NCBI GenBank assembly: GCA_977020255.1 | Contig: CDROCS010001625.1 | Span: forward strand, 744,001-808,000 | DNA from: Obrimoposthia wandeli | Lineage: Eukaryota | Reading direction: 5' to 3' | DNA length: 64,000 nt | Shown here: positions 1 to 64,000 of the stretch, one piece after another | How the letters are laid out: each line of letters starts with the position of its first letter | Numbering within the stretch: position 1 is the first letter of the stretch | Program-made: the position numbers and the translations under genes | The notes under the pieces: generated by a model | Seen by the model: the letters and a program-made list of their open reading frames with translations, nothing else | Told to the model about the DNA's origin: nothing | Database searches by the model: none

Positions 1-3000
1 TAACACTATTCTTCATTATTGCATCTAAATTTCAATAAAATACTTCAAACATTATCTTTAAAAAAATAGCATACCTAGCTTTGATTTTAATTGAAGGAAT
101 GTAGAAGGAATAGATAAAATGCTTAAATATTGGTTTTGGAACGATAATATTGATGACTTCGATAAAACTCTCTTTGAAAATAACTTATTTACTATGTATT
201 AATGAAATCGTTAATTTTCATTCAATGTCTTAATATTAATTGATTAAAAGTATTTTTTTAATGTCTAATGAAGATAGAATCCATTTATATGAACCAAAAC
301 TATTAATAATAATCATAAAGATTTCACCCGATTTTTTATAAAAATATGATGACTTTATCAATACTCAGAAGTTGTTTCTTTAAGTTTTCCTTAATACCTA
401 TTGACTTATAAGTAGCTATTTACAACATCATTGATTATTTTCAACTATAAAATCAATAATTGGGAATATGCACACTAATCGTTATTACTCAATATCTAAC
501 CTAAACCTCTAGCTTCTAATACTCTAATTCTAATATTCTAATTCTAACACTAACATCATTTATCAAAATATATGCGAAAAATTTACAAGAAGATGGTAAA
601 AGTTTGAATAATATCTCTGCTTTTGTAAAATTGTCTTCGTTATGACCGAAATATGAGTAAAATACTTATGATTAATTTTTGGTATAACTCGCTTTGAAGC
701 AGTATAAAGCTGAAATTCAATATGATCGCTTATATCATAATCTTAAATGAAATGACCGGAATTTTGATAAAATACGATTTCACTACAGTTTTAGAACAGT
801 AGTCTTATTTCCCTTCTAAACCACCTAAATATCTTCTAACTCACATTAAATTTCCTTTCAAAGTAAAATATATCCTATATTTTTTCTTTTGAATCCTACT
901 AACCTTATATACATCGCTTTTATTTTCATTCAATCTAGCTATCTAGGCTATATTTACCAAAACCTCCTAAACATCCCTGCTAAATCTTTTCTAAACCCTT
1001 CAAAGCTTTAATCTGAACCATCTAAACAAAATCGTTAAATTTCCCTCTAAAGTCATCTAATTTCTTCTTTTGAAACCTCTTGAACTTCCTGTTAAATCTC
1101 CCTCTAAATTCCTTTAATTTCTTCTGTAACCTCCCCATATAAATTCTCCTCTGAACCAATTTAAGTTATATTTCCTCTTCTGAAACCTCTTGAAATATCC
1201 GTTAAATCCTCCTTTTATCTCCTTTAAGGATATATTTTCTCTTCTGAACTCCTCGGTTAAATTCTCTTTGGAACCCTTTAATTTCCCCTATGAACAAATT
1301 TTAATTTCTTTTTTCTGAAACTTCCTAAATACTCTTTTTAAATACTTCTCTAAACGCCTTTTAAGGCTATATTTTCTGATACTTCCTAAACATTCCTGCT
1401 TAATCTTTTCTAAACCCTTCAAATATATAATATATCTTCTGAAACCTTTTGAACACTTTTTCAATTTGTCTTTTATAACCATTCTATGCATTAATATTTC
1501 TTCTATAACCTTCTAAATACCTCGTAAATTTCCTCTTCTATGTAATAAACTTCCTAAATTCCATTCCTAAATCTCTTAAATAAATCACATCAATTTCACT
1601 TCATAATTCAATCTAGACTATATTTTTGATACCTCCTAAAAGTATCGTTAATTTCTCCTCTGAACCGCTACTTATCTTTCTATGTATTAATTACTCTTCT
1701 ATAGAACCTTTTGAACAAATCGTGAGTTTCTCTTCTAAAACTCTATCCATTATTTTCTATTCTTAAACCTTATAAACACCCATGTCATATCTCATTTAAA
1801 TGTAACAAATCTCATGCATCTTCTTAATTTCTCTTATAGAACCTTTTATGTATAATTTCTTTACTAAACCGATTTATTTGAAGTAATAAATCAACTGGTT
1901 GTTGATGTTTGAAAATAAGTTTCCATAATATTGATAACATCAATAAGCTTGTAGAGTTTTGCAAGAATTTTCTTGTTTGATATATCGATCAATAAAAAAT
2001 TATGTTTTTAGAATATAGTTATCAATAGACTCAAGTAATATGAATAAATTATGACTGAGATAAATACATACTCTAAACATTATTGAATAAATTATATCAA
2101 TAAATGATACTTGAAAATAATTTTAGGTTTAAATGAATCGAAAGAGAGAATATAATTTAATCCATTTCTAGTCCTGATGTAATAATTTCTAAACAAAATG
2201 TTCCAATATAGTATTGATAATTTAATTAATTATTTATTACATAGATTAATTTCCTTAAATAAGCTAATCTTCAAACAATATTCTTTGAAACTAATCATTT
2301 TTTAGTAACAAAACTTTTACAGATTCTTTTACAAAAAAACTTTTTAAAAGAAAGTAGAGAACGTTTTAGATTTAATGAATCATTTTGAAAATTTAATAAA
2401 ATTCTTAGTTAAAGATGCAGATTAGTAATATACTCTTGATTGTAAATTGACTAATTGATCAAAGTAATCTCTCTAATTATCCGTATAATTGTCCGTAATA
2501 AACTCTCACTTATTGATCATTATATACTCTCTTCAAATTATATCTTTATTACACGGAGGAATCCTTTAAATATGTTGAAGATAAATCTAATTAGTGCATT
2601 TACCATATAAGAAACCATGAAAACCTTATTGACGCGCTGGCACATAAGAATCGTCAGTAAATACAACTTATTTGTTCTGAAAGTAATTTTGTCCTTAAAC
2701 TAAAATCAAAGAAAATTTATAGAAATATGGGTAAATTCATTGAAAAATGATCAATTATTTGCATTATAATTTGCATTATTCTAAAAATCCTTGGTAAATG
2801 TATTTTCTAATCTATAAATTGACTGAAAATCGAACTTTCTAATTCGAAATTTACATTATTCAGAAAAATTACACAGTAAATTCATTTGTCAACTAAAATC
2901 CTTATAAATGATATAAGATTCAACTTTGCATCTTAATTTACATTATTCTGAAATATACACGATATAAAGTATTCTAAATCCATAAATATAAACATAAAAT

Positions 3001-3033
3001 GATTAAAAATTGAACTTTTTAATACCAAATTAG
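1..3033. other. Unassigned decayed block (partial copy of 57736-61585)
   Basis: No intact ORF and no family motif recognised; contains a degenerate internal repeat. Confidence 0.6.
940..1740 (-). repeat. Degenerate repeat, possibly a decayed protein-repeat region
   Basis: Recurrent TTCTGAAACCTCTTGAA-like motif; minus-strand translations EFRGRFNRKFKRFQK, KGGFNGYFKRFQK, FRGEINDTFRRYQK, RRETHDLFKRFYRR. Also at about 59490-60295. Confidence 0.6.
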
Positions 3034-3125
3034 AATTTTTTTCTAAAGTGTCATAATGTAGACGTGCAAGCTACACTGTTGTCTGCAATGATTTCAGATG
3101 GATTATTAGACACATCAAAATTTTC
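3034..3125 (+). pseudogene. Short stub of pPolB lineage-2 C-terminal region, cut by deletion
   Basis: NFFLKCHNVDVQATLLSAMISDGLLDTSKF, nearly identical to 61586-61677. ORF 3064..3249 is a chimera with antisense penton sequence. Confidence 0.85.
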
Positions 3126-3126
3126 C

Positions 3127-3562
3127 GTTATCCATAATTCCGAAACCACATATTTTCCTTTATCAGATTTATTTGGAAATCCATACTGTTCTGCAATAAT
3201 CTCATCATTAAAAACTTCTTCAAAATTATCCCCTTGCTCCGCAATTTGAATTTTATTTTCTTTATTTAAAAGGTTGTGAAATCATCCCCTGCTTTAATAC
3301 GCTTCAAATCTAATCATCTCATATCAAATAGTAAAGTCATATTAGTTACTTTATCAGCTTCTTTTTGAGTTATATATTCAATCTCAGTTTCACTTTGAAT
3401 TGATAGAGGAGAGAAATTGAAAGAAAATTCCGTTAGTGCAGCTTCCCAAGCACCCAGTAAATTGATTGAGCTTTGATAATCAATACTAAAATTATTTGCA
3501 GTATTTTCCGGCTGAGTTAATGGTGAACCATCACTGGGTAATACAACATACATTGAACTCAT
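3127..3562 (-). pseudogene. Polinton/adintovirus minor capsid (penton-like) gene, 5' part
   Basis: MSSMYVVLPSDGS...NTANNFSIDY...LLGAWEAALTEFSF fits the Maverick minor-capsid N-terminal pattern (LPSxxS...NT..F...L.G.WE..L.E); lies directly downstream of the integrase; a stop and a frameshift follow codon about 82. Confidence 0.75.
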
Positions 3563-4654
3563 TCTGTTTGAGAAGCTAATATCCAACTAGGTTCAGTATA
3601 TCCGTGCCACTTAACTCGATATTATTTATGCTTTCCTCTCCCTTTTGTTTCTAAGATTTCATGAATTCTATATACATTTTGTTTTCAGTTAATACTTGTA
3701 ATTCTGCATGATAAAATTTACCGGTGATTTCATTATTGGTTTCATCCTCAATGAAATACATTACTGGTACATGTTTTTTTATCGATTTTAATTATACAAA
3801 ATACTTCATCACTCCAATTCTCTTTGAAATTCTTTATAAAAGGAGTAGTACTAATTTGAGAAATACGTACATAATCACCAATTTTTATACTTCGGTTTCT
3901 TTACAACTTGACTTTGATTAGCATTCCATAGCATTCTCATTTGTAACATAAACCGGTCTCTTTCCTTCTTATGATGAGTGTTCACTATGATTGTATGCAT
4001 GTATTATTTGAGATAAAACCGTGATCCAGGTCTTATTTCCCTGCTTAGTGAAATACTTTTTAAATCGATCTCTAAATGCTCGATTAAAACGTTCAACTAA
4101 AGAAGCTTTATATTGAGAAAATACTGAATAATGATTAATATTATGTTTTTTCAATAATGTACTAACATGTTTATTAAAAAACTCCTTTCCATTATCTGTT
4201 TGGAAATTTGCTGGTTTTATTCCTTTAATTATTTGCTTCATTGTCTCTAAAACCTCAGTACCGGACTTAGACGTTAATGGAATTGTTCTCGCGAATCTAC
4301 TAAAGACATCAATACAAGTTAAAATACATCGAAGAACGTCGTTAAAATTTGCATACGGAATCATTTCCATCAAATCTTCTTGCCATAAATCATTCGGGCC
4401 GCTCGTTTTGTATGATCTCGTTGGGAATCGACACCTCATCGGTTTGTTTAAGATGTAAGCTAATTGATTTCTCAACCATATTTGAGTTTCCCTTTCCTTT
4501 TCTTTGTCTCTTTTGTTAATTTTAAACTTTTGTGTAACCAACGGGATGACTTGGATCGAACCATATTTTCTCTATTACAAGACAATTTTATTTTTATATT
4601 TAATTTAAGAATAGATGGAAGTAAACCCATATAAAATTCATAATTTTGATTCAA
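3559..4654 (-). pseudogene. Polinton c-integrase (rve core plus chromo-like C-terminus), disrupted
   Basis: WQEDL...LTCIDVFSRF, FQTDNGKEF, ASLVERFNR (DDE core); downstream VRISQ...NWSDEVF and YRVKWHGY...SWI; several stops and frameshifts. Confidence 0.93.
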
Positions 4655-4679
4655 ATTTATATTTATAATACTCGTTTTA

Positions 4680-4996
4680 TTAGTCTACTAGCAAGTATAC
4701 TATCGAGCTAACAATCAGTACTAGAAATTTTAAAAATCCTTCAATTTGTTTATTCAGCAACTTACGTTTACCGACTCATATTTTAGAACGAAACAAAGTC
4801 AGTAAAGGTTTCTTATGTCGATTCATATTAGTCTTAGCAGATACTTTACCAGAAACTATTTTCTGTACCATATTAAGAACATCATCTATTACAAAAGTAG
4901 GAAATGATTTAAGAATAGTTTGGCGGCGAATAGCAGGTGCACACATAAGAGAATTGCAATAAGCAATACTCCTTGATTTCTTATTATGAGTACCAT
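4680..4996 (-). pseudogene. Small basic Maverick protein with amphipathic C-terminus (QxGGFL-type), disrupted
   Basis: Reconstructed MVLIIRNQGVLL/..MCAPAIRRQTILKS...HKKPLLTLFRSKI*VGKRKLLNKQIEGFLKFLVLIVSSIVYLLVD*; sits between ATPase and integrase as in many Mavericks. Confidence 0.6.
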
Positions 4997-5092
4997 TCTT
5001 TTCTGATTTGATTTTCGAGCTACCATTTTCCTTGCACTTAAAACTGATTTAATCAATTTCTTAACTTCAGTATCTGGTTTCTTTGATTGTTT

Positions 5093-5525
5093 TTAGACGG
5101 TAACTCCCGATGTATTGAATATATCGGTTCTAACTCTAATGTCATCAGGACAATCTTGGTTGAAATCAATTAAAATGTACCCGTAAAGAGCACTAATTGC
5201 ATCTTGAAATGAATCAATTAGATAATTTATATTATTCGGGAAAGCTTTCCATGAAACAAAATCTACAACAGTCTGATCACGCGGATTCTTGAAGAGAACA
5301 AGGTAATGTACATTTAAATTACGAGTTCTATGATTCCCATCCTGATGAAATAGATTTTGTGGGATTAAAATAACAGTTACTTCACGATGTCTTGCTATTT
5401 TAGTGAATAAATTATTGAAATCATTCTCTTTATTTGCTTCTTGATATAAATCATCAATAACAATAACATCATCACGTTGTAATCGCTCAGACAAATGATC
5501 ATCAAATCCATTATGACTTTTATAT
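5093..5525 (-). pseudogene. Polinton packaging ATPase (FtsK/A32-like), C-terminal half only
   Basis: VIVIDDL (Walker B), LFTKIARHREVTVILIPQNLF, NVHYLVLFKNPRDQ, YGYILIDF; Walker A region absent (junction near 5525). Confidence 0.9.
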
Positions 5526-5527
5526 TT

Positions 5528-6320
5528 TTTATTTTCTTAAACTCTTTACTGGTTAAGTTGTAAGGCTGCTGTTTTCGATGATGATTTTATTGTTATTAGA
5601 ACATTCAAGTTAAATAATTGTATTGAAAAGTACTCAGAATTGAGTAGTGGTTGGTCAATCCATAAAACATTACAAATTTCCTTTAAATGAACTAAATTAT
5701 CCAGTGTTTTGGGTTCTTCATACCAACACCACTTAAATGATTAAACACAATGGCAATAATCAATGTACAAACAGCAATAATAAATGTTTACTATATGCTA
5801 TCTTTAGTGTGGTAAAATATAATGAAGTTTTTCGTAGATATCGACCAACTTCTTATGAAAGATATTTAAATGAGTTAATATGTCAGCCGGATCCTATGTC
5901 CTTAGCCTCAATTCCTTAATTTGAACGTGATAACTAAATAGCAATTACAGTTTTTAAGTATTCTGAAATTAAATGTAAATACCCGATTAAAGATGTGGTG
6001 AAAAATCCTAATGTTAGTATAATTTACTGAACAAAACTACGGGATTGTAATCAAATTGCTAATTTTCTTTTGTTAGAAGACCATACCACTTATAATTATT
6101 GTAGTGTTCCTAATTTAAATATATTATTTAATTGTCATAGTTCTGGTTTACGACTTTACTGGTGTCCGAAATGTCTTTTTGGTTTTCAAAATGGGGCTTC
6201 TTATGATAAACATAGAACACTTTGTAATTTTAATACTGATACTACAACTTTATTCACTATGCCAGATAATAAATATTGTTAATTCACAGATTAGTCAAAA
6301 TCAGTTCAACCTCCTCATAG
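5528..6320 (+). pseudogene. N-terminal fragment of a second pPolB, opposite orientation to its neighbours
   Basis: WLSCKAAVFDDDF...KYSELSSGW, NNKCLLYAI, WCPKCLFGF...HRTLC aligns with WVISHKATVFYDNF...NYSELSSGW, DNLCFLYSV, WCHRCLHGF...HLTLC at 54750-55500; ends just before the Exo I motif. Confidence 0.85.
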
Positions 6321-6434
6321 AACCTGATCTGTTGCATCAATGATTCTTAAAACATCCTTTTCAGTAACAATTTTCGAGATGAAGCTCTTCGCCCCTTTGT
6401 TAACATATTGCTTGAAATAATTGGGAGTAGACAT
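6315..6434 (-). CDS. Small ORF of unknown function, probably truncated viral accessory gene
   Basis: MSTPNYFKQYVNKGAKSFISKIVTEKDVLRIIDATDQVL*; protein-like composition, co-oriented with the phosphatase, ends at the PolB-fragment junction. Confidence 0.3.
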   Translation of the reverse strand: MSTPNYFKQYVNKGAKSFISKIVTEKDVLRIIDATDQVL

Positions 6435-6528
6435 AATAATGAAGTAGAAATAAAAAGTAATCTGTTTATATACTATACAATTAAAATATGATTGGCTGCT
6501 GATTAAAAAAGATACTGACTCATAAAAT

Positions 6529-6939
6529 TTACATATGATAACGATTAAATATACGTATTTGATTAAGCATAGCTTCATTAAGAGCAACAATAATACTTTC
6601 AGCTTTAATAAGATTGGAAGCCCCAGTAACACCCATTGAAGGAGAAAAAATGCAATAACTATGCAAGCAGCATGTAAATTACCATAATAACCACACACTA
6701 AAATCTTACCACCATTTTGATAGTTTCATTAATTATATTATTAGTCTGTGTATAATATTTCATTATTTTCTCCTTATTTTGAGTTTACAAAAACATAAGT
6801 ATATTTTAATTTTGATAAAATATTTTATCCACTTAAGATATATTGATTACATAAGTGAATTTGATTTCAAAGGTTTAGCTTCATCAAAAGCATCTCGATA
6901 ATTACCAATATATAATTGATTTACTAAAATCTCTCTCAT
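6529..6939 (-). pseudogene. Dual-specificity protein phosphatase (DSP/VH1-like) pseudogene
   Basis: Reconstruction over 3 frameshifts and 3 stops: MREILVNQLYIGNYRDAFDEAKPL/EIKFTYVINIS*...KYYTQTNNIINET/QNGGKILVCGYYGNLHAACIVIAFFLLQ/MGVTGASNLIKAESIIVALNEAMLNQIRIF; colinear with the DSP pattern LYLGN..A...ITHVIN...GGKVLVHCxxGxSRSA..VIAYLM...NxGFxxQL. Confidence 0.8.
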
Positions 6940-8007
6940 TTTTGTTTAATTTTTCTACATTAAGTTGACTAAATCTAGCACTTAACCAACAATGAAAAAG
7001 ATGGGTCATGTGGTTCATTTCCATACGGGAAGCATGAGCTATTATGGGTTCCATGAAAGCCAAAGCATTTAAAAAACAACCCATTATTCTAGATTTTCCT
7101 AAATTATATTAAAACTTAAATGTAAAATAAATGATCAGATTTGAAAATTATAATATAATCTTCACACTTTAGTCGGTACTGGTGCGGCTTCAAAATGTAA
7201 AATGGTAAGTGTTGAATGTCGCTTACAACAAATCCCCTATAACTAATATTCACCAATTTGATATTGTGAAGTAATATTTCTGATTATTTTTATAATAATA
7301 TTAATAATGAATTGAAACTAAAATATTTCTCTATATACTCTTCCCAGATTAATTAATTTTATTGATGCAGTAAAACAAATTTTTTTCATTTAACTATGGA
7401 TAGTATAATAACATTTTGAATTAAATAAAATGAATATGATATATAATAACCTAGATAAATTGCCCTAATTAAATTTATATTATACATTATTTTAATTAAT
7501 TGACTTTTGTTTCAATAATCTAATTATGAAATTGATGTATTTAAACAAAAAGTCTTTATGATGAATAGTTCTTTTGTTACACACTTATTGGAAAAAATCT
7601 TTAACTAAATTTAGGAATATATATTATACTTATTTTTATAAGTAATTATTTTTGAAGAAAATAATTTTTGGAAAAAATATAAAAAGGTTTTCATCTACAA
7701 TTATTTTGGTAAAAATGATGTACAAGTGATTTAACATTTTTTTAATTATGGCACCAAATTTATTTTAAACATTCAACAAAATTTAATATATTTTTTTTAA
7801 ACTTTTAGGAAAAAATAAGGTTTTTTACCACTGAAGGTCCACATTCGAAGGTCCATTCAAGGTTTATCTATATCATCAAAAAGTATAAATTTTTAAATTG
7901 TTTGAAGGTTTTTGATCCTCGAAAGTTCAAACTCTTAAGTATCTTTTAGTAAAGACTGCATGTTAATAGGATGTCCTTTCAAAGTACTTGTCTAATATAG
8001 TAGATTT

Positions 8008-8196
8008 CGAATGTCAACGAATGTCAGCGAATACGTACGAATGTCGTTTGATGGATAATGACTCATCGATGAGTCATCATCCGTAACCGATGACATCATC
8101 GTCCTTTGAAATGAGTCACACTATAAGAGGAACAAAGACACCTATCCGTCGAACAGCTACTCTCTGCGTTGAACGTCTACTCTCGGGGTGGGGGGT
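8008..8196. other. Candidate Maverick terminal region
   Basis: 10-bp CGAATGTCAA-type repeat x4 (8008-8047), palindrome 8058-8077, CTACTCTC twice (8157, 8177) and a G-run; the same octamer occurs at 63038-63045. Confidence 0.45.
8058..8128. promoter_or_regulatory. Cluster of three AP-1 consensus sites and a TATA-like motif
   Basis: TGACTCA 8059-8065, TGAGTCA 8070-8076, TGAGTCA 8112-8118, TATAAGA 8122-8128. Confidence 0.4.
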
Positions 8197-8299
8197 CAAA
8201 TGTTATTGTTCCGAAAGACACTCATCACCATACTACAGTAAAAAGGGAAATGTAATATTTTGAAGAACAAAATATTCCAGAAAATTTTTAAATATTGTC

Positions 8300-8770
8300 C
8301 TAAAATATATTTCAACTGTTCAAGTAACTAGCGTTGAGTCGAAACGAGCTTTTTCTGAAGACGAGCCACCAAAGTCCGATCGATTTTAAGAGACGAAAGT
8401 TTGGATATTATGTTTTATTACGAGCTCATTTAAATAAAGTAAAAGAGCTAAATCTATAGAATATAAATAAGTTTATATTGTTTTATAAATTCATTTTATT
8501 TTGTATTGTGTATTTTTTATTATACGTTTAGTTTGTAATATGTTTATTTTTGTTATTTATGTTTTGTAATTAAAAATTGAAATAAGTGATTTTTTCTTTG
8601 AATAAATATATTTGGAATTATTAGTTTGCTTTCTTACTTATTCATTCTTTTTTTTCTAATATTTTTCGCTTTTATACTATATATTTAAGTTTTATTACAG
8701 ATTACTAGAAACTTACCAGTTAACCGATTTTTACCAGAAAATTTACCGAAAATCGGTATTTTATAATTCT
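8300..8770 (+). mobile_element. hAT transposon 3' remnant
   Basis: VTSVESKRAFS resembles the hAT dimerisation motif TSVxSERAFS, followed by LRDESLD; subterminal ACCGA-type repeats near 8715-8765. Boundaries approximate. Confidence 0.6.
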
Positions 8771-10532
8771 TGTAAATTTGTGACTCCTAGTAATAAGTGT
8801 AGCGAATTATTATTGCATAAATATAATATGTAAAAATTTATTTATTGTATCGGAACACTTAAACAAAATATTTTATTGTAATTTTTTATTCTAATGAATC
8901 TTATATTTTTGTTGTTTAAGATTTATTTGGATAAATTAATAAATGATTAAATTTTGCATAATATTCGTAAATTATCATGTTGAGAAAACAACGATATTTA
9001 TACATTACTTAAAGATGACAACAGAGTTCAGAAGTTCAGTACAAAATGCATGAGGTCCTAAAAGGGACAGTTAAAATAAAACAAGAAATAAAATGGTCTT
9101 TATTTATAGTCCTGGTCAAGAACATGTTAGAGAACGAATATTAAATTAAAATTATGAGTTTAATATAAAAACTAATATTGAGACAAAGGGCAGAGTTTAA
9201 TAAAGTCGATTAACCTCAGGTCACCTCCAAAGCACGTATAAGAGAGATTTACCTGAGACAACGACGAATGAGTTCATAGTCTGCTAGGACAAAGAGAAAA
9301 AATTTGACGCTATGAATAATAAAAGTGAATAATTATTCAATTATAATCAGAATTTTGATGTTGTAGAAGAACACATGCCATGAAGCAACGTTTACAATTA
9401 GAAGACGATTAATCAAGCCACAGAAACCGTTGTGTGGAGCTGTACACAAGTAGAAGTCACGAAGGATGGGAGCAGTGAATGTTTAGGTAATTAATAGATC
9501 GACACGGAAAGAATGACTTACAAAGAAAATAATTGATGACACTCACTCAAAATTCTGAAAAATCAATTTTTCTAACAGTTGGAATCGAACCATGAAGGCG
9601 CGTGAGATTATTAATTTTGTGTTGAATTTGTTCCCCTTATTTAGACTAAAATCACTTTTTTAAATCAAAATATAAACTAAACAATTTCAAGTATCTTATT
9701 TGGCATTTCTTGCTATGTCAATAATAAATACAGATTAGTGTTTTTGATGGTATTCAGTTTTGGTAGTCCACCAAAGATGAATATTTCAAACAACAAAATA
9801 AAACAACTTGAAAAAATGTTTGGTTATAATTTAAAAACCTTGTCAACAACATTTTAAAATTTATATGCAAAATTTTTTTATCATAACTATTGGAGAGTTG
9901 GAGCAACTAGCATCAAGTTGCCTTTTCAGAATGTCCGTCTTCTTAACTTTTCAGAAACCTTTGATGACGTCAGTAATGAGAAAAGTGAACGATCCCATAG
10001 TCAGAATAAAAATATCAGAGTTAATATAATGTATATATGATAGCCGACGATTTTTTGAACATCAAGCGAGATTGTGATTGAACACTGAAAAAAAGTGTAA
10101 TTTTTTACTTGCACACAATTAGATTTACATAAACAATATATTTTGCATGACCAAATAAGTTAAGAAATATTACAATTAAGTCAAATTTTCCCTTGTATGT
10201 AAATTTATAAAGTAATCGCAAATTTGTAATATATTGTATTATTTATTGTATTTGAGATAGATGGTGATTATTCAGTAGCTAAAAACGTTGATTAGAGTAA
10301 TGTTTTGATTCGAATGCCAAAAGTTAGACAAAATAAGTGCATTTAATTAACTCAACAAAATTTGTGTTATTTCAATTAATAAAATAAAATTTGAAAAAAC
10401 AGCCGATCATATGAATTTTCTAAATATATATATGTATTATTTTCACTTGTTTAAATAAATAAATTTCAGCAACTTCCTTTCACACTTTTTTGACTAACAT
10501 CCTTTTTACGTAAATATTTTGCAATTGAAATT

Positions 10533-10618
10533 ATGGCATCAAAGGATACAACAACAAGTATTTATTTTCTTTTTCTATGATATAATATATTTAGCTAATG
10601 AAAACGAGGAACCAGTTA
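10533..10618 (+). CDS. Candidate first two exons of the host coiled-coil gene
   Basis: ATG 10533, exon 10533-10557, 37-nt GT-AG intron, exon from 10595: MASKDTTTTNENEEPV; link to downstream exons not established. Confidence 0.3.
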
Positions 10619-12299
10619 GTTATATAATATTATTTTTTAAATTTCTTGATTTTGAATGTTTTATTAAACGGTTATACCAAGATGAAACAATATCGTTTTA
10701 GTCTATTCTATAACACTTCTAGCATTACGATAGTGAAATATTTGAAAACTTTGATTTACTTTATTAATGATATAATTTTATAATGGAAAGTTACTTTTGA
10801 ATAAATATATTCTTAAAGTGAAAAAGCTACAATACTGTTGACAATGAGATATATACAAACTATATTGCATCAAACATTTTTCAAAATTTCCTGTCTATGA
10901 ATGCTGTTGACAGCTCTAGGCTAGACTTACAAGTCATTGTACAATTTCATCTAACAGATTAAAAGTAATTATGAATAAATCAATAAGGAATATTTATAAA
11001 TTATGTAAAAAAGAAAAGGGCTGAAAATCTCTATATTTTTACTACCCAATAATAAATAATATTATAAATTATATTTCTGTTGTTAATTCTAAAGTTAAAT
11101 GAATCGATTAAAAATATTGCATTTCGGATTGATGAAAATTTAACAAGGACAAAGCAAATTAACACTTTAATGAAAATGTTCAACTTTCAACTCAGTAAAA
11201 TCAAAAAAAATCGTCAGTATCTATCTAATATGTTGTGATGGCGAATTCTGTTATCCAATGCTTATAAACCTTCCAAATAAGCTTATACATTGTTTACAAA
11301 TCAATCCAAACAAATTCGTACGATTTTTTCCAGGTTAAATAAAACTGAATCATTCACACAATATTTAAGTTAACTATATTTTTATCTATAATTCATTAAA
11401 AAGTACTTAAGTGATTTGTTATTGATAAAAACTTCTAAAAGGCAAATAAATTTCAAAAGATAGCTTATTAAAAAAAGTATAATTATATAATCAGTATTCA
11501 CTTCGTCTGAGAAATAACAAGAATTACAAAATACATTAGAAAATGTTCCCGTTCAAGAAGTTTTATGTTGAAACATAATTGAAAAAAGTAAAGAGTGTAT
11601 TTTGAAAAGTTGTTAATAGCTGTATCCTTGAGCTATATTACGTAATATATGTCGTTGGTTATATTGCGTAACAGTGTATCTTCATTTTTAAAACAAAGCT
11701 TGCATTTCTCAGATATGTTCGTAGTTGAACTTAAATATTTTAAAGATAAATAAGAATCAATGTTTGTTAAAATTGGTTTTACAGAAGGAAGTAAGGTTGT
11801 ATAAAGAAACATGATCAACGTTGAATTATTGGGAATACATTCGACTTTGATTTATGTAATATGACTGACGATGTTTATAATTAGTTCAATTAGCTTCAAT
11901 TGTTTTATTTACCAAATTCCCATTTTTATTTTTACCTTATTCAGAATGTTTTTAGAAATGAATGAGTAACTTTAAAAAAATCTCAATTTTAATTATTTTA
12001 AAGTTGTCTACAAACGTAACGTTAGGTGTAACAATGTCTTATGTATCTCTATCACTATATATTCCTTAGATATATGTTTATCCATGTTTATTCAGTATTT
12101 TTAGATATTTATTGATGTCAGCAGCTAGCGAACTTACCTAGATGATTTTTCTACTACACAGTTTAATACAATTTACTTAAATATAACTTGAATGGTTCAA
12201 GTCAACGTAGTAATGCGTGTTCAAATTGATAAGTTTTACAATTGATTGAGTTTAGAACTTAATGTTTTGATTAATATCGAAAATGTATAAGACTACTTT

Positions 12300-12621
12300 T
12301 ATGTCTTTGCTATGAAACCGAAATCGTTTATTATTAATGTCGTTGTGATGGTTCTCAAGTGTTGATTTTAAATTCAAGCGCTACATTCGTTCGGTTATAT
12401 AGCTTAAGTGGTTCTTAACTTATACGTTGTAAAAGCTTTAGGAGACATTTTTCAATGCTTGAGCATATTTAAGAGATTGAAGCAAACTTTGAATTGTTTT
12501 ATAAAGTATTCTGCAGTTTATTCAACTTATCTCACACATTAAATGGGTACACTTTGTATGATTCTTCATTGAAGTCACACGAGTTAATGCGCATGCCGAG
12601 TGATCCATTTTAACTAAACAT
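12300..12621 (-). pseudogene. Decayed copy of an unidentified coding sequence (paralog of 18840-19055)
   Basis: MFS*NGSLGMRINSCDFNEESYKVYPFNV*DKLNKL aligns ungapped with MLTKNGTPGIRIKSCNFNEEKYETYPLKFENKLRAL. Confidence 0.6.
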
Positions 12622-13685
12622 TTCCTTAAATAATACTTGATAAATAACTTTCTATTCGGTTGGGATAGTGTAGGAATTCCTGTGGGTTTAACCTATGGGA
12701 TTTGGAGCTATATCCATTATGGTGCGATTGTTTGAAGAATTTTTAAAATATTTTCATAGTAATAATTAATTTTTTAAAATTATATTTTCGTTGGGAAAGT
12801 TTTAGCGGTGCTTACATGTAGCAAGTCACTACCGTTTATATCAATAGTTCGACAAGTTCTTAGGAAATTTCATGAGTTTCTTCATCATCATCATCTTTAT
12901 TGTAGTTAACCAGGAGTTACTTGATTTCAAGTCTACATAATCCATCTTCGTTTCATAGCTGCGAGAATTGATTTTCCCTTAATCTATCTTCTAACTTTCT
13001 TTGGATTCCTTTGATATTTTCTTGCAGTACCTTTGCTTTTATTTGGCTCTTGCGTTTCATTAACAATTGGTGGTTTATCACGTTCACAGTATGATTTTCG
13101 TTGGATTGGAAAATATTAGTAAAAATATAAATATTTAAACAAACGGGGCCCATCTAAGCGAAAAAGATGGTTACTTAAATGAAGTAATGGAACTTATACA
13201 TAAGCAGGGCTTATCTACATGATATTAGGGTTGTGTTAAGTAAGTTACACATTTCATTCATTCATCAATCCATATTTTTATATTAATTAATCATTTTATT
13301 GTCAATTTCCATATCATAAAATTTTACATTAACAGTATCATCTTTAGCGATGCACTCTTGCAAATTTGCCAACTAATAACAAAACCTTAGCTGTTGTAAC
13401 TGATTGTACAACAAATTTGTATTTAGGTTCAGCGTGTTGAAATATTGAATATTATATTGTTCTGACAAAATTAATGACAACTTAAATATAAATATGTTTA
13501 GCGAAATTATTAAATTACCTTTGAAGTTTCCTCGAAAACGTTAAATATGTGTTTAATTCGATATTTATTTTTCAATTCGATAAAACTATATTGTCAATTA
13601 AATTTTTATTAGTGCCAAGACTTTATGGCCGTACTAATATTGTAGAAATTGTGAGTTTTACTTAATCGTGATGCTTCCCATTCAG

Positions 13686-13711
13686 ATATCGGGGGTCAGT
13701 GATAAATCCAG
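13686..13711 (+). CDS. Candidate micro-exon of the host gene
   Basis: TTCAG acceptor, strong CAG/GTAAGT donor; the YRGSVINP frame ends in phase 1, compatible with exon 18445. Confidence 0.4.
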
Positions 13712-13869
13712 GTAAGTAGTTAATAAGGATTCATATTTATTCTATACAGCTAAATATCTTAATACACCAATCCAAAAATGAAGTAAATCGAAATGTAAAT
13801 CACAGATCTGAATGAATTTTACGCGATTCAGTTGAATGATCAATTTAGAATACTCTCACTTTGCGTTAT

Positions 13870-14240
13870 CGTATTTACCCACAGTTAAGACGCACCGAAA
13901 CATCGATTTATCAAATCCAAAATGTGGGGTTCTTAGTATATGCGGGTATTTCATAAATATATTTTAAAACTATTTTGCTGAATACGTAATATGTGAGTGA
14001 AATTGAATAAATCAAATACCTTACCTAAGGGAAGCCATTAGTGTGCAAATATACCTAGGTAAAAATTGTATGGAGCGCAAAAATATCATTCATTACCTGT
14101 TTCTTTGTTATAATTAATGTACAATATATATTAATAACTGTTATCTTACTGTTGTTCATAATGACTTTTATTTTGTTGAAAAACTATCTACACCTAAAGT
14201 AGGGGTGCGTACTATGCGCGGGGCTGATGGTAAATATTTT
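13870..14240. mobile_element. pogo-type terminal remnants
   Basis: TAAGACGCAC, GGGTGCGTACTATGCGCGGG and TATATGCGGG resemble pogo subterminal motifs like those at 20430-20510. Confidence 0.35.
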
Positions 14241-14779
14241 ATATGTCGCGGCATATGAGAATTAATAAGATAACGTTTTGAACTGTTTTTTTTGTGATTT
14301 AAAACACAATTTTGGTTTCTTACTAAACTTGGTTCTGATTGGAATCAATTTCTTGGTGATGTTTACAAATCACAGGCCAGGATTATTTCTTTAATTCTTA
14401 TAATTCGTTGATTATAATGTCAATAGAGAGTAACTGTAATTTAATGTGTCTTTAGGTCGAAACTTTTGTGTTGGTTTTTATTAAAACCTGTCTAAACATC
14501 CTCTTAACTTTGGATAGAAAATTTAGGTTTTCAATAAGGAGCGTTTTATATTGAAAAATAGTGTAAATTGATATTAGTCCCCAAAATCTCAAGTGTCTTT
14601 TTAAATTATATTACAATGATACTTGAGGTTGAAAAAATGTGATTATGTATTCTTCATTAACGAGTAAGAAATAATTCACAAATAACTATTATATTTATTT
14701 AAATATAATGCTCTGATTACATTGAAAATGGTTACATTTTTTGATGCTAAAAATGCGATTTAGATATCGAACCTCAAGC

Positions 14780-15030
14780 TTCCAAAAGGAAGTTATTTAA
14801 TTCAATTTCACCTTTAAAATTCTGCAGAAGTCAAGATTGGAAATAATCCAGGAATCCTTCAGATTAAGGTCACGTGAATATGAGGCCCGACGAACAACAT
14901 TTTGTGACTTCCACTAATCGACTAATCGTTAGAATTACGACTGGGCGTTGCCATGATTCAAGACAGGAATTTTCCAATCAATACTCTTAGAGAAGTGGAC
15001 AAACGTCTGGCGCATCCCATTTCCATTACA
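14780..15030 (-). mobile_element. Tc1/mariner transposase fragment
   Basis: LNHGNAQS...RASYSRDLNLKDSW resembles QHDNAPxH...PxYSPDLNPIExxW. Confidence 0.45.
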
Positions 15031-15459
15031 TTTAATTCTAAATTAAAATGAATGGTTTTATTTAGCTAACTATACGATTTGATTTAGGTTTTCCAATATT
15101 GTCATTTAAAATATTTATTTCGAAAAGAAAGTATAAATTTTTTAAAGAAAAAATAAAGCATACATAAAAACTCTAGGAACTATCCAAGTACAATGCGCTC
15201 ACAAACGTTTGATCATATAGTTATCTTTGTTTTAATCGTCTGTTTTCTAGTATGTTATTGAATATTTTTAGTTTACGGATATTTTATCATTTTCAGTTGC
15301 TTTAGTACGTGATTTTGTGTTACATCAAATTTAGATCAAACACAGATTTCAGTATGACACAATTTAGATTTTTTATTTATTTTGCAAAGGTTTGCACAAG
15401 CCTGATGTTTCTGAACACGATTCGTGAGATTATACTGTGATTTGGTTTAGTTCTAATTG

Positions 15460-15730
15460 ACTGAGGGTGTTTTTATTTATATTAGTTTCTCAAACTGCTC
15501 CAATGGACATTTACCATCAGTGGAATCCGATGGAAAAAGTAAATTTATGTTGCCAAGTTTCCTTCACCATTGTTAGGTAAATTGAATGCCCTGTTGTTGG
15601 AGCATGTGTCAGAGTTGCAGAGATTGAGTGAGTAGATTTATTATGTAGTCGAACGCATCAGAATAAAGCAGTTCCCATAGGGCAAGAGAAAAACTTTCGT
15701 ATTTTACAGGAATGTATTTCAACAATGTAG
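15460..15730 (-). mobile_element. Penelope-like reverse transcriptase fragment
   Basis: CPMG, and GIQFT...DSTDGK across frameshifts, resemble Penelope RT motifs (GxPMG; IQFTxExE...LxFLD). Confidence 0.35.
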
Positions 15731-15989
15731 TGCTGGGTTATTTAAATATATTTTTTTGATTCCCTTTACACTTTTAATAATATGAAAATAAGATTTTAAA
15801 CTAAAATTAATAAACAACAGTCTTCACACGTACAAAATCCCTTCGAGTTTCAAACCGCAGGTCCTCTGCAATGGTTCACAAAGCATAAAAGTCCGGTAAT
15901 GATGCATACTTTTTACCGATCAATTAAAAAAATTACACGCAAGCTATTTAATATTTTGTAAAAATAGTTTTAACTGACTTTGTAAACCT

Positions 15990-16460
15990 AATATTTTCTC
16001 AAATAACTATTCACATACTAAAACCATTAAATTACCTCCTAAAGTTTTAAAATTTCTGATTATAAAAAATAGTTATTTTAAAGTAAAGAGCATGGCCAAA
16101 TTCTTTTAATTTTAGATAATGCTTCAGTTCATCGAGTATGAGTTGAATACAACTTCTGAAATCTAGCCTTTAGATCAAGAGATAATTCAATATTTTTAAC
16201 TGCAGTACGAAAAGATTCTTAATCATAATTAATTTCGTTAATCTGAAGAAAAAATATTCAATATGCAGATTTCATCAAGACGACAAAACTATTACATTCA
16301 GTTCATGTATTATTAAAACATATTGTGTATGGTAACGAATGTAACGGTTAAAAACTGTTTCAAAAGAGCATGTGATCCTTCAGAAGCAAATTTTGACAAT
16401 TTGATCCAAACTATTGAATTATGTGAAGATGCCGAAGAAGAATTCAGATTACTCTGATGT
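15990..16460 (+). mobile_element. Tigger/pogo DDE transposase fragment
   Basis: LDNASVH, TTSEI*PLDQEII, VTNVTVKNCFKRA. Confidence 0.7.
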
Positions 16461-17434
16461 ATAATTTAAAATGTGGAAATGCTTTTTGATAAGTTTCCCA
16501 GAAAATATAAGTTTATTTTATAGCATCAAAGATAAATTGTTATAAAAAGCAATCAATAAATTTAATATGCTAAACTTTGTAAAAATAAATAAAATAAATT
16601 TATAAATTTAAAATACCATTATTATTAGTTTGTGTTCTGTTACTTATATTTTGAGTACGTTTTACTTTTTTCATTATATTTTTATAATAAACATGTTCAA
16701 ATTTCAACAATCCAGTTTTCATTATATACAGTAAATATTTTACAATTTCAATTCACTATCAATTTAACAAAATATTTCACAAAAATAAAATTTATAAATT
16801 AGATTAAATATAAATATATATTAAAATTGCATAGTATCGTAATTATTAAATAAATGTTGATACATATTTCACAAATCCTTTGCAAAAAACGAGAATAGTT
16901 ACAATAATCAACCATTTGTGGAGAAACCCATTAAAACAAGGTCGTTGAATAAATTGTTACATTTTAACCCCTTGTGAACCAATGTTTCTAAAAACCTATA
17001 ACTGGCATTTTTAATGTTCTGATTGTAGAAATATATTATCTAGATTATATGAATTGTTATACAAAATAATTTTTTTATTTTTGCGAGGCATAATCAAAAT
17101 GAAAAAAACAAAAGATTTTCTTGACATTAATTAAATTGATGCTAAATAATTTTTTATTTTGGTGCTGAAATACATCAACATAATCATTTAATTGTATTTA
17201 TGTATATTATTTTTTTTCTTCAAAGAAAACTAATATTTTTTACCTTGTACTTCCCAACGTTCCCATTTTGAGAATAAATAAGATATAGAAATTTTTGACA
17301 AAGTACACAAATAGCGTTAAAATACACATAATATATGTAATTCAGGTTTATACATAAAATATATCTATGTTCGGTCCTTTTTAAAGAAGTAATTATATGG
17401 TTCTTATCAATTTCAAATTATTTTATTTACATTA

Positions 17435-18269
17435 CAGGAATACCCCGCAATAATCGGGAACCATAACATATGGAATATACAGTTTTTGTGACTCGTTTTC
17501 GAAAATAATTTGAATTGAGAAGGAAATAAATTAAAACAAAACATTAATTTGAAATTATTATTTCTTAGAGTCGCCTGTGCTTGAAAGAAGGTTATGTAAT
17601 CTTTATTTTTTTAAAAATTAGCAAACTTGTTTGCTTCGAATTTTTATTCTTATCGTCATTTATTACTTTATAACAGCTAATTGCACGGTCTATTTCACGA
17701 CATGCCTTCATTGCACGATCAACCACCTAGAACTGACAGTAAATGTTTCTTTAGTCTCTTCTGCATTTTGATTTTCCTTTGCATGTTTTTTTTCAGAGTT
17801 TCAAAGAGACTTCAAACTTTAGTTTTTATAGTCGTTTGACTCAAAGAAATTTTCTTTTGATTACAATCTTCAATCCATATGGATAACAAACGTTCCATAT
17901 CAATCATAAGAATGCTCCTGTTTCTTGTCGTTTGGAAACCAGAAGTAGTTGAAGCACTTTGTCCTTGTTCCTTATATTGTTTCGAGTGTTTTATAATATA
18001 TCTATCTTATCTTTCGTTGCACCAGCATCATGTTTATAATTATGATAAATTTTCGTCTAAAGCAATAATCTTCCGTCTTTTTTATTGGCTTCAACAGCAT
18101 CTGGAGCATTTCTCTTAAAAGTCCTTTTCTAAAATGGGATTTCTAGAAATTTAATAAAGTTAAACAAAATATTTTCAAATTTTTAAATATTCAAATGCTT
18201 AAAAAATATTTCTTTTTACTAATTATAAACCGCAATAAATCGAAAAACGCAATAATCGGGGTATTCCTG
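17435..18269 (-). mobile_element. Internally deleted Tigger element with intact TIRs
   Basis: TA|CAGGAATACCCCG ... CGGGGTATTCCTG|TA (13-bp perfect TIR, TA TSD); interior encodes KRRKIIALDE and MERLLSIWIEDCNQKKISLS...IKTK (HTH CENP-B-like). Confidence 0.92.
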
Positions 18270-18444
18270 TACTCTTATTTAAAATTATTTAAAATTATCA
18301 AAAATAAATTAATTTTCATTATATATTAAGTTTAGAAACTTTTCATAAAATTACTTTGACACCTTCTTTAGAATTATTTGGTGAACATCATTGTTATTTT
18401 TGATTTCCATTATTTTTGTTGTATTTCTAATCAATATTTTTCAG

Positions 18445-21400
18445 TTCAAGCAGATCAAAGCAGGTATGATTCACTACGAGGTAAGTTCAGATTCTTGTAT
18501 TATTTGAATTAATGATAACCGATTGCAGAAACTCGTCAGTATATAAACAAAATATGAATTTTAAAATATTTCTTATGAACTACTTCTATTAAATGCCATA
18601 AATTTATGTGTAATTTCTAAATATCTTGCTTAATTACACAATATGTTACACAAAAAAGAGTAAATGAATTATTTTTTTTAAAAGAATGGGAGAAAATGTA
18701 AAATTTTGTAAATCATAAATGGTGTCATTTTCAACTCTGAGTAATGGTGACATAATTTTTTAGATTCAACATAATTTATTTAATTATAATAGAACATGAT
18801 AAATTTACGAATGAGAATATTTTGATTTTATATTGTAAATCAATCGCCAGACATATTAGCTGGCTCCATCCGAAGTTTCCCGCCGGATAGCTGGTATTTG
18901 GGGCGTATTTGTATATAGTAAAGCGAATGATTAGGAGCTCTGGAATGTAACGCCCTCAACTTATTCTCGAACTTTAAAGGGTAAGTTTCGTATTTTTCTT
19001 CGTTGAAGTTGCACGATTTAATACGAATGCCTGGTGTGCCATTTTTGGTAAGCATAACTAATAGTTGATAGTTTCACACCTATAAGTCACTAAATTGACC
19101 AATCATTCATAGTTTGCTATTCGTTTTTCTATTATACTCAACTGGATCGTTCAAAAAATGAGTAAATAATCGTTTTACATCTGTTTGTTTTCTGGGCAAT
19201 AAGCCATCCAGTCTATCCAGCCTCAAAATAAGCCACATATTAATTTTTCATTTTCACTCAAATTTCGTTTATATTTTTTGAATATTCTTAAAGAACATTT
19301 ATATATAAGATATATAATGATAAAGTAATTAAAATGATTTAAAAACAAAATTTGGATAATAGTTAATGACATTATAACACAAAATAAATTGTCTATCAAT
19401 TTCGTCAAATTATTGGTTATAAATCATATACTTATATATAACGTTAGTAAATCCAAAAAAAAATATTTTATTTGAATTGAAATCAATTTCTTAATTGTAT
19501 TATAGGATATTGTCAAATAATAGGGGTCATACTATTGCAATAGTATGGCCTTTAAAAAATATGGTCATACTATTTGGATTGTCATTATTTGAACCTTTCA
19601 AATAATTTTAAAAAAATTATTCACAAAATATTTTATTGCTAAACAATAAATTGAGATTACTGTTAAAATAGTAAAAGTATAAATAAACATTTATTCATCT
19701 TCTATATCAATGACAAATTATAACATGCCTTCTACCTCGAATGTCCACTGTCTGAGTTCTATTATCTTCAAAATATGCTGCCGTTTCTGAAAGCGAGCTT
19801 TGTAAATAACACATATATGAAACTATACGACTAATCAATTCTTCATCAGATAAGGTAGTAAAGTAGTTATTATTAAACGGGATTTTACGCTAAAACATAT
19901 TTTATCTGCTTTTTGCTTTTTTTTTTTACAAAAAATGGCTTACAAAGTTTATTTAAAAATTATTTACGCTATGATATGATTATAGTACATAAATAATATA
20001 TTTTCTAATATATTTCTAAATTTTAATATATACAGAGTTGCAGAGTTTATCTTATCTTAAGGTTGATGTCTCTTGCGGTCGATTTCTTAGTTTCATCCGC
20101 AAAATCAATTTTGTGCAAAGTCACAAATCACCGTGTTTAGTTTGCCACTTCCTCCGGAATCAGTTATAACTCGTTTGGGAACATGGTTAACAGCCATTAA
20201 ATATCACTGGGAACTTATTCGGCGATAGAAAAGTTTGCATGCCATCTCAACATTAATTCTGCTTCTATAAATAAAGCCACGAAAGCTTTTCCAGTGAAAA
20301 TCTACCCATAGAGTTAATTTATATAGATTTTTTTATTATTGTCATACAATGTAACATATCAAAGCCTTAGAAATAGATATGGCACCATTTGTTGATTAAA
20401 TTGACATTGTCAATGTACCTTAAATTTGCATGTATAAGGCGCACCCTTTTACATATTTTTATAAATAAATCAGGGGCTGCGACTTATACACCACTGCGCC
20501 TTATACGTGTATCTATTGTACGTTGAAACATATTTCTAGTCATTTGACCTTGAGAAGGGGGTTATAAATATAATATAATAGTTGACTTCCCTCCTCTGAT
20601 TTTTGCTTCATATGTTTAGTATACTATACTTAACTTATTCAGTTCATTTCTTAGATGTAGAATTTCTATTTTTGATCGTCGGCAAAATTTTATCAAGAAA
20701 ATCATGAAATAATATGGCAATACATGAAATACTTAATAATAGCATGATTTCAATATAGATCAATAAATATCATATCTAATTTTATAAATATAAAAATCTG
20801 TTTTTTGGGCTTCAAATGGTAAATGGAAAAAGACGTTCTTATCAAGCGAGCTTTAAGCTCCAAGTTATTGAATTTTCTAAAATGAATGGCAATACACCTG
20901 CTGCAGCTGAGTATAACATTAATGAATCGATGGTCAGAAAATGGAGGAAGCAGGAGAATGCATTAGCACAAGCCACTAAAACTCGAATGAGCTTCAGAGG
21001 TTCTAATGCGCGCTGGCCTCAGCTTGAAAATGTGGTTGAGCAATGAGTAATATTGCTGAGATGTGCCAGTAGGGGTATTTCCACAGTTGATATTTAATTA
21101 AAGGCACAGTCGGTTGCTGAAGAGATGAATCTTGAAGGGTTTATTGGGGATTCATCTTGGTGCTTTAGATTCATGCAACGAAGAAACTTATCTATTCGTA
21201 GCAGAACAACTACATCCCAACAATTAACTAGATTACATTAAAAAAATTTCGTGCTTTCAAGAATACTGTAATGTTAGAATATTTGAAAAAAGCATATTAC
21301 ACTCGAGGATTACCAACATGGACGAGGTTCCATTAAGCTTTGACATCCCAATGGGGAGAACTGTTGAAAGAACAGGAGCCAATACAGTAGCAATTAAGAC

Positions 21401-24400
21401 CACTGGAAATGAAAAATCTTGCTTTACAGTAGTACTTGCATGTCATGCGAATGGTGACAAACTCCCCACTGGTAATATTCAAACGTAAAACTATGCCCAG
21501 AGAATCATTCCCGACTAGAGTTATTGTTAAAGTTAATTCTAAAGGTTGGATGAATGAGGATATCATGGCTGAGTGGCTAAGTGAAGTATATATTGGAAGG
21601 AATGATGGGTTTTTCCATAGAAATACTTCTTTACTTATTTATGATTCAATGAGAGCACATATTAGTGATATTAATGGATTTGAAGCTGAAAGTGATAAAT
21701 AAATGAATAGTTGAGATTCTTTGGTTGAATTTATTCAAGCACATTTTTAAACAGATAATGCGCCTTATACGCCACTCGCCTTATACGTGTATTTCATATC
21801 GAAAATTCCGATTTTTTCGAGATGCGCCTTATACACTGGTGCCTTGTACATGCGAATTTACGGTAAGTGTGTAAAATTTCTGCTTTCATCAAAACGGATG
21901 AATCAATGAATGAAACATTGAAAAACAATTATTTTTACAAATGAATAAACATTTATGAAAATTTTAGAATTTCTTATTTCAAATGACCACTTGCGAAATA
22001 TTGTTTTTTGGAAAAAATATTTAGTATGTATATCATAAAATTAGGAAAAGCATTAAAATGTACATTCAATATTAAGAGCATATTTTTATGATTTTTTGAG
22101 CATATTAATCTGTTATCTAGTAATTGACAGTATCATCTATTGTCACAGATAAGGAGTTGGCGGTTCTGGATTCAGCTCCAGTTTCCTTCCAAACTGACAA
22201 GCTGGACACATTGGATTTTGAAGATCTTGAGAAGAACCTTATCAAACTGAGGACAGTCTTTAGGTTAGATCCTACCTCCGAGGGTTTTTCAGAAAGTATA
22301 CGGATTTTACTTATGTGATTTTTCTAAAAAACTGATTAAAGTAAAAGTTTGAACACGTGATCATTGATAATTGATTAAAATATTGGCAAAGTTTTAAAGA
22401 GTAGAAAGCCATTAACAGTCATTGCTCAATAGTTTTCTTTCTTCCCAAGAAAGGCCATGCCACCGCTGAACAAACCTTTCGACTTGAAGCTATATTGGGA
22501 GAGTAGTCAATGCAAAGAAACACTGTTAGGATTGGGTGAGTCGACCAACTTTATGATTTGAAACAGATGTAGAGGAAGTCAAGTCTATGCTGGAATATGA
22601 ATGCAGGGTGACAATTCGGGATATACGTTAGGAAATATGCCTTGGTGTTGCAACAGTTCACAAACCTTTGTACGAAGAGCTCGACACGAACAAGTTAATA
22701 GTACACATACACAGTCAAACAGGAACCAAACAGTTTTAGTCTTGAAATTGCTGTTGAACAGGGTAGTGAGAGAAATTGACTTGTTTTGTCGGTGCTTGAT
22801 AACTATGGACGAAATTTGGCTGCCTTATTAGAGTTTTGGGATGCATATGGCATAATTCTCAACGACTATCTCTAAAAGGCACAACAACAAATTCAATCTA
22901 CTACTGTGAGCTTTTAAGACTTGACTTAAGCAGAAGTTTGCCGAACAAGATACGCTGAAAACCTTTCCCCTTCCCAATATTACCGCTTGGCAATGCTACA
23001 CTCACACATGAAAAATGGCCTCCGAACAGTTAGCATATTTGGGTTGGGATATCTAGCCTCATCCAGCTTACTCCTTCGATTAGCACCGTTGAGTTTCACA
23101 TTTCTTTCATTTAAAAAAATCATCAGAGAGAAATACATTTCACCAATCTTGAAACAATGCAACATACAAGGATGGGGAAAATGAGTGATCTGGATAAGAT
23201 TTCATTGAAACATTTACTCTTGTAAATGAGTGATCTGGATAAGATTTCATTGAAACATTTACACTTGTATATATATTGGCTTAAAAGTTCAGTTTATTTA
23301 AATAATTTGTTTTAGAAATTAAGTTTTTATTAAAACTTGGATACCTCCCGAACCACCCCGTGTTAGAATTCCTTCTAAGACAAAAAATAAATTAATGAAA
23401 ATGAAATAATTTTATGTTTATCTTGTCTCTTATATTTACTATGTTTGTATACAGGGATAGACTGAATGGCTATTTTAACCATGTTCGTATCCTGGAAAGT
23501 GAGAACATAAAACTACAAGCGGAAACTGATAAGTAAGTAACCATTTTAGACTAGCTTACATATTAAATTAAATAATTTGTTATCGCACAATTTCAATAGT
23601 TTACATCAGCGGTTTCCAAACATTTTGAAAGGAACCCCAGTAAAAAAATGATAATTTTCGCAACCCTCTTAAAAAAACTAGTAACACAATTATATTTAAT
23701 TATTCAAAAGCTTTTTTGAATTAAAAAAATTTCTAACGTAAAAAAAAGCTTCAAAAAATTATTGAACATTTAGTACCACGGGGAAATTATATAAAAATCT
23801 ACATGTTCTGTTCTTTTTTAAGGCAAACTTTTTAAAAATTTCTAACTTAAAAATAGCTTCGTAAAATTATTGAAGATTACTCTTTCATGGTAATGTTCAA
23901 TAATTTTATTTGAAGTATTGAAATATTATTTTAACGTGACTCTTTGGAAAATCAGTCGCCTCTTTTGGGGTCGCGCCCCACACATTGAAAACCGATGGTT
24001 TACATAAATATTTCTTAATGAGTCCTTTAGCAGATACATAAGTTGGCGTAAATTATATGTGAATTTATTTCTCAAAACTTTCGATAAAATATTCTACAAG
24101 CAATCTTACGTTTTTTGTATGAAAATTTTATTTTTCAACTACAAAATATATTTTGTTTGTAATGAGTATAATCTATATTGGCTTCTATAATAGTCCCCTT
24201 TAAGTTCTCCAACATAGAAATTATTCGTCTATATTGGAAGATTCAAATGATTTTATTCTAAATTTCTCGATTTTAAATAACTGAAATAAAAAAAAACCAT
24301 TTAGTTTGTTTAGAATTTTGAAAAATATTTTATCAGCAATTCAATTATCTTATCAGTGTTTCTCTTTCAAAAGAACATAGATATTGTTGACTATTCTAAA

Positions 24401-27400
24401 ATGAATTTATGTAAGTTTTATGTGTATTTTACAAGGGAAGCACTAATAACTTTTATATAATTGAGGAATAAATTTAATTTGAAACATAATGTATAATGTA
24501 TTAAGTTAGAAATTATTAATCGAAAGATTTGCATATTTTAAATAATTTTAGATATATACATTAATATATCTGTAGCTTCCTTAAATATATGAATAAAGTA
24601 AGTAAATTTATTTTCTCAAATTTAAAAGTAATTGCATTTTAAAATCTTCTCAAAAGTAAAATGTTAAGTTATTTTTAGCTACTATAATACATGGATTTGC
24701 CATTGTTTCATTCTAGTTTAAAACTATTATACTTATGTAGATGTCATTTGGGTATTCTTCGTTGTTAGTCAAACCTTTTGCATCCATAGATGACAAAAAT
24801 ATTGGTGAATTTCATTAATGATTTCATTAGCATTCTTCGGAGGTATAATAATTAAATCTGTAAAATTTTATTCAAAATAAAAGTTATCATCACAGAGTTT
24901 TAGTTTTTCTTTTATTTTACTTTCTATTTGGAGAAAAACTTTCATTTCTTTTACTTGCATATATTCTTGTATTTTTCTTATCTTACTCAAGAAGTTGTCT
25001 TCATTTAGTGAGTGTATATATCGTATTTTAGATTTCTCTAGTGCGGTTATATGTTTAGTTTGACACTGAGTTCAGACTGTTTCATTCAATCTTGACATGT
25101 CATCGATATTACCAATACCTTTACGATGTTCTAACTTAAAATTAAATTTCGATAAATTTGCCACCCATGTTTGAAATTGGGGATTGAATTGTTTTTCGTC
25201 GTTCTTAAAGACACTAAAGCTTTATGATCTGTTCTTCCTAAAAATTCTGATCTATATAAACATTGTTTGAAATGCATAACAAATTGGTATACTGCTAAAA
25301 GTATTTTTCTGGTAACACAATAGCGTTTTTCATAAGAAGTCAAATATCTTGAATCGTATGCAATCACTTTTTTGTTTCTTATTTCATCCAGTTTGCTCAA
25401 TACTGCCCAATCGCATCAAACCTTGCGTCTGTATCAATTATAAATTTTCTATTTGGCCTAATAAAGTCTAATATGAGATCTGTTGTTAATTTTTCTTTCA
25501 GGGTTTAAAAGTTGTTTTACAATCCGGTGACCATTGTATTGAATTCTTTACTCCGGAACCCGCCACATATGAAGCTTCGATTTTGGAATAATTTTTAATA
25601 GATCTTAGTTTTCTGTTACAATCATTCCTTTAAATTTATAATTTCGTTGACTTTTGACTGATTTGTATGTATTCCGCTTGCTGTTATGGTATGCCAGGAA
25701 TTTTTATTGTATCTGACCGATGCTGCATTTATTACGGTTTATTCTGAGCTGCAATTCTTTTGAATACTTCCCTTAATAATTCATAATGTTCTTGGTTGTT
25801 ACTATAAACATATTTGAACAGCAAACCATCTAATATTTTATGCACCAGACTGGAATGTTGCCGGTACTATAGCCAACCTAAATGACAACCCTAACCCAGT
25901 TTTGTAATGAAATCGTTTTTGCCTGAGACTCATTTTTTAGATCCACCTGGTAATAAGCTTGTGTAATATTTTTGCATCACCTAGACAATCGAACAAGAGT
26001 TGTGCATCCGGCATGGAAAATGTAAACTTGGTTACAGCATCCAATTGTCTATAGTCAACACACATTCTAATTGTATGGTCTGGCTACTTCACATTGACCA
26101 ATAGTGAGTTCCAAGGACTCTCACAACTATTAATTATGTTTGATTTGAGTTAATTTTCAATCATTTCATCAACTTGATTTACTAAATACATTGGTTGTAG
26201 TCTAGGATTTTGACATTGATTTTCGACAATCTCAATTTTATGGGAGATAATTTTGGTATATCCTTAATCGAATTTAGAACACATAAATATTTTTCCGAAC
26301 TCTTCAATATAATGTCCTAGAATTGAGTCTCAATCGCATTTTAAAGAATTACATATTTTATCTGTTCTTTCTTTTGAAGAAAACGTTTTCATCATGCAAG
26401 ACGAGTCCAAATTACGAACTTCTTGTAGCTTTATCTCGAATGTTTTCATTGTATCGATTCCACCAATAAAATCTGGTTTAATTTTATCTACAACGATTAT
26501 TACGAAAGCTTTCTTCTTTCTATTCCACATTGTGTTAGTATTAAACCTACATAAAAGTTGTTGATGGATACTCAAAAAACTCCACTCAGATATAAATGAC
26601 TCTTATTTTGTGACATCCTACTTTCTTCCATCAATCCTTACTCATTACAGTAACTGATGCTACGGAGTTCCACAACATTTCAACATCTACATCATTAATC
26701 TTCATTATACTCTATTCACGACCACCATTCTTCATATATAAATATTTTTTCATTCCGCTTTGGTTCTATATGCTCGATCCCACCGACGAAATGTGAGCAA
26801 TGGGATCGCTCACGTTTCCCTAATTAACATCATGTATTATCAAGTCGTCATTATTACAATTTTCTAAATCTTCATTATTTTCTCTCACTTCTTCTGTTAT
26901 ACAATGTACTCTTGAAGTTTTATATATATATTTTTAAAAGATATCAGCTGTTAAAATTGTGGGTTTTTTTTCCTCAAATCAAACATTTGTTATTGAGAGG
27001 ACATTTCGGAAATGACCTTTTTCATCACAACAAAAGCATGCTCCTGGCTGAAGTTCTTCCCATTTTGTGACAGTCCCTTGGCTAAGTTATATTTTCTTTT
27101 AGCTATTTGTTTTAAGGAAAACCTTGGCATTGGTCTCCTATTATTTTGATTTTGGGCGTTTCTATTTATGTATCTTTTTTCTTCATTAGCAACTTTCTTT
27201 GTTCCTTGTGTACTGGTAGTGATACTAGGTGTTTCTTTGTATTGTTTCAGAAATTAAGGTTGTCAGGACGGTTGTATTCTTTTTTACTGTATTTGCATGG
27301 ATTCTGAAATTGTGCAATCACGGTTTTCTTTTTCTCAATATTGCTATAAACCTTTGCCGACGCCTCTATTTCTTCTTTTGGCATATGAGGTTTTAATAAG

Positions 27401-30400
27401 AACTGCTTCTTCAGTTTTCATTTCTTACTCTATCCTTACTAAAAGCGCCAGTTAGCTCATCTTTGCTAACATTATTTTCCATCATGGCCTCTAATGCTGA
27501 ACACTGAGAAACGTTCGCCTTCTAATTACTTCATCTTTGCGAGTTCGCATACTTTATAAACAATGTATTTATTTTCTAAGAAATTTTCTTAAAACCATTT
27601 TGACTTCATTTGATGAATTTAGTGCTTCACTGGCATCATTCCATAATAATGCAGCTTCATCGGACAACAGCAAATCAAATGGATCCCTGATATTAATATC
27701 ATTTGCTTCGACCAACTCATATATCTTTTAACTATTTATCACCTTCCTTTGAACTATTTACATCATATAGTCTTATGTTGTACTGCAACATCATTCTAGT
27801 CTCTTTTGGAAGACTCGAGAATATTCTTCCTTGATTTATTTCTTGTCAATTCATTCATTTGGGCGTCGTCGTCAGTTTTGTTTTCCTTCGTAAACATAAT
27901 TCAAATGAGTCAAATTCCACAAACTGAAGATTTATTAATTTTATATACGAACTTTTAAACAAATGATATCAGCATGCTATTTTCGGCTTCTGATTTGTAC
28001 ATTACATAACTATAGTGTAGGCTAAAGAGACAAAATACAAAAAGAATCTTTCTAGTATATGTTTTCAAAATCTTTATAATAATGCAGGGTATAATATTTT
28101 ATAGAATTTATATAATCAAAACTTTCCTGTCATACTTGCTCGAATAAATAGGTGAGATTGTTTTTAAATTTCTATTTTCGAAACTTTCGCAAAAGCTTCT
28201 ACTGTCGCTTAATTTGGAGGATGGTTCTATAGCTGCAATAATTTAGGCCGTCTGTTATTGATAATTTAGGCTTATTTTTATTAATTCGACATGAAATTTG
28301 AATTTTTCAGATGGTTAATCAAATATTGTAGAATATAAATGTTTTTGTGCTCCAAAAGATCAGAAGGGAGGGCCACAGAAGTTTCTCTAAGTTCTCCTGG
28401 GATGTACTGTTCTGATCATAAACGGTATCATCAAATAAAGCATAATCTTAAGTATATTGTTAAGTAAAATAAGAAGCATCATGATAGTTGGGTGATCAGA
28501 GCTGAATGATTGCAAATTAGTCAGTAACATGTAGGCATCGAATTATGAGTTAATTGGTAAACATAATAGTTTTAACGTCTCATTGAATATATAAAGAATA
28601 CATAGAATAAAATACTTCTCTGACTGTAATTGTCAAACTTTAGTACTTCTCTATTAATAGATTTGATGACTATTTCTGTTGTATTTTATAATTAATTCAT
28701 TTTATAGATATAGAACAACTATCAAAGCAAATATTCTCGAAATCGAAAGATTAAAGAAAATTGCTGAAAAAAATAAGTAAGTATATATTTTTGGTTAAAA
28801 TTTTCGTATTTTTTAAAATCATAATATGTAATGCATATGTCGTTTGTAATTATCTTTATTCAATCTAACAAGGAAACGTTTCGCACGGTCATAAAAAGAA
28901 CTCAGTGAAATTTTAATATATGATAAACATAATAAATTGCAATATTAAAAATGTAGTTTTAGCTGCTATTTATTTATAATAAAAAAGTTATATGTATTAA
29001 ATTTTTATAAAATAAATTTTATGATTTGGTTTAATTGAAATAATTTAAATTCAAAAATTTAAGCGCACTAGTTGAAATAGTGTTGCGAATTTTAAAATCC
29101 AATAGCAATTTGGTAAGGTTTTATTTTAAATCAATAAAAATTTAATATTTCATTAAATTAATTTTTATTTGGTATTTATTCATATAATCACGTTAGTGTT
29201 TCTATAATTTAATATATTTAAACACATTTAAACACATTTATAACATAAATATTTCTTTCGATAACTTTTTATATACTGAAAACTACCAGATAATGAAATT
29301 ACTTTTATATATAGAATTCATTTCATATTTTTTATACAAATTGCAAATTCATAATTTTTATGACACCTAAAGTACGTTTCCTTGTAAGATTTTTTTTCGT
29401 TTCTGTTATAGATTTTGAGTATACGTCTGTTTTATTTTTAACCGTCAAATGTAATACAAAAACCGTGAAATTGATCATTTTTCTATATTCTCCAGAACAA
29501 TATCTTTTAACCCATATTATTAAAAACCTTAATGCTTCGTTGACCCACTCCGAACGTAAAGGTAGCTCTAAAAATCAATCAAATATATTTATTGTATTTA
29601 AGTTATATGTACAACAAATTTGTATTTTTCTATCAAGAGCAGTTAAAATGGAATTGGAAATTCGTAAACGAAAGAATAATGATAATTGGTTCATTATCCT
29701 TAAGTTTCCTCAAATATAGTTTTATATTAATAATATTTTAGATATAGATAATATAGATTTTAATTAGAAGAATTTTATTGAAAATACAATACACATTTAC
29801 AAGGATGACGCATAATTTGTACTCGTAGACAACATGGCAATGGATGCTATTTGACATTAAGCTTTTTATTTAGCTTCTGTTTTATTTATTTGATCAATGA
29901 GTCTTGCGCTACAAAATTCTACTCCTACAAATATTAATCATTGTGTAGTTGTCAATTTTGTTGATACCATTTTAATCATTATACATTATATTTTAGTTCA
30001 TTATGAGCTGTATAAATAATTGCTAATATGACTTGAAGGCTATATAAATTGTAAGTTGTAAGAAAGTCAACTTCAGAATTTATCCAAACACCCTTTAATA
30101 AAGAATAAATTTAACAGATTACCCGTGGAAAATATCTTAATTTTTTTATAACAGCATTTTAGATAATGATCTATGGTCATTACTAGGGCAAACAAAATGC
30201 AACTTTTGCAACTTTTTTTCACCTTTCTAATATCGTCTTAGAAAGCTTATGATACAAATTTTCTTTTTTTGGCTTCATAACCGATTTATTAACGCAACTT
30301 TTACAACTTTTGAAAATAAATGCAACTTTTGCGACTTCTATTTCATCATATAATCTCTTTTTAACGGCATACTATTATTTCTAGTAAATACTTAATATAT

Positions 30401-33400
30401 TTTAAATCTATATCAAATACATTTTATAAATCCATTTCTAATTTTAACTCGGTCACATTTAAGTAATTTTTAATCACTTATTTACTTATTTACTCACTTA
30501 CCAAGAATTTTCAAATGCCTCGTACATCGTGTTCCGTAATATCAAAAGTACAAAAATATGCGAAGGACCATCCTAAAGAATTTGTTGTAACACCAAAAGG
30601 AGATTTTTTTGTCAATTTTGTAACCAAATCATAGGGTATGATCGTCGTTTATCTGTCTTAAAACATCTTTCAACATCGAAGCATGTGAAAGAACTTCAAA
30701 ATTGCAGTGGCACATCTAGGCAAACATTCATGCCTCCTAGTTCGACAATGCGATTTCAATGAGAGACTAATACGAGCATGGTTTGCAGCTGATATCCCAT
30801 TACATAAGTTGCACAACAATGAGCTACGAGAGCTTTTCTTATCTTTGGGACAACCACTTCCTTCGGTGACTACCTGTCGAACGTCTGTACTTTCTCTAGC
30901 AGAAGAGGAAACATTGCGAGTACAATCTTTAATATCTGAAGCTCCTTTTTTCCCGTAGTTGATGAAAGTGACCTTAACGGTAACAAATATTTAAATATAC
31001 TCATTGGCCGTCTTGACACACCATAAAAAAACATATTTATTGAAGTGTACACCGTTAAATGAAAATTGCAACCAATTTACAATTATTCACGCTGTTGATG
31101 ATGTTGTAAAGCAAATAAAATCGAATAGATTTAACTTTTTTCTTTTATTAACCGACACTGCTTGTTATATGACAGCAGCTGGTTTGGCACTTAAGCACAT
31201 TTATCAGAGGTTATTCCATGTAACGTACATTGCTCATTTGCTTCACAACTGTGCTGAAAAGGTCCGAACATTTTTTTCAAGGGTTAATGAACTTATTGCC
31301 AGAGTTCAAGCGGTCACTAGAAAATGCAAGCGTCGACGAGAAGAGTTTTCTTCCATAGGTTATCCTCCACTTGCTGGGCATCCTGGCTACAAGCTTCATT
31401 TTATTATTACAATAATTTACCATTTGTTAGGGAAGTTGTAAGCTGCTGGAAAGGTGATGGACTCATAATCATTCATGCGATTTCATCTGTCAATGTAGCG
31501 AACCTTCGCGATCTGCTTCATATTAAAAGATGTTATGAATGCTTGGCAAAATTAGTGGTCAAATGCGAGTCAACTACTTACAGCATTCGGGAAGTTTGTA
31601 CAATTCTTCATCCTTTAAACTTCGATGAAGACCCTTGCAATATTCGGACGTATGTAAATTCTCGGATCTTCAAGAATCGCGGATTCAACGATATAATGAC
31701 GATGAATCGAGGTGAGATTTCACCGCCATGGTACGAGCTTCTACAGTCTTTCAACCAACATCTGCATCGGTGGAACGGAGTTTTTCATTGTTGAGAAAAT
31801 TGTTATCAAATTACCGCAATTTTTTGCCGTCAAATGTGGAAAAATACCTAATTCTTTACATAATAAGAAATATAAATGTTTTGTTGTTCTGAAAGCGATT
31901 AATTCGAAAAAATTGAATTTTGTAAGCATAGTGCTTAAATGAATAAATAATAAAAAAATAAAAATTATAAATGCAACTTTTTCGATTTTTAAGCGCAACT
32001 TTAGATCGCCCTGTCATTACTCTCACATGTATTGAATAACTTAATCTTATGAAATTAGAAAAGTACTATATTTAATTTTTTTTGCCATCCAATTTTTTAT
32101 TTTTAAGGTATAATTTGTTTTGGGCCAGACCAAATCTATCAACGCCATTTCTTTACAATTTATATTAATAAAGAAATTGACACTTAAGTATCCGGATGTG
32201 TTTTTCTAGCATACTTTATGTGGTTTGCTTGGAAAACAAATCACAATTGCACCCCTTGAAAATATCGTTGCAAATGTATATACAGCTCTGCGTCAGAAAT
32301 TAGCAAAACTGAACAAACATTGTACCTTAAATTTTGTGATTATCTTATGATAATAAAATAATACATTTAGAATTTAGTGAGAACGTAATTTTAAAAACCA
32401 TGTAATTAATTTCTATTTTTTATGATTTTAAAATTTCAATTAAATATGATTATTTCTGGAATATTAATTTTATCCATACTATGATATAAAATAAGTTAAA
32501 CAAAATTGTATATAAAGCGTTTAATAAACCATTATAAATGTTTATTTAAAATATCGTGGGATATTCCTAAAATTGAAAAAAGTATAGTTAATAAAGTTCT
32601 CTTTATTTATTTGTCCATAGGTTGGTAATATAGATGAATATAGTGTGATAGAGCTGTATAACATTTACAAAAATATTTAAGCCTAAGATTTACTTTCATA
32701 GTCTAAAAACTACTTTTATTATGCTAGAAAACTACACCCGGATAAATTAGAAATGAATGATGATGATAGTCTATCAGCGATGGCTTTGGTGTAGTGCAGA
32801 ACAACACATTGATTAGAATTTACGTTGGAACACGCATTTTAAGTATATTGTTTTTAAATGATTTTTTAGCTTCATACATTTGGACTTATACATTTTGGAA
32901 TTTTGATGTTTAGTTGATGGAGTAAATGCTAATGTCATTCAGTTCTGATGGGCATGGTATTTGACTAGCTTTGCTCTTGCGCAATCCCTAATTATATTCT
33001 TTACCATGTTTCTTCGGCGGACTCATATTACACCAAAAATCAGCAATTCGAAAGTCAGTTAAGTGTTCGATTTTCAAAACTTCGAAACTTAGATTTCAAA
33101 TTTCCTAAGATCGAAAAGTTTTTTTTCCACTTTTTCATTTCACCGAAGTATTTTTTGATTTTTGTGTAAATAGAATAGAAAAGCAAAATATAGTTTTTAA
33201 ATAAAGTAAATCGAATTATTAAATTAAATTTTTTTCTTCTTTTCTTCTCATTTATTATCATAAAAAAATTTGTTGTTATAAAATAGTTACATTTGATGTT
33301 ATGGAAATTTAAAATTTATCTTTCGAAGTTATGAAAATTGTAAAATTAACCGACTTTGTATGTATAATTTTTGGTGAAATAATGACGTTTTTCTGGACTT

Positions 33401-36400
33401 TAATAATCTGTGTTTAGTTTTAATTTCTCAATAAATTCATTTTTTTCTTACACATTATTTTAATTCTGTCTTCAAATAATATTGAAAAATGACCTTAGAA
33501 TCTAAGTGTAGACTTAAGTTCAAATAAATCTCCTTTAAAAGATATAACATACAAACTTATACATCGAATTATCAGCAAATAAAGAAACATAACTTTACGA
33601 CCTAACCATTCAAAAAGTTCCAGGAAATCTCATGAAAATATTTTGACTTTATTTTGTGTATGAGGAATTTAAAAAAGTATTTAAACGTATTTAGTTCCAG
33701 GAATCTGGGAGACGATGATGATGGCTTACGGTCATTATCCGAATCGAAATATCGATTCCAAGAAAAAATCCGCTTTCTCGAGAACAAAAATTCAGGTAAC
33801 ATTTTCCATTTTTTTACTGTCTTTCTATAATCATAAACCTCTATGTTATCTCTAGCATATTTAAATTTCAAGTCATTAGAGAATAAACTTATAAAGTTTT
33901 TAAAAATATATAGTTAGGAGATTCTTTAAGGGGCACAGAATATTTAAATGATTTTATTTGAAGTACATTTTAACCCACATTGTTCATGTAATGTAAACAA
34001 ATTGTAAAATGATTAACTAACGATGTAAGCTAATAGGAATTGCTTTTAATTATCAAATAATATAATTTTTCTATCTTGTTAATATTTAGAAATGGAATAT
34101 ACACTAAACAAAGAAGCAAAGAAACGGAAAAAGTTTAAAGTCGAACTTGAAGATGTAACAAACGGTTAGTACTGACTGCTCTAAATGTGGTTTATTTTTG
34201 TTTCTAAAGAGCGGGATGATTGGGAAGAATTAAATGCCAAACTAGAGAAAGAAATGAAGAAGTTAAAAAAGGAGAATAAAAGTGAATTTTTAATTCTATA
34301 TTATTTATTAAGTTTTTCTAGATTTGAAAAATAAAGAATCTAACAGTGGATCGGGTAATTTTTTATTAATGTTTATAAATAATAATATTATTTAAAATTT
34401 ATTTGAATTTTTCTGATAAGAAAACGATTTAAGCTTGAAATAACAAATCTGAATATAATTTATATTTTATTTAGGATTTTCTTCTGTACTAATTAAAAAT
34501 TATGAAAATCTTTAAATAAGTTTAGTTTGAAAATATCAAATTATTTAATTTTATGGAAAATGCGATTTTATTATTTGACTACACCAGGGATTCTCAAGCT
34601 ATTCGGTTAATTTTCCTAATTGTAACCCATCCATAAACCATTTCTCCCATAAACTCCTAAATTTCAACTGTATAAAAGTATCCGTAAGGGTATCCCTTTA
34701 TTCGACAGTACTCATAAAAATTAGTAACAGTGGATGGGATTTCTGAGCCAGGAATTGTATCAATATTATCGATATTTGGCTATGGTTTTGACGTCTAATG
34801 TCATTTTGCACTTCTAGATTATTTGGTGACTTTTTTTTATAGCTTTTAGTGCTGCAAATGAGGATTCACATGTTATGATGTTGGGCATGGAACTAATTTT
34901 AAGAGCAACTGCAATAGAGCAGGATATTGTTCAAACGATTTTACCAACTTAGCAGCAGGGTTATTTACAAGATCAATGAATTATTTTTGTATAAAACCAG
35001 GAAAACTTTCCATCTGACACCGAACAAGATTCATAGGTGGGAAACAATCTAAACTCTGATATTAATGCAATAATGTGAGCAGACATCTCATCAACGAACT
35101 CTTTATCCAACTGGTTATTTTCAATTAAACATTAAAAATGACGAAACTTTACCTATTTATGGTTTTCCAAAGCTACAAAATTTGAGTAAAAGCTTGAATA
35201 TGATTGGTTTATTAGAAAATCTGACTAATTTTGCCCTGAAGCTTTTTATCCAATTCATTAAGATGCTTAACATATCTCCCAAATAGACAAGACATAGGTT
35301 TTTGCTGTTTATTTAATTGAGCAGCTCCAACTTGGTTGCGATTTCATTCATCATTGATATCAGTCGATCAGTCATATTGCCCTTTGAAAGCCATCAAACT
35401 TGGGTGTGAAACAACAAATCATGACATGCTTCATACAGCCTTTGTAATATTACATTCCTATATTTTTATATAATTGATAGATAGCAATCATTGCATTTTT
35501 AGATGATGGAGAAGTAGAAAACTTAAGTAAGTATTATGAATTTATATTATATCATTATCAAAGATTGATTTTTAATAAAGTTTATTGTTGATCATTTACT
35601 TTAACAAGGTAACATACATCAGATTATAATTGTAAATAGTAACAATTTATATATTATTCTAAAAGTAATTAAATAAACAAAGTTCACTATGACGAAATTC
35701 TGTATTTAAACAGGCTATTAATATAAATATTAAGTAAACAAGATGTAAAATTTGATATGTTCAGAATGAATTTAAATGATGCAGGTTTCTAATAAAATTG
35801 TCACATTATTTTTTAACAAGTTTAAATTTAAATACAAATTAAATATTTTCCGTGAACATAATTTAAGTTGTGTAATGTAAATACATTTTAAATTCTCAAA
35901 CCACATTAATATTTGATTCTAAAGTTTAATTAAAGAAAATAAAAAAAATATTAATTATTAGTTTTTTGTCCAGTGTCGCTTTGGATGATAACCTCACAAA
36001 AATTGAAATAATACTTTTGGTAATATTTAGTTATTATTTTTAAATTTTCATTAAAAAACTTATAAGTATAATGGGACCATATGTATATGTATGTTTTAAC
36101 AATTATTTTACGGAGATACTTTACAGATTTTCATTTCAGAAAAACAAATCTCCAAGCTCAAAGAGACAAACAAGAAAGAGAAGGCTTCGGCTCAAGAATG
36201 GGAGGAAAAATGTAAAGTCTATTTGTCTTTACAGGATTCATTTAATCGATATTAGACCAAAATCTGAGTGTTAGATCGAAAGTAGCAACTGAAGATCTTC
36301 CGCGTCTTCAAGGTTAGTGACATCTTTAGTTTCAGGTTTTGACGTTGTTTAATTTATTGTTTAAATATTTAATTAACCTTTATGTGAAACAGGAACAAAG

Positions 36401-39400
36401 TTAAAATATTAGCTCTCCAAAAAACTCATGGATTTTATGTTACCTAGTTAACGGTTTCATAAATTTATATATTTAATAACAATCTTCATTGATAATGGAT
36501 CTAAGTAATCAAGTTACTTGGATGTTAATTAGCTTATAAGATGCATTAACGCTCAAAAGTTACTGAGTTTGTAATCATTATCTACAAATAATATTAGGCA
36601 ATTAATATTAATTATTAATTTTAATTTCAAAAATGAGATTACTTTTCTTACAATATAAACGCAAACAAACAAATAAAACGTACATAAATATCATTTAAAA
36701 TCATGAATAATGGGAGAAAATGTTTTACTTAACGAGTTATTTAAGAATTAACTAAATTTTAAAATAGTATCGAAATATGTCATTGCTATCTTCTGTAACG
36801 TCTCTTGTTACTTAAGTAGTAGAGTATGTAGTCCAAAATTGTCGTTTCAAACTCCATTGGACGAAAATCTTCTAATTATATTTATATCCTTCACGAGATA
36901 AGCTTCTGAATTTCACACAGAATTACATACCTTTTTGGTAATATTTCAACATGGCTCTATTTCAACTGAGAATCAGAGTTTGCAATATCAATTGGTAAAT
37001 TAAAAAGAGTTATTAGAAGTTTTTAAAATTTATTCAAACATGTTTTTAATTAAAAAATGTTTTAGATTTCATTTTGCAACGATTTTACTCTTCCATTAAT
37101 ATTATTTATTCAGTTCATCTTATTTTTCTTTTAGGGAAACTGATAATGTAAAATAATGAAAGCTAAACTTAAGTTATACATTAAATTTTTTCTCATAAAT
37201 AAAAAAAGTCAAGTATGGATCATTAAAATTAATATTAAAAAATATGTTCCAGCCGGCTCAGATTAACCTCGAAATCAACATGAAATATTTAATTGCCTCG
37301 TTCCACACTGCAAACTTATTCTAACCAGAACATTGCACTGAATATTGCTGTTAGACGTTTAGATAAAAAATTACCTGGAAATATATTGGCAGAGGCCGAC
37401 AAGGGATCTATTTTTTGCCGCATTTGACTGTTTTAAATTGTAATTAAAAATAATTAATTTGAAATCCAGATTATTTAGTTTTTAGCTCCTTGGTTTACAG
37501 TATTTGCAATAAAGTATTACGCTATGATATATTTGAAAAATGATTTAGCAAATTACATTTTAGCACCTTATTTTAACCAATTTTTTAGATTATTAGAAAT
37601 AAATGGCTTTTTGCATATTTTGTTAACGTTTACTCTTTTTCAATTAGTTACTAATTAAATTACCATTTAAATACCTAGAGCTTTTAAAATTCCTTTTCAT
37701 GGTTGGAATAAACAATTAATTCGCAAACTATATTTCACTAGATAAGTGCAGTGATCTGAAGAATCAACTGGAGGAAACTGAGAAGAAACTGGAAGACTCA
37801 AAATATGAGCTGGATGGTAAGTAGATCATTTTTTTACCTGATTTTTTCCCATAACCTTTTTAAGCCCATTGGAATTTCGAGATATTGTTGATAGAATCAT
37901 GTGCCAATAGCTTTATACTTAAAAAATTAAACAGGTAGTTTTATATCGGGGTTTAAAATATTTTTTTCAACATATCCACCATTCATTGTCAGTTTTGCTT
38001 ACCAAAGATGACCCTCTAGACATTCGTATTAAACTCATTTTAAATTTGTTTAAAGATGTTAGCAAGGAAATTAAGTGGATAAAATATCATCTATTATAAG
38101 CTCTTTTCGAATATTTTTCTTCATGAAATCATAGTTTTGTACAATGGGCATTGACGGGGATCAAGTAGAACAGTTTGTTGAAAGTAAATTTACATTTAGG
38201 CAATATTTTGATTTCACAATTTTGAGGCGAAGCGGGTTACATATTAAGTGAATCTATGTCTAAATTATGAAATTATTTACAACAATGAAATTATAAATTT
38301 TCACTTCGTTGCTTATAAATTTGTCATTGCCGATTTAGCCAATTTTTGGTAGCAGCGATGACTGACAATCACAATGGCTCTTTATGGAAGTTTATAGAAT
38401 TGATTTTTGAATTATACGAAGTAAAAGTGCTTTTGTGTTATTAGAATCATAATTTTTATTCTTTTTTGCCTACATTTATAATTGATTAATATGTGCTGTA
38501 TTACTAATACTGGGGTAATATAAGACTTTGAAACTGCTGACAAATATTATCAATATAACTAAGCATTTATTTAAATCTTTCAACTTCACATCATCCATCA
38601 TCTTTACTTGTCATAATTCTGAAAAAATGTTTATTAAATTTAGATAAATACCATTTCTTATTGAATGTATTACTTAATACTTTTAGATTCTAGTGATAAA
38701 TGGGCAAATGAAAGGAAAAAATTAGAGGAACAGATCGAAGAAAAACAAACCGAATGTGAAAGTAAAATTTATATTAATTTGTTTTATTACCCAGACAGAA
38801 ATGGTTATTACTTCCCACATATTTTATTTTCTCACCTCCAATATAACAAATTGACGTAATTATTATAACAATTATTTGGGGATTTCTAACATCAAAAGTA
38901 ATATTTACTTTTTTCATAGCCCCGAAAATATGTATCTATATTTGTATAATAAAATAGCTAAAAATAATTTTTTAATAAAGCATTTACTTTTTTTGATTAT
39001 TCAGTTTAGTTATGAATATTTTCATTTATTATCAGAACAAGTTATTATAATTTAGGTTTTATGAAAAAGTAAAATTTAACATTAGATCTTATGAAAATTG
39101 AAAAGTTAATAATGTTATGATTTTCGGTGTAGTATTACTTCACTGTTTGAAATCACATTTTTTTAATAAATAAAAAAAGTTTTTTCGATAATTTCAAATA
39201 TTTTAGAACTTTACAAAATTTTAAATAATCTGAAAATCACAGAAATTTAAAAAAATTTATAAGATTTATGAAAGTATATTTATTAGATGAAATTAAAATG
39301 TATACTTCAATGGAAAAATAGTTAAATTTTGTTTAACTTATATTTATAATTTTTTATTTTCTGGGAAGTTTAGATGATTTCTAACTTTGTACAGTCCTAA

Positions 39401-42400
39401 AGTATCTTATTTTGTAATAAATATTTAAGCATTAAATAATCCTATACTTTTCTTTTGGACTATATCCAAATGTCCATTACGATGTTTAATGGAAGAATGT
39501 AAATTATTTAGATAAAAAAGTTCATTAGGGTTTTGTGAGTTTTAAATACAATTAAAATAATTTAAACATTATTAAATTACAATTTACACGTATTTTTGTT
39601 AAACATTTGTATATTAAATTGGTTAGTTTAACTATATATTGTATCGGGTGCTAAATAAAATAAATAAGAAAAGTATTTTCATAAATTTTTTTCTTTCAAC
39701 AATTTATCAGTTAATCTTATTTTTTTTTTTGTCTAACTGCTTTTTGTTATTTCTGTACAATATTGATATAAATAAAGTTATTACTTAGAAATAAAAGTAA
39801 TACATTATACTTAATTATTAACTGATCAACTCAAATTCATCAAATTGGATACAAATGCATTAAAAAAATATTCTAAGTATTCAGTTCCAAGTATCAGTAA
39901 AGTTAAAAGTTAGATATTCAATAACGTAACCAGTTTACGTTCAATTTTTATTTATCATTTTCAGAAAGCAAATGTGAATTCGATAATAAAGTCAAAGCTA
40001 TTACTTCTCTCAAAACGAAAGTCGATGGTTTTCAAGCTGAAAAGTTTGTATTTAACTTTGTTCATATATTTATTTTTCATATTTTCTATTTATATTATAA
40101 GAGTAATATCAATTAGAAATTAAGCTATTATTAATATAGATACACACTCAAGTGGTAGATTATTTTATTGATATTGTGCTCTTTTCATATTTTCACACAC
40201 TTTAAGTAATGATTGATACATAATGTACGCATTGGACTGACAAAACATTACAATGGAAAAATGTGAAACAATCGCAATAGCTAGACCCGATATTACAACG
40301 TTTTCAGTATATTAGCTTTAATATGACCACGGTTATCTATAGGCAGATGTCTTTTATATTGTAGCTGTTATAAATGCCATTCACGGTTTCGCTATACGTA
40401 TGTTTGTACTTAGACGTATACAGGGCCCAATCTTCGAGATAAGTATGTGTGTTTCCCATCAAATCCTGTTTACGGTTTTTAAAATTTCGTAACAATTTAT
40501 CACAAATTTATAAAAACTTATTATTTTATTGTTAAACTTTTACCTTGCTATCATGCGGTTTACTGTGAGCAGATACATCATTTATTGACTTATCGTCGAC
40601 AAAGATTTACCAAAGATTTTTTAAAGAAACGAATTTTGTGCAGATAAAAGAAAATACATTTATGTAATCAGAAACCGGATTTATCCTACTTGTAATTATT
40701 TGTTTAAGTATTACTATTTAAAGCTGTATAATATAAATTGTGTCGTGGGACATAACTCTTAATTTATGTCACGATACAAAACATAACTGTTTTTGTATTT
40801 GTCTTAATTGATCAATTATTAAATTAGTTCAGATTCTTTTAATAAGGCAACATTTTATTTTTATCCGTTTTATACTTATTGTTAATTTCATCCCTGACTT
40901 GTAAAATGTGATGCTTCAGACATTTATTGGGTATAATTTCTTATATTTCTCAAATTACTGATTAATTAGTGCTAACATTTTTATTTGTATCACATATTTT
41001 AAAATATATTTACTGATTTTATAAAATATTATTTTTCAGAACTGAAACGGACAAAATAAGTACGTGTTTCAATATTAACAAAATTAAATATGTTTTAATG
41101 TATGGTTTTGCAACAATTAAAATAGAGTATGTAATACTGTGCTGTAAATTATGAAAAATTCGCCCAGTTGTTTCTTTTGCAGAAATATTTGATTGGGAAA
41201 AGAAAAGAAAACGATTAGTGATAACTTAAGTTGATGATTAAGTTAAAATAAGTTATAACTGATAAGTTTAACAAGCAACCACGGCCTGTGCGGACTTATT
41301 GAACTGCATTTTTACTAACTTTGCCAGCGCCTCTGTATAAAGCAGTAGGATATCATAGGGGGACGAGGGTTTTCAATGAGAAAAACAGTAAGTTGTTGCT
41401 GCATTTGCATTTGATCCTTATACATCATTAGGTAAAATAAGCCAAGAAGTTGGTTTATCTTTTTAATCTGTTAACAAAGTTCTGCATTTAGAAGGTTTGA
41501 ATCTTTGAAAGATCACGACCACGTGAAACGCTCGAATTTTTTGTCAACATATACTAGCAAAGAACGCAGTAAATTCGAATTTTATGAGAAACAAAATTTT
41601 TATTGATTGGGCTTAATTTCATTCAAATCATTTTCCTATTTAACACAATAGACTCATTTACAGAAGAAGGAAAGCGCATGTCATAGATGATAAGCCATTA
41701 AAATCCCCACCCATTACATTACTGAAATCACCTGATATGCCAACGCAGAAGGATTCAATAATGTCTTACTAACTAATCTTATTCCTGTGCTTACTCAGTA
41801 CCAAAATCGAAATAAATTTCCTCAATAAGATGGCTACACCCTATTTTCTCTACTAGTTCGTGAATGGCCTAGGCCAATTGCAAGGCCACCGAGAAGCCCA
41901 GATCCATCAATGAAGGATTTTTGGTTATTGGGATTTAATTTTACAATCTGTGAATTGGAGTCGATATATTTAAATTGAATAAATCAAATTTAGATTTAAC
42001 CATAAATTTGAAAGAAAAAAAAGTATTGTATTTAGGTATTTTTTAATGTTACCATTTGGTACCAATGCACTTGAAAGGATTAACTCATGGATCGATTTTG
42101 TGTTATCCGACCAGGATATATTAGGAGTATATAAAGTACAAAATATATATTTTCCTTTCATTTATTTGGAATAATACAAATTAAAATTATTGTAGTTAAA
42201 GAAATGGAGGAACAATGCAAGCGATTGCGTGAGGAAAAATTGGAAATTTCTGTAAATTTTGATACCGTGGAATCAAAACTGAAAGGTAAGTTTTGTTTGA
42301 TGTTATTTTAAATATCTATATAGGATTTATTATTATTTTTTTACTATAGCATATGATTTTATATAATGCACACCAGAGTTTCTCGACTATTTTGCTGTGT

Positions 42401-45400
42401 GACCAATTTTGTGGGTCTACTTTTATAATTAGCACCACATTTATAAAATCAAATCATTAATTTGCTTAATTATTTTTTGAGTAATAATTGCCACAATTCT
42501 CACAAAAGCTCAATTATTTATATGATTTTTTCGAGTCTGGTGCTGAGAGCATGTATATACACCCTAGGAGTAACGATGATGACTGCAGATTGGTTAATGA
42601 AATTCTCAAATAACAAACAGAACCATGGAATATTGCGGAAAACCGTTGAAATCTTTATAGCTTTGAAGATTTCAATAGTTACAAAAGACTGCATGCATTT
42701 TTCTTTAACATTTTGACTGTTTTTAAACTTCACAAGAGAGCATTCTAAATTAACACCTCTGACCTATTACATGATTTTATGATTTGTTTCAGCTAAATAA
42801 CTGCTATTTACACATCAAAATAATACAAAATTCATCTATGAACAATTGTTTATCTACAACAAGTACACAACAATTTTCAATTTACTTTGATTTAGTTTTA
42901 ATTCAATGTATCATATAAATAAATAAATTTTGATATTTTCGATTATTTGCATATTAAGATTTGATAATTTAAGGTGCATTTTCATTTTCCTCTGCATTTT
43001 ATTTTCCTATCTATAATTAAATAATTTCCACATTTTATAAATAAATATACTGTAATAATGATTTTTTTTAAATAAGAAATTCTTATAAATATATTTTTGA
43101 ATAGGAAATTTAGATTTTGCTACAGTTAGTTCCGCATATAACGGATCACTTGTCTCCTTGTAAAAATCCGGGTTAACCAGTGTTGTCAATATTTAACATA
43201 TAAAAACCATGACAAATCAGATAAATGAAAATTCTGTAATTAATAAACGACATAACAGCATTGTACTATAAAGGTAGACATATATTTATTCACATATTTG
43301 TAAAAAATGGTCAGCTATCTTTATAGTGATGCCATCTTTCCGTGAATATGGGACTCAATGCTACCGTGCTTTTTGTAAATCAACTCGGATTTCTGAGCGA
43401 ATAGACCAGTCTTCAGTATCTGCTGTCTCGGGAGGCATCGAATAATGAGAATCAGCTTCGGTATTGGGTTGGTCAAGCTGCTGCCTTATCTCGCCTGACA
43501 GTACTTGTTTGAACATCATAATCGAGGTCGGCCAAGTGATCCACTGTGACAGACTGATGTTGCTGAAAAGTGTGAATGCACTGTCTACTTCTCTCGGAGG
43601 CGAGGGTGCTGTCTCTGTGCTAGAGACATTTATCTACCTAACTTTGCTGCAGCAATTGAAAATGGTGGCTGAGGATACTTATTTCGAGGCCTTGCGGATC
43701 ATTCCAATTGTCTCTAGAATATATAGAGTGAAGGAGAGACCAACATCAAACACAACGAGTCGTTTAATGATTAGACCTTTTCTTTACTCATGTTTCAGAT
43801 TATTAATCACTGCCGCATCCAAGAAGTGTAGGCGAGACATAGTGTTGAACAAAAGGAAACATATTTTGACGATTGTAAGATTGTCAATGCGAGGATGGGC
43901 TGCGCAGTTGTCAAGAATAGATATGGTTTCACGTGACGCTTCTCTCATTTTGTTGTGTAGGTCATGCACTACCTCTCGAACAGTGCACATGTTGTTAAGA
44001 AAGGGATTTATGTTAGAAATAATTACCTGTCATTCTTGTTTGCATTCTACTTTGTTGGCAAGTGTTTCACACCTTTGAAGTAGTAATGGATTTTGGATTT
44101 CCCATTTATAAGAAGTAGATATTTGTTCCAACAAGATGTTGATACGGTATTTGGATTTGAAGCCACATTTATAAGTGCAAGGGTCAAATAATATCAGAGT
44201 TACTATTGTTACCTCAGTAAAACAGAATTAATTACTAGCCTGGGAATAATGAGCAGAAGTGTTCAATCTTTTTGCTGAAGACAAGAGGAGTGGATATGAT
44301 TTGATGTACATTGGGAATATGGATGAATTTCGGATGATAAATAATACAAATAATATCCACATCAGGATCGGAAATGTACAAGGTTGCAGTTTTTTGCTTA
44401 ACCTTCAGATGGAGGAAAACGATATCAAAAGATTTTTTCTCTAAAACGATTTATAGGGAGGGTATCGGTGACAAATGAAATGTGTAGCGTTTGATTGAAT
44501 GAATTATGGATCGTCAGAAAGGAGTCTATTTTCAAGTTTAGGTATATTCTTAAAAACGTCTCTCGGCAATAGCACATCTTACAGATTATGTGAAGAAAGA
44601 AGTGTTTAAGTATAGCAGTCATTCAGTAAATCATTCGTCAAAGATTCGTTTTTAATTGGAAAATGTATGATTAAAGGTTACTATCGATACCAGAAGAGTT
44701 AAAATTAAAAGACTTTCAAGAAAAGTGTGCGAAAGGTTTGTGAGGAGTTAAAATCAAGAAACTCCTCATTGTTCTAAAATAGATTTGGAAAAGCTATAAT
44801 TCATTCATACAAGGAAGATCATGCACAAGTTGATGAATATATTCGGAAATTTAAATGTATGTACATGCATTGAATTTTGTAATGATGTGGTCAAACTATT
44901 GGAAAGGTTTAAAATGAACTCCAATGAAGATGTTGATGGATTTAAATAGATTTTATTGTATGTTTATTTTGGAATTTGAATCTATCTTATTTTATAGTCA
45001 ATTTTGACCATCAATTTTCATCACCTTTTTTTTACTACCGAAGTCATCTGTTATCTACAGAATCTTACCGTATCTAAAATCAACTTCACTGGATTGTAGA
45101 TATAATAATTCGATTTGGAAATGTTTGATGCACAATGAAAGAATGAATGTAGTTTTGATTCATTATCACATTTAGACAAAACCATTGCTGTTGATAAGAT
45201 GAGAAACAAGCTCAATGAATCTAAGAAGTCGGATGATAGCGAAGTTAAGAAGCTAAACAATATAATGAATAGCACCAAAGAAGATCTAGATAATAAGGAG
45301 AGAGAAGTGGACAAGTTGAATAAAGATCTCAAGTGAGTACATTTTGATGCTTTTTTTACCGATTTTTCGATATTTTGGATGTCTCCAATTGTTTTGAGTT

Positions 45401-46791
45401 AGCGTATGTTATTTATATTTCCACACTTTCTATATTATGTTTCTGTTCGTTCGAAAAGTGTGCTTTCAAAATAGTGGAAAACGTGTTTTGAAAAGGATTA
45501 GAGAAGAGGTTGGGCTGATTTCACTATCAGATCAATATAAAAATGAAGCCATGTTTGATAAACTGTCATCAATTATTGTTGCTGGTGGTGGAGTCTACCG
45601 ATATTTTCCTGAACTCAATCATGATGATAAGGATTTAGTATAGTAAGTTAACAGCGAAACAAAATATAAGAATTTAACTTGGTAATGATATTGATTAGAA
45701 GTTCATAATATGAGAGCTATTTGGTAGACATTCAAATTTCAATAAATTATAGTAAAAGCACAGTAATTTGGAGTTTATTTTTTTCAGAGCTAAGAATGAT
45801 GAATTAGAGAATCAAATAAAGAACAATAATAATCTGAAGAAGGAATTGGACAATCTAAAAAAATTGGGAATCACGGTAGGATTTTTACATTGTTTCAAAT
45901 TTAGACTACTACTTTGTTACATCATTCGAAATATTTCAAAGATTTTCAAATCAACTCTATTTTAATTTTTTTATATACAGTCATGTTCAAAAAACGCCAA
46001 TCGTGATTTATGTCTCAAACTTTAGTTAAATAAATAGTTAAAAGCTTTTAAAATTATGTTTAGAAGAAATAAATAAATATATATTTGCTGTGAAGTGTCA
46101 GGAGATGCCTATCCAGATTGCCTTTATTGGCTATTGCAACATAAGAATTGCAAATGAGGCAGCAATATTTACGTTACACCATAGCGAGAAAGATACATTA
46201 GCAGCCAATTTTCATTGAAATTATACTTTTTCGATTTAAATTGAGCGCTTTATTAAAGGCTGGAAATAGTTCTGTTAAACAGTTGAAGAACAATAAACAA
46301 AAACTTAGTAAATTATAAATAGCTCACTAAAATTGAAATAAAAACATAATCAACTTTAATTATGTCTTAAAAGTGCTATTTTCTAAACTCCCTTTATTCT
46401 GTAAGTACCATTTTCAGAAAATAATCATAAAAAGAATGAGTGTTAAGCTGAAACATATATGAAAAAAATAAATAAAATAAACATATTTCGCAAATACGAT
46501 TTAATTTCGTTTTAAATTAATTGCCATTGAACTTTCAAGTTTTAGTAATTTATAAATAATTCAAGTCTAATTTTAACCTAAACATTTGTGAATTTTTAAA
46601 AATGTTTTATGAGCTATTTGAGAATTTGTCGAAGCCAGTGGATTTCATTGTTCAATTCTATGCTTGTTGATAATTGAATTGATAATCGATAATCTTAATT
46701 TATTTTATTTTTTAATTTCACACAATTTTTTAAAATTAATAATTTTTTTCATTTTTAGAACTAGCCTCATATTTAATGAATATGTCAACAA
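18445..46791 (+). CDS. Host multi-exon gene: long coiled-coil protein, intermediate-filament/lamin-like
   Basis: Exons 18445-18480, 22131-22263, 23455-23532, 28708-28776, 33701-33795, 34090-34164, 34210-34281, 34322-34354, 35503-35526, 36140-36211, 36256-36312, 37742-37816, 38687-38761, 39965-40043, 41040-41059, 42196-42285, 45176-45332, 45788-45875. All are AG/GT flanked and phase-compatible, giving 1328 nt with no stop; 45981-46002 and 46759-46791 are less certain. Includes EKNLIKLRTVFRDRLNGYFNHVRILESENIKLQAE. Start and stop not fixed. Confidence 0.9.
18840..19055 (-). CDS. Unidentified 71-aa open segment, antisense in a host intron
   Basis: Open frame, preceded by an acceptor-like TAG; has a decayed paralog at 12510-12621. 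Confidence 0.45.
   Translation of the reverse strand: MLTKNGTPGIRIKSCNFNEEKYETYPLKFENKLRALHSRAPNHSLYYIQIRPKYQLSGGKLRMEPANMSGD
19700..19880 (-). mobile_element. Tigger transposase C-terminal tail fragment
   Basis: TTLSDEELISRI resembles the acidic LSDEEIV tail. Confidence 0.3.
20050..20300 (+). mobile_element. hAT (DUF659-type) transposase fragment
   Basis: LPPESVITRLGTWLTAIKYH matches PPxPVxTRWGTWLxAxxYY; same group as 30184-32013. Confidence 0.6.
20418..21863 (+). mobile_element. pogo element (Brinker-DBD + CENP-B HTH + DDE_1, POGK-like), 3'-deleted transposase
   Basis: TIRs CCTTAAATTTGCATGTATAAGGC / GCCTTGTACATGCGAATTTACGG with TA on both sides; KRRSYQASFKLQVIE, ARWPQLE, SWCFRFMQR, ITNMDEVP, KGWMNED, LLIYDSMRAH; several stops. 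Confidence 0.93.
22440..23170 (+). mobile_element. mariner transposase remnant
   Basis: ITMDEIWL, GIILNDYL, LGWDI*PHPAYSFDLAP (cf. HPPYSPDLAPSD). Confidence 0.8.
23181..23269 (+). repeat. 45-bp tandem duplication
   Basis: ATGAGTGATCTGGATAAGATTTCATTGAAACATTTAC starts at 23181 and 23226. Confidence 0.95.
23607..23997. mobile_element. hAT MITE (Charlie/Buster-like)
   Basis: 8-bp TSD GTTTACAT (23599-23606, 23998-24005) with central TA; ends CAGCGGTTTCC / GAAAACCGATG. Confidence 0.9.
24740..27930 (-). mobile_element. Decayed Ty3/Gypsy gag-pol, truncated in integrase, no LTRs found
   Basis: CFCCDEKGH knuckle (~27000), LWNSVASVTVMS protease-like site, PWNS...IRMCVDYRQL RT, IIDTDA...GAVLS...IAYDSR...YCVT...TDHKAL RNase H, EIHQYFCHL integrase zinc-finger start. 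Confidence 0.9.
30184..32013 (+). mobile_element. Full-length but disrupted hAT element (CGGBP1-like BED finger, DUF659-type transposase)
   Basis: Ends TAGGGC / GCCCTG flanked by TCATTAC; ATG 30515; AADIPLHKL, VVDESD, LLLTDTACYM, LFHVTYIAHLLHNCAEKVR, PTSASVERSFS. Confidence 0.92.
32621..32795 (+). pseudogene. Decayed J-domain (DnaJ HPD) fragment
   Basis: One frame: NIDEYSVIELYNIYKNI*A*DLLS*SKNYFYYARKLHPDKLE; K17, Y19, A23, K25 and H27-P-D-K fall in J-domain register without indels. Confidence 0.55.
34585..35450 (-). mobile_element. hAT transposon remnant
   Basis: CAGGGATT terminus at 34585; VALKISSMPNIITCESSFAA resembles the hAT C-terminal motif. Confidence 0.55.
40150..40640 (-). mobile_element. 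Non-LTR (LINE) RT C-terminal fragment
   Basis: IFVDD (YADD-like) followed by IKANILKTL*YRV across frameshifts. Confidence 0.35.
41340..41960 (+). mobile_element. Tc1/mariner (maT/rosa-like) remnant
   Basis: QQDG...LVREW and PPRSPD...DFWLLG motifs. Confidence 0.65.
43123..44090 (-). mobile_element. Tigger transposase 3' half with one TIR
   Basis: TA|CAGTTAGTTCCGCATATAACGGATCAC end; ILDNCAAHP...LDAAVINNLK DDE_1 motifs. Confidence 0.85.
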
Positions 46792-47199
46792 GTAAGTGTT
46801 AAATGTATTTATTTTAAATTTATTTGTTTTCTATTTATAACTACTATTGTTCATCATTTAGTATGATTTAATTTATTTAAATTTTGTATAATTTAAATCA
46901 TTCAAAACATCTCGAGCACAAGGAGGTATAGGGTTAAGGGTATTGTGCAGATGTTTTGGAACCAACACTTTAAATGACTATTTTCGACCTCTAGAGAAAC
47001 CAAATTTTAATGTTATTAAATTAACGTTATGTGCTCAAACTTTTTTCAATACTTTTTTTGTTTCTATGAAGGGAATTTATTTTAAAACCATTTTTTTCTT
47101 AAAAGTATTTTGTTTGTTTTTATTTTTGTAAAAGAGTAAATTTTTAACAAGCTTAACATTCTTTTATTTAATTGGATATTTTTAAAGAATACCCTCATT

Positions 47200-47933
47200 T
47201 ATAATTTGTTTTTAATTTGCAATGTTTATAACGATCCATCGGTTATTACGAGTCAGTTTTATAGATTTTGTTATTTTTCACCGTTTATAACGATCTTTTG
47301 ATTAAATATTCATGGAGAAAGCAACAAGATCTATTAACGTTTTTTTTTATCTGGACCTATGTTAAAAAGTAATACACAAAAATTGTTATGTTAGATTATC
47401 ATGTTTTTATAATAAGTAATAGCTGGTTAGGTCGCTTTAAAAAAGGGAAAATAATTTTATGAAGTTTATGAAGAATGCAAACAGTTGAGAAAAATTACTG
47501 TCTGGTGTTCTAAATGAAAATTATGTACAATTAGACAATGATATAATTGCAAGTGGCGTTGTCTCTGATGGAGTTGTGGAAAATATACAAATCTCTGATA
47601 ATCCCGAAACAAAAATTGACAATGGAAATCTAAGCGATATTGATGATGAACTTATAATCGAAGCCGACATGTTTATTGAATTTACCAAAAGCATTTAGAA
47701 ACAATATCATGTTATTTCTGGTTTAGATATAAATGGTGATGCGCTATGCCAAAAAGATCTATAAAACCATTAATACTGAAATATTCGATTATTTGAATTA
47801 AATACAACCCAATTTTGAATTTTTATTGTTTTTGTTACATTGAATAAATTAAGAAAATCTTTGGTTATAACAAACTTTGGATTTAAGGAATTAAATCGGC
47901 AGTTCTTTGGAAATAATAACGGGATTATACTGT
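47200..47933 (+). mobile_element. Tigger-derived deletion derivative
   Basis: Acidic tail YVQLDNDIIASGVVSD; right end TAACGGGATTATACTG|TA; left end uncertain. Confidence 0.55.
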
Positions 47934-48248
47934 ACTAAACATTTGGATTTAGTGAAATTTTACTTCATTTGTGCTGCAGGAAAGGTTCCTTAACCCAAAT
48001 GTTTACTAAATCAGAGTTCACTAAATATGAACACTACTGTACATTTCAATCAGCAAAATGTGTTTTGAGCAGCGAATAATCTGGTGAGCGTAGTTGTATT
48101 ATCCCTCTGAAATATTCAGTTATCTTCCTGAAAAACGTCTAGAATGGACTCTGGTGATTGCTCAAAATATCGACATATGCTTTACTACCCTGTTTACCCT
48201 TTAAATAGCTTATCACAACCATCGAAGAAAAGCCTCTACATATCATAA
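47934..48248 (-). mobile_element. Tc1 fragment with terminal sequence
   Basis: YVDILSNH and FQRDN motifs; TGAACACTACTG|TA Tc1-like end near 48040. Confidence 0.5.
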
Positions 48249-48401
48249 AGTTTATGAAGAATGACAAACAGTTGAGAAAAATTACTGTCTGGTGTTCTAA
48301 ATGAAAATTATGTACAATTAGACAATTATATAATTGCAAGTGGCGTTGTCTCTGATGGAGTTGTGGAAAATATACAAATCTCTGATAATCCCGAAACAAA
48401 A
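48249..48401 (+). repeat. About 150-bp direct repeat of 47462-47614
   Basis: AAGTTTATGAAGAATG...ATCCCGAAACAAAA nearly identical in both places. Confidence 0.95.
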
Positions 48402-49429
48402 GGGATGAAGCTCAAAATCTCGCAGTTTAAAACCGCTCGAATTCTTACACTACCCCGACCGAAAAGAGAGTCGTTTACAAACGATTTTTTGCCGACACGT
48501 ACACAATATCGAGATATCGTATAGCAATTCAGTCAACAGTTAAGTCACCTGACAAGAGCTGTACATTAGGTAAAACCTAAGCCGAAATAAATCAGCTAAT
48601 ATAGTAACCGTAGTACGATTACCGGCACGTAAATATCATTGTTTCTGGGCGAGATGCAGACTTAGAGGCTTAGACTTAGAAGATTAAGCATTCATCATAT
48701 CTCATTTCTAGAAATATTTTGGCATGTTCTTTAAATCGTGCAGTAATAGCCACGATAGTCATCAGGTCCTTCTAAATTAAATTTTGTACAGTTTGTCAAA
48801 AATGATTATTTTTAAACATAATTTTACTTCAGCTACGATTCAACTATTCCAGTATTGTTGACATCAGATTCTTTCAGCCAATATGTTTTAGTGTATCATG
48901 TATCTCTATGTGACATGGATTCTGTGTTTTCATTGATTAAAATAATTGTCTCGTTGTTTTGAAATTTCATGTTCATCATATTGAGCTAGTTATCAATACA
49001 GTTTAATTGAAAAAGAATCGAAATTAGGATATGATTTCTCTTTTCATATTATCATGCAATCCTCAAGAAATCAGTAGATAGACAATGTCCTCCACAAAAC
49101 CTTCCCGAGAATTGCGTGATGATAAGAAGATAAGTTGAAAAAGAATATTCTAGATTTTGATTCTCTTTCGAATAAGCTACCGGTTGGTAGAATTGGATAA
49201 GTTTTATAGAAAATACCGTGTCGGGTATTACAGATAAAATCCATTTTAGTATTAATATACATCTATATATTTACTTAAGATTTGAGATCCTTATTTTCAC
49301 TTTAATGAATTTACTTCTTTAATAAGTAAGCGTTTATAATATGTAGAATAAATTTGCGGATTAACATGTTCAACAATATCAGTAAATTTAATTATTTATG
49401 TATAAACAATTAATCATTTTCTTGATATA

Positions 49430-50280
49430 CAGGGGGTCCCAAAAATAATCGAACCGCTAAAAAGCTTTAAAACAAAAATATATTTTAATTAAACAATACA
49501 AAAAATTAATACTTATTATTTAGGAATGTTCTAAAAAACGCAATTTCGAAATCATCTAATAAAGCTGTCATACCTTTCTTCAAGTGTCTTATATTTGGTT
49601 CCATTCATGTTCAATACCTTCACTAGTAGATTGTAGCTTAGAAGAATACACCGCCTTAATATAACTCCCTACAATACGAAATCAAGTTGGATAAGATCAG
49701 GTGACCTATTGGCCATTGGATGAGATCAGCTGACCTGTTTGGCCATTGGATTAGATCATATCGTTCAAGCCAGCACACAGGAATGTATCATTATGCCATT
49801 GTCGAACATATTTGGTGTAGTGAGGAAGTGCGCCTTCATTTTGAAAGTGAAGTTCACCAAAATTTGGTCACAAAAACAATAGGAAGTACTTGATTTTTAA
49901 AACATATCGAGATAATTAGCACCATTAACAGTAACGTGAAAATGAATGAGTAAATCGGGCAGTGCAACATAATCATTCCCAGGCGAGATTGATTTCCTGT
50001 TCGTTACTGTAATATGTGTTCTCAGATCCCCAATTTGCTTAATTATATCTATTTACATGACCATTCAGTTTGAAGCAAGTGTCATACCCCCATAAGACAC
50101 AATCAGGGAAATCAGGTGAATCGTCATAAATTGTAGAATATGTTCATAGAATTATAATCGTCTATTGAAGTCATCGATGAGGACATGAAGAAGATGAAGT
50201 CTGTATGGTTTAAAGCCACTGCCATGCATGATAGGATGGAGAATATTGTCAGTTTACTATGTGCAGGCGATCTAAAGTTT
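49430..50280 (-). mobile_element. Tc1/mariner (maT/rosa-like) 3' half
   Basis: TA|CAGGGGGTCCCAAAAATAATCG end; TVNGANYLDM, FQNEGALPHY, WPNRSPDL...LDF; internal ~29-bp tandem duplication near 49700-49760. Confidence 0.8.
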
Positions 50281-51791
50281 CAATCCCAGTTATATAATAC
50301 TAATTTGTAACTGTTCATAGAATAATACTTTTTAAAAATTAAAATGCGTTCATTTATATCTCAATTTCTTTGCATTGACCGTACAAATCGGTTAAAAACA
50401 CTAGATTAAAACCAAGAAACTATATTTAGAACATTGAAATATTAAGGAAATACTAATTCATTTGTGAACTCAATTAATATTGAGACAAATCTAGTCATAT
50501 TTTTCAGCATGGTTTGATGAGGAACTACTTTGATATGCCTCGTACTTTCTCTCCAGTGCCATATTAGCCTATGACAACGCCCATCGGCAACGGCCCAGAG
50601 TTTAATTTCATTCATATTACAGTTCCGACTACCCGTAGGGCGCCTTTGCTAAACCCCGTAACCATAGTGTTGATATTTAACATTACAAAGAAAAAAGGGT
50701 TAAATGGACTGCTGCCTCTGAAGGGCCCCAAGTATGACTTTTTTAGACCTTTCTTTGTCAGTCAATCAATATATATCTAACCAATAGGGATGAATGATTC
50801 CTCAATTATCCATGGTTATTGCAACCCCCTTTCCAAACAATAGTTGAATGTATACATTGGGTATTTTAGATTATTGCCAATTAGAATGACAGTTTAATAC
50901 TTAACCTTTAATGTTAAATCGCGTATCTTTAATTACTTGGGCAATCAAGCCTAAATTAGTTTTCTCACCAAACAAGCGGTTTTTTTTATCAAAGATTAAT
51001 GGGGCATCTGGTGATGAAAATTCACACAACATACAATCACATTAGATCAACTGACATATCCCAATTCCTTAAAAATAATTGTATTACTTGATAGTCAAAC
51101 TTCAGATATATGGATAATAAATGTATATAAATAGAAAAAGCATATGTGAATTGAACCCTCAAAACTCAAATATTTTCTCTTCGAAATAGCTCATTTTAGG
51201 CCCTTAAAATATAACAAATTGTTGTGTTGATAAAATAATTGATTCTTGGGGTCATCGCAACTTGGCAAATGTTATCAAGGGGTCACCGCACTAGAAAGGT
51301 TGGGAACCGCTGATTTAGGGTCTTTTCGACCGGGGTTGTTCAAGTGCTATAGTATAATCAAAAAATTGAAGTAATCATCACTTATTTATTTAATTCTTAC
51401 AAATAATGTTCTTTACTATTGTAAATATGTACAATAGGATGGACAGAAAACAAAACCTTTCGAAATTCACTTGTGGGGTATAACAAAAAGTCGTGAATAG
51501 GTAAAATACTAAGTAAAATGAAAATTCAAGTCATTCGTGCATTAAAGTTTTTATATTTTTGTATTTAAGATAAATAACATTAAATATTGATTTGGTATAA
51601 ATTATCCAAATACTTTCGTTACTCAGTACTCTACTACTCATTACAGATTCATAATCAAAATAATAGTATTTTTCATCAAAATCTGCTTTTAGTGCAGTTC
51701 TGAACTAGTTCTGAATAAGTTTAAAACAAGCGTCTGAATAAGTGCATCACGACCTTGAAATCAGTGCGCTGCTGCAATTGCAAGAAACAAT

Positions 51792-53940
51792 ATGGTGAGT
51801 GTGTCACGCAAATCATATGATTTCCCTGTGTTTGGTGTCGTTTCTGATTTTAAATCAAACCAATTACCAACTGATGCTGACGTTATCAAATCAACTTTGT
51901 TCAAAAAAGGGCAGTTAAAAAATGAAACACGAAAATATTTATCCATTAAAGACACTTGCAATACATTGGCTGAAAGAATTTCACAATTGTACGGTAGTGC
52001 GTCCATTCCTAGTGTAATCGTTAAACAAATTGGAGAAAAGTACTATCCTATCATAACAAGTATCTAACATTGATCAAACCCTATACAGCTTGGTGCAATA
52101 TGGAAAGTCATAAACAAAAACCTGATAAGGCTCGGGAAGACTCAAAAATGTTTTTACTTTTCATCGTGTAAGTTCTGTAATTTTTACTCATGTAACTGTC
52201 CTAAAGAAAAGAAGATTCCAAAAATTAAGCAGGAGTTTCTTTCTGACCAGTGTAATGATCAACTAATGTTCATTGGTTTAGTGGACGTCAATGTCACAGA
52301 AAAACTGCAGAAAATATTTGCACGTGAAGCAGTGTCAGAGCCAACAAGCAGTAAAATAAGTTTTGAAACCATTTCTTTAAAAATGACTGTACCTTAACCC
52401 ATTAACCGCCAAGCTTAAAATAATGACTGAAATAAAACGACTTTTTTACTGTAATTTATTTATACCAAACTGGAAATATTTGCCAAATATGATAACTGAA
52501 TATTTTCTCGTTTGGTTGATAATAGGTGTTGCGTTTTAGCAACATTGGCGTAAAGTGTGAACACATTTTACAAAAATAAGAAAATTACCAATTGAGTTCT
52601 CAAGTGGATATAAAAAGTGTTGAACATTGTATTAGCTGTATTTATGTAAAACAAAACATACAAGTCTTAATGCATGAACATTTACATAGTTTATTTATAT
52701 ACAAGTAACTACCTAAAGGCATAAATGTCAACAAGGAAACACAAAGTGCAAACTTTATAGATAATTGAAATGTAATGGATATCAATGCATGTATTTATGA
52801 TGGAGTTATTGAGAAATGAAGTAGGTATATAATTAAATACAGGTCAATATTTACAATACACGACTGTGATATCTGTCAAAGCATTTTGAATGCACTCCAA
52901 ATTTACACCCTTTGGATATAAAAATAGTCTGAGAAAGGCATTGTCTACATCTGAGTCGCTTATTATTTTTGACAACAGAATGTTAAGTCATTGATGAGCG
53001 AAGATTCTGTTTGTGTATAGCAGAAGTAGGGCCTGGTTGATGAGTTCATCTTTTTGAAGTATTATCGAGACGTGATTTAAATGTAGAAAGCAGTTGACCA
53101 ATTTTTTTAAAAATATAGCATAGTATAAAGCTTATGAATTACGTTAATTCTTAGAAAAAAAAATTATAAAGTTTAATAGACATTACATTATATAGAAAAA
53201 AATTACATTTAGGACCAGTAAATAAGGGCTGTGATTTGAGAAAACAGTTAAATATAAAAAATCAGTAAAATAATTAATCAATTTATTTGAATTTCTGATG
53301 TAGTTATAGACACATACAGATTAAAACAAAACTGAAAAAAATCAACAAATAAGCAACAAACAGTTATTTATGTAGTGTTGTGAAAATGCAACATTGGCAG
53401 TAAATGGGTTAAATAGTGAATCTGACTTAGAATTTATCCCACCGAAAACAATATTAAAAAGTCTTCATTTGATGACAATTTTAAAGGTGAAAGCAGCTCA
53501 AAATTTCCGGCGTCCAAAAATATCCAAGACTCTTACTAATTTTGCTACTGCATATTTCCGTTTTGAGTCCTCTGATCGTGGTACAGCTTTATTCACTTCC
53601 TCTTTATTAGAAGATTTTTCCATCACTGAGTCAACCATTGAATCTACAAATATTATCCTTAACAAAAATAAAATACATCGTGAAAGATCCAAGAGCAGAC
53701 TGAACATAACAAAGCAAAAGTCTGTCTCTCAGATGATTAGTTTTATTTCGATGGTAAGAGAGATATCACGTTAATTGATGAGAAGAGGCAACAAGATTTA
53801 TAGAAAGAAGATTACAGAAGAACACATTTCAGTTATTTCTGAACCAAACTCTTAATATGTGGGACACTTCACAACAGGATCTGGAAGTGCTCGAAGAATC
53901 TATCGCGATATCTTGCATTTTATGTACGACACAGTCCCTT
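51792..53940 (+). mobile_element. DDE transposase pseudogene, tentatively hATm-like, interrupted by piggyBac
   Basis: QLPTDADVI...ASIPS, CNCPKEKKIP...FLSDQ...MFIGLVD, SDRGTA...SSLLED, FYFDGKRD, EEHISVISEP..YVGHF; superfamily assignment is from memory of motif layout. Confidence 0.7.
52398..53408 (-). mobile_element. Internally deleted piggyBac element
   Basis: TTAA|CCCATTAACCGCCAA ... TTGGCAGTAAATGGG|TTAA; interior encodes RCRQC...GCKFGVHSKCFDRYH, the piggyBac Cys-rich C-terminus. Confidence 0.93.
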
Positions 53941-54714
53941 CCTCTTGAGCCTTTTTGAGGCTTTCATTAACAAAATGGAGATTATATTATAAAAAATTAT
54001 GTATTATAGATATATGCGACGTTTGTCATCCTTTGCATTTCAAATTTAATGTAGATATCCGGTTTAGGTCTTTAGATTATAAGAAGAAATTTACTAATTT
54101 ATATCTCACTAAATATTTTCATTTATTAAAATAGAAAGAAGGAAATAGGTATATTTGTGAAATATGTATTTTCGATACAACTAAATCTAATTTTGATATT
54201 GAAAATGATTTTTTTTATGTTTTAGATGAAATAGATGGCAAAATGGATAAGATATTAAAATTTTTTTTTCTAAAATTGAGATTGAATACATTAAATATTT
54301 CACGTGATCATCTATTAAAATTTCCACTCACTTTTTTCCTTTCAATCCTCGATTTTTGAAATAATGAAGAAGAACTTTATTTTTTAATAATATTTATTAT
54401 TTTAGATTACTTGTAACCTGTTTCCAGCGTATTGTGCTGCTTCGGCTCCACATGGAGGAGATTCCTGTATGACGATAATTTCTGCCTACTATTGAGTAAA
54501 GTCTTATGGATAGGTGTATTATATCAGCCAATTATGCTGAACTATGGAAGACAAGGAGTTTGCAGCTTTCTTCAAGGAACATCGGGATCACTTGTCCTGC
54601 TTCACGGCCAACAACAAGAAGAAGACTATCGTCCAATTGGTGCACGATTTGCTTATTTGTCTAGCTCAAGCTCCAGTTCCAGCTTCTGCGGTTACCTATC
54701 ACCCAGTGCAGCAG

Positions 54715-57700
54715 TGCAGTTTAAAAATGTCAATGAGGAAACTAAAACTTGGGTAATTTCACATAAAGCTACTGTTTTTTATGATAATTTTGTAACTGAA
54801 ATTGGAAGAAACCTGGATGAAAAAATTGCTAATTATAGCGAGTTAAGTAGTGGATGGACTCTAGTTAGAATTCACGATGTTAGCTTTGTTCTAACAAAGT
54901 TCTCTGACATGATATATCTTTCGGGGAGTTAATACATTCCTTCACCTAGATCTCTTCAACTTTCACGTTCCATTGTTAACGTACAAAACAGTGATAACCT
55001 TTGCTTTCTGTATAGCGTGTAGGCCATCCTCAAAAGGGATGTAATTACTGAGCATAGAGAGCGTGTCAGTAAATATACCCCTTTTTTAAATGAATTGCAG
55101 TATCATGGAATAGATTTTCCTATTAAATTAACTGCGATATCAAGATTTGAACATCTTAATAACTTGAGTATTAATGTATTAAAATATAATACTGATATCC
55201 CAGTTAATGTAACAGATGAAGAAATTTTAAAAAATCCTTTTGTAGATGTAATTTATAGGAGTAAAAATGAGGGGACTCAGGTCAACTTAATTTTGCTCGA
55301 ACATAATAAAAAATTCCATTATGCTGCAATTCCCAATTTAGATCGTCTTCTAAATTTAGATAATGGAGCCTTACCGGTTAGGATAAGGTGTAAGTGGTGT
55401 CATAGATGTTTGCATGGGTTCCGATCCGAGCTCTCTTACAGCAAACATCTGACATTATGTTCACTGAATCCTGATGACAATACGTTATACACCATACCTA
55501 AGGATAAGGATTTAAAATTCAGGGATTGGGCAAAATGCATACCCGTGGAATTCAGGGTGTATGCAGATTTTGAGTCAATTTTAGCATTGTACGACCAGTA
55601 TGAGAGTATTCACCTACCGGCTTCGGCAGGACTACTATTCTTAGGCCCAATATTACCCAGTATCATAAATTTTCCGGTCCAAATTGTATTTTAGATTTCA
55701 TGTTAAAATTAGAGGAATTAGGAACAACAATTGTCAAACCGTGGTATGATCTCAATGCTCATCAAGCAATGATCATGACAAGCATAGACTGGGTTAATTT
55801 TAATTCTTGTAGATTATGTTATTTGTGTAGAACCCAGTCTAATTTAGTCAGAGATCACGATCATGTTACGGGGCGATACTTGGGAGCGGCGTGCAACCTT
55901 TGTAACCTTGGCCGTCGTCTCCCTAAAAAACCACGCATTCCCATCGTGTTTCATAACCTCAAAGGATATGATTTGCATCATATACTTAAATACGCATTGG
56001 GTACATTAAGCTCTTGGGAAATTTCATGTATACCTCAAACTTCAGAGAAATATTTATCTTTAACTGCATATACTGAATTCTGCAGTTTAAGATTCATAGA
56101 TTCTCTGCAGTTTTTGAGCGGGTCTTTAAAAAATTTAACGGCATCTTTAAATGCATGGCCAATTACACAGTCAGTGTTCCCAGCTTCGGTTAACGATAAC
56201 AGGATTTTTCCGTATAAATTTGCGAAAACCTTTGCAGATTTAGAAAATACTACAGAAATCCCACCACAAAATGGAATTTGAGGGTGTAAGTCTTGAAGAC
56301 TATAATGAGGCCCTTACATTTTGTGCGAATAATTGTCGAAATTTTTTAGAATATATGCTTTATTATATGAAGTTAGACATTTATCTTTTAGCTGATGTTT
56401 TTGAGTCCTTTCGTGTAAAATCTTTAGCAGAAGATGGGCTAGATCCCATGCATTTCATTAGTTTACCTGGTCTTTCATGGGCAACAGCAATAAAAACTCT
56501 TAAAATTAATATCGAGTTACTGCAAGATCCCGCGATGTATCAAATGTATGATTATGGTATACGCGGTGGAATGACTTTTGTCAACAAAGATCATGTTGTC
56601 AAAAATCAATCCACGGAGATTTTGTACATCGATATTAATATTTTGTATGGGTGGGCGCTTACTCAACCTCTACCTCATGCCAACTTTAAGTGGGTTTATG
56701 ATGTGGATCAGTTGAATAAGTTGATGACAGATTTGGCTACTGTTGATACAGTTTCATCCGACGTCGCTATTTGGTTGATGTGGACATAAAAATCCCTCCC
56801 AATGTGCATGATAAATTAGACGATCTTCCAGTAGCGCCTGTTCATCAATGCTCACCTAATTCAAAGGTTAAGAAATTATTGTTAACCCATGAAGACAAGT
56901 TGAATTATGTTGTGCATTGGCGGCTTCTTCAATTCTACTTAAAGTTGGGAGTGAAAGTTACTCGAATTCATCGTGCTATAAGCTTCAGTCAAAACTTTGT
57001 GTTTAAAGACTATATTGAGAAGAATTCTAGAAAACGTAATTTGGCCACTAGCAAATTCGATCGAGATTTTTACAAGTTAAAAAGTAATAGTCTCTTTGGA
57101 AAAACTGTAGAGGACTTGCGGAAACGTATTTGTCTACGGTTTTGCAATGATGAGCGTAAACTAATAACATATACTAGCAAGTACAACTTCAAGCGTAGTT
57201 TTACAATTGCAGATGCCTTGGTAGCAGTGTTATTAGGAAAACAGAGTATTTGTCTCGATCGACCGAGTTATATAGGTCAAACAGTTTTAGACATTTCTAA
57301 ACTCAGAATGTATGAGCTTCAATACATAGAATTGGAGAAATACCGACAAGAATTTAATTGTGAGATTAAAATCGCAGCTGGGGACACTGACTCTTTCTTT
57401 TTAGAATGTAGGAATGTTAGTTTAAATAATCAATTATTACCAGCAATGTTTAGGGACAACTTACTAGATACCCATAAATATACCGCTAACCATCCTCAAC
57501 ACTCTATGAGTTTAAAGGACATTATTGGGAAATTTAAGGATGAAAGCGAGGGACAGGTTTCGTATGATGATTGTATTTTCCTACGCCCTAAATGCTACAG
57601 TTTACATGCATCTAATAATACATGTTCAATGAGAGCAAAGGGTGTGGGAAGAAACAATCTTACACATGAGGCATACCGAAAAAATAATGATACTGGGTGT

Positions 57701-57735
57701 ATTGAAAGCGTTGAGCAAACTAGATTTATACATGT
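54715..57735 (+). pseudogene. Near-complete protein-primed family B DNA polymerase (pPolB lineage 1) of a Polinton/adintovirus, frameshifted
   Basis: YSELSSGW, YADFES (Exo I), RDHDHVTGRYLGAACNLCNL zinc insert, FHNLKGYD (Exo II), LDIYLLADVFESFR (Exo III), GIRGG, YIDINILY (A), KLKSNSLFGKT (B), GDTDS (C), GKFKDE, RAKGV; extreme C-terminus lost. Confidence 0.96.
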
Positions 57736-60700
57736 TATTATCGTGATGATTTGTATGCAGTCCTTTTAGAGTTGCTTGAGGAGAAAATAACCCATCTCGC
57801 TTCTAAAACTTTCTTAATATTCCGTCATACATCACAATATCAGATTAATTCCTCAACTTTTTTTAGGGTATATTTTCTCTTCTGAAATCTCCTAAATACT
57901 TCGTAATATCTTCTTCTACTTTGCATTGCTTCATGAAATGCTACATTATAAATATCAATGATGATTCAAGGCTGGCTGATGAATTGAATGTAGATAAGAT
58001 GCTTGAATATTGACTTTGGAAGTAGTCTTTGGATATTAGTTAAATCTATATAATTTCGGTATAACTTTCTTTGAGATCTTGGGTTAAGACTATTTATGAT
58101 CACGAAGCATCTTCCCGAGATTTCTCTGTTATGTTTGAAGTTATTGATTGAATCAGATGATCCATGAATTTGAAACGATGGATGAAATTGATAAGTAATG
58201 GATAGATATGTCTCTGTAACTATTTGATTCATTCTCACTAATACTCTTAGAAATTTTCAATATTTTTCCTTTTGAAACATATATAAATAGTAATTAATCA
58301 TTTATATTCTTGAATATTGCATACGTTTTAATTACTATCTCTTCTCATATATAACAATCCGGGTATAATTTCTTCATATATCACAAGTCCAACTTTTAGA
58401 ACATAATTATAAATTTTCCTATAATTCTAAATAACTTTCCTTCCCATAAACCTCTATTATCAACCCTAATTTTTTTTAATATCAAACAAGAAGTTGATTA
58501 TATATGTCAAACAAACCAGGTATAATTCATAATTTCCTCACATATATCAATTCTTTAACACTATTCTTCATTATTGCATCTAAATTTCAATAAAATACTT
58601 CAAACATTATCTTTAAAAAATAGCATACCTAGCTTTGATTTTAATTGAAGGAATGTAGAAGAAATAGATAAAATGCTTAAATATTGGTTTTGGAACGATA
58701 ATATTGATGACTTCGATAAAACTCTCTTTGAAAATAACTTATTTACTATGTATTAATGAAATCGTTAATTTTCATTCAATGTCTTAATATTAATTGATTA
58801 AAAGTATTTTTAATGTCTAATGAAGATAGAATCCATTTATATGAACCAAAACTATTAATAGTAATTATAAAGATTTCACCCGATTTTTTATAAAAATATG
58901 ATGACTTTATCAATACTCAGAAGTTGTTTCTTTAAGTTTTCCTTAATACCTATTGACTTATAAGTAGCTATTTACAACATCATTGATTATTTTCAACTAT
59001 AAAATCAATAATTGGGAATATGCACACTAATCGTTTTTACTCAATATCTAACGTAAACCTCTAACTTCTAATACTCTAATTCTAATATTCTAATTCTAAC
59101 ACTAACATCATTTTCCAAAATATATGCGAAAAATTTACAAGAAGATGGTAAAAGTTTGAATAATATCTCTGCTTTTGTAAAATTGTCTTCGTTATGACCG
59201 AAATATGAGTAAAATACTTATGATTAATTTTTGGTATAACTCGCTTTGAAGCTGTATAAAGCTGAAATTCAATATGATCGCTTATATCATAATCTTAAAT
59301 GAAATGACCGGAATTTTGATAAAATACGATTTCACTACAGTTTTAGAACAGTAGTCTTATTTCCCTTCTAAACCACCTAAATATCTTCTAACTCACATTA
59401 AATTTCCTTTCAAAGTAAAATATATCCTATATTTTTTCTTTTGAATCCTACTAACCTTATATACATCGCTTTTATTTTCATTCAATCTAGCTATCTAGGC
59501 TATATTTACCAAAACCTCCTAAACATCCCTGCTAAATCTTTTCTAAACCCTTCAAAGCTTTAATCTGAACCATCTAAACATCATCGTTAAATTTCCCTCT
59601 AAATTCATCTAATTTCTTATTCTGAAACCTCTTGAACTTCCTGTTAAATCTCTCTCTAAATTCCTTTAATTTCTTCTGAAACCTCCCCATATAAATTCTC
59701 CTCTGAACCAATTTAAGTTATATTTCCTCTTCTGAAACCTCTTGAAATATCCGTTAAATCCTCCTTTTATCTCCTTTAAGGATATATTTTCTCTTCTGAA
59801 CTCCTCGGTTAAATTCTCTTTGGAACCCTTTAATTTCCCATATGAACCAATTTTAATTTCTTTTTTCTGAAACTTCCTAAATACTCCTTTTAAATACTTC
59901 TCTAAACGCCTTTTAAGGCTATATTTTCTGATACCTCCTAAACATTCCTGCTAAATCTTTTTTAAACCCTTCAAATATATAATATATCTTCTGAAACCTC
60001 TTGAACACTTTTTCAATTTGTCTTTTATAACCATTCTATGCATTAATATTTCTTCTATAACCTTCTAAATACCTCGTAAATTTCCTCTTCTATGTAATAA
60101 ACTTCCTAAATTCCATTCCTAAATCTCTTAAATAAATCCCATCAATTTCACTTCATAATCCAATCTAGGCTATATTTTTGATACCTCCTAAAAGTATCGT
60201 TAATTTATCCTCTGAACCGCTACTTATCTTTCTATGTATTAATTACTCTTCTAGAGAACCTTTTGAACAAATCGTGAGTTTCTCTTCTAAAACTCTATCC
60301 ATTATTTTCTATTCTTAAACCTTATAAACACCCATGTCATATCTCATTTAAATGTAACAAATCTCATGCATCTTCTTAATTTCTCTTATAGAACCTTTTA
60401 TGTATAATTTCTTTACTAAACCGATTTATTTGAAGTAATAAATCAACTGGTTGTTGATGTTTGAAAATAAGTTTCCATAATATTGATAACATCAATAAGC
60501 TTGTAGAGTTTTGCAAGAATTTTCTCGTTTGATATATCGATCAATGAAAAATTATGTTTTTAGAATATAGTTATCAATAGACTCAAGTAATATGAATAAA
60601 TTATGACTGAGATAAATACATACTCTAAACATTATTGAATAAATTATATCAATAAATGATACTTGAAAATAATTTTAGGTTTAAATGAATCGAAAGAGAG

Positions 60701-61585
60701 AATATAATTTAATCCATTTCTAGTCCTGATGTAATAATTTCTAAACAAAATGTTCCAATATAGTATTGATAATTTAATTAATTATTTATTACATAGATTA
60801 ATTTCCTTAAATAAGCTAATCTTCAAACAATATTCTTTGAAACTAATCATTTTTTAGTAACAAAACTTTTACAGATTCTTTTACAAAAAAACTTTTTAAA
60901 AGAAAGTAGAGAACATTTTAGATTTAATGAATCATTTTGAAAATTTAATAAAATTCTTAGTTAAAGATGCAGATTAGTAATATACTCTTGATTGTAAATT
61001 GACTAATTGATCAAAGTAATCTCTCTAATTATCCGTATAATTGTCCGTAATAAACTCTCACTTATTGATCATTATATACTCTCTTCAAATTATATATTTA
61101 TTACACGGAGAAATCCTTTAAATATGTTGAAGAGAAATCCAATTAGTGCATCTACCATATAAGAAACCATGAAAACTTTATTGACGCGCTAGCACATAAG
61201 AATCGTCAGTAAATACAACTTATTTGTTCTGAAAGTAATTTTGTCCTTAAACTAAAATCAAAGAAAATTTATATAAATATGGGTAAATTCATTGAAAAAT
61301 GATCAATTATTTGCATTATAATTTGCATTATTCTAAAAATCCTTGGTAAATGTATCTTCTAATCTATAAATTGACTGAAAATCGAACTTTCTAATTCGAA
61401 ATTTACATTATTCAGAAAAATTACACAGTAAATTCATTTGTCAACTAAAATCCTTATAAATGATATAAGATTCAACTTTGCATCTTAATTTACATTATTC
61501 TGAAATATACACGATATAAAGTATTCTAAATCCATAAATATAAACATAAAATGATTAAAAATTGAACTTTTTATATCCAAATTAG
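57736..61585. other. Unassigned 3.85-kb decayed block between two PolB paralogs
   Basis: No recognisable TIR, LTR or enzyme motif; contains the degenerate repeat at about 59490-60295. Confidence 0.6.
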
Positions 61586-62056
61586 AATTTTTTTCTAAAG
61601 TGTCATAATATAGACGTGCAAGCTACACTGTTGTCTGCAATGATTTCAGATGGATTATTAGTCACATCAAAATTTTCTATAAACCATCCTTTAGCCAATA
61701 CTGCGATAGGCAAGTTTAAGGATGAGAGTAAGCAATGTAGATATAAGCAATGTGTATTTTTACGCTCCAAATCATATAGCTTAGAAACTATAGACGGAAA
61801 GTTCCAGATGAGAGCAAAGGGAATTAGTGTTAAGCAGACTGTGCTACGCCATGCGAATTATTTAGCTGCATATGATAGTGGGGTTAGTGAACGAGTGCGA
61901 CAACAACGCATTAGTTCAATTAATAACCAGATCTATACCGTAAATATGAGTAAGATCGCATTGAGTAGCAATGACGATGAGAGAAAATGGGTAGAGAAAA
62001 ACCGGTCAGTTGTCTACGGACATCATAGATATCCAGATGATTTTTCACTTGAATAA
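61586..62056 (+). pseudogene. C-terminal fragment of a second pPolB (lineage 2) with natural end
   Basis: FFLKCH...LLVTSKFSINHPL...IGKFKDE...LRSKSYS...RAKGI...RISSINNQIYTV...IALSSNDDERKW...YGH; open to the stop at 62056; AATAAA follows near 62110. Confidence 0.92.
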
Positions 62057-62610
62057 TTGTTTGAATTTGTATGTCACAAATTTATTGTACCTAATTTTCT
62101 CTTAGGTTTAATAAATATTTGTATCCAATTCGTCTTTTTTCTAAGTTTAAAATTTTAAAGTATAAAAGTTCTGTGTAAAATTTTAATTCTAAAGTATAAA
62201 AGTTCTGTCAAATTATTTTTTTAATGTATAAAAATTGTTGTAAAAAAATTATGTTGGAAATTTTATTTTTAAACTATAAAAATTTTGTAAACAATTTTAT
62301 TTTAATTTAAATTTTTTTTTGTTTAAAAGCCATTTTGAAAATTTTAAATTTGGCGCAAAAAAAATTGCGTCTTATTCAAATAATTTATTTTTTGTAATGT
62401 TTTTCGTGCCTAAAGATCAAGAATGAAGCCCGCCCCAAAGGGGTGGGCGGTGTGCGGTGTATGTTAGGGTCTTGGGTATGACACAGGTTGTCTACATGTA
62501 TAGTTGTGAGAGGTAAAGTGATACTGTAGCGCATGTTTTTGTAGTTATTTTCGCGAGAATGGAGCCCGCTCCGAAGGGGCAAGCGGTGGGTGAAGTGTTT
62601 CGATGGTGTT

Positions 62611-62700
62611 GTGGTGTGGTGTGGTGTGGTGTGGTGTGGTGTGGTGTGGTGTGGTGTGGTGTGGTGTGGTGTGGTGTGGCGTGGCGTGGTGTGGTGTGGT
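62611..62700 (+). repeat. (GTGGT)18 microsatellite
   Basis: 90 bp, with two GTGGC variant units. Confidence 0.98.
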
Positions 62701-62705
62701 TAGGT

Positions 62706-62886
62706 GTGAGAGCGAGACATCCGTACATCGCAGGGCTAGTCCGTGACCTATATGAGAGCGAGATATCCGTACATCGCAGGGCTAGCCTGTGACCTATATG
62801 ATAGCGAGATATCCGTACATTGCAGGGCTAGTCTGTGACCTATATGAGAGCGAGATATCCGTACATTGCAGGGCTAGTCTGTGACC
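62706..62886 (+). repeat. 46-bp tandem repeat, about 3.9 copies
   Basis: AGCGAGA recurs at 62711, 62757, 62803, 62849; unit GAGAGCGAGATATCCGTACATYGCAGGGCTAGTCTGTGACCTATAT. Confidence 0.98.
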
Positions 62887-62927
62887 AATGTCAGTCCCGA
62901 GCCCTTCGTGCGACCAATGTTACCCCT

Positions 62928-63001
62928 CTTGTCCTTTAAAACCGTGCATGTGTGTGGAGTGAAATTTCACTCCACACACATGCACGGTTTTAAAGGACAA
63001 G
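62928..63001. repeat. Perfect 74-bp spacerless palindrome
   Basis: CTTGTCCTTTAAAACCGTGCATGTGTGTGGAGTGAAA|TTTCACTCCACACACATGCACGGTTTTAAAGGACAAG, all 37 pairs checked. Confidence 0.99.
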
Positions 63002-63045
63002 GGGGGAGGGGGTGTGGATTAGACCGGACACATCCACCTACTCTC

Positions 63046-63535
63046 GTTTAGTGAATCTGTTTTTTTATCTTGGAAGTAATTATCGGATACTTAATATGGT
63101 TATCCATAATTCCCGAAACCACATATTTTCCTTTATCAGATTTATTTGGAAATCCATACTGTTCTGCAATAATCTCATCATTAAAAACTTCTTCAAAATT
63201 ATCCCCTTGCTCCGCAATTTGAATTTGATTTTCTTTATTTAAAAGGTTGTGAAATCATCCCCTGCTTTAATACGCTTCAAATCTAATCATCTCATATCAA
63301 ATAGTAAAGTCATATTAGTTACTTTATCAGCTTCTTTTTGAGTTATATATTCAATCTCAGTTTCACTTTGAATTGATAGAGGAGAGAAATTGAAAGAAAA
63401 TTCCGTTAGTGCAGCTTCCCAAGCACCCGGTAAATTGATTGAGCTTTGATAATCAATACTAAAATTATTTGCAGTATTATCCGGCTGAGTTAATGGTGAA
63501 CCATCACTGGGTAATACAACATACATTGAACTCAT
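63046..63535 (-). pseudogene. Penton-like minor capsid gene, second copy, 5' part
   Basis: Near-identical to 3127-3562; about 50 bp longer, ending against CTACTCTC at 63038-63045. Confidence 0.75.
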
Positions 63536-64000
63536 TCTGTTTGAGAAGCTAATATCCAACTAGGTTCAGTATATCCGTGCCACTTAACTCGATATTATTT
63601 ATGCTTTCCTCTCCCTTTTGTTTCTAAGATTTCATGAATTCTATATACATTTTGTTTTCAGTTAATACTTGTAATTCTGCATGATAAAATTTACCGGTGA
63701 TTTCATTATTGGTTTCATCCTCAATGAAATACATTACTGGTACATGTTTTTTTATCGATTTTAATTATACAAAATACTTCATCACTCCAATTCTCTTTGA
63801 AATTCTTTATAAAAGGAGTAGTACTAATTTGAGAAATACGTACATAATAACCAATTTTATACTTCGGTTTCTTTACAACTTGACTTTGATTAGCATTCCA
63901 TAGCATTCTCATTTGTAACATAAACCGGTCTCTTTCCTTCTTATGATGAGTGTTCACTATGATTGTATGCATGTATTATTTGAGATAAAACCGTGATCCA
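63532..64000 (-). pseudogene. Polinton integrase, second copy (3' part, runs off window)
   Basis: Near-identical to 3559-4028, including a shared premature stop. Confidence 0.92.

Follow-up and report, generated by a model that had tools for sequence, protein, structure and literature searches.

What is a broken dual-specificity phosphatase (DSP) domain doing among the genes of a Maverick element? The question is raised by positions 6529-6939 of the window, by which we mean the whole 64,000-nucleotide stretch of the Obrimoposthia wandeli contig analysed here. The first-pass annotation had described this piece as an intronless domain of ~135 codons with three frameshifts, carried as Maverick cargo between Maverick genes and a terminus-like region. 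In our six-frame reading of the minus strand (6939-6529), DSP-like pieces are spread over three frames, and four of four intact relatives match the Pfam DSPc family, confirming a DSP remnant. The proposed size was close (138 codons); the three frameshifts became five deletions plus two stops. The features of the window around this remnant, hereafter called the pseudo-DSP, are as follows.

3132..3586, minus strand: presumed minor capsid gene, 5' half; labelled by its position, no Pfam match
3640..4648, minus strand: rve integrase, broken; rve E 4e-13 in the window
4683..5092, minus strand: basic core-like protein, broken; weak Adeno_PX match in an open copy, E 0.005
5075..5556, minus strand: A32-like packaging ATPase, 5' part lost
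5557..6315, plus strand: N-terminal PolB fragment of another Maverick family, inserted in opposite orientation; 35-41% to family-1 PolB
6327..6498, minus strand: spacer with a TATA-like word and the 5' remnant of a small ORF of ~94 aa
6529..6939, minus strand: pseudo-DSP domain, broken copy; 138 codons in open copies; five deletions, two stops
~6672..6698, minus strand: dead P-loop motif V-C-G-Y-Y-G-N-L-H, in the register of V-H-C-x-x-G-x-S-R
6940..7076, minus strand: N-terminal extension of the same ORF, remnant of its conserved part; promoter, start and Ser/Thr-rich tract deleted
7077..7288, minus strand: TBP-like gene, 5' piece; an internal deletion joins it to the pseudo-DSP; Pfam TBP found on open copies
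7600..7665, no strand: 69 terminal-repeat-like bases, 75% to the family's terminal repeat; weak

Relative to a natural open copy, the frame-breaking deletions (1-2 bases each) lie near 6863, 6812, 6767, 6718 and 6645, and the two stops are in register. One contig of run X3, which may be the source sample, spans 6720-6892 without gaps, which means that the three deletions it covers do not stem from misassembly. At the junction near 7076, the promoter, the start and the Ser/Thr-rich tract are gone, and the window copy is therefore dead. The family motif is V-C-G-H-Y-G-S-L-H, and the Y and N of the window copy are later, rarer changes. Broken window pieces matched Pfam in 0 of 3 cases. The terminus-like region of the first-pass annotation did not stand: upstream lies a truncated TBP-like gene (7076-7288), and only the 69 bases listed above resemble a terminal repeat. 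A 99% duplicate of the window copy is located just beyond the window, as part of an 11-kb duplication. Window positions 3127-14032 recur ~60 kb on (63099-64000 onward) at 99.2%, which is either a segmental duplication or an assembly artefact. Elsewhere in the window, 53376-57769 (plus strand) holds a broken exonuclease-like gene and a PolB of another Maverick family, ~45% to family-1 PolB, and 30995-31794 (plus strand) holds a transposase-like remnant with a weak DUF659 match (E 2e-5, under the cut-off).

The genome contains many other copies. The DNA pattern encoding C-G-H-Y-G-x-L-H gave 2,527 exact genome matches, and the reversed control gave 0. The first 30 motif matches by contig order served as an unbiased set, comprising 26 copies of family 1 and four of family 2; a DNA search of the same genome yielded 1,853 candidates; scoring covered 40 of these, and 30 sequences were retrieved. 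Open domains were present in 13 of the 26 unbiased family-1 copies and in 18 of 28 similarity-picked ones, and the natural open copies are 88-89% identical to the window copy in DNA. In every one of the 26 unbiased family-1 copies, the packaging ATPase gene lies no more than 1.5 kb away, which argues against the refuting alternative named by the first-pass annotation, a host retrocopy never linked to Maverick genes, and a TBP-like gene is near the pseudo-DSP in 22 of the 30 unbiased loci.

Complete family-1 elements measure 13.6-14.4 kb and carry terminal inverted repeats, with both ends seen in two of eight regions. Their gene order is an unknown ORF, IAP (BIR and RING), a single-repeat TBP-like gene, pseudo-DSP, small ORF, ATPase, core-like gene, integrase, presumed minor capsid gene, amphipathic peptide, major capsid gene, exonuclease-like gene and PolB; in a full-length element, the pseudo-DSP lies ~3.9 kb inside the end. 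The polymerase is a protein-primed family B enzyme (DNA_pol_B_2, E 3.7e-10 and 5.6e-9), the integrase of the C1260 element matches rve at E 2e-13, and the ATPase matches Pox_A32 above the cut-off (E 2.5e-6). The major capsid protein resembles DJR-like clusters in the Atlas (0.97), with a recognition value below the tool threshold and no Pfam match. The terminal inverted repeat of the C305 element is ~590 bp; the C1260 element ends in AGTAGG on both sides, and its flanking 6-bp target duplication matches in 5 of 6 positions. By the left terminus of the C1260 element (577-1062, opposite strand; L070:3435-3923), we also observed a lysine-rich ORF of 162 aa with no Pfam match.

This anatomy is that of Mavericks/Polintons and adintoviruses as given in the accessible text of PMC8502044: the same PolB, rve integrase, A32-like ATPase, double-jelly-roll capsid, terminal inverted repeats and IAP. 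The elements here differ from those adintoviruses by the DSP-fold gene. For the adenovirus-like cysteine protease, a common but not universal Maverick gene, the scanned ORFs gave no Pfam match and five elements no credible motif. The string 'phosphat' is absent from the main text and one supplement of PMC8502044. In the literature searched, we found no phosphatase-family Maverick cargo, an entry that Repbase, figure-based gene maps or Grohme et al. 2018 could hold; in one paper that mentions Polintons, accessory genes and a phosphatase, the phosphatase belongs to fungal Starships. Another Maverick family of this genome has TBP followed by ATPase with no DSP between them (3 of 3 loci), indicating that the pseudo-DSP is a lineage-specific gain. 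The pseudo-DSP is thus a fixed accessory gene in one Maverick lineage. The single-repeat TBP-like protein (L062:740-1273) is under strong selection and occurs in at least two Maverick families of the genome. Old, diverged TBP-like and IAP remnants also adjoin at L209:1290-1911 and L210:7060-7822, where TBP precedes IAP, an order opposite to that in family 1.

The domain forms the C-terminal part of its ORF, which reaches ~240-282 aa in the longest copies and consists of a Ser/Thr/Pro-rich tract of variable length (29-77 aa in 24 copies, measured up to a fixed anchor), followed by an acidic stretch, then a conserved part of ~55 aa and finally the 138-aa domain. The natural open copies match DSPc end to end, covering positions 1-131 of the 133 of the model (E 2e-13 to 2.5e-9; 37.5-50.6 bits, cut-off 33.5). 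AlphaFold2 with a 76-row alignment including active DUSPs gave a DUSP fold at pLDDT 93.4, whereas a model from the single sequence failed (pLDDT 32.5); the confidence in the fold therefore comes from the alignment of active DUSPs. In Foldseek, the model reached TM 0.82-0.89 to DUSP19, DUSP22, MKP5 and STYX. The atypical DUSPs (DUSP19, DUSP22 and the MKP5 catalytic domain) are the best PDB matches in sequence and structure, and the Atlas features agree (0.93 to DUSP19-like clusters); they differ in being active enzymes and only 25-28% identical. The sequence search of PDB placed DUSP19, DUSP10 and DUSP22 on top and STYX lower. The N-terminal rhodanese/CH2 part of MAPK phosphatases (MKPs) is absent, and full pseudo-DSP ORFs of 239 and 264 aa gave no Pfam match to a rhodanese domain. 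A basic word in the tail, K-R-R, resembles a MAPK docking site; its information content is too low for it to count as evidence.

The active site is where the gene departs from an enzyme. The first-pass annotation left open whether the motif was decayed or that of a pseudophosphatase; both are the case, as the window copy is broken and the motif is dead in 54 family-1 copies. The register of the catalytic sites follows from an alignment to active DSPs that contains no gaps. In the 54 copies, the nucleophilic Cys site is Gly in 53 and Ser in one, the phosphate-binding Arg site is His in 53 and Asn in one, the general-acid Asp site is Ser in 53 and a stop in one, and the signature His site is Cys in all. 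The catalytic Cys, Arg and acid Asp are missing from every copy, and so is the H-C-x5-R signature of active dual-specificity phosphatases, which the first-pass annotation had proposed to look for in intact copies linked to PolB and integrase; both of these genes are present in full elements. By comparison, Cys and Arg are in register in 135 of 152 aligned subjects (150 global matches and two retrotransposon domains), and shifted gaps account for many of the remaining 17. Family 2 has the same dead motif in 29 of 30 loci, indicating that the common ancestor of the two families had already lost catalysis. Judged by these residues, the pseudo-DSP is a predicted pseudophosphatase family-wide, and the window copy is additionally decayed.

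Two readings would keep a use for the pocket. In the first, the protein would keep an atypical catalysis that uses the invariant Cys one position ahead of the usual nucleophile, a Cys that family 2 has as well. However, the gap-free alignment puts this residue at the His position, C-x5-R occurs in neither register and the acid Asp is missing, making such chemistry very improbable. The second is a trap, in which the pocket binds and shields phosphorylated residues like a substrate-trapping mutant; the P-loop Gly, invariant across the 76-row alignment, is in its favour. STYX, however, retains the phosphate-binding Arg, the site that has become His here. MK-STYX also retains it (FSX5R), as the accessible text of PMC8622459 has it, and the Cys-to-Gly change common to the pseudo-DSP and STYX (PMC8622459) is the other point for a trap, which we hold to be improbable. 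With the Arg lost, a decoy acting by its surface is likelier than a phosphosite trap.

STYX and MK-STYX (PMC8622459, accessible text) are nevertheless the nearest known type: they have the same DUSP fold without the catalytic Cys, and STYX has Gly there, as does the pseudo-DSP, which matches STYX (PDB 2r0b) at E 5e-8 in sequence and, as a model, at TM 0.88 in structure. The pseudo-DSP differs in lacking the Arg, His and acid Asp as well and in being borne by a mobile element. It is no nearer to STYX than to active DUSPs, pointing to an independent loss, and it is not a STYX orthologue as judged by Gly for Cys, a kept Arg and STYX kinship taken together.

If the gene is a pseudophosphatase, is it still maintained? 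Compared with one another, family-1 copies give dN/dS values on either side of 1, which is what neutrality after insertion predicts. Family 2 is ~78% identical to family 1 in DNA and is a palindromic non-autonomous element in which the pseudo-DSP gene is broken in 30 of 30 loci. In two examples (L073:2569-10000 and L118), its arms measure 2.5-3.2 kb and are 98.8% identical; the middle piece holds a broken TBP, a broken pseudo-DSP and an often-open ORF of ~95 aa, and window positions 1-3125 are one arm of such an element. Between the families, dN/dS was 0.37-0.45 at dS ~0.34, with eight of the 30 family-2 copies used. For the one family pair and 111 of 138 codons (27 were dropped for gaps or disagreement), fixed non-synonymous and synonymous changes were 26.2/18.8 and singletons 98/27, a ratio of 0.38 (p 0.011); the unbiased set alone gave 0.43 (p 0.046). 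The same ratio was 0.17 for the TBP-like gene and 0.38 for the small ORF (p 0.065), so that the signal of the pseudo-DSP is weaker than that of the TBP-like gene. As far as codon changes can tell, this shows purifying selection on the pseudo-DSP after the loss of catalysis, between two families that both have the dead motif.

These data bear on the possibility that a captured phosphatase died once and was amplified along with the element as a functionless passenger. The internal dN/dS, the multiplication of family 2 with its gene broken and a very long branch leading to the pseudo-DSP (2.0 changes per site) would all fit. However, the depletion of non-synonymous change between the families does not, neutrality inside a family is expected anyway, and family 2 is only a non-autonomous derivative. 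Moreover, the frame, the fold and the TATA box outlasted ~60-70% amino-acid divergence from any active DUSP. We therefore give a mere passenger little credence, and the pseudo-DSP is very probably a selected pseudophosphatase cargo.

The promoter word TATATAAG stands 33-36 bases before the starts of IAP, the pseudo-DSP (33 bases) and the small ORF, and occurs only four times in a 14.4-kb element. TATATAA is kept in 24 of the 32 pseudo-DSP copies that retain the start. A different word, ATAAAC(A/G), is found upstream of the ATPase, core, both capsid, exonuclease-like and PolB genes. The upstream words TATATAAG and ATAAACA split the element's genes into two classes.

The strongest competitor is that the protein is a structural or replication component of the element, such as a virion part or a partner of the TBP-like protein or IAP, instead of a host modulator. 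Selection and the dead site fit this equally well, since a structural role would give the same selection signal. Poxvirus VH1 is packaged in the virion, and the PTP of a silkworm baculovirus reportedly works as a virion protein without its activity. Against this, the pseudo-DSP has TATATAAG like IAP and the small ORF, not the ATAAAC(A/G) of the virion and replication genes. In addition, the sister family without the gene indicates that the pseudo-DSP is dispensable for the core cycle. A structural component thus appears unlikely to us.

The best explanation, to which we assign a probability of about 0.55, is that the pseudo-DSP is a selected, non-enzymatic decoy or adaptor acting on host signalling, a reading based on analogy. 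Taken separately, action on host signalling would be moderately probable for a selected pseudophosphatase cargo. The gene would be, as the first-pass annotation proposed, a host-signalling modulator, one that presumably cannot act as a phosphatase. The box before its start, like that of the neighbouring IAP, suggests that it would probably be transcribed early by the host machinery. With Asp, His, Cys and Arg read as Ser, Cys, Gly and His, the protein would be unable to remove phosphate, and without the Arg the trapping of phosphosites would also be improbable. Its conserved surface may instead compete with host DUSPs for stress or MAP-kinase partners, by analogy with STYX, which competes with MKP-2 for ERK (PMC8622459, accessible text). 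Such a decoy might help IAP to keep the host cell alive and permissive. The missing MKP rhodanese domain counts against MAP-kinase partners, as does the precedent of MK-STYX in the same text, according to which a dead DUSP need not touch MAPKs.

We then asked where the domain came from. HMMER searches against 1.84 billion representatives gave 981 matches at E<=0.001, the best at 63.3 bits, and identities were 23-38% among the 150 matches listed, indicating that the pseudo-DSP has no close relative among the representatives. A word-index homologue search with the open ORF found 0 of 368 candidates related, and scans of viral and metagenome contigs found no relative among 27 and 501 pattern matches. 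The first-pass annotation had pointed to poxvirus VH1 and baculovirus PTP. These, with PTP2, are likewise virus-borne genes of the PTP superfamily, and PTP2 needs its activity (PMC5923475, accessible text). A kinship with them was not borne out: viral proteins matched by structure reach 26% identity at most, which does not exceed the level of cellular DUSPs, and a DSP from an LTR element reaches 39%.

This LTR element resides in the same genome. It is 19.8 kb long and encodes gag, a fusion-type env, BIR, RING, protease, RT, RNase H and integrase in one frame of 4,633 aa, which ends in an intact DSP (HCxKGISRS) and a second, degenerate DSP domain. In the element at G000:C399:422,591-441,844 (L109-L112; also L113-L116), the LTRs are 99% identical. 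Its anatomy fits that of Burro, a type of giant Ty3/gypsy LTR retrotransposon, as described in the accessible text of the review PMC6431247, which makes no mention of a phosphatase in Burro; such an anatomy would point to a flatworm host. Of 14,213 DSPc candidates in the genome, 150 were scored, and all 30 fetched were this Burro-like element. An older Burro-like family (171 candidates) is the best pairwise match of the pseudo-DSP, at 77.2 bits compared with a maximum of 62.9 for the global matches and with 39% identity. The Burro-like element differs from the Maverick in the state of its domains, the first intact and the second degenerate.

Phylogeny gave a divided answer. Three free trees did not join the Maverick DSP to the Burro DSPs, while an IQ-TREE AU test with 33 rows was compatible with such a grouping (p 0.21 and 0.23). 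When the domain was split post hoc, residues 1-45 scored 113 against Burro (global mean 55, maximum 89), and residues 84-138 scored under the global mean. Placement likewise put the N-terminal half on Burro branches, the best three of 57, whereas these ranked 47-57 for the C-terminal half and 16-57 for the whole domain. With the trees undecided and the C-terminal half against it, a shared origin of the two phosphatase domains stands at about even odds. Shuffle tests (p 0.29-0.98) led us to reject a kinship between the N-terminal tail and the sequence that precedes the DSP in Burro.

The IAP is a different matter. The Maverick protein (L070:1612-2610) and the Burro BIR-RING region (L110:3775-4914) align over 380 columns at 32% (E 5e-53; 160.8 bits), and the homology is whole-length, including the last residues and a linker outside Pfam, which alone gives E 5e-12. 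The Maverick IAP scored 68.5 bits against cIAP1 and 41-44 bits against the two host BIR genes found, although an intron-split host IAP could be missed. Judging from these alignments, the IAP is clearly common to the Maverick and the Burro-like element. Mavericks were already known to carry anti-apoptotic genes, IAP and Bcl2 being reported in adintoviruses (PMC8502044, accessible text).

A host DUSP on C934 (L211) has an intron of ~6.3 kb, and its last exon shares 58% identity with the DSP of Burro-A; the gene is a candidate donor of the retrotransposon's phosphatase. Burro DSP groups with this intron-bearing host gene in two trees (90/83 and 94), a grouping absent from the backbone tree with both host exons. 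Among host-type motif matches, 30 of 47 were inspected. The same gene as the direct source of the Maverick domain, by retrocopy, is not supported: it is 24.8% identical to the Maverick domain and 45% to Burro-A.

The shared IAP points to gene traffic between a Maverick and an LTR retrotransposon, and the neighbouring DSP may have followed. More tentatively, and with the odds somewhat against it, the Maverick and the env-bearing giant LTR retrotransposon may have swapped IAP and DSP, the Maverick making its DSP a dead decoy. If so, the host would harbour a single signalling module in an active and a dead form, each in thousands of copies, seated on two unrelated classes of element and possibly acting in opposition. 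To date, bracoviruses are the main source of described viral pseudophosphatases, and their CvBV_22-9 acts by binding; this is a precedent, but a classical PTP and not a DSP (PMC12912956, accessible text). A selected, high-copy dead DSP would give experiments a way into the question of how an integrating DNA virus-like element deals with the cell it inhabits.

Follow-up and report, generated by a model that had tools for sequence, protein, structure and literature searches.

The ends of Mavericks, adenoviruses and phi29-type genomes are primed by a terminal protein and replicated with displacement of strands, and in Mavericks an rve integrase joins the ends to host DNA. A summary of the protein-priming model is also given in 10.64898/2026.07.28.741278. 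Paired terminal inverted repeats and a 6-bp target-site duplication are further marks of Maverick/Polinton elements. To our knowledge, Maverick replication is known from models only. Snap-back derivatives are a familiar product of protein-primed systems: they include the palindromic mini-DNAs of phi29, the hairpin derivatives of Kluyveromyces pGKL1 and the symmetrical minichromosomes of adenovirus. In the rolling-hairpin termini of parvoviruses and AAV, the concatemer junctions of poxviruses and the target sites of protelomerases, a palindrome is itself the end or the junction.

Maverick end motifs include 5'-(AGT)2 or (AG)3, the former being the motif of vertebrate Mavericks, according to PMC8097293. 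Palindromes (52 nt in subtype 5) are found in the terminal inverted repeats of endogenous virophages/PLVs of Halocafeteria seosinensis, and for these both hairpin priming and accidental annealing have been proposed (10.64898/2026.07.28.741278). For animal pPolB Mavericks, we found no published case of ends that contain a long palindrome, Repbase and most subscription papers lying outside the coverage of our search. The words “palindrome” and “hairpin” are absent from the main texts of PMC8097293, PMC8502044, 10.1101/2023.08.22.554363, 10.1101/2024.01.15.575659 and 10.1101/2024.03.18.585575, and the available parts of PMC3014272 and PMC6431247 contain nothing on palindromes in Maverick ends.

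Here we describe a long perfect palindrome set back in an otherwise ordinary Maverick-type end, in a 64,000-nucleotide stretch of DNA from Obrimoposthia wandeli (hereafter, the window). In our preferred reading, to which we assign a probability of about 0.6, the palindrome occupies a subterminal position in the right terminal repeat of a pPolB Maverick/Polinton whose end integrated in the capsid-like gene of another Maverick. The locus shares with Maverick/Polinton elements and animal adintoviruses a pPolB, an open 5'-AG end with a short repeat, a repeat-rich non-coding end and mostly decayed copies (PMC8097293, PMC8502044). The rve integrase, A32-like ATPase and capsid-like genes that would complete the likeness lie in the recipient copy. 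The locus differs from those elements in having a perfect palindrome of 74 bp set 41 bp in from the end and an apparently large surplus of ends over interiors, and the sixth base of its end motif departs from (AGT)2.

Structure of the Palindrome

The palindrome is perfect and spacerless over 62928-63001, with arms of 37+37 bp (62928-62964 and 62965-63001), and past one mismatched pair it is extended by 4 further pairs to a total of 84 bp (Table 1). The runner-up among perfect spacerless arms in the 64-kb window measures 10 bp, and when the window was simulated 100 times under a first-order Markov model, the longest spacerless arm reached 12 bp (mean 8.8). The region 62890-63060 has a predicted folding energy of -57.1 kcal/mol (z = -11.8), which was equalled by none of 200 shuffles. 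An Rfam search gave no matches, and exact-pattern scans of viral contigs with the palindrome core gave none either. The unique stretch of sequence on the inner side of the palindrome (inner flank, Table 1) has no resemblance to the terminal segment outside it.

Table 1. Positions of the palindrome, the element end and the neighbouring features within the window
Feature	Position	Strand	Remarks
Junction in duplicate copy	3125-3127	.	1421 bp, equivalent to 61678-63098, lost; one extra base
pPolB C-terminal 156 codons	61586-62056	+	5' part missing; natural protein end reached
AATAAA hexamer	62110-62115	+	Past pPolB stop; candidate polyadenylation signal
AT-rich 32-bp tandem repeat, 3 copies	62147-62245	.	
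Two related GC-rich 45-bp boxes	62421-62465, ~62557-62599	.	First box: small 9-bp hairpin
(GTGGT)n microsatellite, ~20 units	62606-62708	.	
46-bp tandem repeat, 3.9 copies	62707-62886	.	94% matches
Inner flank	62887-62922	.	Unique 36 bp between 46-bp array and left arm
Palindrome	62923-63006	.	Axis 62964/62965; 8-bp self-complementary core 62961-62968
Unique terminal segment	63007-63042	-	Small 6-bp stem 63015-63038; element end 63042
Recipient: broken, truncated gene of second Maverick copy	63043-63559	-	Capsid-like
rve integrase gene, 3' region, recipient copy	63560-64000	-	Core at 3969-4571 in duplicate

An earlier note, made from the sequence alone, had described loopless 37-bp arms extending to 84 bp with one mismatched pair; our coordinates agree with this description. 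The note had also called the palindrome unmutated amid decayed neighbours, which is unremarkable. The window contains two duplicate copies of this region (see below), which differ by 46 mismatches in 4022 aligned columns; this divergence predicts about 0.5 changes in 74 bp, with a probability of about 0.6 of observing none (0.03 at the divergence of the recipient). The insertion predates the split of the duplicates. The perfection of the arms is little surprising, and no conversion or repair between the arms is necessary to explain their match. Of the neighbours, the pPolB piece that adjoins the palindrome is an open frame of 156 codons; the decayed one, the capsid-like gene, is part of the older recipient.

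Genes and Repeats around the Palindrome

The product of this pPolB piece is 33-35% identical to three full-length pPolB proteins, aligning with their last ~150 residues and extending to the motif at their C-terminus, and 33% identical to the pPolB of a complete Maverick-like contig (L017). With this piece the polymerase that marks Maverick/Polinton elements is present, and the window also has a second, longer pPolB. The latter, at 54417-57769, belongs to another family and is nearly full-length and frameshifted; in addition to a PF03175 match (~54750-57760) it has an endonuclease VII-like (HNH-type) domain (PF02945) in which the Cys/His/Asn motif is kept, as it is in all four relatives aligned. 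HNH insertions in pPolB are described in 10.1101/2023.08.22.554363. Between the stop codon of the pPolB piece and the element end lie 986 bp of non-coding repeats. Among these, the 46-bp unit is multi-copy in the sample behind three of the public runs used below, and similar units occur in a marine metagenome from a separate study.

Beyond the element end lies the recipient, a second Maverick copy. Its interrupted gene is 35% identical over 57 amino acids to the 255-amino acid gene that follows the integrase in L017; it matches no Pfam family, nor does its L017 counterpart, and in a protein search with the capsid-like piece none of 33 candidates was homologous. From its position and a motif, we call it capsid-like, a putative minor capsid gene. 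Also belonging to the recipient copy are the rve integrase (PF00665 at 3972-4571, E-value 4E-13) and an A32-like ATPase, whose match (E-value 0.008) is below the Pfam cut-off and which is 44% identical to the ATPase of L017; both can be seen in the duplicate of this region at 1-4028 and the sequence directly after it. The order ATPase, integrase, capsid-like gene is the same as in L017. Similar depth and layout lead us to infer that the integrase-bearing recipient is of the same family as the palindrome-bearing end.

The reference contig itself (L017:1-12321) is Maverick/adintovirus-like and complete at 12.3 kb, with terminal repeats of 277 bp, and it encodes pPolB, ATPase, integrase with a chromodomain, capsid-like genes and an adenain-type protease. 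An N-terminal pPolB piece on the plus strand of the window (5553-6306) is oriented away from the recipient's ATPase gene and thus points opposite to the polymerase in L017.

Several further remnants were observed in the window. The minus strand of 57770-61560 and 1-3030 is a heavily decayed, AT-rich coding region with short frames that have no Pfam support; by eye we take it to be LINE-like, from endonuclease and reverse-transcriptase-like motifs. Decayed pieces of host transposons are also present: Tc5/pogo-type DNA-binding and DDE_1 domains occupy 17815-21699, an LTR-type RNase H piece lies at 25134-25415 and a DUF659 piece at 30995-31438. There is also a possible end of a second Maverick family at 7980-8190, ~1 kb past Maverick gene remnants (3051-7108): its minus strand begins AGAGAG, an (AG)3 motif, at 8165. 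A perfect 20-bp palindrome (8058-8077) lies ~90 bp inside 8165, and its fold is unexceptional (z = -1.35).

An Open Element End Outside the Palindrome

Five public runs cover part of the stretch, and we compared 62845-64000 with the contigs of four of them. Three of these (X2-X4) are runs of one sample, possibly the source of the assembly; the fourth (X1) is the marine metagenome mentioned above and contributed 4 records, on the 46-bp unit and the gene region; that none of them covers the palindrome carries no weight.

The contigs break sharply at 63042. Directly behind this position there are loose ends in 285 contigs of X4, 149 of X2 and 42 of X3, and across the bin boundary at 63040 the summed depth drops from 7.0M to 0.45M (X4), from 812k to 68k (X2) and from 357k to 33k (X3). 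The sequences past 63042 in the contigs are AT-rich and unrelated to each other (agreement 0.40-0.42), and these unrelated continuations indicate that the break is the end of a mobile element with many insertion sites. Read on the minus strand from 63042, the element begins 5'-AGTAG, matching 5 of the 6 letters of (AGT)2, so that a Maverick end motif is found at the very boundary that the contigs define. AGTAG does not occur between 62056 and 62923. The boundary is an open 5'-AGTAG end of the Maverick/Polinton type, 78 bp outside the axis of the palindrome, 36 bp past the extended arm and 41 bp past the perfect arm. The order is pPolB end, repeats, palindrome, 36-bp tail and end, and end and arm are both present in high copy number. 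The flank to the right is 63043-63048, and a left end of the element is absent from the 64-kb window. In other contigs the same end is joined to 63663 and to 63754, in the integrase region, which hints that it often lies inside Maverick copies, by nested insertion or by deletion beside the end.

The proximity to a Maverick-like end that the earlier note proposed is thus borne out, with the end now placed by contig breaks, and there is support for the palindrome being part of the terminal region of a Maverick-type element that carries pPolB. The functional suggestions of that note fared differently. Neither a hairpin-type terminus nor a rolling-hairpin origin is supported: the element boundary is an open 5'-AGTAG end with heterogeneous flanks, 78 bp beyond the axis. 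The palindromes of parvoviruses and AAV, poxviruses and protelomerase sites resemble this one in being perfect or nearly so, in lying near a genome end and in being capable of forming a hairpin or cruciform; there the palindrome is the terminus or junction, whereas here the boundary at 63042, with a unique tail and of the integrase type, is outside it. Among the 138 ORFs of at least 60 amino acids in the window, which holds an incomplete element, we found no HUH/Rep, protelomerase, poxvirus-type resolvase or A22-type gene. Flip/flop isomers, another mark of such replicons, would be masked by a perfect palindrome. The note's last suggestion was that the lineage may combine pPolB with hairpin priming or resolution, or that the palindrome records a fold-back event. 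A fold-back by template switching is plausible, but priming is not, because with 36 unpaired bases beyond the stem the 3' end is unable to prime on it. Nor is the palindrome needed for priming, since ends of this kind are primed by the terminal protein.

One might still suppose that the palindrome functions as a hairpin origin or as a resolution site, with hairpin-ended or concatemeric forms being cut at the cruciform, perhaps by the endonuclease VII-like domain that this class of pPolB carries. The stem is very stable, the other pPolB of the window has the PF02945 match with its motif conserved in the relatives, and the Halocafeteria preprint (10.64898/2026.07.28.741278) proposes hairpin priming for virophages/PLVs whose palindromes adjoin the target duplication. 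We consider this improbable: the end lies far past the axis, has a motif of the protein-priming type and leaves an unpaired tail; the palindromes in the preprint flank the repeats and are mostly in non-pPolB elements; L017 has the nuclease domain but no palindrome; and the middle of the palindrome-bearing element's own pPolB is not in the window.

Two other kinds of element end were compared with the locus. A complete fold-back MITE would have a mirror copy of the end at 62887, where none is found. The 3' end of a Helitron or Helentron has a short stem-loop a few bases before CTRR, with insertion at A|T or TT; here the end reads CTACT, the local flank starts with C and no Rep/helicase family was found among the ORFs.

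Palindrome and End across Copies of the Family

Read support is indirect: thousands of records cover the arms and the terminus, all of them assembled contigs and not raw reads. As expected of arm records, many fit two places (8432 of 26,929, 6958 of 26,070 and 4593 of 17,725 records, or 26%-31%), indicating a very large number of arm variants. TG indels placed symmetrically in the two arms (62948/62949 and 62973) were rejected as compensatory changes: a contig can fit either arm. The 40 listed majority differences (of 373) are all in the recipient gene region, 63073-63942, and none is in 62845-63042; from their confinement to this region the recipient is identified as the decayed copy, with at least 4.6% majority differences among the rows listed.

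No loose end at the joint of inner flank and arm is found among the 20 listed (of 1237). In many copies the inner flank and the end appear, on this indirect evidence, to be joined to oppositely oriented arms, and a flank and an end on opposite arms require a turn in arm orientation. No piece among the 28 listed (of 71,136) spans the axis itself. Many contigs leave at the 8-bp core (at 62961 and 62968; 217+104 contigs in X4, 138 in X2, 58 in X3) and continue with another copy of a 25-bp unit, 62944-62968, as a direct repeat, and the listed go-back joints have a period of 25-26 bp. With a direct 25-bp repeat at the axis in many copies, the axis region evidently varies within the family; tandem 25-bp units and a palindromic turn can coexist in one family. 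A second type of flank begins at 62930/62999 (150 and 151 contigs in X4, 25 in X3), where the outer edge of the arm is replaced by a short insert and a C-run, then a G-run. This variant may be a subfamily of the end or an outer-end variant, or it may belong to a different interior.

Could the perfect form be a rarity of this copy, the family norm having extra 25-bp units or a spacer that collapsed here by slippage or recombination between two cores, or in a one-off fold-back? The hundreds of contigs that depart exactly at the core, the go-back joints and the unbridged axis would fit such a history. We regard it as quite unlikely, in that a copy with this inner flank and this end needs a turn in arm direction at some point, and no other joint is seen among the listed loose ends. 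Very improbable is a fold-back artefact of the assembly or library. No raw read that we saw covers the axis, and the runs may come from the assembly's own sample; but the two flanks differ, each being unique after 42 bp, multi-copy contigs lead from both of them into the arms, and many sequence variants of the arms occur.

The depth profile distinguishes the inner and outer parts of the element end. The inner-flank bin (62884-62922) has summed depths of 0.63M, 56k and 13k, and in depth this flank and the 46-bp unit resemble the Maverick gene region. The ratio of the terminal bin to the inner-flank bin is 11, 14 and 28 in summed depth, which is not equivalent to copy number. A rough lower bound of ~900-2800 termini follows from summed depths, again not copy numbers. 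These values hint that end and arm are in surplus over the inner flank.

A rival reading assigns the end and palindrome to a separate, non-autonomous cut-and-paste element of foldback, Mutator-like or MITE type, which would have inserted behind the pPolB piece and of which the other end is gone. Foldback elements typically have tandem units inside long inverted ends, which would suit this reading. The depth of end and arm is far above that of both the inner flank and the gene region, and the flank consensus in the contigs, which is AT-rich, begins TATAT or AATAT; a Mutator-like family that targets TA microsatellites does exist (PMC4486113). Nevertheless, such an origin seems unlikely to us. 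The end motif matches the Maverick class, the flank at the window locus begins CTCGTT rather than TA, TTAA or AT, no second end was found between pPolB and the palindrome, and the depths of the inner flank and the 46-bp array are like those of Maverick genes.

The Duplicate Copy and Relatives in Other Contigs

The near-identical duplicates, 1-4028 and 58556-64000, are ~58.5-60 kb apart and 98.5% and 99.3% identical; they represent either a segmental duplication or two haplotypes that the assembly placed one after the other. The copy at 1-4028 has lost the equivalent of 61678-63098, the palindrome included. The 1421-bp difference is a loss because pPolB homology runs over the left breakpoint, and for the same reason we rejected the opposite interpretation, an insertion in the second copy.

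We also surveyed 33 relative loci (L003-L035, 351,529 bp). Palindromes with arms of at least 14 bp occur in six of the 33, the longest arm being 17 bp. The survey is a weak one, in that most of these contigs have no ends and several distant matches are probably not Mavericks; the marginal L002 was excluded. The sole surveyed locus with both terminal repeats, L017, has no palindrome with arms of at least 14 bp there. Among the other candidates, L001 (a 21-bp match only), L036-L038 (no BLASTN match to the window) and, by eye, the short matches L039-L041 were judged to be chance.

Discussion

How might a palindrome have come to lie inside a Maverick end? We propose that a template switch at the 8-bp core, made in the course of strand-displacement synthesis, would have given rise to it, and that it would then have been copied with the family. 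In full elements it would be at most an accessory dyad, either a protein-binding site or a hairpin in the displaced strand. A new strand begun at the end could, once past the axis, fold back there and recopy the arm and the end. The product would be a short, symmetric, gene-less derivative with two complete ends, movable by the enzymes of the family. Derivatives of this kind would account for the greater depth of end and arm relative to the inner flank; being symmetric, they would fit end and arm perfectly and add no loose ends on the inner side. The depth excess is consistent with abundant non-autonomous, possibly snap-back, derivatives.

It is tempting to go further, though the odds are against the complete proposal and we offer it tentatively: a built-in fold-back point 78 bp from the end may give rise to symmetric mini-elements of ~156 bp, longer with an amplified 25-bp unit, with two complete ends each. 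These would be fossils of copy-back defective-interfering genomes and would be more than ten times as numerous as full elements. The cruciform might be cut by the endonuclease VII-like domain found in this class of pPolB.

The snap-back forms of phi29, pGKL1 and adenovirus offer the same logic, in that a strand initiated at a protein-primed terminus turns back on itself and copies that terminus a second time, yielding a small symmetric replicon. Those forms are extrachromosomal, whereas the products here, whose existence we infer from depth only, would be integrated by rve and amplified in the genome. With the Halocafeteria elements, the locus has in common that palindromes lie within the terminal repeats of integrating, Polinton-related elements. 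In that protist, the palindromes adjoin the target duplication and are associated preferentially with non-pPolB replication genes (10.64898/2026.07.28.741278), whereas here the palindrome lies behind a 36-bp tail, by a pPolB end, in a genome that is of animal type to judge from its Maverick, LINE and DNA-transposon content.

A fold-back site in the end of a high-copy family would be a sequence handle on the single-stranded intermediate of Mavericks. The prediction is that symmetric mini-elements occur which have two ends and a 6-bp duplication. Should they exist, they would show that Mavericks proceed through single strands released by displacement and give rise to defective-interfering satellites, a route to MITE-like repeats that does not involve a cut-and-paste transposase. 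For the host genome, thousands of cruciform-prone ends could be fragile sites; in the duplicate copy, it is the palindrome-holding 1.4 kb that has been lost.
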